Source of the DNA: an uncultured Planctomycetota bacterium
Lineage (GTDB): Bacteria > Planctomycetota > Planctomycetia > Gemmatales > Gemmataceae
Assembly: GCA_963849325.1 (NCBI GenBank)
Contig: CAWKHF010000011.1
Span: 64,001-128,000 of the forward strand
DNA: 64,000 nt
Reading direction: 5' to 3'
Below are positions 1-64,000 of the stretch, piece after piece (within the stretch, counting starts at the first letter, position 1; each line of letters starts with the position of its first letter). Both the position numbers and the translations under genes were made by a program. The notes under the pieces are model-generated. The model made no database searches. It was not told the origin of the DNA and saw only the letters and a list, made by a program, of their open reading frames with translations.

Positions 1-146
1 AGAGTACACGTGGCATCCATCTGAGATACCACATGAATTTGGCCGGCCGAACCGAATACCTCGCGGAGGGCCTGCAGAGCGAGACGGTTGCAATACTGAA
101 TCCCCCCATAGCCCAGAAGGTCGGGAGTCACAAAGAGTATTTGCAT
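1..146 (-). CDS. Glycosyltransferase (GT4-like), 5' end only; runs off the window
   Basis: ATG at 146 reads MQILFVTPDLLGYGGIQYCNR, a typical GT-B N-terminus; co-oriented with the polysaccharide locus. Confidence 0.55.
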   Translation of the reverse strand, partial: MQILFVTPDLLGYGGIQYCNRLALQALREVFGSAGQIHVVSQMDATCT

Positions 147-231
147 CGAGGGAACGCGCGATGAGGATTCAACCGGTTTTTGCCGCCGAACCGAGTGGTA
201 GATCAAGAGGTCTAAAACGGCCGTTATAGAA

Positions 232-1053
232 TTAGGAAGAAGTGTCCTTAACAGGCAGATACGGATTATCGGAGGGATTGCGGCCCCTCATAATAAATAC
301 GATCCACCGATAAAACGCGATTCCCGTGACGTTTTTCGCCAGCCAATCCGCACCTTCGGGAAAACTGGCGAGCGTTGTCCAGCGTAACTCAGGAACGCCG
401 CGCGGCCAATAGAATACTTTATCGATAATTTTTTTCAGACGATTGACGGTTCGCAACCTTGTATCGTCAACCGCTCCTCCGGTATCTTCGATAACATAGA
501 TACCGTGGTCGGACATTCGGGGAAATAGATAGTTGAAAGTCCTAATTTGGTGCTCGACGACGTGGCTGCCGTCATCGATGACGACATCAAGACCACTACC
601 GATTTCGCTTACACAAGCACTTAAAAAGGAAAGATCCGACTGGTCCCCAATAAAGATTTTCACCCTTCCGGTCTCATAGTCTTTACATTTTGGATTAATG
701 TCAACTCCGTATACGGCCGCGTTCGGGAAGAATTCTTCCCACATGCGGATGGATCGATCCGATTCGACGCCGATCTCCAGAACGGTTCGTACTCTTTCGC
801 GAACGTCACGAAGATGCAGCCAGTAGTACGTTAGATAATTATGTAACCTTTTCGTAGGTTTGTACTTTTCTCCCAGTTCGGTCAATGGATTGGGAGAAGA
901 AACCCAATTCGGATACGGACTGGGAACGGATTGCGCCGGAAGAGAAGACGTTTGAATTTGCGGCACCGGGTAGTAATTTTGGTGCATATACGAAAGCCAA
1001 GTCTTGGCTCCAGAGGGTAGTATTGTCCTCGCCAGGCGTCGCAACAACGACAT
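232..1053 (-). CDS. Class I SAM-dependent methyltransferase, probable sugar O-methyltransferase
   Basis: Motifs HNYLTYY, VLEIGV, SIRMWEEFFP, IFIGDQSD, DVVIDDGSH, IYVIED; ATG at 1053 preceded by GGAG. Confidence 0.8.
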   Translation of the reverse strand: MSLLRRLARTILPSGAKTWLSYMHQNYYPVPQIQTSSLPAQSVPSPYPNWVSSPNPLTELGEKYKPTKRLHNYLTYYWLHLRDVRERVRTVLEIGVESDRSIRMWEEFFPNAAVYGVDINPKCKDYETGRVKIFIGDQSDLSFLSACVSEIGSGLDVVIDDGSHVVEHQIRTFNYLFPRMSDHGIYVIEDTGGAVDDTRLRTVNRLKKIIDKVFYWPRGVPELRWTTLASFPEGADWLAKNVTGIAFYRWIVFIMRGRNPSDNPYLPVKDTSS

Positions 1054-1066
1054 AATCGGAGCTCCG

Positions 1067-2285
1067 TCATCGAATGACAATGCGATTGGACACAATCGCA
1101 ATGAATAGGGGGCCGCTCATCGAAAACAGGATCAGAATGCCGATTACCCGGATTGGCTGCACTTCGGAATGGAGTCGTTCGATGAGAATCCTCCAACTCC
1201 GCGGAGGCGGCGTCCACATCGACCCTTTGGGCCGACGCCCGGACCACCTCTCTGCTTATCCGGGCCTCCGCGAGAGAGTGGAGCGCTTGGGCGATGGCCT
1301 GCGGGTCGCCGATCGGGACGAGTTGCCCCGAAACGCCGGGGACGACTAGTTCGTGGGCCGCTCCGACGTTGACGCCGGCAACGACCGGCACGCCGCACGC
1401 CAGGGCCTCGGCCACACTGATCTCCCAGGCGGCCGGATCTGCCAGATGAACGAAGGCATCGGCTGCTCCGTAGTAACCAGGCAACTTCTCGTAGCGGACA
1501 TAACCGGGCAGCCGAACGGCGTTCTGAAGCGAGAGAGATTGGATCGTCGCCTCGACCTGAGGGCGCAAAGGCCCGTCGCCGATAAGGACGAGAAAGGCCG
1601 CAGGCACAAGCTTGCGCAGTAGAGCAAACGCTTTGAGCAAAAGCAGGGGATTTTCTCGCGTCGACCACTTCTTGACCGCCAGCACGAGGAATACCCCCTG
1701 TCCCGCTTCGGCGCGGATGGTTTGCGAAATGGCTTGTTGGGACTTCATGTTGGTTTGCCACCAGCGCACGTCGATCGGATAGAACCAGCGTGCGATGCGT
1801 TCTCGCCTCACGCCCGCACTCTCCAGAGAGGCAATGCCAAGGGAGCCGGTCGTCAAGAAGCCGTCAAATACATGGTTCTTGATGATGCGATGCCAGAGGG
1901 CAGACGGCCGGAGCGCTTGCAAACCGGAGGGGATCGGGTCGATTTTGTCCGTTGACAGAATGATCGGGATGCGCCGTCGCTTCCCCGCCCAGACCGCCAG
2001 CCACGCGGCTCGGCCCGTCCAGCCGTAAGTCAGAATGGCGCTCGGCGCGGGCTGGAGGTTTTGCAGCCGCGCGACGATTTCTCGTTGGTCGATCACCTCC
2101 GACCGATGACGGGCGTTGTCTGGCGTCGGCCAGGACACCGATCGCTGTATCTCGGTGTCGCGCGGCGCTGTCCCTTGTAAATACCAGACGAGAGGTTCGA
2201 CCTTGCCCCGATCGGCCATTCGCGCCCACAGAAAGGGATCATACTGAGTCGCATGCTTCAGGATGCAGACTAAACGATGCGTCAT
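1067..2285 (-). CDS. Glycosyltransferase family 4 (frameshift near 1190; 3' end inferred)
   Basis: LVLIGDGPLR, YYGAADAFV, WEISVAEALACGVPVV. The ORF to 882 overlaps the next gene; a shifted frame stops at 1067. Confidence 0.8.
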
Positions 2286-2292
2286 GGTTTTT

Positions 2293-3111
2293 TTAACGAG
2301 AAGTAGGCTGACAGTACCAAACGGAACGAAACCGTCTCATGGAGAAGCCGTTGCGTTGCAGGGCGCGGGAGACCAGCTCCAGGTTGGACGGCCCGTGTAT
2401 TTCGATGATGAGCAAATCCACCGCCGACAACCAGGTCTCCGGACTCGAAGAGAAAACCAGCTCTTCGGCACCCTCGATGTCCAGTTTCAAAATGCTAACC
2501 CGTGGGATCAGGTACTCCTTTAGCAGAGTAGGTATACTGACTCCTTCCACGGCAAAGCCCTCGGCCCGGACGGACGCACCCGTGGAATCCCCGCCGAACC
2601 GGAGTTGTTGGTCGGTCCCGCACAGCGCCTTTTGGAGCAGCACGGCGCGCTCGCCGTAAGGACGGAGGTTATCACACGCCAGCGCATAATTGGAAGGATC
2701 GGGCTCCAGGGCAATGACTTTCAGCCGTGGGAACCGCGACAGGAAGTAGGCCGCCGTATCCCCGATATTCGCCCCGGCATCGATCATGAACCCCGGGTCG
2801 GCAGGTGATTGAAAGTCACCGTATTCTTCTCGGATGATGTTGTTGACCACCGTGGCTACGTCCTCGGTGCCGGGCCGGACGAGGATTGGGAACCGGATGT
2901 TACGAAGGGTGACTGGGACCGCCGCAGAGGGCCCGGGCGAACCTGTCCGCAACCGCCTGAGCAGGGAATAGGTTTTCAGGCCCTCTTTGGACCAGACGGA
3001 GAGCAGGTCGAGCGCGGACGCGCCGGCACCATACAGCCTCGTGTTGTAGCCAAGGGCACTTCGAATCACCCGACGAATACCTTCGATCCTCAAGGCCCGG
3101 TCCCCTTCCAA
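2293..3111 (-). CDS. FkbM family methyltransferase
   Basis: IDAGANIG, ALEPDPSN, ILKLDIEGAE, LIIEIH. Confidence 0.85.
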   Translation of the reverse strand: MEGDRALRIEGIRRVIRSALGYNTRLYGAGASALDLLSVWSKEGLKTYSLLRRLRTGSPGPSAAVPVTLRNIRFPILVRPGTEDVATVVNNIIREEYGDFQSPADPGFMIDAGANIGDTAAYFLSRFPRLKVIALEPDPSNYALACDNLRPYGERAVLLQKALCGTDQQLRFGGDSTGASVRAEGFAVEGVSIPTLLKEYLIPRVSILKLDIEGAEELVFSSSPETWLSAVDLLIIEIHGPSNLELVSRALQRNGFSMRRFRSVWYCQPTSR

Positions 3112-3122
3112 ATATTAAGCGG

Positions 3123-4370
3123 TTACCGCTGTTTGCTCAGGATTTCCATGACGAGATTTCGAAAAGCGGCGCGATAGTGGTCCCAGGTCCAACGTTGGGC
3201 CAGATCGTATGCTGCCCGGCCCATCTCCGCTGTCTCGGCGGGTCGAGAGAGCAGACGGTCAAGAACGGCACCAAGGGCGGCGTCATCCCCGTGCGGGTAG
3301 ATCAACCCTTCCTGACCCTGGGTGATGAATCCTGGTGCGCCGGTGTGGGTGCTGGCGATTACGGGCAGGCCATAAGACAGGGCTTCGTTCATAACAAGCC
3401 CGAAGCCATCCGCGGCCGAGGGAAAAACAAACACCCTGGCGGTCGCGTAGTGAAGAGATAATTCGCTCCACGGGAGAGAAGGAATGTGCTCGTAAAGGCC
3501 TGCGAAGTCGGCGAACGCTGCTGCTGGCAGTAGAGGCTTTCCGATCAATCGCAGGGTGTGTGTGCGATGAGCGCCCAAGCGCTTCCATACCCTCAGGAGC
3601 CGAAGAGTACCCTTTTGCAGGCTGAGACGGCCGGTACACAACACGATGGGCTTACGAGTCGGGGTGGCCCGAGCGAGCCGGGTACTTGGCGCACAGCCGT
3701 AAGGGATGATGGTGATTCGCTTCTCCGGAATGCCGATCTTCTGGAGACTCGACCGAACAAAGGGGGACGCCACGACGATGTGATCCGCCAGGAGGGCTTC
3801 CTGGTCCTTGCGTCTTAGCCGCCTGCGGGTGTACTCCGCGCGGCAGTCATACGAAACACTTGCCTGGGGGAACTCGGCCAATTCGGTAGCCATGATCTCT
3901 CGCCGGGTCGCGTAATGCGGGGTCGGCAAATCGTACAAACACATACGGCCAGCCGATTTCGCGACCTGGAATAAGCGGAGAACAGCGTCTTCGCGACCCA
4001 TCACGAGCCGGATCCCCCGATCCAGCTGCCGGCTCGCCTCACGGCCTAGCGCGGCCCCCCAGAAGTCACTACCGGCAGGATCGACGCCAACCGCTCCGAG
4101 CCATTGACCGAGACGCACCCATGATTCGCTCCAGGGGTGGCAACTCATCGCACCCTTGGAAATGTTACGCAACACATGGTTCTGGGCGCGAGGAAGGAAC
4201 CGCGTACCGGCAAACCGATCGAGGAACCCAAGCACCCGTGCGGCCTTCCCTTCCCCATGGAAGGCCAGCGAGCAGACCAACCGGCGCAGCAACCGTCCTT
4301 CCACCAGGGCGGAAACATAGTTTCGGACGTCCTGAGACAAAGTAAGGCGCAACACATAAAACAGATGCAT
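3123..4370 (-). CDS. Glycosyltransferase family 4
   Basis: GRLSLQKG, VFVFPSAADGFGLVMNEALSYGLPVIAS. Confidence 0.9.
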   Translation of the reverse strand: MHLFYVLRLTLSQDVRNYVSALVEGRLLRRLVCSLAFHGEGKAARVLGFLDRFAGTRFLPRAQNHVLRNISKGAMSCHPWSESWVRLGQWLGAVGVDPAGSDFWGAALGREASRQLDRGIRLVMGREDAVLRLFQVAKSAGRMCLYDLPTPHYATRREIMATELAEFPQASVSYDCRAEYTRRRLRRKDQEALLADHIVVASPFVRSSLQKIGIPEKRITIIPYGCAPSTRLARATPTRKPIVLCTGRLSLQKGTLRLLRVWKRLGAHRTHTLRLIGKPLLPAAAFADFAGLYEHIPSLPWSELSLHYATARVFVFPSAADGFGLVMNEALSYGLPVIASTHTGAPGFITQGQEGLIYPHGDDAALGAVLDRLLSRPAETAEMGRAAYDLAQRWTWDHYRAAFRNLVMEILSKQR

Positions 4371-4463
4371 TCATCGAACGACTTTACGAGTCAAGAATGT
4401 TGAGTAACCGTTCACGGGGGACGCGATTCACGCCCGGCATCCACGCCGTCTGAGTCAACGAAC

Positions 4464-5736
4464 TCAAAACGTCTCGGACTTGGAGGGAAGTTGGGCTTTA
4501 CCTTTATCCGCATCGAGGAAGAGCATCCGTCCCCTTGCGGTCGGGCCAAATCGGTCTGGTCCCACAAGCAGCCGCGTGCAGACCCTTCGTACCAACTCAG
4601 TCTTCGCCTCTGTCATCCAGGCGAGAAAAGCAGCGATACCGAGGGTCAAGGCGATGATCGCCACGTACAAGCTGAAAGAAGTCGGACTGAGCACCCACCG
4701 TTCGGCGCCAGGGACGCACCCTCGGCAGAAAACCAAGATCGGCAAATGGACGACATAGAGCGTAAAGGAGAAACCGGCGATCCGGGCGGCCAGTCGGGAA
4801 TAAACCGACTCAGGGCAGAGTGAACGGTAGTGAAGGAGGCAATAAACGACGAAAAAGAACGCGAGAGTGGGCAAGAGTTCCGCTCCGACAAGCCCGGTCA
4901 GGATTTTTTGCCGCACCAACATCAGCGCAGGCAAAGGTCAGTATGCTAAGTCCCGTAGCCGCGCGGAGCCTAGTGGGCTTGCCGGACAAGCACTGGGGCA
5001 GCAGAGGCAGGGCGGCCCCTAAAAGCCAAACTAGGAAGTAGAAAACGTGGTTCCGGCCGAGGAAAACGAGCAGGATAGTCATCAGAAGGAAACCGGCAGC
5101 CCGTCTCCACAATGGCAGCGGGAAAACGATCGAAACAACGAGCAGAGGAAAGAGGGCGTAGTACCAACATTCGTTGCTAAGGCTCCACAGGGCGGAATTC
5201 GATCCCAACGGCGGGAACGCCACGGTCTGTAGCGCGCATAGATTGCCGAGCACAATCTGTTGCCCAAGCCGCGCCTCGACAGGACAGGGCACAGCGTTCG
5301 AAAGCGTTCCCTGGTAGACGGGACTGTCGGCGAACAGGAACAGACCCAGCCAGTCGAGGGCCAGCGTCAGCAACAGGCCAGGAACGAGGACCAGATAGAT
5401 GCGGCAGCCGCGGTCGATCCCATAGGAAGACCAGGACCAGGCGCCGTCTCTGCACTTTTTATATACACTGGCGGAAATGAAAAAACCGCTCAACACGAAG
5501 AACACCAAGACGGCCTCGTGCCCAAGACCTGTGACAGCGTAAATGAACTTTCCGACCCAACCTACCGGATCGCCTTGGCTGTAGTCACGGAAGAACAAAC
5601 TGCGGCCGTGGCCGAGGACCACAAGAATAGCAGACACGCCACGGACTGCATTCAGGTGGATGGCGACGGCCGTCCCACGCTCGCTGGCGACGATACCGAA
5701 GCCGCTCAACAAATTGGGTGAACGCTGTCGCGTCAC
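4464..5736 (-). CDS. Acyltransferase family 3 (OafA-like O-acyltransferase), frameshift ~4930
   Basis: HLNAVRGVSAILVVLGH, VFFVLSGFFI, LWSLSNECWYY in ORF 4810-5871; FSFTLYVVHLPIL in ORF 4464-4934; GTG at 5736 after GAGG. Confidence 0.85.
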
Positions 5737-5746
5737 GTCAGAATCC

Positions 5747-7160
5747 TCACGCCTCAGTCTCGAAGCCTGGACGAAGTTCGGATACGGGATCGGACATTGT
5801 CGAGTACAGAGATGGCACCCGACGCAGAGCATTGCGGCTGGACGGGCGGATCCTGCCCGCTTCCACTTCAAAGGTCGCCAGGACCATCACTCCGACTGTC
5901 CAGGCATAGAAGCAGCCTACATGGTTGAACACCAGCAGATTGCCCACGAAGAAGAAGCCGAGAGTCAACAGACTGGTCGCTTGTAAATTCGGGAACAGGG
6001 AATGAGGTTGAAATCGCTCCCGAATGAAGGCCTGCCAAACCTCCAACAGAAACGCCATACGTATGATCAACACTCCCAACAATCCCACGAACCCGACCTC
6101 GACAATGATCCGCCCATATTCCATTTCAAACAAGGCCTCCTTTGGTAGCTCTCCTGCTCCACCCGCACTTTGAGTCTCGCAAGTCTGGCACCGACCGAGG
6201 CCGAGTCCGAACGGTGCAACCTCCAGAGCGCCAAAGAAATGATCGATATACATCTGGATCCGCTGCTCCATCGAATCCGCTTTCGAATGTCGGCGGAAGG
6301 TTTCGGTAGCCAGTCCGGGTTCACCGTCCGTGATCGCATCGAAGGAAAGAATCGGCCATACCGGAAGGACGAGGGCCACGAAGAGTGCGATGATCCAGGG
6401 CCCGCCGCGACTCAGAATGATAGTACCTGCCAGCACGATCAGGGAAGCGAACAGGCCTAGGCGAGAGATGGCGGCTGCGGCACAACTGAGAGCAGCGACG
6501 AGGATGGCGATTCCCAACAGCTTGGACTTCCGACCCGAGAAAAAAAAGGAGCAGGCTGTCCACGTCCCAAGCACGGACAAATCCATCATCCCGCCGATGT
6601 ACACGAATGGCCCACAGGCGCGACACGTGCGAATCGGACTCGAGGACATGGTGCTGGTCATCGAGCTGCCGATTCAGAAAGTGGGAAGGCGGGACGTTGA
6701 ACTGAATCGCGCCAAGCAGGGCGGAGCCGACGCAGAGCACCCCGATCACCTTGCCAAGAAACTCCAGGTCGCGGACCTTCCCCACGGCGGGTGCGATGAC
6801 GAGGGCCAGGAGGGGCATTCCAATCATCGCTTTGAAAGACACGATCCCTCCGATTAGCGCTATGTCGAAGAGGTGGCTCAGGATCCCAACCACGATGAGG
6901 CCCACCCCCAAAAGAAAGGGCGAGCGCAGCCCGATGACCTGCTCAGACGATTCCCTGTGGCGCGAGGCGGTCAGCGCTGCCAGGATCCAGAACACGTCCT
7001 TGGCAAAATAGGTGATCGCCTGAACCGCTCCTCCCGAATTGGGCAGTACCCACTTCCGCACCACTCCGTCCAGGGTGCAGCAAATGAGACCGGCGGCAAG
7101 CAACTTGGCCGTCAGGGAAATCGGAACGACCGCGGACGTAGGACCGGATTGTTGCGGCAC
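5747..7160 (-). CDS. Polytopic membrane protein, putative polysaccharide polymerase / O-antigen ligase (Wzy-like), frameshift ~6640
   Basis: Many TM segments, periplasmic loop with PFGLGLG and EMEYGRIIVEVGFVG; located inside the glycan locus. Confidence 0.7.
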
Positions 7161-7166
7161 CTCGAT

Positions 7167-8327
7167 CTACTCCCTTTTGCATCCTGAACCAGCTTCCCCG
7201 TCAACGGCAAAGAGTTGCATTCTCTCCACAGCTTCCCGAGCCAGTCGGTCCCAGCTGCAGGTTTGCTCCACGTGTCGCCGCAACATTTTTTGCCGGCAGC
7301 TTGTTTCCGGAGAACGAACGGACGACCAATCCCACTCTTCCGCCGAAAAGACAGGAAGTTCCTGGTCGTCCTTATCGACAGGGCCCGGTGGAACAATGAC
7401 AGCCAGCCCGGCAGCTCCGAATGCCTTGAACGCGGTACTTTTTCCCAAATCACTGCGCGGTGTGGCGCAAAGGCCAACGTCGCAACACGCCAGGATCTCG
7501 GCGACTTCCTTGGTCGGGCGGTAGCCGAGGACCTCAAAGGAGGCCGGGCGGGCGAATTTCCTACGCCACTCGGAAAACGCTCCCGGGGGCTGAAGGCTGT
7601 CGCCGCCGAGGCAGATGATCCGATCCAGTCCGCGGCCGAGGCCGCGCGTTAGCAGATCTTCAAAAGTCCTCAAAGCCATAAGCTGAGTCCCGAAGGAACC
7701 AAAGGCCGCCGCGACAACCTCGCCGTCCTCCCAACCAAGCCTCTTCCGCCCTGTCTGCCGCTGTTGGGGTGTAGCCGGCTCGATCGGAATGTTGGTGCCG
7801 ACAGGAAGCAGGAAGGCGCGCTCCGCTGGGATCCCATATTCCGCAATGGCCTGTTCCCGGTAGCGAGCGATGGAGGCGAAAACCACGTCCCCCAGGCGAG
7901 CCACGGTCCCCACGGTGTAACGCTGCCACGGCGACAAAAGCGGCCCCTTGATTCCCAGCTGATGAGGACGGCAGTGGGTCTCGTGAAGGTAGATCGCCAG
8001 GCGGACTTTTCCCACCGAATGCCTCAATCCGCGCAGGGCCTTCCCGAGCAGATAGGGAGCCCCCCAGCGGGAATAGCCGTAACCGGAGACCTGGACCCAA
8101 AGCCAGTCGGGGTTTTGCCGGTCAACACATTCCCGCAGCGATTTCTTCCCTCCATCCCAGAAATCCACCTCTCCCTCGGGAAGATCAAACTCCGTTTGTC
8201 GATCTTGGTGGATAAACCCAACTCTTACACCCTGACCCAGCATGGTCTCGGCCATCCTTTGGGTGTGGTCCCCCACGCCGCATACCCGGGGTGGAAAACG
8301 CGGGGCCAGAAAGGTTACCTTGATCAT
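7167..8327 (-). CDS. Glycosyltransferase (GT4-like)
   Basis: FPPRVCGVGDHT N-terminus; EILACCDVGL...GKSTAFKAFGAAGLAVI. Confidence 0.8.
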   Translation of the reverse strand: MIKVTFLAPRFPPRVCGVGDHTQRMAETMLGQGVRVGFIHQDRQTEFDLPEGEVDFWDGGKKSLRECVDRQNPDWLWVQVSGYGYSRWGAPYLLGKALRGLRHSVGKVRLAIYLHETHCRPHQLGIKGPLLSPWQRYTVGTVARLGDVVFASIARYREQAIAEYGIPAERAFLLPVGTNIPIEPATPQQRQTGRKRLGWEDGEVVAAAFGSFGTQLMALRTFEDLLTRGLGRGLDRIICLGGDSLQPPGAFSEWRRKFARPASFEVLGYRPTKEVAEILACCDVGLCATPRSDLGKSTAFKAFGAAGLAVIVPPGPVDKDDQELPVFSAEEWDWSSVRSPETSCRQKMLRRHVEQTCSWDRLAREAVERMQLFAVDGEAGSGCKRE

Positions 8328-8407
8328 GCCTTGTTCCGCTGCCCCATCGACCTCGCCTGGCTATTCGCGCCGCGACATTTCAAGTGGAACGGCATAGCAG
8401 TTCATAA

Positions 8408-8496
8408 GAGGCTCTAACAAAATGTGGCAACACGTTTTCAACGTGTTGGATTGTACGGCACGTTACAAACGTGCCGCCACATTCGGTTCGTGCCTC
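8408..8496. mobile_element. 89-bp MITE-like element, copy 1
   Basis: GAGGC...GCCTC terminal inverted repeats, TAA on both flanks (8405-8407, 8497-8499); 88/89 identical to 15291-15379 in reverse orientation. Confidence 0.8.
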
Positions 8497-8540
8497 TAAG
8501 CGCCACGAAACCGGGCTTGTCGGCAAAACGTGAGGGTCTC

Positions 8541-9679
8541 TTACTTTCGCATTTGGGTCTGGGCAATTGCGGCGCTCGCGGCCCTCAAGAACTGGTCTGC
8601 CGACCGCCTCCAGGAAAATGATCGCGCCTTCTCTCGGGCGGCCGCGCCGAGACGAGCTACAAGGGCTGGCTCCTCGATGAGTCGGAGGATACACGCGGTC
8701 AGGGCATCCGGCTCGCCTGGTTCGACCAGCATCCCATTCTCCTCGTGGCGGATGAAGTCTTTCATTCCACAGGTGTTCGTGGTCACGAGGGCCAACTCGG
8801 CGGCAGCGGCTTCGAGAAGGCTGAGCGGTTGGCCCTCGAACACCGAGGGAAGCAGGAAAATGCGATGGACCTGCAGTATCCGCGCCAGTTCCTTATCATC
8901 CTGGATCAAGGGGACAACCCGAATGCGATGGTGAAGTTCGCGTGGAAAACATGCAAGGACTTTCTCGATTGGCACCCGGACCCCGGCCAAGGTCACGGGA
9001 GTCGCGGGGTGTTTCTCGAGCACTCGAACGACGGCGGGAACCAGATCGAGGGTTCCCTTTCGCTCCATCCAGGTAGCGACGAACAGGATGCCCGTCGGAG
9101 CGCCATCATCGTCCCGCTTCAGGTCGAACAAGGAAGGAGATGCCGCTCCATGCAGGAAACTGATTCGCTCGGCGGGAACATGCAGCTGGCACCGTATATA
9201 TTCCGCGTCCTCCTCCGTTTCGACGGTGATGTGGTCCGCGTGCCGAAGAGCATAATTCGATTGCCACAGCACCGGCAAAGAGCCGATCCGCTGCTTGCAC
9301 GTAATCGGCAACCCCTTCTTGCGCATAAGCGTACATCAGCTTCCGTCCCCGGGCCTCCACGCCATAGACACACACAAGGAGCGGGGGAAGCGCCCGGTCG
9401 AACCGGCGGGCGAAGGCATACGCCGCGGCGATCGGTTCATGGATTTCCACCGCATCATACTTGTGCCCTCCCGAGAGCCTTTCCCGGACGAGCCGGACGA
9501 CGGCTCGGGGAAGGGCGAAGCGGCGGAGTCGTCCCGTGGTCCGGCAGGGGATGTGGTCGTGAAACGCATGGTCGATCCCATGCCCCTCGGCACGAAGTTC
9601 ATCCGAGACGAAATGGATGTACCGCGACATTCCGCCAAGACGATCGTCCGGGATGTCGGCGACGCGCAAAAAAATTCAT
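8541..9679 (-). CDS. Glycosyltransferase family 4 (frameshifts at the A7 run ~9670 and ~9330)
   Basis: RVADIPDDRLGGMSRYIH; FLLPSVFEGQPLSLLEAAAAELALV. Confidence 0.85.
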
Positions 9680-9711
9680 GAAGTCCCCAAAATGTCCGTC
9701 TTACATAGCAA

Positions 9712-10552
9712 TCAAAAGGTTGCCCGAGCAGGATGCCAGTAAAGCAAATGACCTTCTTTCACCAGGCAGTTTTCTACCCCGTCCAGGTTCTCCACCCGAT
9801 ATCCCAAGTTCGTCAAGCTGGCGAATCGATCTTCCACTTGCTCTCGACTCAGACCGAGTTCCCGCCAGTAGTGCGGGTGAGTTTCGATGAGGAGGTCCGG
9901 GGTAGATCGTTGGATCGTTTCTCGGGCGCCATCAAGCACGTGCCCTTCATATCCTTCGAACGTCGATCTTGAGGAACGTGGGGACAATCCCGCGAGACTG
10001 ACAAAAGGCGTCCACGGTGGTGACGGGGACAAGCTGAGAGTCTCCGCCGGGAACGGCGGAGGCGGCGACCGAAGCGTGCCCGGGACATTTGGCCGTGTAG
10101 TGGAACAGGATCTCTCCGACGGTGTTTCCGACCGCGGACTGGATTACCTCGACTCGATCCGCTAACTGATTCAGGTTGACGTGATGTCGCAACCTGTCCG
10201 CGGTCTGGATCGCCGGCTCGAAGGCAAACACCTTCCCGGCGGCCCCCACCCATCGCGCCAGAAGCAGAGCGTACATCCCCACGTTCGCCCCCAGATCCAG
10301 AACGACCGCTCCCTCGCGAACACGTTTTTTCATGGCACGGAAGCTGCCCTCGTCTTTGTCCTCGGGAACATCGCGGGCCTGCAGGGAGAAGAACAAGGCC
10401 GGCTCGCCGTGAATGTATCGAGGTATCCCTCCGCGGTAGAATAGGCTGAGCAAACGATGGTACGCGGGGCGAGTCGTTGCGACCATCCAGCCCAATCCCG
10501 TCGAGTTCAACCCCCGCCGCGCCCTCTCGAAGATGCGTTCAACTATATGCAT
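9712..10552 (-). CDS. FkbM family methyltransferase (frameshift ~9960)
   Basis: VLDLGANVGMY, VFAFEP, FLKIDV joined to EGYEGHVLDGA...LLIETHP. Confidence 0.85.
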
Positions 10553-10619
10553 AGGTTGTAGCTACCCGTCGCGGACGCTCCGGTCTAATGAGTTGAGAAA
10601 TATTCAAGACCGGATATCG

Positions 10620-11225
10620 TCATGCTCCGGCCTGAAGCACGGTGAGAGAATCAACCTCATCAATGACGGCGAAGCGAGGGTCCAGCCGGATCACTTCTTG
10701 CGTATACCGAATGCTATCTTGCGGAACGTCCTTGCCCGAGCACGGGCGACTGTCATGGAGAGCGATAATCCCGCCGGACCCAACCAGCGAGGACCATCCC
10801 TTCCAATCGGCATCGATGCCTGCCCACGTGTGGTCCCCATCAATGAAAATAAAATCGATGGGCGGTTGGTCCTGTTCGGCGTACCAGGCCGCCGCATCCG
10901 CTCCGGTCAGGCGGACGAAGCGAACCGCGCCGTTCGCGGATCGCCCGATCGTGTTCCGGGAGATCCGTTCATCCAAACAGAAGCCGAGTCGTCCCGGTGG
11001 AAACGGGTCCACGGCCCAGAGGATCCCGTCCGAGGCCATGTTCCGGCGAAGTTCCAGGGTGGTCACACCGTTGAAGACCCCGATTTCGACCAGGCGGCGT
11101 CGTCCCGTTGCATGTCGTGCCAGGGTGGCTCGTTCGGCGGAGGTCGTCTGCGTCTGAGGCTTCAGGAGACCGCAGTACCAAAGCATGGTTCGGACAGCGG
11201 TTCGGTGTCTGAGATTCAATTTCAC
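10620..11225 (-). CDS. Class I SAM-dependent methyltransferase (Methyltransf_24-like)
   Basis: LVEIGVFNGVT, IDFIFIDGDHTW, GGIIALHDS. Confidence 0.85.
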   Translation of the reverse strand: MKLNLRHRTAVRTMLWYCGLLKPQTQTTSAERATLARHATGRRRLVEIGVFNGVTTLELRRNMASDGILWAVDPFPPGRLGFCLDERISRNTIGRSANGAVRFVRLTGADAAAWYAEQDQPPIDFIFIDGDHTWAGIDADWKGWSSLVGSGGIIALHDSRPCSGKDVPQDSIRYTQEVIRLDPRFAVIDEVDSLTVLQAGA

Positions 11226-11439
11226 GGGAACCTCCGTATGCCATCAGGGGGTGGCCTCATCCGGGCAGGCTCGACCCGATGAATTCCACAGTGTCCCTCG
11301 TCTTGATTGACGGGTGCTGCGATACCCGTCGCTGAAACTCCAGAATGGTGATTCATTCCGTTAGTCGTTATTATTTCAATTGTCTAACCGGAGAAATATT
11401 TGCTATTTATTGTCGATGAAACTTTCCACTTCGCATTTT

Positions 11440-12831
11440 TCACTTCTCGATGTGGATGGATGCCGTGGAAGGCGGCGGGTCGAGAACCTGTGTCTGACGT
11501 GCAACTCGCAGTCCAAGCCAGGCATCGAGAATATAGATCGGCAGCGGGGCAGCGGCAGTCACAAGTCCGAACACTAATATGTCATGAAATCGGCGCAGGT
11601 CGAGATAGAGTGCCGCAACCACCTGCAAGCCGAGAATGGCCGGGATGACCCCGAAGGACTGCACGCGAATCCACGCTCTGGTTAAATTCAAGTGCTGCAT
11701 GGACACGCCTACTTGAGCCACACATCCTCCAGCTACCACCCAGGTACATTCTTCTCTCAAGCCCTGGTATTTACCGCCAAGAAGCCACAACAAAGGTTCG
11801 GGATAAATCCAGGCAACCAACAGAAGTGGTGTAAGCGCGAGTGAGGTACACACCATCAAAATAACATAAAGGCGAGACAATCGTCGAGGATCTTGACACC
11901 GGGCAAATCGCGGTCCAATAACATTCAAGAACATTATACTGAAGATTCCGAATAATGTGGCAAGACGTCCCGGCGCTGTCACGTCCGCAATGCCGGTCGG
12001 CGACCCCAACACTGCAAGAATAAATAGGGTGAGTTGGCCTTGCATGCAATAGAATAATGTGTTGGGAAGAGATTTCACGGAGAGACGCAATAATTCACTG
12101 CGGTCATTATAATTGGGCGGTGCGGTATCGTCGGCCTTCTCGCGCGCCCATCGACGGTAGACCACGTTTTGCAGGAAGTTGCCGACGACGCCGACGAACA
12201 CCGCGAGAACGGCGTTTATCCAGGTTACAGCAAGAATGGCAACGAGGCCGAGCCGCAGCAGCGCCGTTCCGAGGTCGAGCTTCTGATTGCGGCGGTATTC
12301 ACCATGGAGTAAAGGACTTATGGCCCAAACCGATGAACCCAATATCAGAAACCCTCCCGTGGCGATGGCAAGGCAAAGAAAGATCGTTTGCCCTGGTGAA
12401 GCTCCATTGTGCCACAGCATCCAGGCGGCGATCGGGAGCCAAATACTAAACGAAATGGAGGCGAACAACTTCCGTAAACCGATCGCCGTATTGAGCAACT
12501 GGCCAAAACGATAAGGGTCTCCCCAAACACGGCCCCCAATCGACCGAACACCTATTCCAATACCCAAGTCAGCCATCACGGTGCAATTGGTTAACATGGA
12601 GTTTGCTATTGCGAATAGCGCGTATTGAGGCTTGTCAAGATATCGTACCATTATTAATCCCGTAAACGCTAAAAGAAACTGGACAACCCCTTGAACGGCC
12701 CCAAAATTCAGTAGCCGTAAGGCCCATCGGGAGAGCCAGAGAATGTGATTGCCCCACTCCTGGTTCTTTGAGATAATTGGATTATGTGGAGTTGAATTAT
12801 TTGTTACCAACATGCATTCGTTTTTTTTCAA
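11440..12831 (-). CDS. Polysaccharide flippase (Wzx-like); start uncertain
   Basis: About 12 TM segments; N-terminal VRYLDKPQYALFAIANS...ADLGIG pattern of Wzx/MOP exporters. Confidence 0.8.
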   Translation of the reverse strand: MKKNECMLVTNNSTPHNPIISKNQEWGNHILWLSRWALRLLNFGAVQGVVQFLLAFTGLIMVRYLDKPQYALFAIANSMLTNCTVMADLGIGIGVRSIGGRVWGDPYRFGQLLNTAIGLRKLFASISFSIWLPIAAWMLWHNGASPGQTIFLCLAIATGGFLILGSSVWAISPLLHGEYRRNQKLDLGTALLRLGLVAILAVTWINAVLAVFVGVVGNFLQNVVYRRWAREKADDTAPPNYNDRSELLRLSVKSLPNTLFYCMQGQLTLFILAVLGSPTGIADVTAPGRLATLFGIFSIMFLNVIGPRFARCQDPRRLSRLYVILMVCTSLALTPLLLVAWIYPEPLLWLLGGKYQGLREECTWVVAGGCVAQVGVSMQHLNLTRAWIRVQSFGVIPAILGLQVVAALYLDLRRFHDILVFGLVTAAAPLPIYILDAWLGLRVARQTQVLDPPPSTASIHIEK

Positions 12832-12912
12832 TGAGCTGCACCCTACCGATCGCGCCGGTAGTAACGATTCGCCGGCCGGGTTCGAGAACGATGGACACGC
12901 GAACCGTGAGAT

Positions 12913-14199
12913 TCAGACCCGTGCCTCCAGGACCATTTCGATCGGGGTCGATGGCTGAACCGCCGTGGCGCCCTGAGGTAATAGCTGCATCAGTTCGCGG
13001 TGCCAGCCGTCCATGACGCGGCTTCGGGAGAAGTGCTCCTGGTAAACGCGCTGACAGTGGCGTTGCATTTCCGCGAGGGTCTCGGGGGTCGAGGCCACGG
13101 AGCGCAGCTGCGCGACGACCTCGCCTTGAGTTTGGGAGTCCAGAACCCAGCCGACCCCATATTCCTCGATCCAGCGGGCGATGGCGGCGTCGCGCGGGCC
13201 GGCGAAGAGCACCGGCCGACCCGCCGCCAGCGCCCGAAAAACTTGGAGGGCACGACCATCCCCGACCACTCCGGACGCAGGCTCACCAGGTGAATGTCCG
13301 CCGCGGCCAGCCGTTTGCCGAGCATGGACTCGGGCGCGAAGCCCGCCAGACTAATGTTCGTGTCGTCGGCCCGCAGGGCCGCACGCAACTCCTCGGCCCG
13401 ATTGCCGCGGACACCGAAGCAGAAGTGGACTCCGTCGCCGCGCAGCCGCCGGGCCAGTTCCAGAAAATCGTTGAAAGAATGGGCCCGCCCGAAGTTGCCC
13501 GAGTACAGCAGTCCCAGAGGCCGATCGCCGAACAACTCGCGGCGAATCGCCGGGTCGGGCCGATCCAAATGGTCCGGCTCGACCAAGGCCCAAGGAACCA
13601 GCGTCACTTTGCGGGCGGCATGGTGGTACGATTCCAGCCGGCGACGCATACAGACTGCCCAGATCGGCGATCAAATCGCAGGAACCGTAAGCGGCCCGTA
13701 GCAGAGGGCGAAGAGCACGGGCCAACCAGCCGCCGGAGGTCATCAGCCCCTCGGCGATGGCGATCTCCGGGTACAGGTCGAAGCACCAGTGAGCCAGGCG
13801 GATGCGCGGACGAAGCTTCCGCAGTACCAGGGCGACCAGCACACTCAGCACCGGGTCGGTGCCGATGAGCACGACGTCGGGAGCCTTGCGGCGGCTGCGC
13901 AGGGCCAGGCGGCACCAGGACGTCAGCATCCACAGGGCGTTCAGCACCCGCCCCACCCCGGAAGCCTGACGAAGCCGCGGCCTCCAGACCCTGCGAATGG
14001 TCAACCCTTTCCAGTCTTCGCGCAGGGGGTAGGAGACGGAATCGTCGCGGCAGCCCCGATTGCAGGGCAGGGCCTCCACCTGCCAGCCCCGCTCCTGTAA
14101 GGCCTCGCAGAACTGCGTCAGGTGCCGGGCGGAAACAACGTCGTCGGGGTGAAAGTAGTGATAGAGAACCGCAATCTTCGGCCGACCGTTTGGTCCCAT
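12913..14199 (-). CDS. Glycosyltransferase family 4 (WcaI/WbuB-like), frameshifts ~13650 and ~13240
   Basis: LYHYFHPDDVVSA, HWCFDLYPE, LLYSGNFGRAH, GMVVPSKF, LAAGRPVLF across three frames. Confidence 0.85.
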
Positions 14200-14236
14200 T
14201 GGTCCCTCGCTCGCGCCCTTGCAACGATGTTCCCGA

Positions 14237-15233
14237 TCAACCCACAAGGCACGATTTCCGCGCGGCCACCTGGTCGTAAATCCAGGCGTAGGTCTGCTCC
14301 AGCCCGTCGCGCGAGGCGCGTCGCCGGCGCCCAAGTCAGCAACGCCTTAATCCGCGTGTTGTCGCTGTTGCGGCCGTTGACCCCTTTGGGGGCACTGAGG
14401 TTGTAACGGCGCTTCAGCTTGAATGCCGGCGATGTCCTCGACCAGATCGACCAGCTGGTTGATGGTCACCAGTTCGTCGCTGCCGAGGTTGATCGGTTCG
14501 GCGATGTCGCTGTGCGGGATCGTCCTGCGTGCCCTTGATGCAGTCTTCGATGTACATGAAGCTACGGGTCTGCTGTCCGTCGCCCCAGATCTCGATGTCG
14601 CGGCGGCCGGATAACTTCGCCTCGGCCACTTTCCGGCAAATCGCGGCCGGCGCCTTCTCGCGGCCGCCCTCCCAGGTGCCGTGCGGGCCGTAGACGTTGT
14701 GGTAGCGCGCGATGCGGGTGATCACACCAAAATCCTCGCGGAAGTGGCGGCACATGCGCTCGCTGAACAGCTTTTCCCAGCCGTAGCCGTCCTCGGGCAT
14801 GGCGGGGTAGGCGTCCTCTTCCCTCAGGGGGACCACCTGGGGAGACGTTTGTTTGTCCGCGGCGTACACGCAGGCCGACGAGGCGTAGAAGAAGCGGCGC
14901 ACCTCCTGTCGTCGGGCGGCCATCAGCAGGTGCGTGTTGATGAGGACCGAGAGCATACATCGGGCCTTGTTGTTTTCGATGAACCCCATGCCGCCCATGT
15001 CGGCCGCAAGGTTGTAAACCTCCTCGGCTCCTTGCAAGGCCGCCTCGCAGTCGTCCGCTTCCTGAAGATCCAACTGCCGGTTGTCTACTTCGGGGAAGAG
15101 TTGCCACCACTCTTCCAGGGGCTTGCAGTCCACGGCGCGGATAGGCCGAGGATCTCGGCAAGAGAGCGGCAACCAGGTGACCGCCGATGAACCCGCCCGC
15201 ACCTGTCACGACAACCACGTTGTTCTTCTTCAC
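14237..15233 (-). CDS. NAD-dependent epimerase, GDP-mannose 3,5-epimerase-like (several frameshifts)
   Basis: VTGAGGFIG, YNLAADMGGMGFIE, FFYASSACVY, PEDGYGWEKLFSE, HNVYGP.GTWEGGREKAPAAICRK, KGVNGRNSDN. Confidence 0.85.
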
Positions 15234-15290
15234 GAGTTTTTCTCCCGCGAACTGGGCCAATCGAATCGACGCAAGTAGGTAATCCGTTTA

Positions 15291-15379
15291 GAGGCACTAA
15301 CCGAATGTGGCGGCACGTTTGTAACGTGCCGTACAATCCAACACGTTGAAAACGTGTTGCCACATTTTGTTAGAGCCTC
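15291..15379. mobile_element. 89-bp MITE-like element, copy 2 (inverted relative to copy 1)
   Basis: GAGGC...GCCTC ends with TTA on both flanks (15288-15290, 15380-15382). Confidence 0.8.
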
Positions 15380-15405
15380 TTACGCACGGGCCAGACCGCA
15401 ACGGG

Positions 15406-16950
15406 TTACGCCTGGACGCGGACACCCTCGTTGCCCTTCACCGGACAGGTGATGGCGGGCAACGCGGCGCGGTCTTGCCGTGCTTCGGCGTTGCTGGCCC
15501 CCTCCTCTTTGGGGACAAAGGCTTCGCTGGCCTTGGTGAAATCATCGATGATCGCCGCCAGGGCGGCCACCTTGCCCCACAGCGGCTCGGAGTCGGGATA
15601 GCCGGAAACCAGGAGATGACCAATGATCCGACCTCCCATCTCCAGGGGGATTTCGACCCGCCAGAGGACGTCTTCGACCTCTTCCTCGAAGCGGTCCCAC
15701 TGGGCATGATACTCCTCGTGCAGCTGCGGAACACTGACGTCCAGCTGAGCCGTCTGCAGATTCAAGTCGAAGGCGCGGACGGCCACCGCGTCCAGCAGCG
15801 ACTTCCAGTTTCGCGTACCGTGCAGATGCACGTCCGAGCGCTGGAACTGCCCCTCGCCCCGGCGTTGGAGAAGGGTCAGGAGGAGGCGTCTCAGTCGTGT
15901 CTTGACCAGGAGGAACTCCGCGTGCCCGAAGAGCCGGGTGGCGATCAGGATGGCCGCCACCATCAGGGCGGTGCCCACGGCGATGAATTCGTTCCGCAGC
16001 TGGAGGCTGACGAAGACCCCGGCCACGAGAAGCAAGCACAACGCGGAGGTGACCAGCAACACGAGATGGGGATGGGACAGGCGGCGGAGCAGGCAATGAT
16101 GCAGATGGCCTCGGTCGGTGGTGTAGATGCTTCGTCCGGTCAACTTGCGGCGCAGGATGGCTGCGGTCGTGTCGAAGATCGGTAGGGCCAGCAGGACTAG
16201 CGGTGTTACCAACGCGATTGTGGTGGGGGTCTTGAGTGAACTGTGAATGGCCAGGACGCCCACCATCAAGCCGATGAGCATACTCCCCGAGTCTCCCAGG
16301 AAGATGCTCGCGGGCGGGAAGTTGAAGCACAGGAAGGCGAGGACGGCGCCGGCCATGGCGAAGGCCATACAGGCGGTGACGTCTCGACCGGCCACCCACG
16401 CCATCACGCCCAGGGCCAGGAAGACGATGAAGGCGATGCTGCTTAAGAGGCCGTCCATGCCGTCGATGAGGTTGAGCGAGTTGATGGCTCCCAGGAGGAT
16501 AAAGGCGGTGAAGGGCACCGACACCACCCCCAGCTCGAACTCCCCACCCAGCAGATGGACGGTGCGGACCTGGACGCCGGAGGTGATAACGATGGTAACG
16601 GCGGCGATTTGGCCCATGAGCTTGTGCCGCCCCCGCAGCTGGCCGAAGTCGTCGGCCACTCCCACGGCACAGATCATCAGGCAGGCCATCAGAAGGCCCA
16701 CCGGGCGCGGCAACTGGGTCCACACTTGTTCCTGCCAGGGTCCGTCCTGCTGTAACGCCACCAGGAAGGCAATGCCGGCGGCGAGGAGGATGGCGGGTCC
16801 GCCGGCGACGGGGATGGAGCGGCTGTGCAGCTTGCGCCGTCCGTCCGGCTGATCGACCAGCCGCAAGGGGTGGGCGAGGGCGCGAACCGCAGGCGTCAGC
16901 AGCAGGCAGAGAAGGAAGCTGAGAGCAGCAGCGATCAACATCTCAACCAT
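15406..16950 (-). CDS. Undecaprenyl-phosphate GlcNAc-1-phosphate transferase (WecA/MraY family) with soluble C-terminal extension
   Basis: VGVADD, NSLNLIDGMDGL, FNFPPASIFLGDSGS, DRGHLHH. Confidence 0.9.
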   Translation of the reverse strand: MVEMLIAAALSFLLCLLLTPAVRALAHPLRLVDQPDGRRKLHSRSIPVAGGPAILLAAGIAFLVALQQDGPWQEQVWTQLPRPVGLLMACLMICAVGVADDFGQLRGRHKLMGQIAAVTIVITSGVQVRTVHLLGGEFELGVVSVPFTAFILLGAINSLNLIDGMDGLLSSIAFIVFLALGVMAWVAGRDVTACMAFAMAGAVLAFLCFNFPPASIFLGDSGSMLIGLMVGVLAIHSSLKTPTTIALVTPLVLLALPIFDTTAAILRRKLTGRSIYTTDRGHLHHCLLRRLSHPHLVLLVTSALCLLLVAGVFVSLQLRNEFIAVGTALMVAAILIATRLFGHAEFLLVKTRLRRLLLTLLQRRGEGQFQRSDVHLHGTRNWKSLLDAVAVRAFDLNLQTAQLDVSVPQLHEEYHAQWDRFEEEVEDVLWRVEIPLEMGGRIIGHLLVSGYPDSEPLWGKVAALAAIIDDFTKASEAFVPKEEGASNAEARQDRAALPAITCPVKGNEGVRVQA

Positions 16951-17247
16951 CCTCGTCCGGAGAGGGGGAAAGTTGAAGGCGGCGGCATGGCGACAACGCC
17001 AGCGACATCGTGTTGGCCGACTTCTCCGGTCAAGCGGCGAGCTCGGCGCACACTCCGTGCCCGTGGGTTGCGAAAACAACCCTTGCCCGCGAAGGACAAA
17101 ACGACCACCCGACTCCACGCGAACGCGGAGACAATGGTCGCCGTTCTCCCAATCGGAGAACATCTTAATGGTTAGTAGGGGCCGTCCAACAAAAAGTTCC
17201 GAGTTTCACCGTGTCGCGGCGAAACGTAGTTATTGTCGGACAAACCT

Positions 17248-17836
17248 TTACACGCCGGCAGCGTGCATGGGCCGGTCGCCCAAAGGCTGTAGCATCCAGC
17301 CCTCGACCTCGATGGAGGCGCCTCGCTGGATGAAGTTCACCTCAATCACAAAACGCATGTGTCTGTCACGGCGGATATTTTTTCCCTGGAGTCCAGCGAG
17401 AGGTCCAGCGGTCATCACCGCCGACATGCCCGGCTGGAGGCGTTCTCCAGGAGCCACCGGGGGCGCCGCACTCCATCAGACGGTGAATCCTCGCAAGGTC
17501 CATCCGCAGCTGATTCCCGTCGGGAACGGGGCGCATGCGGACCACTTGCTTGGTCTGGAGGGCTGCCAGGCGGGCGGCTTCATGGCCCCCAGAAAGACGC
17601 ATCCAGGGAACAGAGGTCCGTGCGCGGCCAGCGGCCGTCCACGGTTCTGCCATTGTTTTTTGTACAAGGGTAAGGAAGAAGTCGTGACGTAAGTCCAGCA
17701 GCTTGCGGGCGAGGGCCTTTTCCGCTCGGGGACGGGAGTGAAGAACCCACCAAGTGCCGGCCTCCTCGGAACCCCGATCCGGGGTAGCCAGGAGATCGGC
17801 AGGGTACACGAACGGTTCCAATGGCAAAAGGGGCAT
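17248..17836 (-). CDS. NusG/RfaH/UpxY-family transcription antiterminator (about 3 frameshifts)
   Basis: WWVLHSRPRAEKALAR, PLFPGCVFL, KOW-like GPLAGLQG...RFVIEVNFIQRGASIEVE; heads the glycan locus. Confidence 0.85.
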
Positions 17837-18468
17837 AGGATGGAAGCCTTGGATCCATAGACCCCGGGTCCATCCTGGTGACGGGATCGCCTTCTTCTCC
17901 CCCTGCGTCCGGGCGGGGAACGCCATCGACAATCGCGAACCTCTCGCGGTCAGTCACGACAGGGCATCTCGGCTCCGATCGACCATCTAGAAGGCGCAAT
18001 CGGCGCACATCATCCGCGACAGAAGGAAGTCCCTCCTGCCTTCCATTTCGTTGGAATACCCTTGCCCGTCAATGACCTTGGTTGGGCAAATGGAACGGTT
18101 GCAAAGGACAGGCATAACGTAGCAAGGGAAGGGAGAGGATGTCAAGGATAAAATCGCCTGGAGGGGTTTTCGGTTTTCGGGGTTTTCGGAACCTTACGTC
18201 GAATGCACGGAATTGACAGAGAGTACGGATCGGTGTACCATGCAGCTTCTGAGTTTCCGAAAAGGCGACCGTGGCGGATCCGGATCGGTTCCGTATCGTT
18301 GCTCCCGATGATTCCGTCGTGTTCGCGGATACGCTGCGCCTAGCGTCAGCAGGATCGACACAGGATTTGGAGCGTCCGCGAACGGCGCCTTGGCGATGCG
18401 CGGGATAAGTTATCTCAAGCCGGATATGCACGTCCGTACAGAACAAGCCTTCGGGAGCGTGGGGAAAC

Positions 18469-19644
18469 GTGTTATCTAACCCGGTCATCCAGGTCTTACG
18501 GGACCACCGCTTTTGGCGCGGGCCGGCCCCCCAGGTGATCCTGCTACTGGCGGTGGCGAACGTCGCGGTGCTACATTGGAAAAACAGCATGGCGGAGGAG
18601 AGACGTGCGAACCTCACCACGGGGGACGTAAAAGCGTTCGACCGGACAAATCGCTACGATTATACGTTCGGCGATGATCTCCTCGCCAGTTGGAACACCA
18701 TTCCCGACGCTACCAAGTGCCCGCTGGTGGTTGTGTGCGGCATGTCGCAAATGTTTACAATCAACGAACCCAAACCGGGCGACCAGCGAATATCGGAGGA
18801 ACTGGATGATCGGCTGTCACCCCGGGGGGTACGGGTTTATGGCCTTGCTGCTCCCAATCTGTGTAACGAGGAAGCCCTGTTTCTGCTCCTCGCCTTGCTC
18901 GAACAACCACGGACTACGCCGAGGAGCTTTATCTTTGGAGCGTGTTTCGACAAGTTTCGCAACATTGATCTCCGGCCCGGCTACGGGAGGTTCCTCCAAG
19001 CCAAGCCTGGTTTAGCCGAGTTGTGGAAACGAACAGCGGAAGTACACCGCGAGAAATATCCTCTAGCCGCCGATAAAATGCTCAGAACACTCCACGATCT
19101 TCACGGCGGAGAGGAGGATCGCGACCGGTCAACAAACGGTGTCTGCGAAAACGAGTTACGCAACTTCGTCAGCGCCGGTCTTCCCGTCGTCGCGGAGCGC
19201 AAACAGATGAATGGCTTTCTTCAAAATCGGTTGTTCCTGCTCCGCAACAGTTTACTGGGCATCAAGCCCACGTCCAAGCGGCCGATTATCCAAAGCCGCT
19301 ACGATATGAACCGGGAATTTCTCGAGCTGATGATTGATGTAAGTGAACGAGCCGGCGTGCGTTTCATTACCTACGTCTGTCCACTGAACCCGCTCGCGGA
19401 AAATCCGTACGTCGCGCACGAATACGCAGAATTTAAGACCTGGCTCGAAGGCTTGGCAGCCGAGCGCCGCGTTCCGTTTACGAACCTGGAAGGTCTTGTG
19501 CCGCATGAGGAGTGGGGAACATTCTTGGGCGGTCCTGACTTCAAGCATTTCAAAGGTGCGGGCCACCGGTTGGTCGCGGCGAAACTGGAGGAAGAATTCG
19601 GCCCGCTATTGACGGAATCGGCGGAGTCGGAGGTAGGGCCGTGA
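18469..19644 (+). CDS. Membrane-anchored SGNH/DltD-like protein
   Basis: N-terminal TM; G-x-S (VVVCGMSQ) and D-x-x-H (DFKHF.GAGH); stop overlaps the MBOAT start (GTGA). Confidence 0.6.
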   Translation: MLSNPVIQVLRDHRFWRGPAPQVILLLAVANVAVLHWKNSMAEERRANLTTGDVKAFDRTNRYDYTFGDDLLASWNTIPDATKCPLVVVCGMSQMFTINEPKPGDQRISEELDDRLSPRGVRVYGLAAPNLCNEEALFLLLALLEQPRTTPRSFIFGACFDKFRNIDLRPGYGRFLQAKPGLAELWKRTAEVHREKYPLAADKMLRTLHDLHGGEEDRDRSTNGVCENELRNFVSAGLPVVAERKQMNGFLQNRLFLLRNSLLGIKPTSKRPIIQSRYDMNREFLELMIDVSERAGVRFITYVCPLNPLAENPYVAHEYAEFKTWLEGLAAERRVPFTNLEGLVPHEEWGTFLGGPDFKHFKGAGHRLVAAKLEEEFGPLLTESAESEVGP

Positions 19645-21072
19645 TCTTTACCAGCTACACGTACATCGCTTTCCTGCTCGCCGTCTTCTTATTGCACTGG
19701 TCCGTTCCCGTATCCTGGCGCAAGCCGCTGTTGATCGTCGCTAGTTATATCTTCTATTGCTCCTGGCGCTGGGAGTTCGGCTTTTTACTTTTAGGTGTCA
19801 GTTTCTTCAACTGGTCCTATGGTCGGTGGGTACTGCCGCGTTGGCCGTCTCTGTCGATGCTCTTGCTCGGTGTGGCTGCAAACCTTACGCCGCTTGTCTA
19901 TTACAAGTATAGCAGTTTCCTGATCCAGAATGCCGCCATCATGACGCACTGGTTCGGCTCGGATTGGGTTCCGCCGGCCATGAGCATCTTGCTGCCGCTT
20001 GGCATTTCCTTTTTCTCCTTTCAAGGCATCGCTTACCTCGTGGACGTGGCCACGGGCGAGGAACCGCTGCAACGCCTGTCGGATTTCTTGCTGTTCAAGT
20101 CGTTTTGGTCGCAGCTGATCGCCGGACCAATCATCCGTCTTCATGAGATGCGTCAGCAGCTCGAAACGCCGCGTGAACTCGATTACGAGGACTTGGCCAT
20201 CGGCTGCGAGCGAATCCTGTTTGGGTTTTTCAAAAAAATCGTGCTTGCGGACAACCTCGCTCCCATCGTGGACCTGGTGTTTTTATCCAAAGGGAATGCC
20301 AATGCTCTGGATACCGTAGTCGGCATTCTCGGGTTCGGCATGCAGATCTATTTCGACTTTAGCGCGTACTCCGACATCGCGATTGGCTCCGCACGCCTAT
20401 TCGGCTACCGGTTTCCCGAAAACTTCAACTGGCCTTACGCCGCCCACAGCCCGCGCGAATTCTGGAATCGCTGGCACATGACGCTGTCGAGCTGGATTCG
20501 CGATTATGTCTTCACGCCTTTAACGTTTCTTTCTCGTAACCGGCCGGCGCTGGGGATGATGTGGCTGATCGTGGCGATGGCCCTGTGCGGCTTGTGGCAC
20601 GGCGCCCAGTGGACGTTCGTGGTCTGGGGCATCTGGCACGGCGTCCTCCTGGTTGCCAACCAAATCGTTCTCCGAGGCGTTTCTCCCCGACCGGCGGGAG
20701 ATCGCGGCAATCGGTTCCCACGGGCACCTGCTGGCTGGACCGTTGACCTTCGTACTTGCCAATGTGGGCTGGGTGTTCTTCCGCGCCGGGTCGCTGCAAC
20801 AAAGCTGGTCCATGTTGACCAGCCTCTTCACGCTGCGCGGCGGCATCCGGCCGGCACTTGTCCGGGAAAACAGTGTCCTGTTTGTGGGAGCGGTCTTCGT
20901 CGCCATGATGGTCGCGCAATCCATGCACCCGGCCTGGACCCGCTGGACGCAGCGAGTGGACGTCGGACTCCGCGTGGGGGCGACGCTCCGCGCGGTTGTT
21001 TACGCGTTCGTCATTTTGAGCGTCATTGTTTTGGATCAAGAGGCCAAGACCTTCGTTTACTTCCAGTTCTGA
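19641..21072 (+). CDS. MBOAT family O-acyltransferase (AlgI/DltB-like), frameshift ~20720
   Basis: LPLGISFFSFQ, QIYFDFSAYSDIAIG, PENFNWPY, FWNRWHMTLSSWIRDY, GLWHGA, and the canonical FVYFQF C-terminus in ORF 20653-21072. Confidence 0.92.
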
Positions 21073-21080
21073 GCGTGCTC

Positions 21081-22808
21081 ATGCGGAGTTCGGCAGTGCA
21101 TTCTTCGTCGGGGGAGCGGCTCGGCGATCGCTGGCGGCATCACGCCACCGTCTCTCCGCAGGCTGTGGCCGTAACCCACTGGGTCGCCGGTGCCGAGCCC
21201 GTGCGCTGGACGTGGGGAGATCTCCTGCGCGGCGCCGACAACGTGGCCGGCTGGCTCGCCGCGCACGGAGTTCGTCCAGGCCAGGTCTGTGCCCTGATGG
21301 TGCGTCACCATCCCTGGTTTTATCCGGTGTACCTGGGAATCAGTTTGAGCGGGGCATTACCTGCTGTCCTGGCCTATCCCAATGCGCGTACACACCCAGA
21401 GAAACTCCGCCAGGGGTTGGAGGGAATGGCTCGTCGCTCGGGGTTGGACTGGGTGCTCACCGAGCGCGAACTGGAGCCGATGGTTCGCGACCTCATGTTG
21501 AGGGAAGGGAGCACTCTGGAGGGACTGCTGTTCCCGCTGGAGTCCGACGTCGCGGCCCCAACGAGATTCTACCCGCCCGTGACGCCGACAACTCCGGCCG
21601 ATAGTCCCTGCCTGCTTCAGCATTCCTCCGGCACCACAGGTTTGCAAAAGGCCGTGATGCTGTCCCACCGGGCCGTACTGGGGCATCTCGATCGCTATCG
21701 CCGCGCCATTGGGCTGACGGCGGACGATAAGATCGTGAGTTGGCTGCCGCCCTATCATGACATGGGACTCATTGCGGCGTTCCATCTGCCGCTGGCCTGT
21801 GGCATCCCCCTGATCCAACTCGATCCGTTCGAATGGGTGCAGGCGCCCGTCCTGTTTCTGGAAGCCGCGGCACGCGACGGCGCGACGCTGGCCTGGCTGC
21901 CGAACTTCGCCTATCATCTCATGGCCGAACGCATCCATGAGGAAGATCTGGAGGGACTCCGGTTTGACCGAATGCGCCTGCTGATCAACTGTAGCGAGCC
22001 GGTTCGCGCCGAGGCCCACGAAAAGTTCCTTCAACGCTTTGGTCCCTACGGCTTCCGCGCGGAAGCGCTGGCGGCTTGCTATGCCATGGCCGAAACTACC
22101 TTCGCGGTGACGCAAACGATTCCAGGCCGGCCCCCTTCCCAGCTCACGGTTGATCGGGACGAGTTGGCACGCGGACAAGTGCGGCTCATCCCGCCGGGTC
22201 CGCCAAGCCGGGTATGCGTCTCCTCCGGCGTCCCCATCGCCGACTGTGCCGTGCGCCTGGTCAATGAGCGGGGCGAGGACTTGCCGGACGATCGGGTCGG
22301 GGAGTTGGTCATCCACTCGGCATCGATGTTCGATGGCTATCGCAATTATGCGGAGAAGACAGCGGAAGTGCTCCAGGACGGCTGGTACTCCAGTGGCGAT
22401 TATGGCTTCCGGCACCGGGGCGAGTGCTATGTTATCGGCCGGAAAAAGGACTTGATTATCGTCGCCGGCAAAAACATTTACCCGGAGGACATCGAAGACG
22501 CTGCCAATGGAGTATTCGGTGTCCTTCCCGGACGTGTGGTGGCTTTCGGAGTGGACGATCCGGAACTGGGGACCGAACAGGTGGCGGTAGTTTTGGAGTC
22601 CGAGCATCACGGCAGTCCCAAAGCCACGCAAGTGCGCCAGCAAGTCGTTCAGGCTGGCATGGATATCGGAGTAACCATTAGCGAAGTCTATATCGTGCCG
22701 CCGCGCTGGCTAATTAAGAGTTCCGCCGGCAAACCGAGCCGTGGGGCGAATCGTGAACGCGTGCTGAACGAATTGAGGGTCCAGAGGCGAGGGAAAGGCG
22801 ATGATTAG
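21081..22808 (+). CDS. Fatty acyl-AMP ligase-like adenylation enzyme
   Basis: LQHSSGTTG, SWLPPYHDMGLI, YAMAETT, FAAL-type insertion VDRDELARG...VSSG, GRKKDLII, KSSAGK. Confidence 0.88.
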   Translation: MRSSAVHSSSGERLGDRWRHHATVSPQAVAVTHWVAGAEPVRWTWGDLLRGADNVAGWLAAHGVRPGQVCALMVRHHPWFYPVYLGISLSGALPAVLAYPNARTHPEKLRQGLEGMARRSGLDWVLTERELEPMVRDLMLREGSTLEGLLFPLESDVAAPTRFYPPVTPTTPADSPCLLQHSSGTTGLQKAVMLSHRAVLGHLDRYRRAIGLTADDKIVSWLPPYHDMGLIAAFHLPLACGIPLIQLDPFEWVQAPVLFLEAAARDGATLAWLPNFAYHLMAERIHEEDLEGLRFDRMRLLINCSEPVRAEAHEKFLQRFGPYGFRAEALAACYAMAETTFAVTQTIPGRPPSQLTVDRDELARGQVRLIPPGPPSRVCVSSGVPIADCAVRLVNERGEDLPDDRVGELVIHSASMFDGYRNYAEKTAEVLQDGWYSSGDYGFRHRGECYVIGRKKDLIIVAGKNIYPEDIEDAANGVFGVLPGRVVAFGVDDPELGTEQVAVVLESEHHGSPKATQVRQQVVQAGMDIGVTISEVYIVPPRWLIKSSAGKPSRGANRERVLNELRVQRRGKGDD

Positions 22809-23037
22809 CGACCGGCTCAAAGGGGTCATCCTGCGCGAGCTGCAACTGGATGACTTTCCCTTCACGGACCAGACGCTCGCCCCCAATGTCCCCGGTTGGG
22901 ATTCGCTGAGCCACGTGCGGATTCTCGCGGCGATCGAGAAAGAGTTCGCCATTCGGTTCAAGACGCTAGAGGTGTTGCGACTGAAGAATGTCGGCGAACT
23001 TCAAGCGCTCGTGAGTAAAAAGACCGCGGCTGGCTAG
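22801..23037 (+). CDS. Acyl carrier protein
   Basis: 78 aa; GWDSLSHV phosphopantetheine site, IEKEFAIRF, NVGEL; overlaps the ligase stop. Confidence 0.9.
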   Translation: MISDRLKGVILRELQLDDFPFTDQTLAPNVPGWDSLSHVRILAAIEKEFAIRFKTLEVLRLKNVGELQALVSKKTAAG

Positions 23038-23056
23038 CTGTTTCGTTTGCGACCCA

Positions 23057-23377
23057 TCAGCGGACAGGCGTCACCACGATCGATTTGATCTCGATGTCGC
23101 CGTCCGCCGACCACACGCGCACCGGCGAGTGAGCAAAGGAGATCGGGCCGTAGTCGGAGATGCCAATGATGACGGGGTTACGATGAGTCACCCAGACCGT
23201 GAACGTCTCCCGCGTCAGCTGGACGCGGAGTTCCTGCAAGCCGGGAACTTGCCGCGTATCACCGAAGACAGTCCACAGAGCGCCTCGTTCATCCGGGTCC
23301 GAGCGGCCAGCGGAAAGGCCGTAACAAGAACTTCCGCAAAGCGATCTCGCCGTGGACCTATCGCCTGGTGCGGACAC
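23057..23377 (-). CDS. Hypothetical protein or gene remnant
   Basis: 106-aa ORF whose C-terminal half looks like a beta-rich domain; no recognisable motif. Confidence 0.3.
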   Translation of the reverse strand: MSAPGDRSTARSLCGSSCYGLSAGRSDPDERGALWTVFGDTRQVPGLQELRVQLTRETFTVWVTHRNPVIIGISDYGPISFAHSPVRVWSADGDIEIKSIVVTPVR

Positions 23378-23388
23378 GGATCGATCCG

Positions 23389-23520
23389 AAGGCGCAGGAG
23401 GACCGTGTTCGTCCTGTGAGCTACGATCCCCGAAACACCAGCCGAGAGTGTCCCGCCTGGGGAACGGTGAGGAAGGACAACCGAAAGGGAGAGCGCTTTT
23501 GCTGCCAGTCCTGCGGCACG
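23389..23520 (+). pseudogene. IS200/IS605 TnpB C-terminal zinc-ribbon remnant
   Basis: KAQEDRVRPVSYDPRNTSRECPAWGTVRKDNRKGERFCCQSCG matches the TnpB 'KA..G..V..VDP.NTS..C..CG...NR....F.C..CG' pattern; one Cys is replaced by Trp. Confidence 0.75.
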
Positions 23521-23525
23521 CAGAG

Positions 23526-23581
23526 CACGAATCACACGAATAAAAAGATGCAAGTTTTGTATTTTATTCGTGTGATTCGTG
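23526..23581. repeat. Palindromic repeat (CACGAATCACACGAAT family)
   Basis: 20-bp inverted arms; same family as 41816-42031. Confidence 0.8.
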
Positions 23582-23594
23582 GTGAATCGGGGAT

Positions 23595-24326
23595 CTACGA
23601 GAAGGCCACGACGACGCAGGTGACGTTGTCGTTGGAGCCGCGTTCGAGGGCCAACGTCACCAGTTCGTTGGCCCACTCCTGCGGGTCGGGATAGCGGGCC
23701 GCGCCCGTGCGCAGGTCGTCGGGATTGATGTAATTGGTCAAGCCGTCGCTGGCCAGCACGAGACGATCGCCAGCGTGCGGCGTGAAAGGGCGTACCTCGG
23801 CTGATTCCGGCAGGTCGGCACAGCCGAGAAATCTGTAGAGAATGTGGCGATACGGACTTTGCCGGGCTTGCTCGGGCGTCAGCGCTCCGTTGCGAGCCAA
23901 CTCTTCGGCCATGGAATGATCGAGGGTGAGCTGTTCGACGTGCTCGCCGCGGATGAGGTAGGCCCGGCTATCGCCAAGTCCGGCCACGTAAATTCGATCG
24001 TCCTGGCGCACGGCCAGAACGGCGGTCGTGCCCATGCGGCGGCCGGCGGCCTGGTGACGGCTGGCGTCCAGGATGGCCCGATTGGCTTCTCGGAACGCCT
24101 CGGTCACGGCCTGGGCGGGGTCGGCGTGGGCATCCAGGCGGACCTGCACCGCGCGCGGAATGATCTCCGCCGCCAACCCGCTCGCCCGTTCGCCGGACTC
24201 CTGCCCTCCCATACCGTCGGCGACGAGGAACACGTTCCGGCTCGTGTCGGCCACGTAGCGGTCTTCGTTATTGGGACGCAGGCCGCGGGCCGTGCGGGCG
24301 CCTGCGCGTACTTCCAGGGGATCCAT
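23595..24326 (-). CDS. PP2C/PPM-family Ser/Thr protein phosphatase
   Basis: GLRPNNED, VADGMGG, MGTT, GLGDSRAY, LASDGL, GSNDNVT. Confidence 0.93.
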   Translation of the reverse strand: MDPLEVRAGARTARGLRPNNEDRYVADTSRNVFLVADGMGGQESGERASGLAAEIIPRAVQVRLDAHADPAQAVTEAFREANRAILDASRHQAAGRRMGTTAVLAVRQDDRIYVAGLGDSRAYLIRGEHVEQLTLDHSMAEELARNGALTPEQARQSPYRHILYRFLGCADLPESAEVRPFTPHAGDRLVLASDGLTNYINPDDLRTGAARYPDPQEWANELVTLALERGSNDNVTCVVVAFS

Positions 24327-24580
24327 ACTCGGCTCCAGTGGAAGAGGGGAGTATTGGCATCGCGAGCACGCCCAATCTCTTCCTCTTCCTCTCATTGTAA
24401 CCGCCGCTTTCCACGGGCGACAAGCGTAGACATCGGCAAGGACACGGCCCGCACCAGGCCGGGGCGAGAGGGGAATTGGCATAATCCGCACCCCTCGCAA
24501 AATCCGCAGCCGCCGCACCACCATGCCGTTTGCTACAACAGAGGGTGGGTCGGTGGGGGATTGGCTGTGAGGATCGGCAC

Positions 24581-25287
24581 ATGGGTTTGTTGAGCCAGCG
24601 TCGCCGTCGTCCGGAAATCATGGACCAGCCGGATCTGGCCCCGGACCAGCACGTCCGCGCCCTGCAAGCCCTGGCCCGCATCAACTTCCTCAGTCACAGT
24701 GCCGGCATTCTCTGGCCGGATCTCGCCGCGTTGGCCCATGCCGTCGCGCCGCGCGCCCGCGCATCCTCGACGTGGCGACAGGAGCGGGCGATGTGCCGCT
24801 TCGCCTGTGGCGGCGGGCGCGGCGGGCCGGACTCGACTTCCATGTCGAAGGCTGTGACATCAGCCCCGTCGCTCTCGAACACGCACGCGCTCGGGCCGCT
24901 CGGGCCGGTGCGCCCCTCCGCTTCTTCGAGTACGACGCCGTGTCCGGGCCGACCCTGACGGGCTATGACGCCCTCACGTGCTCGCTCTTCTTGCACCATC
25001 TGGACGAAGCGCCGGCCATCGCGCTGCTGCGGCACATGGGCGAAATGGCGGGGCGACTGGTGCTGGTCAACGATCTCGAGCGCAGCGGGATCGGCCTGTT
25101 GCTGGCGCACGTGGTTGGGCGCCTGCTGACAACCTCGCACGTCGTTCACGTGGACGGCCCGCGTTCGGTGGAGGGAGCGTTCACGCGCACCGAGGCTCGC
25201 GCCCTCGCCGAACGCGCCGGCCTGGCCGGCGCACGGGTCGGCTGGCGTTGGCCGTTCCGCTGGTTGCTGTCGTGGAGGCGCCCGTGA
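24581..25287 (+). CDS. SAM-dependent methyltransferase (frameshift ~24760)
   Basis: EIMDQPDL...ALQALARIN, (I)LDVATGAGD, CSLFLHHL, LVNDLERS, VHVDGPRSV. Confidence 0.85.
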
Positions 25288-26543
25288 CCATCGCGGCCAC
25301 CACGAGCCTGGAAGAAGCCGCCTCGCGTACCTGGGATGTCGTGATCGTCGGTGCTGGGCCGGCCGGAGCGATGTCTGCCTACGAGCTGTCTCGCCGCGGA
25401 TTGGCCGTCCTCCTGGTCGATCGCGCCTCCTTCCCGCGCTGGAAGGTGTGCGGCTGCTGCTTGAATGCCCGCGCCCTGGCCGCGCTGGCGGAGGCCGGAC
25501 TCGGCGCGCTGACCGTTCGCTGCGGCGCGGTGTCTCTGGATAGCTTTCAGGTGGCGGTGGCCGGCCGGGTCGCCCGGCTGGCGATCGGCGGTGCTGTGTC
25601 GCTGTCGCGCCAGACCCTCGACGCCGCCCTGGTGACAGCCGCCATCGGAGCGGGCGCCGCCTTCCTGCCGCGAACACAAGCAGTTCTGAGTTCTGAGTCC
25701 CGAGTTCGGAGTGAAGAACACAGCATGACCCCAGCGTCCGGAACTCCGAACTCCGAACTCCGAACTCCGAACTCCGGAGTTCGCGTCGTGGAGCTGCGAC
25801 AGGAGCAGAAGGCCAGTCGGATGGCGGCGCGGGTCGTGCTCCTCGCGGACGGGCTGGGCGGCAAATTGGTCGCTCGGGCCGGAATCAGTGAGGTCGCCAC
25901 GGCACCGGGCGCACGCATCGGCGTGGGCATGATCGCGGCGAACGCGCCGGCATTCTACGAGCCGGGCCGCATCTTCATGGCCTGCGGCCGCGAGGGCTAT
26001 CTGGGACTGGTACGCCTCGAAGACGGACGGCTCGATCTGGCCGCCGCGCTCGATCCAGGATGGGTTCGCGCCCACGGCGGACCCGGCCCTGCCGCCGCCG
26101 AGATGCTCGCCGAGGTGGGTTGGCCTGCCGTCCCCGACATGGCGGAACACGGCTGGCGAGGCACTCCGGCGCTGACACGACGGGCGCGGCGCGTGGCCGG
26201 TGAGCGCCTGTTTCTCGTCGGCGATGCCGCCGGTTACATCGAGCCGTTCACCGGCGAGGGCATGGCCTGGGCGCTGTCCGCCGCAAGGGCGCTGGCGCCT
26301 CTGGCCGCGCGGGCGGCCGAGCGCTGGCATCCGCGATGGGCCGGCGAGTGGGGCGCGCTCTATCGCCGCCTTCTCGGGACACGGCATCTCGTCTGCCGAA
26401 CCGTCGCCGCCGTGCTCCGCTCGCCGGGCCTGACGCGGACGATGATCCACTTGCTTTCCGTTGCCCCTGGCCTGGCCGTGCCGGTGCTGCACGGTTTAGG
26501 ATTTCATGACAGTCGAAAGCAGGGAATAGGGAATAGGGAATAG
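25284..26543 (+). CDS. FAD-dependent oxidoreductase (geranylgeranyl reductase-like)
   Basis: DVVIVGAGPAG, FPRWKVCGCCL, LVGDAAGYIEPFTGEGMAWA; GTG start overlaps the upstream TGA. Confidence 0.9.
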   Translation: MTIAATTSLEEAASRTWDVVIVGAGPAGAMSAYELSRRGLAVLLVDRASFPRWKVCGCCLNARALAALAEAGLGALTVRCGAVSLDSFQVAVAGRVARLAIGGAVSLSRQTLDAALVTAAIGAGAAFLPRTQAVLSSESRVRSEEHSMTPASGTPNSELRTPNSGVRVVELRQEQKASRMAARVVLLADGLGGKLVARAGISEVATAPGARIGVGMIAANAPAFYEPGRIFMACGREGYLGLVRLEDGRLDLAAALDPGWVRAHGGPGPAAAEMLAEVGWPAVPDMAEHGWRGTPALTRRARRVAGERLFLVGDAAGYIEPFTGEGMAWALSAARALAPLAARAAERWHPRWAGEWGALYRRLLGTRHLVCRTVAAVLRSPGLTRTMIHLLSVAPGLAVPVLHGLGFHDSRKQGIGNRE

Positions 26544-26612
26544 GGAATAGGGAATAGGGGGAAAGAGGAAGGAATCTCGCATCTATTCCCTATTCCCTAT
26601 TCCCTATTCCCT
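26521..26612. repeat. Inverted pair of heptamer tandem arrays (AGGGAAT)x5 / (ATTCCCT)x4
   Basis: Directly visible between two convergent genes; likely a bidirectional hairpin. Confidence 0.9.
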
Positions 26613-27420
26613 GATTCAGCACTTGCCGTACCGCTTCGATGAGCTGATCTCCAGTGTACGGCTTGCTCAGGAAGCTCCAGCCGGGCGTCCACGCCACCCA
26701 CGACGGCTCCGGCAAGCCGCCGGCGGTCACCAGCAGAACGCGCACCTGCGGATTCATCGCCAACAGTCCGTTGATGGTCTCCACGCCCGAGATGTCCGGC
26801 AAATGCTGGTCGAGGATGACCAGATCGATGGCCGACTGGTTCTGACGGTAAAGCTGCAGGATCTGCCGGCCGGCCTCCGCCGACAGCACCTGGTAGCCGT
26901 GCTGCCGCAGGATGGTCTGGGCAAGGAGGCGGATACTCGGCTCCCGGTCGGCCAGCAGGACCATCCCACGCGGCGAGGCTGGGGACGGGGCGGGCGTCGC
27001 GGCCGCGGCGGCCGGTTTCGTCCACGCTCGAACTTCCAGCTCGCGGAAAAGGCACAGCACGCCCCGTACCACGCCTTCGCCGTCCCGCACCGGCGCCTTG
27101 AGCAGACGCACGCGCAGGGCCAGCGGGCCGCGCGGCCGATCCTCTTCCGCCTCGATCCGTTCGCCGCGCAGAACGCGCTCGTTCTCGGCGGCGGCCTGGT
27201 CCGACCAGGGCGACGGCCAAAAGTCGAAAACCGTGTGTCCCAGGAGTTCGGAGTCCGGCTTGTCCAGCCAGCGGCAGAAGGCCGCGTTGACCGCGATGCA
27301 ATGACCCTCCCCGTCGAACAGATAGACACACTGGTCGAGGTTCTCGATCAGCGCGCGGAAGGCCGCCGCTCCGCCGGAGCGGAGTTCCGCGAATTCCAGT
27401 TGACTCAACGGATCGGTCAT
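26590..27420 (-). CDS. PAS domain + response regulator receiver protein
   Basis: PAS/PAC (AVNAAFCRWL, KAPVRDGEGVVRGVLC), A/P linker, REC (IDLVILDQHLPDISG, FLSKPY). Confidence 0.88.
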   Translation of the reverse strand: MTDPLSQLEFAELRSGGAAAFRALIENLDQCVYLFDGEGHCIAVNAAFCRWLDKPDSELLGHTVFDFWPSPWSDQAAAENERVLRGERIEAEEDRPRGPLALRVRLLKAPVRDGEGVVRGVLCLFRELEVRAWTKPAAAAATPAPSPASPRGMVLLADREPSIRLLAQTILRQHGYQVLSAEAGRQILQLYRQNQSAIDLVILDQHLPDISGVETINGLLAMNPQVRVLLVTAGGLPEPSWVAWTPGWSFLSKPYTGDQLIEAVRQVLNQGIGNRE

Positions 27421-27453
27421 ATCTTCTTATCCCCCCTGTCCTCTGTTCCACGG

Positions 27454-27501
27454 GCCGCTTGCGGCTTGGCGGACAGCGTTGAGCGCCAAACCGCAAGCGG
27501 C
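27454..27501. repeat. REP-like palindrome (GCCGCTTGCGGCTTGGCG family)
   Basis: Inverted arms; related copies near 32857-32895, 50494-50532 and 59250-59288. Confidence 0.75.
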
Positions 27502-27516
27502 GTTCGCAACGAACCC

Positions 27517-27840
27517 TCAGCGACCCACGACCGTTTCGTGGGTCGCCGCCCGGCCCTGATCGGCCTGGACTTGCAACATTTGCGAGCATAGCAGCCGCGC
27601 CATGCGCGGCGCCGCCCATTCCGGTTTCACGACCTGTCCGGGCGGCGACGCTAACGCCACCGCCGGCAGGTTTCGCTCCACCCAGTGACGGAGCAGCGGT
27701 TGGCCGCGTCCGGTCCGCAGCACACAGCGGATCATCGGCACCAACAACTCCTCCATCTCCTCCCGGCTCGACACGGAACCGCCGTCAGACCCGTACATCC
27801 GTCGAGCCAACGTCTGGACCGCCTCGTCGGTGAAATCCAT
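27517..27840 (-). CDS. Hypothetical protein
   Basis: ATG preceded by GGAGAAAC; plausible helical 107-aa protein. Confidence 0.7.
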   Translation of the reverse strand: MDFTDEAVQTLARRMYGSDGGSVSSREEMEELLVPMIRCVLRTGRGQPLLRHWVERNLPAVALASPPGQVVKPEWAAPRMARLLCSQMLQVQADQGRAATHETVVGR

Positions 27841-27851
27841 GATGTTTCTCC

Positions 27852-28481
27852 CTAAACCGGCACACTCGTCTCAGCGACATCCGAGGTATCGCCCCACCAA
27901 TCGACCGCCTGGGCCGTGGCGATACCGCCGTTGCCGCTGCTGACATTGGCGAGAACGCAGAAGGTGCCATCGGGGTTAACGTTGACCTGCACATTGTTCA
28001 GCGCCGGGATACCGCCGAGGTTGACGACCTCCCCTTGCATGGGAGCGCCACTGACGCTGCCGGTGAACTCCCACGTATTGCCGTCCTCGCAAGTCGCGTT
28101 GAAATCACTGATCGCCGGTGTCCCGTTCACCAAGGTGGCCGAGGCCGAGGATCTCCCGTCCGCACTGGCGGCAGTCAGCTGGCCGAGTTGCAACGCTGTC
28201 AGGGTGATGTTGTAGCCGCCCTGGGAGTCGGTTGTCACGGAGCCGTTCACTGCCCCGCCGAAATTGATTGTCTCGTTGCCAATAGGGTTCCCGGCCTTGG
28301 TCAATTGTCCCGTGAGGGTGACTTGCTGGTTCGGGTCGTAGGTGACGGCCAGAGTCAAAACCTCCGCGGGGGGACCGAACGTCGGACAGATTCGATCCTC
28401 CAGGCTTTCCAGGAATGGCGTCACCGAGCGGGCGGTAACGGGTTTCCGGGAGCGGGCAGAGCGTGTCCGCAGACAAAACAT
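27852..28481 (-). CDS. Exported beta-rich (Ig-like) protein with planctomycete LEPR-XLL-type N-terminus
   Basis: Basic N-terminus then FLESLEDRICP; strong RBS AAGGAGGT; T/G/N-rich beta strands. Confidence 0.8.
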   Translation of the reverse strand: MFCLRTRSARSRKPVTARSVTPFLESLEDRICPTFGPPAEVLTLAVTYDPNQQVTLTGQLTKAGNPIGNETINFGGAVNGSVTTDSQGGYNITLTALQLGQLTAASADGRSSASATLVNGTPAISDFNATCEDGNTWEFTGSVSGAPMQGEVVNLGGIPALNNVQVNVNPDGTFCVLANVSSGNGGIATAQAVDWWGDTSDVAETSVPV

Positions 28482-28593
28482 GCTGTACCTCCTTAAAGGA
28501 CACAGGCGAGTGGTGAGAACGCCATCGTTTGAGGCGCTGACTCTCTGGTGGATTCAGGTGGGCTGGCAAGCTAGGAGGGTGTCCGGGATTCCC

Positions 28594-28659
28594 TTCGTTT
28601 CGCGGCGGTTCGCAGAGGCGCGCATTGAGCGCGCCTCTGCGAACCGCCGCGAAATCGAA
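28594..28659. repeat. Long palindrome (REP-like)
   Basis: TTTCGCGGCGGTTCGCAGAGGCGCGC / GCGCGCCTCTGCGAACCGCCGCGAAA. Confidence 0.85.
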
Positions 28660-28877
28660 TGTTTACCGAGGCGAACCCGAGGAAGAAGGAAGGGGCGTCA
28701 GAGGGAAGGATCGTGCGGTCCCCTATATATACATCGAAATCGGCGCGAAATCGGACAAGAATTCCGGACGTTTTTTCAAGATTTTTTCAAAACCTTGTGA
28801 GTAAACCACTTAGAAAGAAAAATTTTTGATGCACGAGAGGCAAAAAATGAGAAAAAAGGACGATGGGAAGTATACGT

Positions 28878-31104
28878 TCAATCAGGCAAATCGATCGGGT
28901 CGATCAGCCGCAGCTCCAGGTCCGGGACGATGCGCTCCGTCTGCACCTGGCGCAGGGCTGCAAAAGCCGGAAGCTTATTCACCGTATGCCAGAAGCGGGG
29001 ATCCTTCAGGATCGCGTCTGCAGGCTGTCCGTTGGCGATGGCCTGCCGGAGATGGAAGAAGGTTCGTTCGATCCGCTGCTCTCGCACCCGCAAGTGTAGG
29101 GACGTCACGATGGGGGCATCGAACCAGACAGGGGCGCGAGCGAGGTCATCGCGGGCAACCGTGATGTACAAAAGGGCGGCATCCCGACACAGACGCGGGG
29201 GGACGGGTCCGAGTTGGATGGCGCGTTCGATGTCGTCCAGGGCCGTGGCGGGGACGGTGTTCCACTTCTGATTTCCCCGCATGTACAAGGCCAGCATGGC
29301 TCGATTGTACAGGACCGCCTGGCAGTTGGGATCGAGTTGGGCCGCCGCGTTCAAATCGTCCGCAGCTTTGTAGTACTCCTTTCGGAGGAGGTATGTATAA
29401 GCCCGATTGTTTAACACCATGACCGGCCGGTAACCGGATCCTTGTATTTGGTTATACCATTCAATGGCTTGCTTGGGATACTGCTCGCGGCTACGAATAT
29501 AAGCCTTCACGGCAAGGGTTGGGGCATCATAGGATTCCTCCCCGATCAGATTCACATCCTCCCAGGCTTGATCGAGTTTATCCTTGGCTTGCTCGCCCGT
29601 CAGGTACTTACTCTGCTTCAACCGAGCACAGCCGCGAGCGAAGCGGAGACGCGGATTGCCCGGCTCGGCGCACGGCCTGATCGAAGTGTTTCTCCGCCTC
29701 ATCGTAATTGCCGGCCCGGTAGAACGCCACGCCTTGCTGATACTCGCGTTCGCTGTAGGGCGGCGTGACCGACCAGGCATAGCCGGCGATCGCGGCCGTC
29801 AGCGCGAACAAGCAGACGGTGGCCAGGACCATCCGGGGATGGACGGCAATCCATCGACGCAGTCGGCGAGCCGGAGAGAACTGCCGTCGCAGTTCGGCGG
29901 CGACTACCGCGGCGCTCCGTGGCCGGCCGACCGGATCGAGGCTCAGGCAGCGGTCCAGGACGGCAGCGACCGGACGCTCCAGCTCGGGACAAACGCCACG
30001 AAACGAACGGAAGCCAATCGTCCATCGTTCCAGCAGGACTCGGGCCAGCGGCTTCTCGATCAGCTCCGGCGAGACCGAACCGTAGGGTTTGTCTCCCGTC
30101 AGCAGTTCGTAGACGATCACGCCAAGAGAAAAGAGGTCGGCGCGTTCATCCCACGCGGCCGTGTTTTCGCCCAGGAAGGCCCGCAGCTGCTCGGGGGCCG
30201 CGTAACGCAGGGTGGCGCCCCGAGGAGCGTCGGACTCGAGCGCGCTGCTGGACAGGTTGAAATCGAGCAGTAACGGCTTGCCGGACGGATCGAGGAGGAC
30301 GTTGGACAGCTTCAGGTCGCGGTGGCAGACGCCGCGCTCGTGCAAGAACGCCAGCGCCTCCGCCAACTGGACGGCCAGATGAATCACGCCGTCGGCGTAG
30401 CTCATCGTTCGCAGACGCGGGTCGGGGTCGGCCGGCGGATCCTCCGGCTGAGCGCAGGCGCGAAGAACGTCGAAGAGGGCGGCCGCCTTCCGCGGCCGCG
30501 GCGCGTGTGGGGACGGCAAGAGCCGATCGAGGACGTCTTCCAGGGTGGCGCTGCCCAGGTACGGCATGCGCACGACCGTTAGCCCGGTGGCATGGTCTCG
30601 CCCGGCCGACAGGATGGGGACGATGTGCGGATGGGACAACCGGCCCATCGTCCGCGCCTCGATCTCGCCGCCGCGGGAGAACTTGACGGCCACCAGCCGG
30701 CCGCCGGTGGACGTTTCGCGGGCCAGGAATACTCGCGCGAAGGCGCCTCGGCCGAGCTGCCGCACGATGGTCAGATCGCCCCGCTGTTCGCCCGCGACCG
30801 GACAGCCAGCCGTCTCCAGGCCGAAGTATTGCGGGTTCTTCCCTGCGAACAGGTCGATCTGAAGCAGGTTCTGCAACGCGCTGCGGCAGGAAGGGAAGCT
30901 CGCGCAGTAGCTCGACAGGTCGAGCCGTTCTCCTTCCTCCAGCCGGCGATAATACTCTTCGTAGGCGTGCTCCAGCAGGACGGATTTCGAGACGGGCGGC
31001 GCATCGGGGTCGCGGCGAGCCGACGGAGCGATTTCCGTCGGCGGGCCAGTGGCGGAGACGGCGACGTCCCACGCCTCGGAGGCAGCCTTCTCCGCCGGTG
31101 TCAT
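28878..31104 (-). CDS. Ser/Thr protein kinase with TM segment and C-terminal TPRs (frameshift ~29680)
   Basis: LGRGAFARVF, VAVK, HRDLKLSN, LDFNLS, YAAPE, DLFSLG; TM then TPRs; start overlaps the ECF stop (ATGA). Confidence 0.9.
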
Positions 31105-31681
31105 GGCGCCTTGTGCTCTCGGTTCAACTTCTGCAGCACGCGATGGATCATTCGGGGAGGGACGCCCAGGCAGTCGGCGATTTCGCGCTGCGAATGTCCC
31201 TGGCGCAGCATCCACAGGGCCATACGGACCTTGGGAGGGAGATCCTGCAGCAGGCGCTGCCATTCCTCTTCCGCGATGGCCAGTTGACTCGGTGTGGGGT
31301 GCGGCCCCGCCGGCTCATTGCCGGGATCGTCTTCCGTCGGCAGCCGCAGCTCCTCCACGTCCCGATCGTTGTGCTTGGCCGTCTGTTGCCGCTGCCGGAA
31401 GGCATCGATGATCTTGCGGTGCGCGAGTCGAACCAGGAAGGAGACGAGTTCCTTGGGATCCTTGAAGGTGTAGCGCTCCGCCGGAAGGTGCAAGAAGGAC
31501 GCCCAGGCGTCCTGGGCGAAGTCCATCGAATCGAACTGGGCGCGCAGCGCTCGTCCAGGCGACGGCGGACGACCATGTGAATTTCTTTGCCGTAGCGCTC
31601 GAAGAGCCTGCCGACCGCTTCCGGGCAGCCCGAGCGGACGGCCTGCATGAGCTGCTCGAATTCATTCGTCTCCATGGACAT
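31101..31681 (-). CDS. ECF sigma-70 factor, kinase-associated type (frameshift ~31550)
   Basis: EAVGRLFERYG, SMDFAQDAWASF, PTPSQLAIAEEEW, GHSQREIADCLGV. Confidence 0.88.
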
Positions 31682-32010
31682 ACGGAGCCTCCACTCGGGG
31701 AACCGGGCTGTGTCCCTCCGGCGGGACTCCCCCTTCTTCGGCCCGCGAGATCCAAGCTGCGGGCGGCACAGCGACGCGGCAGATGATACGAGGTATCGCC
31801 TAAAAGGGATAGGATAGACCGACTCGCAACGTCGATGCAAGGGAAAAACGGGAGGCGGTCAGGCACGCCGTCGGCGGCAGCGGCAAATTGCTCTTTACAG
31901 CCCCCGTCGTTTGTGGCATAGGCTCTCCCTCTCACGGTTCACAGTCGGAAGGGAGTCGGCCAGATCGCTGGGGGGCGATCGGCCCAGGGGGATCGGCCGG
32001 GAGGGGAGCC

Positions 32011-32586
32011 ATGCGCAGAATGGGGGCGGGGGGGGTGGCAGCGGCCCTGATCGTGGGTCTGGCAGCAGCCGTCGCGGCGGCGGGGGACATCGACGCCAAA
32101 CCCGCGCCTCGGGGCATCCTGGCCGGCTGGTTCGGCGACAAAGCCAAGGACAAGGAAGAGAAGACGATGCCCGCCGAGGAGAAACCCGCGCCGCTGAATA
32201 CACCCGAAATGGCCGGCATCGAGCAACAGCGACAGATGAACGCCTATCTCCGCCGTGTCGAGGTTTGTCTTCGGCTCCGCCAAATCGCCGAGCAAACCGG
32301 CAACGCCGACCTGCAGCGCCAGGCCGAGGAACTGGACGCGCGAGCCTGGGAGGTCTACCGCCGGCAGACGGCCCACCTGTCCATGCCCGTGCCGGCGATG
32401 CTCTCCGGCACGAAGACCGTGGAGAAGAGGCCGACCGCCAAGCCGAAGACCGGCGCAGGCACCAACAAGGTACGCGCCGCGGAATTGCCGGCCCCGAAAC
32501 GGTCGCCGCAACCTTTGGGTGGGGATTTTGAGCAACAGGAGCAGGGGCTTCTCAACGGCACATTCATGGGGGGGAACAAGCCGTGA
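32011..32586 (+). CDS. Hypothetical exported protein
   Basis: ATG after GGGAG; signal-peptide-like N-terminus; helical core AYLRRVEVCLRLRQIA. Confidence 0.75.
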   Translation: MRRMGAGGVAAALIVGLAAAVAAAGDIDAKPAPRGILAGWFGDKAKDKEEKTMPAEEKPAPLNTPEMAGIEQQRQMNAYLRRVEVCLRLRQIAEQTGNADLQRQAEELDARAWEVYRRQTAHLSMPVPAMLSGTKTVEKRPTAKPKTGAGTNKVRAAELPAPKRSPQPLGGDFEQQEQGLLNGTFMGGNKP

Positions 32587-32852
32587 CACGCCAAGGATGT
32601 TTGGTGCTGGCCCTGGCCCTGGCCGCTTCGGGCTGTTTCAGTCCGCCGACTCGCCTGGACGAGGAATCGCACAAGGCGCCGTCCTTGACGTCGCTGCCGC
32701 TGCCGCCGGCGATCGTCACGCCGGATGAAGTAACGGAGGCCAACGCCGCCGAAAAGGCCCAGGCGTTGGCCCGCGAACTCGATTACGCCGCCAACGATCA
32801 CCCAGCGCCGCTGCCGCTGGCGACGTTAAAGGAAGGGCTGACGAAACCGTGA
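32583..32852 (+). CDS. Small putative lipoprotein
   Basis: Lipobox-like LAASGC; start overlaps the upstream stop. Confidence 0.7.
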   Translation: MTRQGCLVLALALAASGCFSPPTRLDEESHKAPSLTSLPLPPAIVTPDEVTEANAAEKAQALARELDYAANDHPAPLPLATLKEGLTKP

Positions 32853-32964
32853 AATCCGCCGCTGGCGGCTTGGCGCCAAGCCGTAAGCGGGGCGAAAACG
32901 AAGGGTGGGGGACGGCAACAGGGAGCCATGCTCCCCGTTGCTCGTTTTCCCACGGCATCGTGGC

Positions 32965-34062
32965 TCAGGGCCAGTTGACGACATCGTTGGCGTCGCGGGT
33001 GATGAGGGCCTTGAGCGTGGCTTCCGGCGTGTTCGCCGGCAGACTACGAACCGAACCATCGGCCAAAAGGACGTTGAAGCCGCTGCGAAAATGCGTGCTC
33101 AACCGAGGCGCGATGGGTTTGTTCGGGTCAAAGGCAATGTCGTCGGGCTTGGTCCACGGCACCGCCTGGGCCGCCTCGACGATCAGGATGGTGTTCGATA
33201 TGCCATCCTTGAACTCCCCCAGAGGCAGACCGCTTGTCTTCTCGAAGGCGGCGCCGTTGCCGACGAATACCTGATAGTGCGTGTGATCGGGCGGCGTCTG
33301 GTCGTCGTTGGGGAGCTGATAAACCTTTGGCATTCGCGTCAGCAGCTTGATGTTATTGGGACCGTCCCACGGCTCATCGAGCTTGAACTGGTTGTAGAGG
33401 ATCTGCTCCTCAACAAAAGGCAGGAGGGCAACGCGCCAACTCAGCCGAGGTTTCCTCGCCTTGGGAGGTTGCAGCGGATCGCCAATGGCCGACGGCGGGA
33501 AAGTGTTATAAGTGGCGTTGTAATTGTGCATCGCCAGCCCCATCTGCTTGAGGTTGTTCGCCGATTGCACGCGGACGACGGCCTCGCGTGCCTTCTGTAC
33601 GGCTGGCACCAGTAGCAGCGTCGGTATCAAGCCGATGCAGGACAGGAGTGTGCCGGCGCAGGCGGTGCTAATCCCGGCGATGGCCAACCCCCGTCCGCCG
33701 AGGCGCTCGCGGCTGCGGCCGATGTCGCGCAGAGCGAGCAAACCGAGGATGAGGGCCGGGATTCCGGTCAGGATGTTGCAAAACAAGGAGCAGATGCCGA
33801 GGACGAGACTGGCCGTGGCCTTGCCGCTGGTGCCCGTTGGCGCGTCAGCGGTCGGTTCCTCCTCGAAATCGGGGGCCAGGGCGGGACGTGCCGGCCGACC
33901 GGCCGCCGCGGGCTGGATGTCCTCCTCGACCGCCTGGATGGCATCCGCGCCCACGGCTGGGACGGTCTGCTGTCGGCCGCAGACGGGGCAAGCGACCCGC
34001 TTGCCCGCGTTCTCCTCGCGCACTTGCAGTTGCTTGCCGCACTCACAGACGAAGCGAATCAT
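32965..34062 (-). CDS. DUF1559 protein with N-terminal zinc ribbon and DUF4190-like TM region
   Basis: CECGK...[17 protein letters not shown]...[47 protein letters not shown]. Confidence 0.92.
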
Positions 34063-34150
34063 GGTGGGCCTCGCAGGAACGGGTCGCCGTCGTCGCTCGA
34101 ATCATGGACCAGTGTAACGGCTGAGAGGGCCCTGTCCAGGGGCCAGGCGG

Positions 34151-34180
34151 TTGACCGTCCCCCGGAATACATGCTATAAC
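34151..34180 (+). promoter_or_regulatory. Putative sigma70 promoter of the downstream kinase gene
   Basis: TTGACC-N18-TATAAC with TGn extension. Confidence 0.55.
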
Positions 34181-34337
34181 AGTTGTCCGCGATTTCCTCC
34201 GCGCTCCCGGCGCGGCGGAGAGGAATGAAATCTTCGTAACAATCGACTTCGATTCCGGGTATTGGTGAACGCTTTCGCGGTTCCGTCGTCTAAGAAGTGG
34301 CGCCATGTACGAGCCGGGTCCGCCCCGAAAGGAGACC

Positions 34338-35716
34338 ATGAGTGTCCCGCAGCCCATGGATCGAAGGACGTTTCTGGCCAACCTGCGCCAGAGTCAGCTG
34401 TTGACGAAGGCCCAGCTCGCCGAGGCGCTGCGCGATCTGCCCGCGACCAACCGCGGCCGGGCCGTCGCTCGCGCCCTGGTCGAGAAGGAGCTGCTGACGC
34501 GCTTCCAGGCCGAGCGTCTGCTGGCCGGTCGCAATACCGGCTTTCTGCTGGGACAATATCGCATCCTCGACCAACTCGGCCGCGGCGGCATGGGCCGCGT
34601 CTTCAAGGCCGAGCACGTCACCATGAAACGCCTGGTCGCCCTCAAGGTGCTGGCCCCCGGCCTGCTCCAGTCCGAGCGCGCCCGCGAGTTGTTCTTGCGC
34701 GAGGTCCGCGCCATCGCTCAGCTCGTCCATCCCAACATCGTCACCGCCTTCGACGCCAGCCACGATGCCGGCTGCTATTACCTCGTCTTGGAATACGTGG
34801 ACGGTCCCAACCTCGACCAGCTGGTGCGCAAGCAGGGGCCTCTGCCGATCGGCCTCGCCTGCGACTACGTCAAGCAGGTGGCCAACGGTCTGCAAGCCGC
34901 TCATGCCGTGGGCATGGTCCACCGTGACATCAAGCCGGCCAACGTCCTCGTGCAGCGCCGCGGTCTGCAAGAGCACTCGCCCGGCCTAATCAAGATCAGC
35001 GACTTCGGCCTGGCCCGGCTGCACTCTCCCGATGTCAGCGCCGACGCGCCCCGCCACGCGGGCACCATCCTGACCAAGGAAAACACGGTCATGGGCACGC
35101 CCGATTATCTGTCGCCCGAGCAGGCCCGCGACCTGCATCGAACCGATATCCGCAGCGATCTCTACAGCCTGGGCTGCACCTTCTACTTTCTGCTGTCCGG
35201 CCGGGTGCCTTTCGCCGGCGGCACCGCCCTGGAGAAGTTGATCCGCCACAACACCGAGTCACCAATCCCTATCGGCGACCTGCGCCCCGACGTGCCGGCG
35301 CCGGTGGCCGAGATCGTCCGGCGTCTGCTGTCCAAGAAGCCCGACGACCGCTACCAGGCACCCCTGGACCTGGCCGCCGTGCTGGAGCCGTATGCCGTGA
35401 GTGGACCGACGCCGTGGGCGTCGTTGCCACCGCCGTCCCATCCTTTCCTCGACGCCGCCGCCACACCGGTGGGCGATGCCGCCGACGCACCGGGCAGCGT
35501 CCTGGAGGAGAGTTCGTCCGATCCTTTCTCCGCCCTGTCGAACACGGAGTCGCCGGACCTGTCGGCCACCGTGGAAGATGAGTCGGAGGAAAGCCCGCTT
35601 CTTCGCCGCCGGCGCCTTCTCCGCGCACGGCGGACCGGGCGGTCCTCGTATGGTTTGTCATCGTTGCCGCTGCCCTGATCGGCGGCCTTGCCTTGCTGAT
35701 GTCACTGATGAGTTGA
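34338..35716 (+). CDS. Ser/Thr protein kinase with C-terminal TM anchor (frameshift ~35630)
   Basis: LGRGGMGRVF, VALK, HRDIKPAN, DFGLA, GTPDYLSPE; shifted frame gives hydrophobic VLVWFVIVAAALIGGLALL. Confidence 0.92.
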
Positions 35717-35718
35717 TC

Positions 35719-35777
35719 GTAGGTGCCGCGAGCCGAGCGGCACGGCGGAACCGTCCGGCTCGGCTCGCCGGACCTAC
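35719..35777. repeat. GTAG-type REP palindrome
   Basis: GTAGGTGCCGCGAGCCGAGC...GCTCGGCTCGCCGGACCTAC; second copy at 53778-53836; supplies the recQ stop codon. Confidence 0.8.
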
Positions 35778-37649
35778 CGAGAGACGTCCTGATCCAGGCC
35801 GCGCACGCGGCATTGCTCCTCGATGAGCGCCAGGAACAGCATCCCGAAGTTGCGCAGACGTTTATCGCCGACGCCGGGGACCAGGCGCAGGCGCTCCGGT
35901 GTCGAGGGGCGCACGCGAGCCAGCTCGCGCAGGGTGCTGTCGGTGAAGACGATGAACGGCGACACTTGCCGGTCGGCGGCCAACTGTACGGCGCAGGCGC
36001 CGCAGCGCCTCGAACAATTCGCGGTCCACGCCCTCCCACGACGTCGTTTCGACCTTCGATTTCTCCGGCCGTTCGCCTTTTTTGCGGCGTGCCATCCGCA
36101 CCAGTCGGATCTGCCGCTGGCCGCGCATCACTTCCCACGAGGCATCGTTGAGTTTCAGCACCGGATATTCGTCGCCGACCTGCAACAGCACGCCCTGGCC
36201 GATCATCTGATAGATCCAGTCGCGCACGTCCGGCTTGCTGTGGCCCTTGAGGAGACCGAAAGTCGTCAGCTGATCGTGGCCGCGCTTGCGGACGTTCTCG
36301 GTGTTTTCGCCGCGTAGCACGGCGGTAACGTGGCCGATACCGAAGCCCTGTTTGACGCGAGCCACGCACGACAGGATCTTTTGCGCCGCCACCAGCGCGT
36401 CGGGCACTTCCTCGGTGTCGCCCAGGCACAGGTCGCAGGCATTGCAGTACTCCGCCTCGTAGGGCTGGCCGAAATACTGTACCAGGGCGCGATGACGGCA
36501 GAGGGCGCCGCGACAGTAGCGGTCCATGTCGTCGAGATGCTTGAACACGCCCGGCAAGTGCGTCTCGTTGCCGGCTTCGCGGGCGGATTTCTCCAGCATC
36601 GAGCGGAAGGTGTAGGTATCGCCGCCGGAGTAGAGCAGCACGCACTCGGCCTCCAGACCGTCGCGTCCAGCGCGGCCGGTCTCCTGCTGATAGTGCTCCA
36701 GCGATTTCGGCATGGCCGTGTGCAGCACGAAACGGACGTTGGAGCGATCGATCCCCATGCCGAAGGCCACCGTGGCGACGATCACATCGACTTGCTCGGA
36801 CGAGAACGCTTCCTGCGCCGCCTGCCGCTCCTCGCTGCTCATGCCGGCGTGATACGGCTTGGCCTTGACGCCCTTCTTTTGCAGAGCGGCGGCCAACTCA
36901 TCCACGTCGCGGCGGCGCAGGCAGTAAACGATGCCGGCCTCGCCCTCGTGCCGCTCGAGCACTTCCAGCGTCTGCTTCAGCGTCTCATGGCGCGGCAACA
37001 CCCGATAGGTGAGGTTCGGCCGATCGAAGTTGCCGACCAGCAGCACCGGGTCTTTCAGGGCGAGTTGGACGATGATGTCCTGACGCACCTGCTCGGTCGC
37101 CGTGGCCGTGTAGCCGTGGACGGCGGCCTTGGGGAAGAACTCGCGCAGGCGGCTGAGCTGGCGATACTCGGGGCGGAAATCGTGGCCCCAGTGGCTGATG
37201 CAGTGGGCCTCGTCGATGGCGAAGGCGTGGACGTCGATCTTTTGCAGGACGCGATACAAATCGCTTTGCACCAGCCGTTCCGGCGACATGAACAGCAAGC
37301 GTACCTCGCCCTGGCGCACGTCCATCTCGTAGGCGAAGCGCTCGCCCGCTGACAACGAGCTGTCAATCTGCGTCGCCGCGATACCGCAAGCTCGCAGACT
37401 ATCGACCTGGTCCTTCATCAAGGCGATCAGCGGCGAGACGACGACGGTGGTGCCGCCGCGGAGGACGGCCGGCGCCTGGTAGCACAGCGATTTGCCGCCG
37501 CCGGTCGGCAGGACGACCAGCGAATCGCGGCCGTCGAGCACGGCCTGCATGGCCTGGTCCTGCAACGGCCGCAACGTGCGGAAACCCCAGTGACGGACGA
37601 TGATCTCTTGCAGCTCCGCCAGGGACCAGGTTGAGTTTGGGGAAGACAT
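35774..37649 (-). CDS. recQ: ATP-dependent DNA helicase RecQ (frameshift ~35985 in HRDC)
   Basis: [49 protein letters not shown], Zn-binding Cys, RQC and HRDC domains. Confidence 0.97.
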
Positions 37650-37730
37650 CGGCTGGGACTCCTGCAATCCCGTACATCATGCGCGATGAAGGAGGGATTG
37701 AGAAGCCCAGTCGTCCGCATTCGGTTCCGC

Positions 37731-39266
37731 TTATTTCTTCCGAAGTCGCAGGTAGACGATGAGCACGTCCGCCTTGGGGTTTTCTTCGAGGAGTTCGGGC
37801 ACCGTATTCCAGAGGCCGAAGGGTTTGGGTACTGCGCCTGGAGCAATCCTCTCCTGCCTTCGGTTGCGAATCACCCACAACATCGGCGTCTCCGTCGCGG
37901 AGCCAGCTCCACGAGAGAACGAACCACTGCTGCCCCCGTCGCTGAAGTCAAATAATTCCTTCGGCACGTCGGCGCCCCCCGCACCCGTCATAAACCACTT
38001 GTGCCATCGGTTTCCACCGATTGCCAACTGCACTTGCATCCGGCAGTGTCCCTTCCGCGCCCCCGCCAGCGGAAGGTAATCCAGGTCCGCCGCGAGTAGA
38101 GCGACCTTCGCGCGACGGAATAGGCTCTTATCCTCGGACAGTTCCGTAAAGATCCTGCCGTTGATGTCCGGCAAGGCCCAATTCGTCTTCTGTTTCTTTC
38201 CGTCCTTGTACACGTCGATGTCCACGCCAAGGGCCGTGAGCGGTCCCTCCGGTCGTAGTTCGACCTCCCTCACCTCTTTGAAGATATGGAGCAGCGACGC
38301 CACATCCCCACCATCGTCCTCGGGGTGTGTGATTTTCATCGCCAGGGTTTCTTTCGCGGCAGGCTCGGCCGCCGGTTTCGGCTCCGCCGCCGGCTTTTCC
38401 TCCGCCGCCCGCATGGGGGCGAAGAAGGAGGCACTCAGCACGCCCAGCACGCCCACCGTCGCCAGGAACGCCGTCAGGAGCTTCACTTTCGTCAGAAGCA
38501 TCATTTGCAGTACCTCTTTCATGAGGAAGGCCGCCGGGGTCGTGACGGTTTGTCCCGCCGCGACCCGCAGGGCGTCGCCGGCCGTCGAAACAAGCAAAGA
38601 AGGCGATACCCAGGCGGATGCCGTCTCGCTCGACAGCGCCCCCGACAGCATCGCCGCCGAAATCGCCAGATGGTGCCGAGCCAGTCGCTTCGCCAGCATT
38701 TGCCGAGCCGTCGCCAACCGGCTGGACAGAGTACCCTCGGGCAGACCGAGCTGCCGCGCGACCTCCTGGCGCGATCGTCCTTCCAGATGGCACAGGACGA
38801 TGGGCGTTCGATAGCGTTCCGGCAAGCGGCTCAGTTCGCGCTCCAGCAAGGGGCGCCAATCCTGCGGCTCGGCGGGCGGCACTTCGGCGGCTGTCGCCGC
38901 CTCCAAGGGCGCCTCCCGAGTGCGGCGCCGGGCGATGCTCTTGCGAGCTTGCAGGGCGGTACGATACGCCACGCCATACAGCCAGTTCCCTATCGCCTCG
39001 CCGTTGCGCAGAGTAGGGGGCTTGTGCGCCAGCACGAGAAAGACGGCCTGGAAGGCGTCCTCCGCATCCTGGACGTGGCCCAGCACTCGCCGGCATACGG
39101 CGAACACCATGCCGCCATGACGGCGCACCAGGGCCGCAAACGAGGCTTCATCCCGGCGAGCGACGAAGCAGGCCAGGAGCTGTCCATCCGTGGCAGCCCC
39201 CTCGGCGCCGGGCGGAAGCGCTCGGTGAAGGTGCGCGAGGACTTCTTTCAGTCGGCCGCGGAGCAT
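37731..39266 (-). CDS. Planctomycete ECF sigma-70 factor with TM segment and extracytoplasmic C-terminal domain
   Basis: TDGQLL..F, LVRRHGGMV, DAEDAFQAVFLVL, LPERYRTPIVLCHLEG, GTLSSRL; TM followed by a domain I do not recognise. Confidence 0.92.
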   Translation of the reverse strand: MLRGRLKEVLAHLHRALPPGAEGAATDGQLLACFVARRDEASFAALVRRHGGMVFAVCRRVLGHVQDAEDAFQAVFLVLAHKPPTLRNGEAIGNWLYGVAYRTALQARKSIARRRTREAPLEAATAAEVPPAEPQDWRPLLERELSRLPERYRTPIVLCHLEGRSRQEVARQLGLPEGTLSSRLATARQMLAKRLARHHLAISAAMLSGALSSETASAWVSPSLLVSTAGDALRVAAGQTVTTPAAFLMKEVLQMMLLTKVKLLTAFLATVGVLGVLSASFFAPMRAAEEKPAAEPKPAAEPAAKETLAMKITHPEDDGGDVASLLHIFKEVREVELRPEGPLTALGVDIDVYKDGKKQKTNWALPDINGRIFTELSEDKSLFRRAKVALLAADLDYLPLAGARKGHCRMQVQLAIGGNRWHKWFMTGAGGADVPKELFDFSDGGSSGSFSRGAGSATETPMLWVIRNRRQERIAPGAVPKPFGLWNTVPELLEENPKADVLIVYLRLRKK

Positions 39267-39356
39267 ACGACGTTCCTCTACTACTTACTGGGTCGCCAGC
39301 GTTCCGCGCGTCGATCTTTTTTCGGAATTCCGTAGCGAAAAGAAGCGTCCGCGTCA

Positions 39357-39407
39357 GAGCCCGCAGCGTCAGCGAGGAGCCATTTCCCTCGCTGACGCTG
39401 CGGGCTC
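39357..39407. repeat. REP-like palindrome
   Basis: GAGCCCGCAGCGTCAGCGAGG / CCTCGCTGACGCTGCGGGCTC. Confidence 0.85.
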
Positions 39408-39428
39408 CGAGAAAGGAAGAGCCCGCGA

Positions 39429-39968
39429 TTACTTTTTGTCGTTGGCAGGTTTGCCCGCTTGTTCTGGCTTCTTGTCCTTGTCCGGTTTCTCGAATTTCGT
39501 GTCCGTCGCCCCGGAGTCAGACGGCGGCAGAGAACTGCGTACTCCAATGACGTAGCCGACCATGAGGGCGCCGAAGATGAGCAGGAACCACAGCAGACTG
39601 TTGAGCAAACCCGTCGTCGCGTCGCCGTCCGGGTTCCAGTTGGCCATCCAGCGGCGAAAGCGCGTCTGCTTGCGCAGCTTCTGGAGCCAGCGACGGCCCG
39701 GCGCGGTCTGATCGAACTGGCGCACGGCCGTGGCCACCTTGCCGACCTGCCGCCGTGCCGTGGCGTTGTCCGGATCGACTTCCAGCACGGCCAGGTATGC
39801 CCACACGGCCTCGCCCAGTTCGCCGGCGCGGGTCAATGCCTCCGCCTGAGACAGCCCCTCGCGAAGGTCATCGACGTAGTGGACCAGCAGCGACACATCC
39901 GTGCGGCAGTTGAGGCACTCCTTCTCCAGCCCGCGCAGCTTTTTCTTGCACATCGGGCACGTCAGCAT
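39429..39968 (-). CDS. Zinc-ribbon + TPR protein with C-terminal TM helix
   Basis: CPMC...CLNC; TPR (GELGEAVWAYLAVLEVDPDN); TM LLWFLLIFGALMVGYVIG. Confidence 0.82.
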   Translation of the reverse strand: MLTCPMCKKKLRGLEKECLNCRTDVSLLVHYVDDLREGLSQAEALTRAGELGEAVWAYLAVLEVDPDNATARRQVGKVATAVRQFDQTAPGRRWLQKLRKQTRFRRWMANWNPDGDATTGLLNSLLWFLLIFGALMVGYVIGVRSSLPPSDSGATDTKFEKPDKDKKPEQAGKPANDKK

Positions 39969-39991
39969 GGGTGGCGTCCTTGAGTGTCCAT

Positions 39992-40046
39992 CCGAGCCGC
40001 GACCGTTAGGGAGCGGAGACACCGCTCGCTAACGCTCGCGGCTCGG
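39992..40046. repeat. REP-like palindrome (CCGAGCCGCGACCGTT family)
   Basis: Inverted arms; second copy at 45672-45727 inside a TPR gene. Confidence 0.85.
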
Positions 40047-40058
40047 CTCGCCAGCAGG

Positions 40059-41797
40059 TCACAGCAAATAGGCGTAATTGAGCAAGCGATCGTTGAGCGT
40101 GGCGCTGGCGTCTTCCATCTTCTTGCGATCGCCCGAACCCATCGCCTGGCGCACGATCCGGCACAGTTCCTCCAACTCCTTGCGATCTTCCGGGTTGTCG
40201 ATGCGCGGGATGACGTCCTGCTCCGTCTTCTTGAGCACCTCAATGGCGTCCTTGTACTCCTGCGTGCTCTCCAACTCCAGCGTGCGATTGACCAGCTCTT
40301 CGTTGATGCGCTTCAGCTTGATGAGCTGCGAAGCGTCCATCTGATCCTCGCCGGCCTGCTGGATGGCGAAGCGCTTTTTCTGGCCGGCGTAGGGATCGTG
40401 GATTTGCACGGTCAGAATGCCGTCGTCGCCGTACTCGAACGACACGTCGAGTCCGCCGTCGCGTTGCGGCCGCGGCGGCTTGAACTCCCAGGGGATTTCC
40501 GCCAGCTTGACGTTCTCCGGCGAATCCGGGTTGTCGTACAGGTCGCCTTCGTAGACGCTGATGAGCACGCGGTCGGCGGGGTCGGCCACCGGATAATACA
40601 TCTTGCTGAACGAACACGGAATGTCCGAGCCGCGCTTGATGATCGGATCGAGAAAGACGCGATTGGTGCGCTGATCGACCGGGTTGGCGCACAGCGAATG
40701 CTCCAGCTTGACGCTGTAGGCGTAATTGTCCAGGCCGGGCGCCCCTGCAGGATGGCCGACACGATGGCGGCGCCCTGGGCGACGCACGTCATCGGATCGA
40801 CGCGATCGAACCCCTCCGGCTCCTTGCCGGCCAGTTTTTCCGCGACGTAACGACGGACCAGGGGAATCTTGCTGGTGCCGCCGACGAGCAGCACGCGATC
40901 GATGTCGCGCGGCCGCAGCTTGGCCAGCTTCATCGCCTCGTCGATGGCCGTGCCCGACTTGATGACCAGCGGCATGATGAGACGCTCGAACTCGCCTCGG
41001 CTAAGTTCCTCTTCCAGGCTCAGGTGTCGCTCCGGCACCAGCTCGGCCTTGCGAGCGACGGCCATCTGCTCCGCGGACAGGTCGATCTTGGCCCGCTCGA
41101 CGGCGAGCATGAACTGTTGCCTGTATGGCGAATTGAGGATGTCGAAGCCGGTCTTGTCGTGGAAGCGCTCGGCCAGCACCTTGGCGAGAATGGCGTCGAG
41201 GTCGTCGCCGCCGAGCTTGCCGATACCCTTGCTGGCGACTTCCTCGAAGATGCCGTGATGGATCTTGAGGACCGTCACGTCGAGCGTGCCGCCGCCGAAG
41301 TCGTAGACCAGCACGGTTTGATCGTCCTGGGCATTGAGTCCATAGCAGATGGCGGCGGCGGTCGGTTCGTTGATGAGCGTCAATACCTGAAGACCGGCGG
41401 CGCCGGCGCATAGCTTCGTGGCGTGGCGCGCCAGACCCTTGGAGTTGGCCGGAATGGTCACGACGGCCTTGGTGAAGCTCTCGCCCAGGACCGACTCGGC
41501 GTCTTTCTTGAGCAGGCTGAAGAGCATGACGGCGATCTGCTCGGTGCGCAGGTTCTGGCCGACCAGCGGCACGCGCTCCGGCGTGCCGAGGATGCGCTTG
41601 ATGGAGCGAATCGAGCGCTGCTCGTCGAAGTTTTCCTTGGCTTCCTGACCGAAGGCGAGGGTGCCGTCGCGGCGCAGCGTGACGATGGAGGGCGTCCACT
41701 TCAGCCCCTCGTGATTGGGCACCACCTCGGCCTGACCGTACTGGAAGTTGGCCACCACCGAATTGCTGGTCCCGAAGTCGATGCCGATGTAGGGCAT
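40059..41797 (-). CDS. Hsp70-family protein A, non-canonical DnaK paralog of ~580 aa (frameshift ~40740)
   Basis: GIDFGTSNS, INEPTAAA, VYDFGGGTLDVT, LGGDDLD, LLVGGTSKIP; SBD-like ISVYEG...VSFEYGDDGILTV; short helical lid. Confidence 0.93.
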
Positions 41798-41815
41798 GGA
41801 AGCTACCTCATGAAG

Positions 41816-42031
41816 AAAAACCACGAATCACACGAATAAGAAGCTGTAACTTTTTGGCGAGCGGGGGGCGTAAGCCCCCTGTTTTTCGCCGTCAACAGGG
41901 GGCTTACGCCCCCCGCTCGCCTATTTGGGTAGTGCCTCTAAGACAAATAACCGTGCCACCGGCGCCTTGCCCACTTCTTATTCTTTTTCTCTTCTTCTTT
42001 ATTCGTGTGATTCGTGTGATTCGTGGTTTTT
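41816..42031. repeat. CACGAATCACACGAAT-family inverted repeat hosting a nested element
   Basis: Left arm 41816-41839, right arm ~41998-42031. Confidence 0.75.
41840..41938. mobile_element. 99-bp MITE-like element, copy 3 (same termini, different internal palindrome)
   Basis: TAA|GAAGCTGTAAC...TAGTGCCTC|TAA enclosing GGCGAGCGGGGGGCGTAAGCCCCCTG / CAGGGGGCTTACGCCCCCCGCTCGCC. Confidence 0.7.
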
Positions 42032-42039
42032 TGTCTTTC

Positions 42040-42645
42040 TTATTCGGAAACGATGACCTTGGGCCGGCGCAGGACGAATTCGGGTTGCTGGCTGGCGTAG
42101 CCGCGCTCGATCTGTTCGGCGACGAGCAGCGGTCCCATGCCCTCGACGCGCTTGCTGCCGACGCGCTCGTGGATGGCCGGGTTATACGCGGCGCTGATGA
42201 CGGCGTCATACGGCTGAATACCGTGCCGCAGCAGGGCGGCGTCCACCTTGCGCGACTCGACCTCGACCGCTTCGATCCAGCGCTTCACCGCCTCCAGGTC
42301 ATCCAGCGACGGGCGGGCGGCGACGATGGCCCGCAAATCGTGAGCGGTTTCGATTAACTCGTTGAGCAGGGCCAGGCTGACGCGCTTCTCGCCGTGCGTC
42401 TCCTGCCGCAGCTGTTGGTAGGCGCGCTGCGTGTCGGCCGCGAAGCTGTTGAAGCTCGTCTTCAGCTCGTCGCGGACCTTGTTGAGCGTCTGCTCCAGAG
42501 AGCGCAGCTGGCGCTTGTCGTACTCGCGCAGGGCGATGACTTCCTCGCACAGCTTGTACATCGTGGAGGAGCCGAGCGTATCGAGATCGCGGGAGGTCCC
42601 CGGTTCGGAGTTGCCGGGCACGCCCTGCAAAAAATCAGCGCTCAT
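42040..42645 (-). CDS. grpE: Nucleotide exchange factor GrpE-like
   Basis: Long coiled coil then LLRHGIQPY...YNPAIHERV...ERGY...VLRRPKVIVS. Confidence 0.85.
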   Translation of the reverse strand: MSADFLQGVPGNSEPGTSRDLDTLGSSTMYKLCEEVIALREYDKRQLRSLEQTLNKVRDELKTSFNSFAADTQRAYQQLRQETHGEKRVSLALLNELIETAHDLRAIVAARPSLDDLEAVKRWIEAVEVESRKVDAALLRHGIQPYDAVISAAYNPAIHERVGSKRVEGMGPLLVAEQIERGYASQQPEFVLRRPKVIVSE

Positions 42646-42655
42646 TTCGGTAGTC

Positions 42656-43176
42656 CTAGTTCGGAATTCGGACTTCGAGTTCAATGGCCCAGGGATCCAG
42701 CGGTTGTTGTACGAGACGTTCGAGCAGCAGCGGCACGGCCGGCACCTCTTCGGGCACCTTGGGCACGACCAGGGCGGCACGGACGGCGTTGACGTTCGGG
42801 CACTTCGGCGGAGGGCCGGTAGTCGGCCAGCGCCTTCTCGCTGTCCTGCGGCTGCCACAGGCGACCGGCCTGGCCGTCTTCCACGCCGTAGCGCCGCGAA
42901 CTGCGCCAGCACGCCGTCGCTGGTGTCGGCGTTGAGGCTGGCGGCGTCGGCCCGGATGCGCCGCTCGGTATCGTGCAGGACCTCGCGGGCCCAGTTGATG
43001 TCCTCCAGCGGGACCTTGGATTGTCCCTTCCGCGCCCACTTCAGACGGTCGGCCCAGTGGGCGTCGATGGCCTTCTGGTCCGCCGCCTTGTCGAGACCGA
43101 GCAGCAGAAACGGCCCCACCTGCTCGCGCGGCAGCGTGGCCAACTCCAGCACAACGGGTTCCGGACTTCGACCCAT
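42656..43176 (-). CDS. J-domain-like protein lacking the HPD motif (frameshifts ~42895 and ~42795)
   Basis: GPFLLLGLDKAADQKAIDAHWADRLKWARKG...LEDINWAREVLHDTERR aligns by eye with J-domain helices I-IV. Confidence 0.7.
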
Positions 43177-43189
43177 AATGTCCTCTCAT

Positions 43190-43310
43190 TTCACCGCAGA
43201 GGACGCAGAGAGCGCAGAGAGAAGACAGACAAATACCTTGCTCCGTCTTCGATTCTTTCAGGTTTCTCTCCTTTTCTTCTCTTTGCGCTCTCTGCGTCCT
43301 CTGCGGTGAA
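43190..43310. repeat. REP-like inverted repeat (TTCACCGCAGAGGACGCAGAG family)
   Basis: About 28-bp inverted arms around a ~60-bp spacer. Confidence 0.85.
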
Positions 43311-43318
43311 TCTTTATT

Positions 43319-44933
43319 TTACGCGCCCATCGAGCGGCACGCTTCCATCTTTTTATCGATATGCTCGGCCAGGTCACGCACGATGCGGCGATGTTCGTCG
43401 TTGCTGACCAGCGGCAGGCATTTGCCGGTGATACGGCGGAGCTTCTGAAACTCGCGGAGCAGGTCGCGCATCACCTCGCGCACCGCCGACCAGTTAATCT
43501 GGTAATTGGGCAGGTTGCGCACCTGATCGATGACCTTGCTCATCTGGTCGGTCAGTTGATCGCATAGGTTGCCCATCAGCGGAATGACGTTGCCGACCAT
43601 GCTGATCGCCCGCTCCTCGACGCGGGTGTCGTTGGGGTAGCGCTTGAGGATGCGGTCGATGTCGGACAGCAGTTTTTCGATGTCGTTGAGTCCCTTGACC
43701 TCGATGAGGTCGAGTTCGTACAGCTCGTACTGCGGTTCGCCGGGCCGCAAGCGTCGCAGCTGCTTCCAGGGTGCGGCGGGCGTCCTGCGGCCGCTTGGAC
43801 TGATTATACAGGTGGAAGAGGCGTTCGAGCGTGTCCGGGTCGTTGGGCCGCAGATGGGCGGTGCGCTGGACGTAGCTGAGGGCGCTGGACCATTTCTCTT
43901 TCTCGCCGTAGCGCGACGCGAGCCGGCCCAGGCTCTCGTAGGCCAGGTGCTCGATGTACTTCGGGATGTCCGGCGGGGCCGGCACGCCATCGTCCAGCAG
44001 GTCGAAATAGCGGTTCCAGTACGGATCGGCCTGAGCCAGTTCGCCCTTGAATTCGTAGATGAGGGCCAGGTTCTGGTGCAGGCGGGCATCGTTGGGGGCC
44101 AGTTTGATCGCCGCGGCGAAGTGCTTGATGGCGTCATCGAATTCGTGCGTCATGCCGGCGCAGCAGCCGAGCAGGTTGAGCAGGGCGACTTGCGTGGCTC
44201 GGCTGCCGCTCCGTTCGCGGGCCAGCGGACGCAGCAGCAGCTCGGCGTCGGTCCAGGCGCAGCGATCGATTAGCTCCTTGGCCTTGACGAGCACCGCCTC
44301 CAGGTACGCCTCGCGCACCGCCACGCTGCGCGGCCGGGCCTCGGTCAAGGTCTTCAGCAGGACATGCACGGTGTCGAGCTGGCCGAGGCTGCGAACGACC
44401 TGGAGCAGGCGCTGCTCATCGTCGGAGGTCAGCTCGGCCAGGAGCGGCACGTCCGGCGGCGCGCCGTTCGCCTGGCGGCACGCCTGCAACAACGCCTGCA
44501 AGACCAGCAGGAAACGCCGTTCCTCCCGCGTCTCGCCGGGACGATGGGCCAGCAGTTCGATGGCGTTGGGGATGAGGGCGAGACAGTCCTCGACCTTGCC
44601 GAGCGTGAGGCGCGTCAGCAGCAGGTTGTGACAGATTTCGTAGGAACCGGGGTCCATCTGCCCGGCGCGGGCGAACTCGTCCTCGGCCTGGGCCAGCTGA
44701 TTCTCTTGCAGCGACAGCAGGCCCATTTGCAGGACGACGTTGGCGTCGGGCCGCTGGATCTTGCGCAGGGCGTTGCGGGCCTCGGTGAGCTTGCCCTGCC
44801 GTTTGTGGGCCAGGGCCAGCATGTATAGCACGTTGGCGTCCTGGCAGCCGGACTGGACGGCACGTTCGAGGACCTGAGCCGCCACCTCGTAGGGCGACAG
44901 GATTGGCTCCGCAATGGGGATTACTTCGGACAC
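43319..44933 (-). CDS. TPR protein with helical C-terminal domain (frameshift ~43770)
   Basis: Multiple TPRs (e.g. AIKLAPNDARLHQNLALIYE); GTG at 44933 after GGAGAG. Confidence 0.88.
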
Positions 44934-44944
44934 AAGGCTCTCCA

Positions 44945-45002
44945 GTTCTGAGTTCTGAGTAACAGAAGCACGTCGATTGTTTTTCACTCAGAACTCAGAA
45001 CT
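44945..45002. repeat. Inverted heptamer arrays (AGTTCTG)n / (CAGAACT)n at a gene junction
   Basis: Directly visible; related to the heptamers at 25684-25777 and 42658-42682. Confidence 0.75.
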
Positions 45003-47783
45003 TACTGAATACAGCAAGTCGCTGCCCGGCCCGCACCAGGGCGAGGGTCATCAACGGCCCCAGGCGGCGATCGCGCAGGCCGAGCTTGCCGGCCTCGCGG
45101 AAGCGGTCGGCCGCCTGCTCGAAGCGACCATTCTCGTAGGCCAATAGCCCCGACAGCAGCACCGTCTGCCGCAACGGCTCGTCGAATTGCCACTCGCCCC
45201 GCCTGGGAGGATCGACGCTATTCCACCACTTGATGGCCTCGTCGTAGGCGCCGCGGTCGAAGCTCAAACGGCCCAGCATGGCGCGGGCGTAGACCGCCGA
45301 CGGACTTTTCTCGACCGCGGCCACCTTCAGCAACGCTTGCTGAGCGGCAGCAACATTGTTCTGGTGCAAATAGGCCCAGGCCATCAAGAACTGACTTTCC
45401 ACGGCCAGCGCCTCGTCCTCGGCGGCCCGCTGGCTCAATTCGAGGACGGTCCCGTAATTGTTCGCGGCCAGGTGGCAGACGGCGCCGAGGTAGTGGAAGC
45501 GCGGATCGCGCACCTCGGGGCGATTCATCGCCGGCGCCTGCGCCGCCAGGCCGGCTCGATCGCCCAGGACCGAGCGCACCGCCGCCAGACACCACAAGGC
45601 ATCGATGTGGTTCGGATCGTCGCGCAGGCATGTCTCCAGCAAGGTCAACGAGGATGCCAGCGAGGAATGATCCGAGCCGCGACCGTTCGGGAGCGATTGC
45701 CCCCGCTCGCTCACGCTCGCAGCTCGGTTGTTGCCCAAGGTCTCGCGCAAGGCCAGCCGAGCGCCCAGGAAGGCGATGGCGGCACGGAGCGGGCCGCGGC
45801 GTCAGCCCCAGGGCGCGGTCGATGGCCTTGGCACGACGGTCGGCGTTGCCGCGCTCCTGCTCGATGATGGCCTGGCGCACCAGCGGCCAATGATCGGTCG
45901 GGGCCAGGCGGTGCCAGCCGGTGAGGAGGGCCACGGCCCCATCCATGTCGCCACGACGGTAGTTCAGGCACGCCAGCCGATCGTGTCCGGCGATGCTCGA
46001 CGGGTCCAGGCGGAGCAGCACCTCGACGCAGACTGCGCCGGCTCCTGGTGCCCCGACTCCTCCTGCGCGGCGCGAGCGCTCCAGCAGGAACGATTCGCCG
46101 TGGGCCGCGTAACTGCCGCCGAGCACGCCAGGGTACTGTCCCGGCGCGCTCAGCGGCGCTGCGCTCCAGGTAGGCGTACTCGGCGTCGTCGAAGCTCCAC
46201 TGCTGCTGCTCGAAGTAGGCACGGGCAGCGCCGGACTCGGCGAAGGTGCGGGAGAACAGGTCGAGATCACGGTCACTGCTGGAGCCGTGGACGGTGGCCG
46301 CCCGCACGTACAGGAAGGCGTGCCGCGGCCGGACGGCGTCGGGGAACGTGCGCGGCCAGGTGAGCGTAGGCGTCGGCGGCCTGCGGGTCGGTGGCGTGAA
46401 CCGAGGCGAGCACGTCGCACAACTGGAGCTGCTCGTCCTTGCCCAGCGTCATGTTCAGCCGCCGGGCCTCGGCGTGGACGGCGCGATGAGGCCGGCCCAC
46501 TCGGCGTTGTCGAAGACGGGATAGCGGGCCAGCAGGCGGATGGCCCAAGCGACGTTGCGCGGCTTGTCCTCGGGGTTGGTTGGCTTGCCCAGGGCGCCGC
46601 ACAGGCCGAGATAGCCGGCCGTGAAGGGATCCTTGGGTTCTTCTTGTTCCAGGGCGATGCGCAGGTGCTTGTAAGCCTGGTCGTAGCGGCCGCAGCGGGC
46701 CAGGGACAGGCCCAGACCGCGCAGCAGCGGCACCGTGGGAGGACTGTCTTGCAGAAGCTTGGCGAAAAGGTCGGCCGCTTCCGGGAAGTCGCCGTGACGG
46801 TAATGCGCCTGCGCCATGGCGAACCGCCCCTGCCGCAGAATGACGGTCAGGTCCGGACCGAGGACGGGGCAGACGTAGGGATACTTGTTGGCCAAGCGGC
46901 GAACGTAGGAGTGTGCTTCGGGAAAGGCTTCGACCCAGGCGCGCTCCGGCCGGGCCGTCCACAGCCCGAAGCCGCGCGGCCCCAGGGCGCGTTGCAGGGC
47001 GCGCAGGGCGAGTCCGCTATCGCCGCCCGCCGCGACGAGGGAGGCACCCATCTGGCAGGTCACGAACGGACAGCTCGCCTCGACGCGGTTGGCCTCAGCG
47101 AGATAACGCAAACTCTCCTGCGCCTTGCCTTGCCGATAGAGCAGCACACCGAGATAGAACGCCGGATCGAGATAGTGTTTGCCGGCCTGTTCGTGCGCCG
47201 TCGCCAGGGCGGCCATCGCCTCCTCGATCTTTTCCTGGCGGACCAGGCACAACCCTTTCCAGAAGGACGCTTCCGGGCACGGCGGCCGCACGGCGAAGAT
47301 GCGTTCCAGCAGGTGCAGGACGGCTTGCGTGTCTTCCCCCTCACCCCTTCCCCTCTCCCCCCCAGGGGGGAGAGGGGTTAGGGGTGAGGGGGTGGCGGCG
47401 AACAGGCGCCGCGCCTCGGCCAGCATCGCCTCGACGATGCGCGTGCGCTGTTCGTCCTGGTCCAGTCCGAGGCGAGCGCCTGCTTCGAGAGCGTGTCGCA
47501 GAGCTTCCTCGAAGTTTTTTTCCTTGAGCATCTGCTCGGCGCCGCGCTGGTGGCACTCACCGGCGACGACGCGGAGACGATCTTGCCAGACGGGCGGCAG
47601 CCGCGGCTCGGCCAGCAGGGCCGTCACGATGTCCAGCGCGGGCTGCCAGTCGCCTTGTTCGAGCAGGCGCTGAGCGTGGCGGAAGGCGCGATGGCGGCGC
47701 GGCCCGCGCCCCAGCAGCAACCACAGGCACAGCGCCAGCGAGAGCACGAAGACGGCGACAAGGAGGAGGATCTTAACAGTCAC
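44988..47783 (-). CDS. Large TPR protein with N-terminal membrane anchor (several frameshifts; 3' end approximate)
   Basis: Hydrophobic ILLLVAVFVLSLALCLWLLL, then TPR arrays continuing through ORFs 46455-47783, 45711-46307, 45218-46420 and 44995-45750. Confidence 0.82.
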
Positions 47784-47840
47784 AGCGGTCGTTTCCTTCG
47801 CGGTCCAATCCGCTCGGCGTGCAGGGGCGATCTCTCCTCA

Positions 47841-50477
47841 TTATGGCGGATTCCATCGCCGAAGGGCAGCTTTTGCTTCGCGTGTTTCGGGCGTCAGGGC
47901 GCCGTCGGCGAGTTTCTCCAGGATGCACCGCGCCTCCGACGTGCCGATGCGTTCGAGCACGGCGATGGCCCGCAGCGTCCGCAGGGCTTCCTTCGACGGC
48001 CGCCTCGGTTGGGCGAGAAGGGCCTCCAGTCGTCGGCGCATCTCCAGCGAGGGCCGGCCTTGCAATGCCCGTCGCAGCAGAGGCTCGGCTTCGTAGCATG
48101 TGCGGCTCAACTCCTGAGAAGCTGCCTCGCGCGTCCGGAACGAATCGTCATCGAGATCGGCCAACAGTTTCTCGATGTGTTGGACTTTCTTATTCGACGC
48201 CGGCTCCAGATTCGTGCGCAGCAACGGCACAGCTTGCTCCGGTGTGGCTGCCAGCGTGTGGAGGGCGCGAGAAGCCTTGCGGGCATCGCCGGCCAGATCG
48301 GACCATAGCGACGCCAACCCCTTCGGACCAAGCTCTCGCTTCGGCTTGTGGCCCGACCATGTCGAAACTTCCAGATCCCAGAGGAGAATATCTCCCTCCG
48401 CCATGCTCGCGGCGACACGACCGCCCGGCAGGGCGACCAGGGAAGGAACGTAGGGCCAGCCCAAATCGTCCAACGTCTTTGCGATGCTGTCCGGCCACGC
48501 CACCTGATGCAATTTCTCACCCGTGACTGTATCCCAGACACACAGGTTCTTATGATCCGACACGATCAGGGCGCGACTATCTGGGCTGAAGGCAATGGTA
48601 TTGGGAGCTGGCAAGTTCAGGCGGACAACCTCCTCGCCCGTCGCCATCTCGATCAACGACCGCACCTCGATACCTTCATGCTCCGGATCTCCATCCTTCG
48701 CCGACCGGATCAACGCGGCGAGAAGTCGTCCATCGGAGGAAAAAACCAGCGGACTCTTTACCTCCCTGGGCAACTTCGCCAGCAAACAGCCGGTCGAGAC
48801 TTCCTCTATCCCCAACCGCTTGCCCAGCCAGACGCTTAACCGCTCGCCGCCCGGCGCCAAGTCCGCATGGCCGTCGCCGATTAGTCCATCGACTTCGCCG
48901 CGGATCTTAAATTGGTAGGGTCGTTGACTCAACCGTTTCCCGGAGTCCGCGTCCCAGACGACGAGTTGCCCGGGCGGATCTTCCTCCTTCGAGTAGACCC
49001 CCGCAAAGTATTTGCCATCGGCGGAAAGGGCCGCCGTATGCAGACAAGCAATTTTCCCCTTGCCCTCCCCGTCGATGATCCGTCCCAGCGGCTTGCCATT
49101 GGTCACATTCCAGACATGAAAAGTGAAATGAACTCCGCCGGACCACTCCATGGCTCCCAGGTTTCCGGCCGCGACGCGCTGACCATCGCTGGAAAGGAAG
49201 CAGTCGGTGATGAAAAGGTTCCTTTCCTGCCATTTCCGGAGTTGTCTGCTCGTGGTGGCGTCCCACAGGCGCAGAACCCCATCGTGGTCCCCGGAGGCGA
49301 TGATCTTGCCATCGGGGGAAGCGGCCAGCGCCAATCCGATCTGGTCGTGTCCGGGCCGATGGTGCAGGGAGCGACCCGAAGAGGTGTCATAAAGGCGAAT
49401 GGCGCAGCCGTCATGGCAGGCGAGCGTTTTGCCGTCGGGCGCGAACGTAAGCCGGCTTCCGTGGCGTGCCGGCAATTGTTGCATTTGCTGCGCCTTCGAT
49501 AGATCCCAGAGGAGTATGTGATGGGGTATCTCGAAAGTGAACCCGTGCGGGAGGTATCGGCGCGTGCCCCAAATCGCAGCAAACCATCGCCCATCCGGAG
49601 AGAAGGTAGGCTCATGGACAAAGTTTGCGGCGGCCATCGACGGTGCTCGCAACCGCGACTTCTCCTCCAGGGTATCTGCCGCCAAGAATCGAACTACCGC
49701 CTCGTCGCGTCCACCCACAGTCAGCGTCTTGCCGTCGGGCGAAAAAGCCATTGAGCCGGCATCGATCCGGCGAAGGTTTTTCCTCGCGCGGAGCGATTGA
49801 CCCGTGGTCGTGTCCCAGAGAGAAAGATCAAAACGCGAATCGACGGACGTTCCGGGGATTGTCTCGGATCTCGGCGATCCCAGCCAATCGTTTGCCATCG
49901 GATGTGAAAACAACATTCGACAGCTGGATCTCAGGAGGAGTTGCCAATGTTTGATGGAGTTGAATCGTTTCTACATTCCATATTTGTGTGACGTACTTCC
50001 GAGCGCTCGAGCACATCTGGAGCATTAAGAATTTGCCGTCCGTGGAGAATTTCATGAGTTGATGAAGAAGGGCGGTGCCAAGGCACGGGATCCGGCCCCG
50101 TTCTCTGCCTGTACTGGTGTCGTACAGATATACCGTCTCGCCGTCCCAAGTCGCCGCCATGGTCCCGCCGGGCGACAAGGACACGGCCACGAACCGCTTA
50201 TCCTTTCGCGGTTTTCCGGGCAACTGTTGTCGCCACACCAGCTTCCCCGAGGCAACGTCCCAGATGCGGATTTCGCCATCGCGGTCACAGGAGATCAACT
50301 GGCTACCGTCCTTCGAAAATACTACCTTGGCGCCGGCGTGCCGCAACCGCACCGTGCCCAGGCGAGCTACGGCGCCGGGCGGCAGCGGATCGCCATACAA
50401 ATCCACACGCGGCGCCTCCCCCTTGAGAGAGCCGTGCTTCCCAGCAGCATGAGAGTGGTGAATACCGTGCGATTCAT
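47841..50477 (-). CDS. Exported WD40-repeat protein of planctomycete type (frameshifts ~50420 and ~49900)
   Basis: Signal-like start, DLYGDPLPPGAVARLGTVRLRH, repeated FSPDGK/LWD, C-terminal LRAIAVLERIGT...EAKAALRR. Confidence 0.9.
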
Positions 50478-50534
50478 GACCGAATCTCCGTCAACCGCTT
50501 GCAGCCTGGCGTACTCCGTTAAGCCGCAAGCGTC

Positions 50535-53228
50535 TCAGAACGACCCTTCCAATAACCCGGCGTCATCGCCCGGTGTTAACCGTCGATTCTGAAGCAGGTT
50601 CGCCACCTTCTCGACCTCCGTCCCCAGCCGGTTCGTGTCGCGCAGCACGGCCAGCGGCTCCGTCTTGATGCGCTGACTCAGTCCCCGCGCCTGGGCGGCG
50701 ATTTCGGTCAGGCGCGTCTCCAGGTCGGCGCGTTGACGTTCGCGCACCTGCTTCCACACGGAGGACAGGTAGGCGCGGAAGCGTTCGAGTTCGGCGCGGG
50801 CCTCTTCCTCGGGCGGACGGCTCGGTCGCGGCGGACGCGGCAGCGTGTCGCGCAACAGCTGCGTCAGATAGCCGCCGTACTTCTCCAGGTTCTCGTGACA
50901 CTCGCGGTACAGGGCTTGGTTGTGCTCCTCGTAAGCCTGCTCGGCGTAGCGCTCCTGGGCGCGGATGTGCTCGCTCAGTTCGTCGCGGTCGCGGCCGGTC
51001 TTGTCGGCGACCTCGGCGGCCAGATCGAGGCAATGATGCACCAGCTGGACGAAGCGCGGCCAGGGTGGATCGAGTGTCTGACCGTGGCTCGTCTCCAACT
51101 GCTGCAAGAGCTCGCGCAGCTCGGCCATGCGCTGGATGGCCTTCGGCTCGTCGTCGTAGCGCAGCGCCTCGAAGAGATCCTGACGGATTTGCTGCGCCCT
51201 GGCCCGCAGGCGCGTGCGGAAGCTGCCGCTGAACTGCGGTAACAGATCGTCAATTTGCTTCTGCACCTCGTCGATGTCGGCGCGGGTCGGCCGTCGCGGC
51301 GGCGGCGGCGCCTCGATGGTCGCCGTCTCGCAACGCTCGTAGGAATTGGACAGGCGGAGGCGCACGCGCACCTCAATGACGTGCTTGACATCGATGGCGA
51401 ACTCGACCTCGACCGGCGAGCCGACCGGCAGGCTCGGATCGAGGTCTTCGATCACCATCTGTTTGACGACGCGGTTCTCCTCGAAGATGGGCACGACGAT
51501 GCGGCCGGCCTGGTCGTGTGTGCGGCAGATGCACTGAAACACACCCGGCAGTGTCGCGCCGACGGGCGCCACCACCTGCTTGACGCGCTGGCCGCCGCGC
51601 GACAGCACTTCGATTTGCAGCGGCTTGGTGATGAGCTGCGTCGGCAGTACGGCCTGGCCCAGATGCCGCGCCTCGCTCTGATGCCGCACGACTACGACGA
51701 CGCGGGCCGTCTCCTGTCCGGAGCCGTCGCAAACCGCGAACTCCAGAGCGTTGTCCGTCTCCGCTTGCAGCTCCAGCTCGTGGGCGAACGTGCCGCGCTC
51801 GTCGAGAAATGCCTCCTCCGTCAGCCCCGTCGCCAGCGCCCGGATGCGCACCGAGCCGCCCTCCAGCGTGGCCTCCGTCGATTCCAGTCGCACAACGCCG
51901 GTTGCCTGGTAAGCAAGGTCACGGGTGTTGACCGGACTGGTCAGGTGCAGTCCGATGCCGGGGAAGAGATACTGTGTCCCGTGGGTCGCGGCCCGGAGGG
52001 CGGCGCCGTAAGCGACGCACAGGTCCGGCTCGTGCAGCAGCGGGTCGAGACAGCGGACGTGCTCGGGCAGTTCCGGGTTGCAGAAGGCGGCGCGGACGGT
52101 GTCGCGGACCAGGGGGACGCGGCTGGAGCCGCCGACCAGAACGACGTAATCGATGTCCGACAGGCCCAATCCCGCTCGCTCCCGAGCGCGGGCCAAGGCG
52201 TCGCGGCAGCAATCGATGGTTCGGTCCACCTTATCGCGGATGAGACGTTGAAAGACGCTTCGCTCAACGCTCGTCTCCAGCGTGATGCCCCGGCCGTCGG
52301 CGTCGCGGACCAGGTCGGGCAGATAGCGCTCGACGCGCTCGGCATCCGTCAAGGCGATCTTGATGCTCTCGGCGGCCTGCACCAGCCCGACGAAGTTCCC
52401 CGCGCCGGCCGGCGTCGAGAGGTCGAAGAGCGCCGAGAGCGTCTCGGCCGGGACCGGCGCTGTTCGCTCGCCTTCCCGACCCGCGAACCACGAGCTATTC
52501 TCCACGAGATGCGTGGCCAGCAGGCGGTCGAAGTCGTCGCCGCCGAGAAAGGGATCGCCGCTGACCGACAGCACTTCGTAGTCGTCGAAGCGGCGGCGGA
52601 TGATCGATACGTCAAAGGTGCCACCACCGAGGTCGTAGACGAGGTAAGTGGCGTCGCCGTGGCCGCCGATCCAGGAGTAATAGATGGCGGCGGCGGTCGG
52701 CTCGTGCAGCAGTTCGACCACCTCGAAGCCGGCCCGTTCGCCGGCCTGCCGGGTCGCCTCGATCTGATTGTGATTGAAGTACGCCGGCATTGTCAGGATG
52801 GCCGAGTCGATCAGCCGGCGCGGATCGTTCAGCGTGCGGGCCAGCATGTCGCGTAGAAGGCCCAGGATGCACGCCGACACCTCCGGCGGCGTCAGCCGCT
52901 GCGGCCCCAGGGCAAACTCGCGCGGCAGACCCATGAAGCGTTTGACCGAGGCCAGCGGCAGCTGGGTGGAGGGTGCTTCTTCTCCCTCCACTCTCCACCC
53001 TCCACCCTTCACCCGTTGGGCGGCGCGGCCGGCGACGAGGCGGTCATGCTTCGGGTGATAGCCGACCAGCGAAGGGAACGTGCGATGGCCGTGTTCGTCC
53101 TGTCCGGTGAGAATCGTGCTGTCGGTGGGATCGAGCAGGGCGATGACGCTGTTGGTGGTGCCCAGGTCGATGCCGACCGTTTTGCGGATGCGGAGAGGCG
53201 ATGAGGAGAGAGGAGAGGTGTGCGGCAT
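50535..53228 (-). CDS. Hsp70-family protein B, ~897 aa with internal insertion and long helical C-terminus
   Basis: GIDLGTTNS, TMPAYFN, LHEPTAAA, VYDLGGGTFDVS, LGGDDFD, VLVGGSSRVP; ~110-aa beta-rich insert before the SBD-like region. Confidence 0.93.
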   Translation of the reverse strand: MPHTSPLSSSPLRIRKTVGIDLGTTNSVIALLDPTDSTILTGQDEHGHRTFPSLVGYHPKHDRLVAGRAAQRVKGGGWRVEGEEAPSTQLPLASVKRFMGLPREFALGPQRLTPPEVSACILGLLRDMLARTLNDPRRLIDSAILTMPAYFNHNQIEATRQAGERAGFEVVELLHEPTAAAIYYSWIGGHGDATYLVYDLGGGTFDVSIIRRRFDDYEVLSVSGDPFLGGDDFDRLLATHLVENSSWFAGREGERTAPVPAETLSALFDLSTPAGAGNFVGLVQAAESIKIALTDAERVERYLPDLVRDADGRGITLETSVERSVFQRLIRDKVDRTIDCCRDALARARERAGLGLSDIDYVVLVGGSSRVPLVRDTVRAAFCNPELPEHVRCLDPLLHEPDLCVAYGAALRAATHGTQYLFPGIGLHLTSPVNTRDLAYQATGVVRLESTEATLEGGSVRIRALATGLTEEAFLDERGTFAHELELQAETDNALEFAVCDGSGQETARVVVVVRHQSEARHLGQAVLPTQLITKPLQIEVLSRGGQRVKQVVAPVGATLPGVFQCICRTHDQAGRIVVPIFEENRVVKQMVIEDLDPSLPVGSPVEVEFAIDVKHVIEVRVRLRLSNSYERCETATIEAPPPPRRPTRADIDEVQKQIDDLLPQFSGSFRTRLRARAQQIRQDLFEALRYDDEPKAIQRMAELRELLQQLETSHGQTLDPPWPRFVQLVHHCLDLAAEVADKTGRDRDELSEHIRAQERYAEQAYEEHNQALYRECHENLEKYGGYLTQLLRDTLPRPPRPSRPPEEEARAELERFRAYLSSVWKQVRERQRADLETRLTEIAAQARGLSQRIKTEPLAVLRDTNRLGTEVEKVANLLQNRRLTPGDDAGLLEGSF

Positions 53229-53304
53229 GGGTTGTCCCGCTCGTCCTTCTTCCGCTGGGGAAAAAGGAAACCCGTGGCTCGGCCGGATCGGTAGGTAGCT
53301 TATC

Positions 53305-53710
53305 GGGCCCGCTGAGGTGTGGAACAAATCCCGGCTTGCAAGCAAGCCGCAACGCTCAGCACCGTATCAGCCGAAATCCAGCCAGGCAACGGGTTTCGCG
53401 GAAACCATGTGGCGTTTCGACTGGGACACCTCCTGTTTACCTCGGCCAGGAGTCGGCTTGCGGGAGACGGGATCGGGGAACACGAAATCGTTCTTTTTGG
53501 GGGAGGGCGTTGGCCACCCAAATCCGTATGTGCCGAAATCCCCTCGAGCAAACCTCCTCGTTGTTGCCCGCCCTGCGGCCCAGAGCCAGCAGAGCTTCCC
53601 GACCCACAGGCCGCGAGAAGAGCAGATGAGACGGCCTACGGGCCAGAATCTTGAAGTGCGCCTTCTAGTGCTCAACGCCTCGCGGCGTCACTGGGTGAAG
53701 TAGTCTACAA
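53305..53710 (-). ncRNA. Candidate structured non-coding RNA or long 5' leader (family not recognised)
   Basis: Follows a sigma70 promoter; consecutive hairpins with G-U pairs on the minus strand; no convincing ORF. Confidence 0.5.
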
Positions 53711-53716
53711 CCTCAC

Positions 53717-53745
53717 CTTATACCCCCGTACCCCCAAGTTGTCAA
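53717..53745 (-). promoter_or_regulatory. Near-consensus sigma70 promoter
   Basis: TTGACA (53745-53740), 17-bp spacer, TATAAG (53722-53717). Confidence 0.8.
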
Positions 53746-53777
53746 CCATCAAATTTCTTTTTTTCGGCGCGGCGAAA

Positions 53778-53836
53778 GTAGGTGCCGCGAGCCGAGCAGT
53801 ATTTGGAGGCCGACTCGCTCGGCTCGCGGGGTCTAC
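53778..53836. repeat. GTAG-type REP palindrome
   Basis: Shares GTAGGTGCCGCGAGCCGAGC with 35719. Confidence 0.8.
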
Positions 53837-53936
53837 CGCCGGCTGGTTATTCTTCTTCCGTGTCCCGATCACGGGCGTTAGGATCAAGACAGTGGCAAAG
53901 GTTCGTTTGGGGGCCGTTCGTCGAAGGAGAATCCTG

Positions 53937-55322
53937 ATGAGCCATCAGGGGGCGCTCACCCGGGTTGTGCCGATTCGCGCCGGCAACTCACGCCGAATCG
54001 CCGGAGTTTCCTGAAAGCCGGTGTCCTCGGCAGCGCCGGACTCAGCCTTGGCGAACTTCTGCGTCAGGAGGCGCGAGCGGTCATCTCCACCACCTCCGGG
54101 CGCAAACCGTCGGTCATCATCCTGTGGATGCGCGGCGGTCCCAGCCACATCGACATGTGGGACCCCAAGCCAGACGCCCCGGTCGAGTATCGCGGCGAGT
54201 TCGGCGTTACGCCGAGCAAGGTGCCCGGCATCCTCCTGGGCGACCTGCTGCCGATGTCCGGCCGGATCATGGAGAAGTGGTCCATCGTCCGCAGCCTCCA
54301 CCACCACGACGCCGGCCACTCCACCGGCGATCAGATTTGCTTCACCGGCTATCCCTCCGGCCCCAACCCGGACGAGAACGTCCATCCCAGCTGCGGCTCG
54401 ATCGTCGCCCGGCAGCTCGGCCACGAAGATCCGCGTCTGCCGGCCTACGTGATGATCCCGCGCATGGTGCCGGGGACGGGGCCGGCCTATCTCGGCGTGG
54501 CGAACAAGCCGTTCGAGACGCTGGCCGATCCGGCCCAGCCGGGCCCGTTCCGCATGCCCAATTTCGCTCTGCCGGCCGGCCTGACCCTGGAGCGTCTCGG
54601 CGAACGTCGCCAGCTGCTCGGCGAGCTTCGATCGCCTGCGCCGCGACGTGGACGCCGGCGGACAGATGAACGCCCTGGACCGCTTCCATCAGAAGGCGTG
54701 GGACATCCTCACGTCCGCCGCCGCACGCGATGCCTTCGACCTGGACAACGAGCCGATGGCCGTCCGCGAGCGTTACGGCTTTCTGCCGCCGTTCGATCCC
54801 GGCGCGTCCAACCGCTGCGGCGCGCCGGCGTGGAGCCAGCGCATCCTGCTGGCCCGCCGCCTCGTCGAGGCCGGCGTGCGCCTGGTCACGGTCGATCTGC
54901 GCTGGTGGGACACGCACGTCAAGGGCTTCGAGTCGCTGCGTCTGGGCTTCCTGCCGCGCTTCGACCGGGCGTACACGGCGCTGATCGAGGACCTGGAGCA
55001 GCGCGGCTTGCTGGAATCGACGCTGGTGATCGCCTGGGGCGAGTTCGGCCGGACGCCGCGCGTCAACAACGACGCCGGCCGCGATCACTACCCCAACGTC
55101 TTCAGCGCCGCCCTGGCGGGCGGCCCGGTCAAGGGCGGCCGGGTGGTCGGCGAGTCCGACGCGAAGGGGGCGTTCCCGAAGACGAACCCCAAGACGCCGC
55201 AGGACGTGCTCGCCACGCTGTATCAGCACCTCGGCGTCGATACCGAGCAGCAATACCTCAACAACACCGGCCGTCCCATCTCCGTCCTGCCCAGCGGCAA
55301 GCCGATCGAAGAGCTGACCTAG
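53937..55322 (+). CDS. DUF1501 domain protein (several frameshifts)
   Basis: RBS AAGGAG; Tat-like RREFLK, VIILWMRGGPSHIDMWDPKP, LLARRLVEAGV, WDTH, GEFGRTP, GRDHYP. Confidence 0.92.
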
Positions 55323-55344
55323 GACCAATCGAAAAACGCATTCC

Positions 55345-55411
55345 CGTTTCGCCGCGACGCGCAGCGGAGCGCGGGGCAATCCCGCGCTCCGCTGCGCGTC
55401 GCGGCGAAACG
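55345..55411. repeat. Perfect 31-bp-arm palindrome between convergent genes
   Basis: CGTTTCGCCGCGACGCGCAGCGGAGCGCGGG / CCCGCGCTCCGCTGCGCGTCGCGGCGAAACG. Confidence 0.9.
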
Positions 55412-55421
55412 AAAAGCCGAG

Positions 55422-56873
55422 CTACCATCCTATCTTCGGAAGGCGCTGGGCGAGCGAGATGAGGAAGTAGGCGGCGATACCGGCGAGGATGGCCAGCATG
55501 ATAATGCCCAGCGTGCCCATGCGCTGAAGGGTCGTGGCGGGCGCCGGCGCGGGCGTTTCAACCGTGGCCTCGTCGGCGTGCGCGTCCTCGAACTCGACTG
55601 GCGCCGGGAGCGGCGGTGCGGGAGCGTGTACGGCCGGTTTTTGGGCGTGCTCCGAGCGCGGCAGCTTGCCCGCCGGCACCGGCGGTCGCGGCGGCGACAA
55701 CGAACCGCCGCGCGGGCGCGGCAACTCCCGCGGCGCCGACGGTGCCACGGGTGGCGTGGCCGCGTCGAGCCGGCCGCCTTCCGGTCGCGGCAGCTTGACC
55801 CGCGGCATCGCCATCGTCGCCCGCCGTACCGGCACCGAATTGGCGCCGGCGAACGGTCGCAGCGCCTCCAGCAGCTCGGCGCAGCTGACGTAGCGGCTGG
55901 ACGGCGACTTCTGCATCAGCTTCTCCACCACCTCGATCAAACCGTCCGGCACGTCCGCGTTCAGTTCGCTGATAGGCGTTGGCTGCTTGTGCTGGTGGCT
56001 CATCATCTTTTCGACCGCCGTGCCGTCGGGGAACGGATAGCGGCCGACCAGGCAGTAATACAGCACGCAGCCGAGACTGTACTGGTCGCCGATCGGCGTC
56101 AAGTTGGTCGGGTCCATGATGCTTTCGGGACTGGCGCAATCCAGACCGCTATTGACCGAATTGGCCGTGGACATGGTATCGACCAGCGATTCGCCCTCGG
56201 TCTCGGCCAGGAGGCAGCCGATACCAAAATCGAGGATGCGCACCTGGCCGTCGGTGCCGACCATGAGGTTCGACGGCTTGAGCAGACCGTGAAACAGCCC
56301 TTGCTGATGGCACTGCTCCAGCCCCTCGGCCGCTTGCAGGAGGTACTGAGCGGCCTGCTCGGGGCTGAGCCGGCCCTCGCGTTCGACGACCTTGTCGAGC
56401 GTCTCGCCCTCGACGAGCGGCCAGGCCAGGTAGTGCATGCCGCCGGAGGTGCCGACGTCCACGAACGGTACGACCGACGGATGTTTGCACTGCTCGAAGG
56501 CGCGGACCTTGCGGCGGGCGATGCGCACGTTCCACATGCTGCGCCGCGGCAGCACCTTGACGGCGTACCAACCGCTGTCCGTCTTGGACTGCGCCTTGTA
56601 GACGGTGCCCATGCTGCCGCTGCCCAGGGCGTCCTTGAGGGTGAACGGCCCGAGTACGAAGCCCTGCGTCTTGCCTTGCAGCAGGCGCTCGGCCTGGAAC
56701 TCCGTCAAGACGCCCTGACCGATCAGGTACTCGGCCAGGGCCGGCGGCTCGGCGCCGGGGTTTTTGTTGAGGAACTCCCCGATGACCTGGTCGAGCTGGC
56801 CGCGATCGATCAAGTTGCTGCGGCGCAAGTCCCACACAAACCATTCGCAAGCCCCAAGGTCCGTTGTCAACAT
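55422..56873 (-). CDS. Ser/Thr kinase-like protein (probable pseudokinase) with C-terminal TM
   Basis: LGSGSMGTVY, YAVK and DFG present; catalytic loop reads HGLLKPSN. Confidence 0.9.
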   Translation of the reverse strand: MLTTDLGACEWFVWDLRRSNLIDRGQLDQVIGEFLNKNPGAEPPALAEYLIGQGVLTEFQAERLLQGKTQGFVLGPFTLKDALGSGSMGTVYKAQSKTDSGWYAVKVLPRRSMWNVRIARRKVRAFEQCKHPSVVPFVDVGTSGGMHYLAWPLVEGETLDKVVEREGRLSPEQAAQYLLQAAEGLEQCHQQGLFHGLLKPSNLMVGTDGQVRILDFGIGCLLAETEGESLVDTMSTANSVNSGLDCASPESIMDPTNLTPIGDQYSLGCVLYYCLVGRYPFPDGTAVEKMMSHQHKQPTPISELNADVPDGLIEVVEKLMQKSPSSRYVSCAELLEALRPFAGANSVPVRRATMAMPRVKLPRPEGGRLDAATPPVAPSAPRELPRPRGGSLSPPRPPVPAGKLPRSEHAQKPAVHAPAPPLPAPVEFEDAHADEATVETPAPAPATTLQRMGTLGIIMLAILAGIAAYFLISLAQRLPKIGW

Positions 56874-57114
56874 AGCGCGGCGTCCTTTGTAGGAATACGG
56901 AAGATCGGCGCGGGCGTACCAAATCCAAATTGCAGCGCGCTCGATGGCAGGGGATCGAGGGAACGGGACTGCAATGGGGTTGCCACTTCTCTAGCCGAAG
57001 AATGGGACACAAACGCGGCAGTGTCAAACGAGGCGGCGCTTCCCGCTCGCGGCGACATCTGCTATCTTGACCGCAACATTCGATCACCCGGTCCTGACTA
57101 ACAAGAAGGTCGTC

Positions 57115-59243
57115 ATGGCACAAGATCCCTACGAGCCGTGTACCTGCGGCAGCGGCAAGAAGTTCAAGTGGTGCTGTCAACCGATCTTCGTCGGCATCAA
57201 CCGGGCCTGGGAGCAAGAGGCCGCCGGCCAGCATGAGGCCGCCCTGCGCGTCCTGGATCAGGTCGTTCAGGAGCACGAGGGCAACCCGGAGGCGTGGGGC
57301 CAGAAGGCGCGTCTGCTGTTCAGCCAGGGCAAGGTCGAGGAGGCCGAGAACGCCTTGCAGAAGGCGTTCGACCTCAATCCGAACTACCCGGCCGGGCTGC
57401 TGCTGTGCGCCACCTTTCGTTTCCAGGAAGGCGAAGTGCCGGGCGCTTTGCTGCTGGCTCGGCGGGCCGCCGAAGCCTACGATCCCGAGGCGAGATCCTA
57501 CCTGGCCGAGGTCTATTACCTCATTTTCGAGTGCGAAATGCGCCAGAACCGGCCGGTAGCCGCCCGCGCCGCCCTGCGGTTAGTGGCGCACCTGGCGCCG
57601 GCGGAGGAAGACCTGCGCAAGTCCTTCGAGTCGCTGTTCGGTCCCGAGGGGCGGTTGCCGGCCGCGGCGCGGCGCGAGTACACCTTCCACAGTCCGGCCG
57701 CGGCGGCCGGACCAAAGCGGGCCGCCTGGGACCGGGCGCTGCACGACGCCGACACGCCGCGCCTGGGCGACCTCGTGCGCGTCTTCGAGCCGCTGACCCG
57801 CAACGACCCTGCCGACACGCCCGCATGGTTCAATCTCGGTCTGTCCCACGCCTGGCTGGGCGATAACCGAGCGGCGCTGGAAGCGCTGCGGTCCTACGTC
57901 GAGAGGGAGACCGACGAGAACGCCGCCGGCGAGGCGAGCGCCCTCATGGAAGTGCTGCGCTGTGGTCAGGGGTTGGAGGACGAGTGCGACTATCACGAGT
58001 ACGCCTTCGGCCACCAGTTCCGCGATCCGCAGCCGGTCGTCAATCTCTTGCAGGAGTGGGACCGGACTGGCCGACTCGTCGCCCTGCCCAGCCAGCAAGA
58101 GGGCATGTTCATGGGCCTGGTGCTGGAGATGACGACGGCGGCGCTCATCACCGTGGGGGCGCCGCCGGCCGACGCCGGCCGGCTGGGCGGTTACGTCGTC
58201 CTCATCGGCAATCTGCTGCAAGTGACCAGCCCGTTGAAGGAGCCGTTCGACCGCCTCCGCGACGAGGTGCGTCAGCGCCTGGCGCTGGGCCTGACCGATC
58301 TGCCGGATCGGCGGGCGCCGATTCAGTTTCAGGACGTGGTGGCCGACGCCCTGCTGTTCCCGCTTCAGCGCGCCGACGACAGCGCCGAGCGCGTGCGGAC
58401 CCACGCGCAGAAGCACTACGAAGAGATGTGGATTCACAAGCCGCGCCGTTCGCTGGCCGGCAACACGCCCGTGGACGCCGCCGCCCATCCGGTGCTGCGC
58501 AAGCACCTCCGCGGCGTCGTTCAGTTCATCCAGGATTGCGCCACGGTGGTATGATCGCCGACTACGACTTCGACCGGCTGCGCCGCAAGCTCGGTCTGCT
58601 CGATGGTGGGACCGGCGTCTCGCCGGTCGAGAAACAACAGACTGACGGGGCGCCGGTCCCAGCGGGCGCTCCCACCTTCGACGTTGCCGGCATGGGCAGC
58701 GCCGAATTGGCCGGCCTGGACGCGGCCAGCTTGACCGACGAGCAGCTGGAGCACGCCTACCAGGCGGCGGTCAAGCTCGACGCCGAGGAGTTGGCGGCTC
58801 ATTTCGCCAAGAACCTGATCGTCCGGCCGCCGCGCCCCGAGCATACGGATCGCTTCCCCTGGTACTCGTACTTGACGCAGTACGCCTTGAAGACCGGCGA
58901 CAAGGACGCGGCACTGGATTACGTCAATGAGGGCGAGAAGGTGGACTGTGAGCATAACGAGGGGCGTCGCCGCAACGATTACGAACTGCGTCGCGGCCAG
59001 GTCCATGTCAAACGCGGTGAGGCCGAGGCGGCGGCCGACGTGTTCGGACGGCTGATCGAGCGTGTGCCCACTAACTTCCGCTTTCGCGGCAGCGCCGCCG
59101 AGGCCATGCTGTCACTGCGGCAGGGCGACAAGGCGCTGCGCTTCGCCGAGGAAGGCGTGGCAGCAGCCCGGCAGGCCAACGACCGCGACTCCGAGCAATA
59201 CTTGTTGGAGCTGGCGGCGGCGGCAAAGAAACAGATGGGGTAG
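57115..59243 (+). CDS. SEC-C motif + TPR protein (frameshift ~58548)
   Basis: DPYEPCTCGSGKKFKWCC; TPRs; continues as YDFDRLRRKLGL in ORF 57984-59243. Confidence 0.88.
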
Positions 59244-59315
59244 AGAAAAGCCGCTGGCGGCTTGGTATTCTCCCCAGCCGCCAGCGGCGCCGAAAGACCT
59301 CTCACGGGACGAGAG

Positions 59316-60152
59316 ATGCACCCCTTACGCGGCAAGGTCGTCCTCATCACCGGCGGCTCGTCCGGCATCGGCCGGGCGACGGCCCTGCGCCTATCTTCTT
59401 TCGGCGCGCGCGTCGCCCTGGCGTCGCGTACCCCGGACGCCCTGGAGGAAGTCGCTCGGCAGATCAAGGCGCTCGGCGTTGAGGCGCTGACTGTACCCAC
59501 GGACGTGACCGACGTCGAGCAGTGTCGCCGGGCCGTCGAGAGGACCGCCGACCATTTTGGCCGTCTCGACGTGTTGTTGTGTTCGGCGGGCGTATCCATG
59601 CGCGGCATGTTCGCCGACGCGGAGCCGGCCGCCCTCGAACACGTCATGCGCGTCAACTTCTTCGGCACTCTCTATCCGACGTATTTCGCCGTGCCGCACG
59701 TCAAGCGCTGGCGCGGCTCGCTGGTGGCTATCAGCAGTCTGACCGGCAAGCGCGGCACGCCATCCTATGCCATTTATGGGGCCAGCAAGTTCGCCGTGCG
59801 CGGCCTGTACGACAGCCTGCGCCTGGAGTTGGCCTCCGACGGCGTACACGTCGGCGTCGTGTCGCCGGGCTTCGTGGCCACGCCGCTGCGTCAGCGCGTG
59901 CTCGACGCCAGCGGCCGGCCGTGGCCTAGCCCGCCGGTGCCGCCGTTCCGCGTTTGGCCGCTGGAAAAATGTGTCGATCGCGTTGTGCGTCTCCTCGTCA
60001 AGCGTCAGGCGCAGGCACTGCTGCCCGGATTCGTCGGCCCTTTGCTGGCCCTGGATGAAGTGACCGGCGGAAGGCTGGGCGACTGGTACCTGGGCGGCAA
60101 GTTCGACCCCGCCGATGCCACGCCTCCAGAAGATGATACGGTGAAACGGTAG
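59316..60152 (+). CDS. Short-chain dehydrogenase/reductase
   Basis: ITGGSSGIG, VNFFG, ISS, YGASK. Confidence 0.93.
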   Translation: MHPLRGKVVLITGGSSGIGRATALRLSSFGARVALASRTPDALEEVARQIKALGVEALTVPTDVTDVEQCRRAVERTADHFGRLDVLLCSAGVSMRGMFADAEPAALEHVMRVNFFGTLYPTYFAVPHVKRWRGSLVAISSLTGKRGTPSYAIYGASKFAVRGLYDSLRLELASDGVHVGVVSPGFVATPLRQRVLDASGRPWPSPPVPPFRVWPLEKCVDRVVRLLVKRQAQALLPGFVGPLLALDEVTGGRLGDWYLGGKFDPADATPPEDDTVKR

Positions 60153-60500
60153 GAATACCTCTCGGAGTCCACAGCGTAACAGCCGCTGGAATCGGCTCGC
60201 GTACCCCGCGGAATAATTATCTTTCCGTCAACTATTCGCTTGCCTTTCGGTCCTGGGCCTGCTACAACCAGACGCATTCCGGAGAAGGCCTTCGCCATTC
60301 TCGTATCCGTTAACACGATCGATTACACGTCCTGTCGTCGGGACGTGGCCTGGCTTCCGGAGTCACCCCAAGGAGACGCCTCATGTTCGCCTGGCTGAAG
60401 ACACGCACTTGCACCATCCGCAAAGACGCAAATTGCGACATTACCCCCCCCAACTCCTTTATTCTTTGGGCGCATCTCGTGGTCCGGATGGCTGCGGAGA

Positions 60501-62864
<2,364 letters not shown>

Positions 62865-62870
62865 GGGTTC

Positions 62871-62897
62871 GGCGGGGCCGGTTCCACCGGCCCCGCC
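62871..62897. terminator. GC-rich hairpin between convergent genes
   Basis: GGCGGGGCCGGT / ACCGGCCCCGCC; no U-tract, so it may instead be a REP. Confidence 0.5.
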
Positions 62898-63496
62898 TAT
62901 CTGGCCCACTGGATCACAATACGCTGCTTCAGACGGGCAATTTCAGCGCGACAGGCCGGGATTCGGACGGAACGCAGGTAGTTGATCCCCTCCCGATAGG
63001 ATGCGGCTTCCTGACGATCTCGACTGGTTTTAATGCGCTTTTCGAGATCGAGTATGCATTTTTCATGTATATGGACGCATTCCTCGCCCCACTTGATACC
63101 CTCCTCGCCGCCGCGGAGGCTCTCGCGGAGAAAGGCGTTGATGATAGTCACGCTCTCATCGCGCGTGCCGGCCCGAAAGGTAAAGCGGATGCGGCGTTCT
63201 TCGCCTTCTGCCGTGATGCGAATGTTTTTCGTCAGCCACGGGCGGGCATTCTCCATGCGAGCGACCGAGGGCAGCCTTCGCACCTCGGGAGAGGACATCC
63301 CGCACGTCGAAAGGGGGTGAGTCTGGGCCGCGATCACCCTCTGGCGATATTGTTCCGCCGTCTCCCCCTTGGGTGGCGGTCCGATGTCCAGGATCGCGTA
63401 AGGCTCGGGAGCCGGCGCGGCCAGCACGCTCATCAGTGGCAGCATGGCGAACAGCACCAAGGCGAACAGCATCAAGGCGGCAAGGCGGTAACGCAT
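62897..63496 (-). CDS. Hypothetical exported protein
   Basis: Signal peptide ending AAPAP; RBS GGAGG; C-terminal coiled coil. Confidence 0.75.
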   Translation of the reverse strand: MRYRLAALMLFALVLFAMLPLMSVLAAPAPEPYAILDIGPPPKGETAEQYRQRVIAAQTHPLSTCGMSSPEVRRLPSVARMENARPWLTKNIRITAEGEERRIRFTFRAGTRDESVTIINAFLRESLRGGEEGIKWGEECVHIHEKCILDLEKRIKTSRDRQEAASYREGINYLRSVRIPACRAEIARLKQRIVIQWAR

Positions 63497-63674
63497 GGCG
63501 GATCCTCCGGTAGAGAGACAAATTGATCCCCCTGCTTGTACCCGGACGTTCTTGCGCTGTCAACCGTTGTGCGGACCTGCCTTCCCGAAGGCCGACAGCC
63601 GGCGTCAACCGGCTGATAGGGTCGGCCAGCCGGCTCATGCAGAAAGCTGTCCGCGAGAGAAAGTCCACCTTCGC

Positions 63675-64000
63675 TTACGCTTCCGGCTCGGATGAAATGG
63701 TTTTTTCCGCTGGGATGCCGGCCGCCGTCAACGAGGTCCACGACGGCGGATCGCTGGCGGGGAACGAATCCACCGAGGCGTCGTCCACCCGGCTTGCGTC
63801 TGTGCCGGATGCCGGCGACGAACCTTCCTGATTCTGCCGCACCGCCCGCATCAAGTCATCGGCCACGCGATCCAGGGCACCCTGGACATCCGCATCGCCC
63901 GCCTCGGCCGTCAGCGTCGCGGAAGGCAGAGGCAGGACCGCCCTCACTTCATAGCGATTCGCCTCCGGCCGATGCTGGACCCGGAGATCGAGCCGCGGTT
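63675..64000 (-). CDS. 3' part of an HPF/RaiA-like domain protein with a VDDAS..SFPASDPPSW tail
   Basis: YEVRAVLPLPSATLTAEA...ALDRVADDL resembles the HPF fold; the start lies beyond the window. Confidence 0.6.
   Translation of the reverse strand, partial: PRLDLRVQHRPEANRYEVRAVLPLPSATLTAEAGDADVQGALDRVADDLMRAVRQNQEGSSPASGTDASRVDDASVDSFPASDPPSWTSLTAAGIPAEKTISSEPEA

Follow-up and report, generated by a model that had tools for sequence, protein, structure and literature searches.

A candidate membrane-tethered, specialised Hsp70 chaperone locus in the planctomycete family Gemmataceae

Relation to described Hsp70 systems

In Escherichia coli, the divergent short-lid Hsp70 HscC is encoded together with the J-proteins DjlB and DjlC and the Sel1-repeat proteins YbeQ and YbeT, and is not known to depend on GrpE. 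The locus described here lies in a 64,000-nucleotide stretch of DNA from an uncultured member of the Gemmataceae (the window), and resembles this set in combining a divergent short-lid Hsp70 (Hsp70-A), a non-HPD J-like protein and helical-repeat proteins encoded alongside. Nonetheless, neither GrpE nor a Zn-ribbon protein is encoded in the annotated hscC locus, and DjlB and DjlC, with the motif HPE (PMC13254874), retain the H and P, whereas the J-like protein of the window lacks HPD. E. coli HscC and Hsp70-A share 30% identity and were not paired in two quick trees, in which HscC forms a long branch and the deep forks lack resolution. A second point of comparison is the mitochondrial presequence translocase-associated motor, whose components include mtHsp70, Tim44, Pam18/Pam16, Mge1 and Zim17/Hep1 (PMC9695410). 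What the two have in common is an Hsp70 tethered to the membrane that is accompanied by a GrpE homologue, a J-like subunit from which HPD is missing and a small partner that binds zinc. By analogy, the window system may work like this motor. The two differ, however, in that the HPD-bearing Pam18 has no equivalent in the window cluster, the tether is Tim44 in mitochondria and a TPR protein here, the Zn-ribbon protein does not match Pfam zf-DNL, and no translocon gene is linked.

In Myxococcus xanthus, MxDnaK2 (SglK) is co-transcribed with its own GrpE, MXAN_6672 (PMC11019930), likewise a non-housekeeping Hsp70 with a private GrpE paralogue. As presented in that account, the pair is bicistronic, no J protein appears among its neighbours, and TPR, J-like and Zn-ribbon proteins or membrane anchors are not part of what is reported (PMC11019930). 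The larger Hsp70 of the window, Hsp70-B, recalls the Hsp110/Grp170 proteins, being an oversized Hsp70 paralogue whose ATPase domain is intact, whose linker is non-canonical and whose C-terminal half is enlarged, and a 2026 review has proposed that bacterial NBD-containing DnaK paralogues are Hsp110-like co-chaperones (PMC13580251). The substrate-binding domain of Hsp110/Grp170 is marked by a beta sandwich with an insertion and by an extended helical lid; sequence methods did not align the C-terminal half of Hsp70-B to any Hsp70 substrate-binding domain.

Gene content of the locus

A Pfam search placed all named domains on the minus strand, between positions 39429 and 53345. Taking intact copies in relatives as a guide, the gene string has been confirmed as seven genes; the co-orientation stated in the preliminary description stands, but its count of eight does not, as its "TM-anchored TPR" and "TPR" are one gene. 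Six genes make up the core; they encode a TM-anchored TPR protein (TPR1), a second TPR protein (TPR2), a J-fold protein that lacks HPD, a member of the GrpE family, Hsp70-A and a Zn-ribbon/TPR protein with a tail anchor. Frameshifting indels of 1-2 nt occur in five genes of the window assembly (Hsp70-A, J-like, TPR2, TPR1 and WD40), and since they adjoin GCGC/CGCG words they are probably long-read errors. In the window, the string lies between genes for an ECF-type sigma factor (37731-39266) and a Ser/Thr kinase (55422-56873).

Hsp70-A (40059-41797) is a protein of about 579-584 aa with a 1-nt indel near 40742. Pfam HSP70 matches its open reading frames at 40412-41824 (283 bits) and 40059-40787 (31 bits), and an intact orthologue reaches 318.8 bits. 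The ATPase motifs GIDFGTSNS, IKR, NEPTAAA, VYDFGGGTLDVT and LVGGTSKIP are intact. The phosphate-1, phosphate-2 and adenosine motifs, with equivalents of K70, E171 and D194, are present in both Hsp70-A and Hsp70-B, and alignments of 27 Hsp70-A and eight Hsp70-B orthologues have shown the ATPase motifs to be invariant. The TVPAYFND motif, R167 and the VLLLD linker are functionally important J-interface and allosteric elements of DnaK. A motif comparison with DnaK revealed that these read TIPANSKG, T and DNYAYSV in Hsp70-A, which upholds the earlier observation of TIPANS in place of TVPAYF along with a short lid; the 27-sequence alignment also displayed a conserved tail, LLNYAYLL. Neither Hsp70 is the housekeeping DnaK, as had been proposed: the quick trees place neither with DnaK or HscA nor, at the resolution they offer, with HscC, and the NCBIfam DnaK equivalogs (NF001413 / TIGR02350, cut-off 648) are not reached by Hsp70-A (324.5 bits) or Hsp70-B (228.4 bits), while the HscA models are likewise missed (279.5 against 708.55). 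The housekeeping DnaK of the same genome is encoded elsewhere (C2:92596-94428) and scores 793 bits to Pfam HSP70.

The 378-aa open reading frame at 42040-43176 contains two genes, one for the J-like protein (42656-43176, about 170 aa, indels near 42894 and 42796) and one for the GrpE-like protein (42040-42645, 201 aa), which starts 10 nt past the J-like stop; across 35 loci the median gap is 6 nt. The J-like protein carries (W)AR(K/R)(G/N/Q) at the HPD site and ends in a conserved PLDPW. The absence of HPD noted previously has been verified by alignment, where none of 23 orthologues (consensus WAR(K/R/Q)x) and none of nine more distant family members possess it. The protein has no Pfam match of its own at E 0.1 and none in NCBIfam. 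A J-domain fold is nonetheless supported by the AF2 model (mean pLDDT 69), for which the closest structures are J-domains (Z 9.5, rmsd 2.6 A, 63 of 66 residues aligned); J-domains make up nearly all of the 50 structural matches listed, among which Tim14-Tim16 also occurs (Z 6.2). A sequence relationship is likewise supported, with the family profile retrieving genuine DnaJ domains at per-genome E-values of 1e-6 to 1e-8, three of three checked scoring 94-99 bits to PF00226. Neither a Pfam DnaJ domain nor an HPD J-protein is found on the window's contig, in agreement with the earlier remark that a canonical dnaJ is missing. The GrpE-like protein, whose Pfam match fell in the 3' half of the 378-aa frame, belongs to the GrpE family of nucleotide exchange factors, with 46.8-48.1 bits to Pfam GrpE (PF01025; cut-off 25.8) over profile positions 13-165 of 165; it falls below the cut-off of the NCBIfam GrpE equivalog (19.6 against 266).

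Pfam TPR matches were detected at 46455-47783, 44995-45750, 43494-44987 and 39429-40022. Two separate TPR genes had been assumed at 44995-47783; intact orthologues of 926-976 aa, however, align over this entire interval, which is therefore a single gene, TPR1 (about 930-940 aa here), broken in the window by 1-nt indels near 46484, 46353, 46148 and 45800, and the number of TPR proteins is three in total. TPR1 consists of an N-terminal TM helix, a GPRRHRAFR segment and a cytoplasmic TPR solenoid, and all 17 TPR1 proteins carry the helix followed by an Arg-rich flank. TPR2 (43319-44987, about 540-556 aa, with a 1-nt indel near 43762 and an uncertain start codon) is a soluble TPR protein, whose non-TPR C-terminal region of about 130 aa is very conserved (91-95% identity to same-genus relatives); TPR1 and TPR2 are fused in three cases (G011, L084 and L106). 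The Zn-ribbon/TPR protein (39429-39968, 179 aa) comprises CPxC-x11-CxxC, a helical unit resembling a TPR, a single TM helix around residues 120-145, found in 46 of 46 proteins, and an external tail of 17-75 aa that is poorly conserved. Both TPR1 and the Zn-ribbon protein display a conserved single TM helix with their bulk on the cytoplasmic side. The WD40/beta-propeller gene (47841-50477, helical C-terminus, Pfam WD40 in 47841-50406, frameshifts near 49830-49916 and 50410) had been counted as a member of the system. It has been judged a passenger, taking into account its signal-peptide-like N-terminus (MNRTVFTTLMLLGSTAL), its scarcity at the locus, where it lies between Hsp70-B and TPR1 only in the window and in three of 77 fetched loci (L034, L036, L081 = G009), and the 42-54% identity between its copies.

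The open reading frame of Hsp70-B (50535-53345) begins at a TTG codon at 53345 (936 aa), the likely start being the ATG at 53228, which gives 897 aa and agrees with the size of about 900 aa previously reported. An intact Hsp70 ATPase domain (Pfam HSP70 215 bits, NBD only) is followed by a C-terminal half of about 480 aa with a conserved tail, GLLEGS, in eight aligned orthologues. At the J-interface and allosteric positions, the motif comparison revealed E at 167, H at 170, and YLFPG with an insert of about 100 aa. An hhalign comparison with E. coli DnaK covered residues 54-451 only; sequence methods aligned the ATPase domain and did not align the C-terminal half to an Hsp70 substrate-binding domain, nor were relatives of this half found in PDB or Pfam. 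A language-model search pointed from it to clusters labelled "Hsp70 family" (scores 0.93 and 0.91), which serves as a lead only.

Distribution in Gemmataceae and a related five-gene module

Hsp70-A has been detected in 70 of 151 Gemmataceae genomes, representing 48 of 90 genera; most genera have it either in all of their genomes or in none. Synteny was counted at the 36 loci in which the sequence upstream of Hsp70-A extends for 9 kb or more. The order Hsp70-B-TPR1-TPR2-J-GrpE-Hsp70-A occurs in ten of these and the same order minus Hsp70-B in eight; TPR2-J-GrpE precedes Hsp70-A in one locus, J-GrpE in three, and none of these genes in 14. Core linkage in this last group rests on three genomes that were checked (G012, G016 and G017), in which Hsp70-A and the Zn-ribbon gene stand alone and TPR1-TPR2-J are found together on another contig, followed by a GrpE-like gene in G012 and G017. 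Downstream, 61 loci have sufficient flanking sequence, and in 48 of them the Zn-ribbon gene comes next after Hsp70-A. The six genes keep their order or co-occur, and the repetition of the order in dozens of other genomes places the arrangement far beyond chance. The gene order had been expected to persist in relatives, and it does so across Gemmataceae MAGs; together with the conserved TM anchors of TPR1 and the Zn-ribbon protein, it supports the earlier proposal of a self-contained Hsp70 set with private cofactors at the membrane. Identities of Hsp70-A and DnaK to those of the window genome are 94 and 94% in G009, 93 and 91% in G004, 93 and 90% in G008, 83 and 74% in G017, and 81 and 76% in G016. 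Conservation of Hsp70-A at the level of DnaK argues for vertical inheritance and against a role in defence.

A simpler, generic module occurs in the window's own genome and in another planctomycete family, and consists of a giant TPR scaffold, an HPD-less J-like protein, a GrpE-like protein, an Hsp70 and a small Zn-ribbon protein. Copies have been located at G000:C10:6393-12138 and in G009:C328 (L142), and a further copy, in which no Zn-ribbon gene was seen, in L136. The order (TPR, J-like, GrpE-like, Hsp70, Zn-ribbon) is that of the window system, the J protein lacks HPD in both, and the Zn-ribbon proteins share CxxC...CxxC plus a helical unit, with 33% identity over 54 aa (E 2e-6). There are also clear differences. 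The single scaffold gene of the generic module corresponds to two in the window system, which alone has the TM anchors on TPR1 and the Zn-ribbon protein and often an added second Hsp70. The J proteins of the generic module reach Pfam DnaJ (36.9 and 51.9 bits, with SPE for HPD), whereas the J-like protein of the window does not, and the generic Hsp70 retains R167, YFND and VLLLD, all three of which have been lost in Hsp70-A. In a quick tree the generic-module Hsp70s form one clade (SH-aLRT 94) that excludes Hsp70-A, whose stem measures 2.33 changes per site and whose exact relation to them this tree does not resolve; as Hsp70-A does not group with them, the Hsp70 tree does not back descent from the generic module. 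Judging by its matching order and component set, the window architecture is probably an elaborated variant of the TPR/J-like/GrpE/Hsp70/Zn-ribbon module. Literature searches found no published description of either system, and NCBIfam scores lie under all equivalog cut-offs. The preliminary claim of an architecture without known description consequently holds in that no characterised match was found, but is qualified by this probable derivation from a module also present in the same genome.

Proposed function and alternative readings

From the sequence evidence, we infer a membrane-tethered, specialised chaperone function, and the locus is probably a lineage-specific Hsp70 machine vertically inherited in about half of the Gemmataceae. 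Hsp70-A would run an ATP/ADP clamp cycle and the GrpE-like protein would reset it, while the J-like protein would regulate or stimulate Hsp70-A through a rewired interface, in which the J-like protein has lost HPD and Hsp70-A differs at R167, YFND and the VLLLD linker. In known J-protein/Hsp70 pairs, replacement of HPD abolishes ATPase stimulation (PMC13254874); the role of the J-like protein may accordingly be that of a regulator that does not stimulate Hsp70-A. TPR1 and the Zn-ribbon protein would tether the machine to the cytoplasmic membrane on its inner face, and TPR2 would act as an adaptor, possibly docking the tails LLNYAYLL, GLLEGS and PLDPW as eukaryotic TPR co-chaperones dock EEVD. 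Hsp70-B would have been added in a subclade as a large paralogue cooperating with Hsp70-A, perhaps in a pairing like that of Hsp110 and Hsp70. Most likely, the machine would serve to assemble, insert or remodel a membrane-associated protein or complex.

Two other functions can be considered for the locus as a whole. A regulatory switch, in which Hsp70-A and the membrane Zn-ribbon/TPR protein sense an envelope or membrane signal and sequester or release a regulator, in the manner of DnaK acting on sigma-32 or of zinc-binding anti-sigma factors, with TPR1 and TPR2 as signalling scaffolds, would suit a locus whose tightest pair is Hsp70-A and a single-pass membrane protein with a short external tail, whose J-like protein lacks HPD as expected of a slow, switch-like ATPase, and which is flanked in the window by sigma and kinase genes. 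These flanking genes, however, are not conserved with the module, the sigma gene having zero matches across 77 loci and the kinase only weak, scattered paralogues; the external tail is poorly conserved as well as short, no further recurrent neighbour gene was found among 73 loci, and a private GrpE implies fast cycling, all of which makes a switch unlikely. A part in biological conflict, such as anti-phage defence or abortive infection with Hsp70 and TPR proteins as NTP-dependent sensors, had also been raised. The domain mix is similar to that of the GTPase-centred neighbourhoods of Kaur et al. (2020), which hold Hsp70, GrpE, a second, ATPase-only Hsp70 and TPR- or DnaJ-fused partners (PMC7159879), and Hsp70-B evolves faster than Hsp70-A (74-84% against 92-94% identity within the genus). 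Those systems, however, are defined by a GAP1-N2 type GTPase and an FNIII-repeat partner and are reported mainly from actinobacteria and firmicutes (PMC7159879); no GTPase, FNIII or effector domain was found in any member of the window system, and neither of the defining partners recurs among the 73 loci. The only PADLOC-DB 2.0 matches were two weak, generic TPR-repeat ones (E 1e-4 and 3e-3); the two Hsp70s and the J-like, GrpE-like and Zn-ribbon proteins matched no model. Taken with the DnaK-level conservation and genus-consistent distribution, this leaves a role in conflict very improbable.

The place of Hsp70-B within the favoured chaperone reading is less firm. Hsp70-B adjoins TPR1 directly upstream, on the same strand, in ten of the 36 informative loci, from genera in which Hsp70-A is only 80-89% identical, and this adjacency is kept at a contig end in G014. 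Among 31 genomes that carry Hsp70-B, 27 have Hsp70-A and the remaining four are 75-88% complete; in nine of the 27, as well as in the window genome, Hsp70-B lies 5.6-9 kb upstream of Hsp70-A on the same strand. Conversely, three congeneric genomes place it apart from the core: in G009 and G004 it lies on other contigs, next to differing, unrelated genes, and in G008 it is on a separate contig from Hsp70-A (C133 and C217, respectively). It is also far from Hsp70-A in G007, on a different large contig in G431 and G463, and was not found in the core-bearing G011, G012, G016 and G017. Hsp70-B is thus a facultative member. That it is independent altogether and just often found close to the six-gene core, which alone would then be the system, making the "dual-Hsp70" reading of the preliminary description wrong, is doubtful in view of the adjacency and co-occurrence, though it carries more weight than a switch or a conflict role.

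For this group of uncultured planctomycetes, a specialised chaperone machine would mean that a second, membrane-anchored Hsp70 set with its own unusual helpers exists besides the housekeeping chaperone, conserved to the same degree as the latter and often accompanied by a second, giant Hsp70.

Gene models and composition of the string

Every gene of the chaperone string lies on the minus strand of the window. Pfam matches identify HSP70 domains in Hsp70-B (50535-53345) and in Hsp70-A, which is split by a frameshift into 40412-41824 and 40059-40787, a GrpE domain in the 3' half of an open reading frame at 42040-43176, WD40 repeats at 47841-50406 within a gene spanning 47841-50477, and TPR repeats at 46455-47783, 44995-45750, 43494-44987 and 39429-40022. 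The window assembly, comprising 14 contigs and 84.7% complete, contains many broken frames. Alignment to the intact copy in a genome of the same genus (locus L027 of G009) has shown that all of these breaks are 1-2-nt indels, located at roughly 40742, 42796, 42894, 43762, 45800, 46148, 46353 and 46484, and since most of them adjoin GCGC or CGCG words, they are probably systematic-looking long-read base-calling errors, possibly at a methylated motif. The RecQ gene (35862-37667) is likewise out of frame near its 3' end. This alignment, the correction of indels for which the preliminary description had called, gave the true gene models, which in the intact copy comprise TPR1 (936 aa, with an N-terminal TM helix), TPR2 (556 aa), the J-like protein (176 aa), the GrpE-like protein (204 aa), Hsp70-A (584 aa) and the Zn-ribbon/TPR/TM protein (181 aa). 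The single open reading frame at 42040-43176 corresponds to two genes, J-like and GrpE-like. Eight co-oriented genes had previously been listed; their co-orientation and named domains hold, but the TM-anchored TPR and TPR genes that had been separated are a single gene in the intact copy, whose models therefore reduce the count to seven. A promoter and terminator scan found sites no commoner than in shuffled sequence (1 vs 1.7 and 12 vs 11.3).

The WD40 gene, formerly counted as a member of the system, is treated here as a passenger. The N-terminus of its product is signal-peptide-like in the window and in the G009 copies, the gene occurs between Hsp70-B and TPR1 only in the window and in three of the 77 fetched loci (L034, L036 and L081 = G009), and the copies are paralogues with 42-54% identity. 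Tandem secreted WD40 paralogues of 871 and 854 aa are found in G009 (L027:10919-16095), their window counterpart being the gene at 47841-50477. In this family a signal peptide is combined with beta-propeller repeats and a helical C-terminal region that is conserved (…SLEMRRRLQAILA…), and in one genus the expanded family adjoins the chaperone module. Also flanking the string are a Ser/Thr kinase gene (55422-56873) and an ECF-type sigma gene (37731-39266, minus strand), both rejected as parts of the system on the grounds that they are not conserved with the module. The sigma factor, of 511 aa, has Sigma70_r2 and r4 regions fused to a TM segment and a C-terminal domain of ~230 aa; its gene sits between the Zn-ribbon gene and recQ, and is absent there in G009, where recQ comes directly after the Zn-ribbon gene. 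A frameshifted gene on the opposite strand (54128-55462, plus strand, and overlapping frames) separates Hsp70-B from the kinase, and is missing from this position in G004, a further genome of the same genus.

Conservation and distribution in the Gemmataceae

The window system is a real and strongly conserved specialised Hsp70/J/GrpE set, found so far only in uncultured Gemmataceae. Close relatives of Hsp70-A (65-100% identity) were fetched with their surroundings as 77 loci, 73 of them with a usable Hsp70-A; all 77 are MAG records, with titles mostly naming Gemmataceae or Gemmatales. With presence counts restricted to loci having enough flanking DNA, the Zn-ribbon gene follows Hsp70-A in 48 of 61 loci and the GrpE-like gene precedes it in 38 of 67, the J-like, TPR2 and TPR1 genes being present in 33/61, 27/51 and 21/43, respectively. 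The gene order of the preliminary description recurs in the family: among 36 loci with at least 9 kb upstream of Hsp70-A, 10 have the order Hsp70-B-TPR1-TPR2-J-GrpE-Hsp70-A and 8 have TPR1-TPR2-J-GrpE-Hsp70-A without Hsp70-B, one retains TPR2-J-GrpE, three retain J-GrpE, and all upstream genes are missing beside Hsp70-A in the other 14. In three genomes with no upstream genes at Hsp70-A (G012, G016 and G017), TPR1-TPR2-J are found together on another contig, followed there by the GrpE-like gene in G012 and G017. Neither Hsp70-A nor the J-like gene nor TPR2 was found in G013 and G014, the latter keeping Hsp70-B-TPR1 at a contig end. Since the split genomes hold TPR1-TPR2-J elsewhere and none of the three genes was found in G013 and G014, the genes co-occur even where they are split. 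Intergenic gaps are short, with a median of 6 nt between the J-like and GrpE-like genes (35 loci), and all-against-all clustering of neighbours in the 73 loci did not find a further recurrent gene.

At a threshold of E<=1e-120, Hsp70-A was detected in 70 of the 151 sampled Gemmataceae genomes, in 34 of 88 high-quality genomes and in 48 of 90 genera, mostly in an all-or-none fashion within each genus. It is absent from three single-contig genomes of the family (G013, G345 and G359) and was not found in 12 sister-family genomes (E 1e-60); for the J-like type, 300 other genomes of the phylum gave no match better than E 8.5e-12. Identity to the window copy is at least as high for Hsp70-A as for the housekeeping DnaK in the compared genomes (Hsp70-A/DnaK: G009 94/94, G004 93/91, G008 93/90, G017 83/74, G016 81/76), with the exception of G011 (69/76). 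This distribution by genus, together with identity at the level of DnaK, is the signature of a gene that appears to be vertically inherited under strong purifying selection, and not of a mobile defence island. The same DnaK-level conservation and genus-consistent presence speak against the role in biological conflict that had been raised earlier, and a PADLOC search returned two weak generic TPR matches and nothing else. As all 77 loci derive from MAGs and the three single-contig genomes do not carry Hsp70-A, future work requires heterologous expression.

The two Hsp70 proteins and their partners

Both Hsp70 proteins fall far under the DnaK and HscA equivalog cut-offs and share 30-35% identity with E. 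coli DnaK, HscA and HscC as well as with the DnaK of their own genome. Two quick trees place each in a long-branched clade of its own, outside the DnaK+HscA group and outside the clade of Hsp70s from a generic five-gene module described below, the deep order not being settled; this bears out the earlier view that neither protein is the housekeeping DnaK. Alignment to E. coli DnaK has revealed that every ATPase motif of Hsp70-A is intact and confirmed the reported substitution of TIPANS for TVPAYF and the short lid: TIPANSKG occupies the position of TVPAYFND, a threonine that of R167 and DNYAYSV that of the VLLLD linker, and the tail LLNYAYLL is invariant. The linker (LDNYAYSV) and C-terminal tail words, at residues ~362-368 and 577-584 of the G009 protein, share NYAY and hardly vary among 27 orthologues. 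The tail could conceivably act as a pseudo-linker or pseudo-substrate; the shared NYAY was rejected as a signal, one repeated 4-mer in a 584-aa protein being within chance. In Hsp70-B, the ATPase motifs are likewise intact, with glutamate at 167 and histidine at 170 (E. coli DnaK numbering), followed by an insert of ~100 aa past the ATPase domain, a long beta-rich region, a helical region and an invariant GLLEGS tail. Profile comparison aligns only residues 54-451 to DnaK, and the C-terminal 484 aa have no match in PDB or Pfam. A language-model search with the G009 orthologue gave 'Hsp70 family protein' clusters as the nearest (0.93 and 0.91; 13% and 31% of their members carry PF00012), a proximity taken as a lead only.

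The Hsp70-B C-terminal half occurs in 31 of the 151 family genomes, 27 of which also have Hsp70-A; the four remaining carriers are 75-88% complete. In nine genomes (G393, G433, G429, G335, G341, G382, G415, G405 and G456) the gene is found on the same strand as Hsp70-A, 5.6-7.5 kb upstream of it, and in the window at 9 kb, where the WD40 gene intervenes. In two genomes of the same genus, G009 and G004, it is located elsewhere, amid unrelated genes, and in G008, also of this genus, the two Hsp70 genes are on different contigs. Hsp70-B therefore recurs in the system as a facultative component. The window genome (G000) holds at least seven Hsp70-family genes, including three further Hsp70-like ATPase genes (C9:108346, C5:1032440 and C9:387595), two of which are open frames of 970 and 652 aa forming a very divergent pair in the tree.

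The J-like protein has no Pfam or NCBIfam match. As previously described, it is devoid of HPD, which occurs in 0 of 23 orthologues, where the position reads WAR(K/R/Q)x; an invariant D-x-W is found within PLDPW at the C-terminus. Its J fold is supported by both model and profile. The AlphaFold2 model (pLDDT 69 on average and 85-90 for residues 21-70) has structural matches almost exclusively to J-domains, at Foldseek E-values of only 0.05-1, and VIA-align superposes 63 residues on a 66-residue J-domain (Z 9.5, rmsd 2.6 A), nearly all of its 50 rows being J or J-like domains. A profile including more distant members detects true DnaJ domains in other planctomycetes, three of three checked scoring 94-99 bits to PF00226. 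The J-like family is a small one: a profile search retrieved 168 representatives at E<=1e-3 from 1.84 billion, and in the 10 clusters looked up all named members are 'hypothetical' save one labelled CbpA. A charge swap pairing E167 of Hsp70-B with a basic residue that the J-like protein has in place of D35 was considered and dropped, the alignment of the loop being uncertain and the occurrence of the residue not following that of Hsp70-B. The GrpE-like protein scores above the Pfam GrpE cut-off over the whole domain. The Zn-ribbon protein combines CPxC-x11-CxxC with a TPR-like unit and, in 46 of 46 copies, a single hydrophobic helix near the C-terminus with a tail of 17-75 aa beyond it, and in TPR1 the N-terminal helix is followed by GPRRxRAFR in 17 of 17 copies. 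Applied to these helices, the positive-inside rule places the TPR domains of both proteins, by prediction, in the cytoplasm. For the C-terminal domain of TPR2, the ESM Atlas returned only generic TPR-like clusters with scores <0.9.

Relation to a generic module and possible function

A generic module with the order TPR scaffold, J-like, GrpE-like, Hsp70, Zn-ribbon is present outside the window in the same genome (C10:6393-12138, locus L141), where it is likewise frameshifted, and intact in G009 (C328 = L142:1749-7676). Its scaffold is a TPR-like protein of 800 aa with an acidic ...DDDW tail, and the J-like (97 aa; 37 bits to PF00226 in G000), GrpE-like (297 aa), Hsp70 (621 aa) and Zn-ribbon (~104 aa) proteins complete the set. 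A third version, HtpG-TPR-J-GrpE-Hsp70, occurs in another planctomycete family (L136:3135-10744, G103:C399), with the HtpG (Hsp90) gene directly 5' of the module on the same strand and a poly-Asp tail on the TPR scaffold. The J-like proteins of the generic sets carry SPE as their J motif, and PAYFND and R167, both missing from the window Hsp70-A, are retained by the generic Hsp70; the generic Zn-ribbon protein has no TM helix, unlike that of the window system. Between the two systems, BLASTP matches only the Hsp70s (33%) and the Zn-ribbon proteins (33% identity over 54 aa, E 2e-6); divergence is too great for matches between the TPR, J and GrpE proteins. Hsp70-A falls outside the generic-module Hsp70 clade in a quick tree, which does not demonstrate common descent of the Hsp70s. 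The window system is best interpreted as a membrane-anchored and elaborated relative of the generic module.

In a probable mechanism, Hsp70-A alternates between ATP and ADP states and is reset by the GrpE-like protein, with the J-like protein working through a rewired interface. According to one source, HPD changes abolish stimulation, the HPE of DjlB/DjlC-HscC being the sole tolerated case (PMC13254874), which suggests that the J-like protein could be either a regulator like mitochondrial Pam16 or a partner that has evolved together with the altered surface of R167, YFND and the linker. Anchoring of the machine at the membrane would fall to TPR1 and the Zn-ribbon protein, TPR2 and the conserved tails are suggestive of EEVD-style docking, and Hsp70-B may pair with Hsp70-A as Hsp110 does with Hsp70, an Hsp110-like role for bacterial paralogues having been proposed in a 2026 review (PMC13580251). 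In its parts list the system resembles the mitochondrial import motor (PMC9695410), where an Hsp70 is found with a GrpE homologue, a J-like subunit, a zinc protein and a tether to the membrane, a likeness of analogy only. In a further reading, which we regard as improbable, bacteria would have here their own version of the membrane-bound Hsp70 motors of eukaryotes: Hsp70-A and an Hsp110-like Hsp70-B, held by TPR proteins together with a zinc-ribbon escort and driven via the fully rewired, HPD-free interface of the J-like subunit, would pull, insert or strip proteins at the membrane in the manner of the mitochondrial PAM motor or Hsc70/auxilin. Were it true, this would be the first Hsp70/J pair shown to function in the absence of H, P and D.

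To our knowledge, few specialised Hsp70 systems have cofactors of their own, and most of those that do are eukaryotic. The preliminary description knew of no account of the present architecture, and a literature search, supplements being outside its scope, likewise found none. The system constitutes a natural experiment on the indispensability of HPD, in which a J-fold partner has lost the three residues and Hsp70-A has changed R167, YFND and the linker; despite these interface changes, Hsp70-A matches DnaK in the strength of its conservation between genera. The combination of a normal-sized Hsp70 with a giant paralogue makes the Hsp110-like proposal for bacterial DnaK paralogues directly testable. 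Gemmataceae have deeply invaginated membranes. Given a membrane-tethered system restricted to a planctomycete clade with such unusual membranes, the discovery of its client could expose a lineage-specific step in membrane biogenesis.
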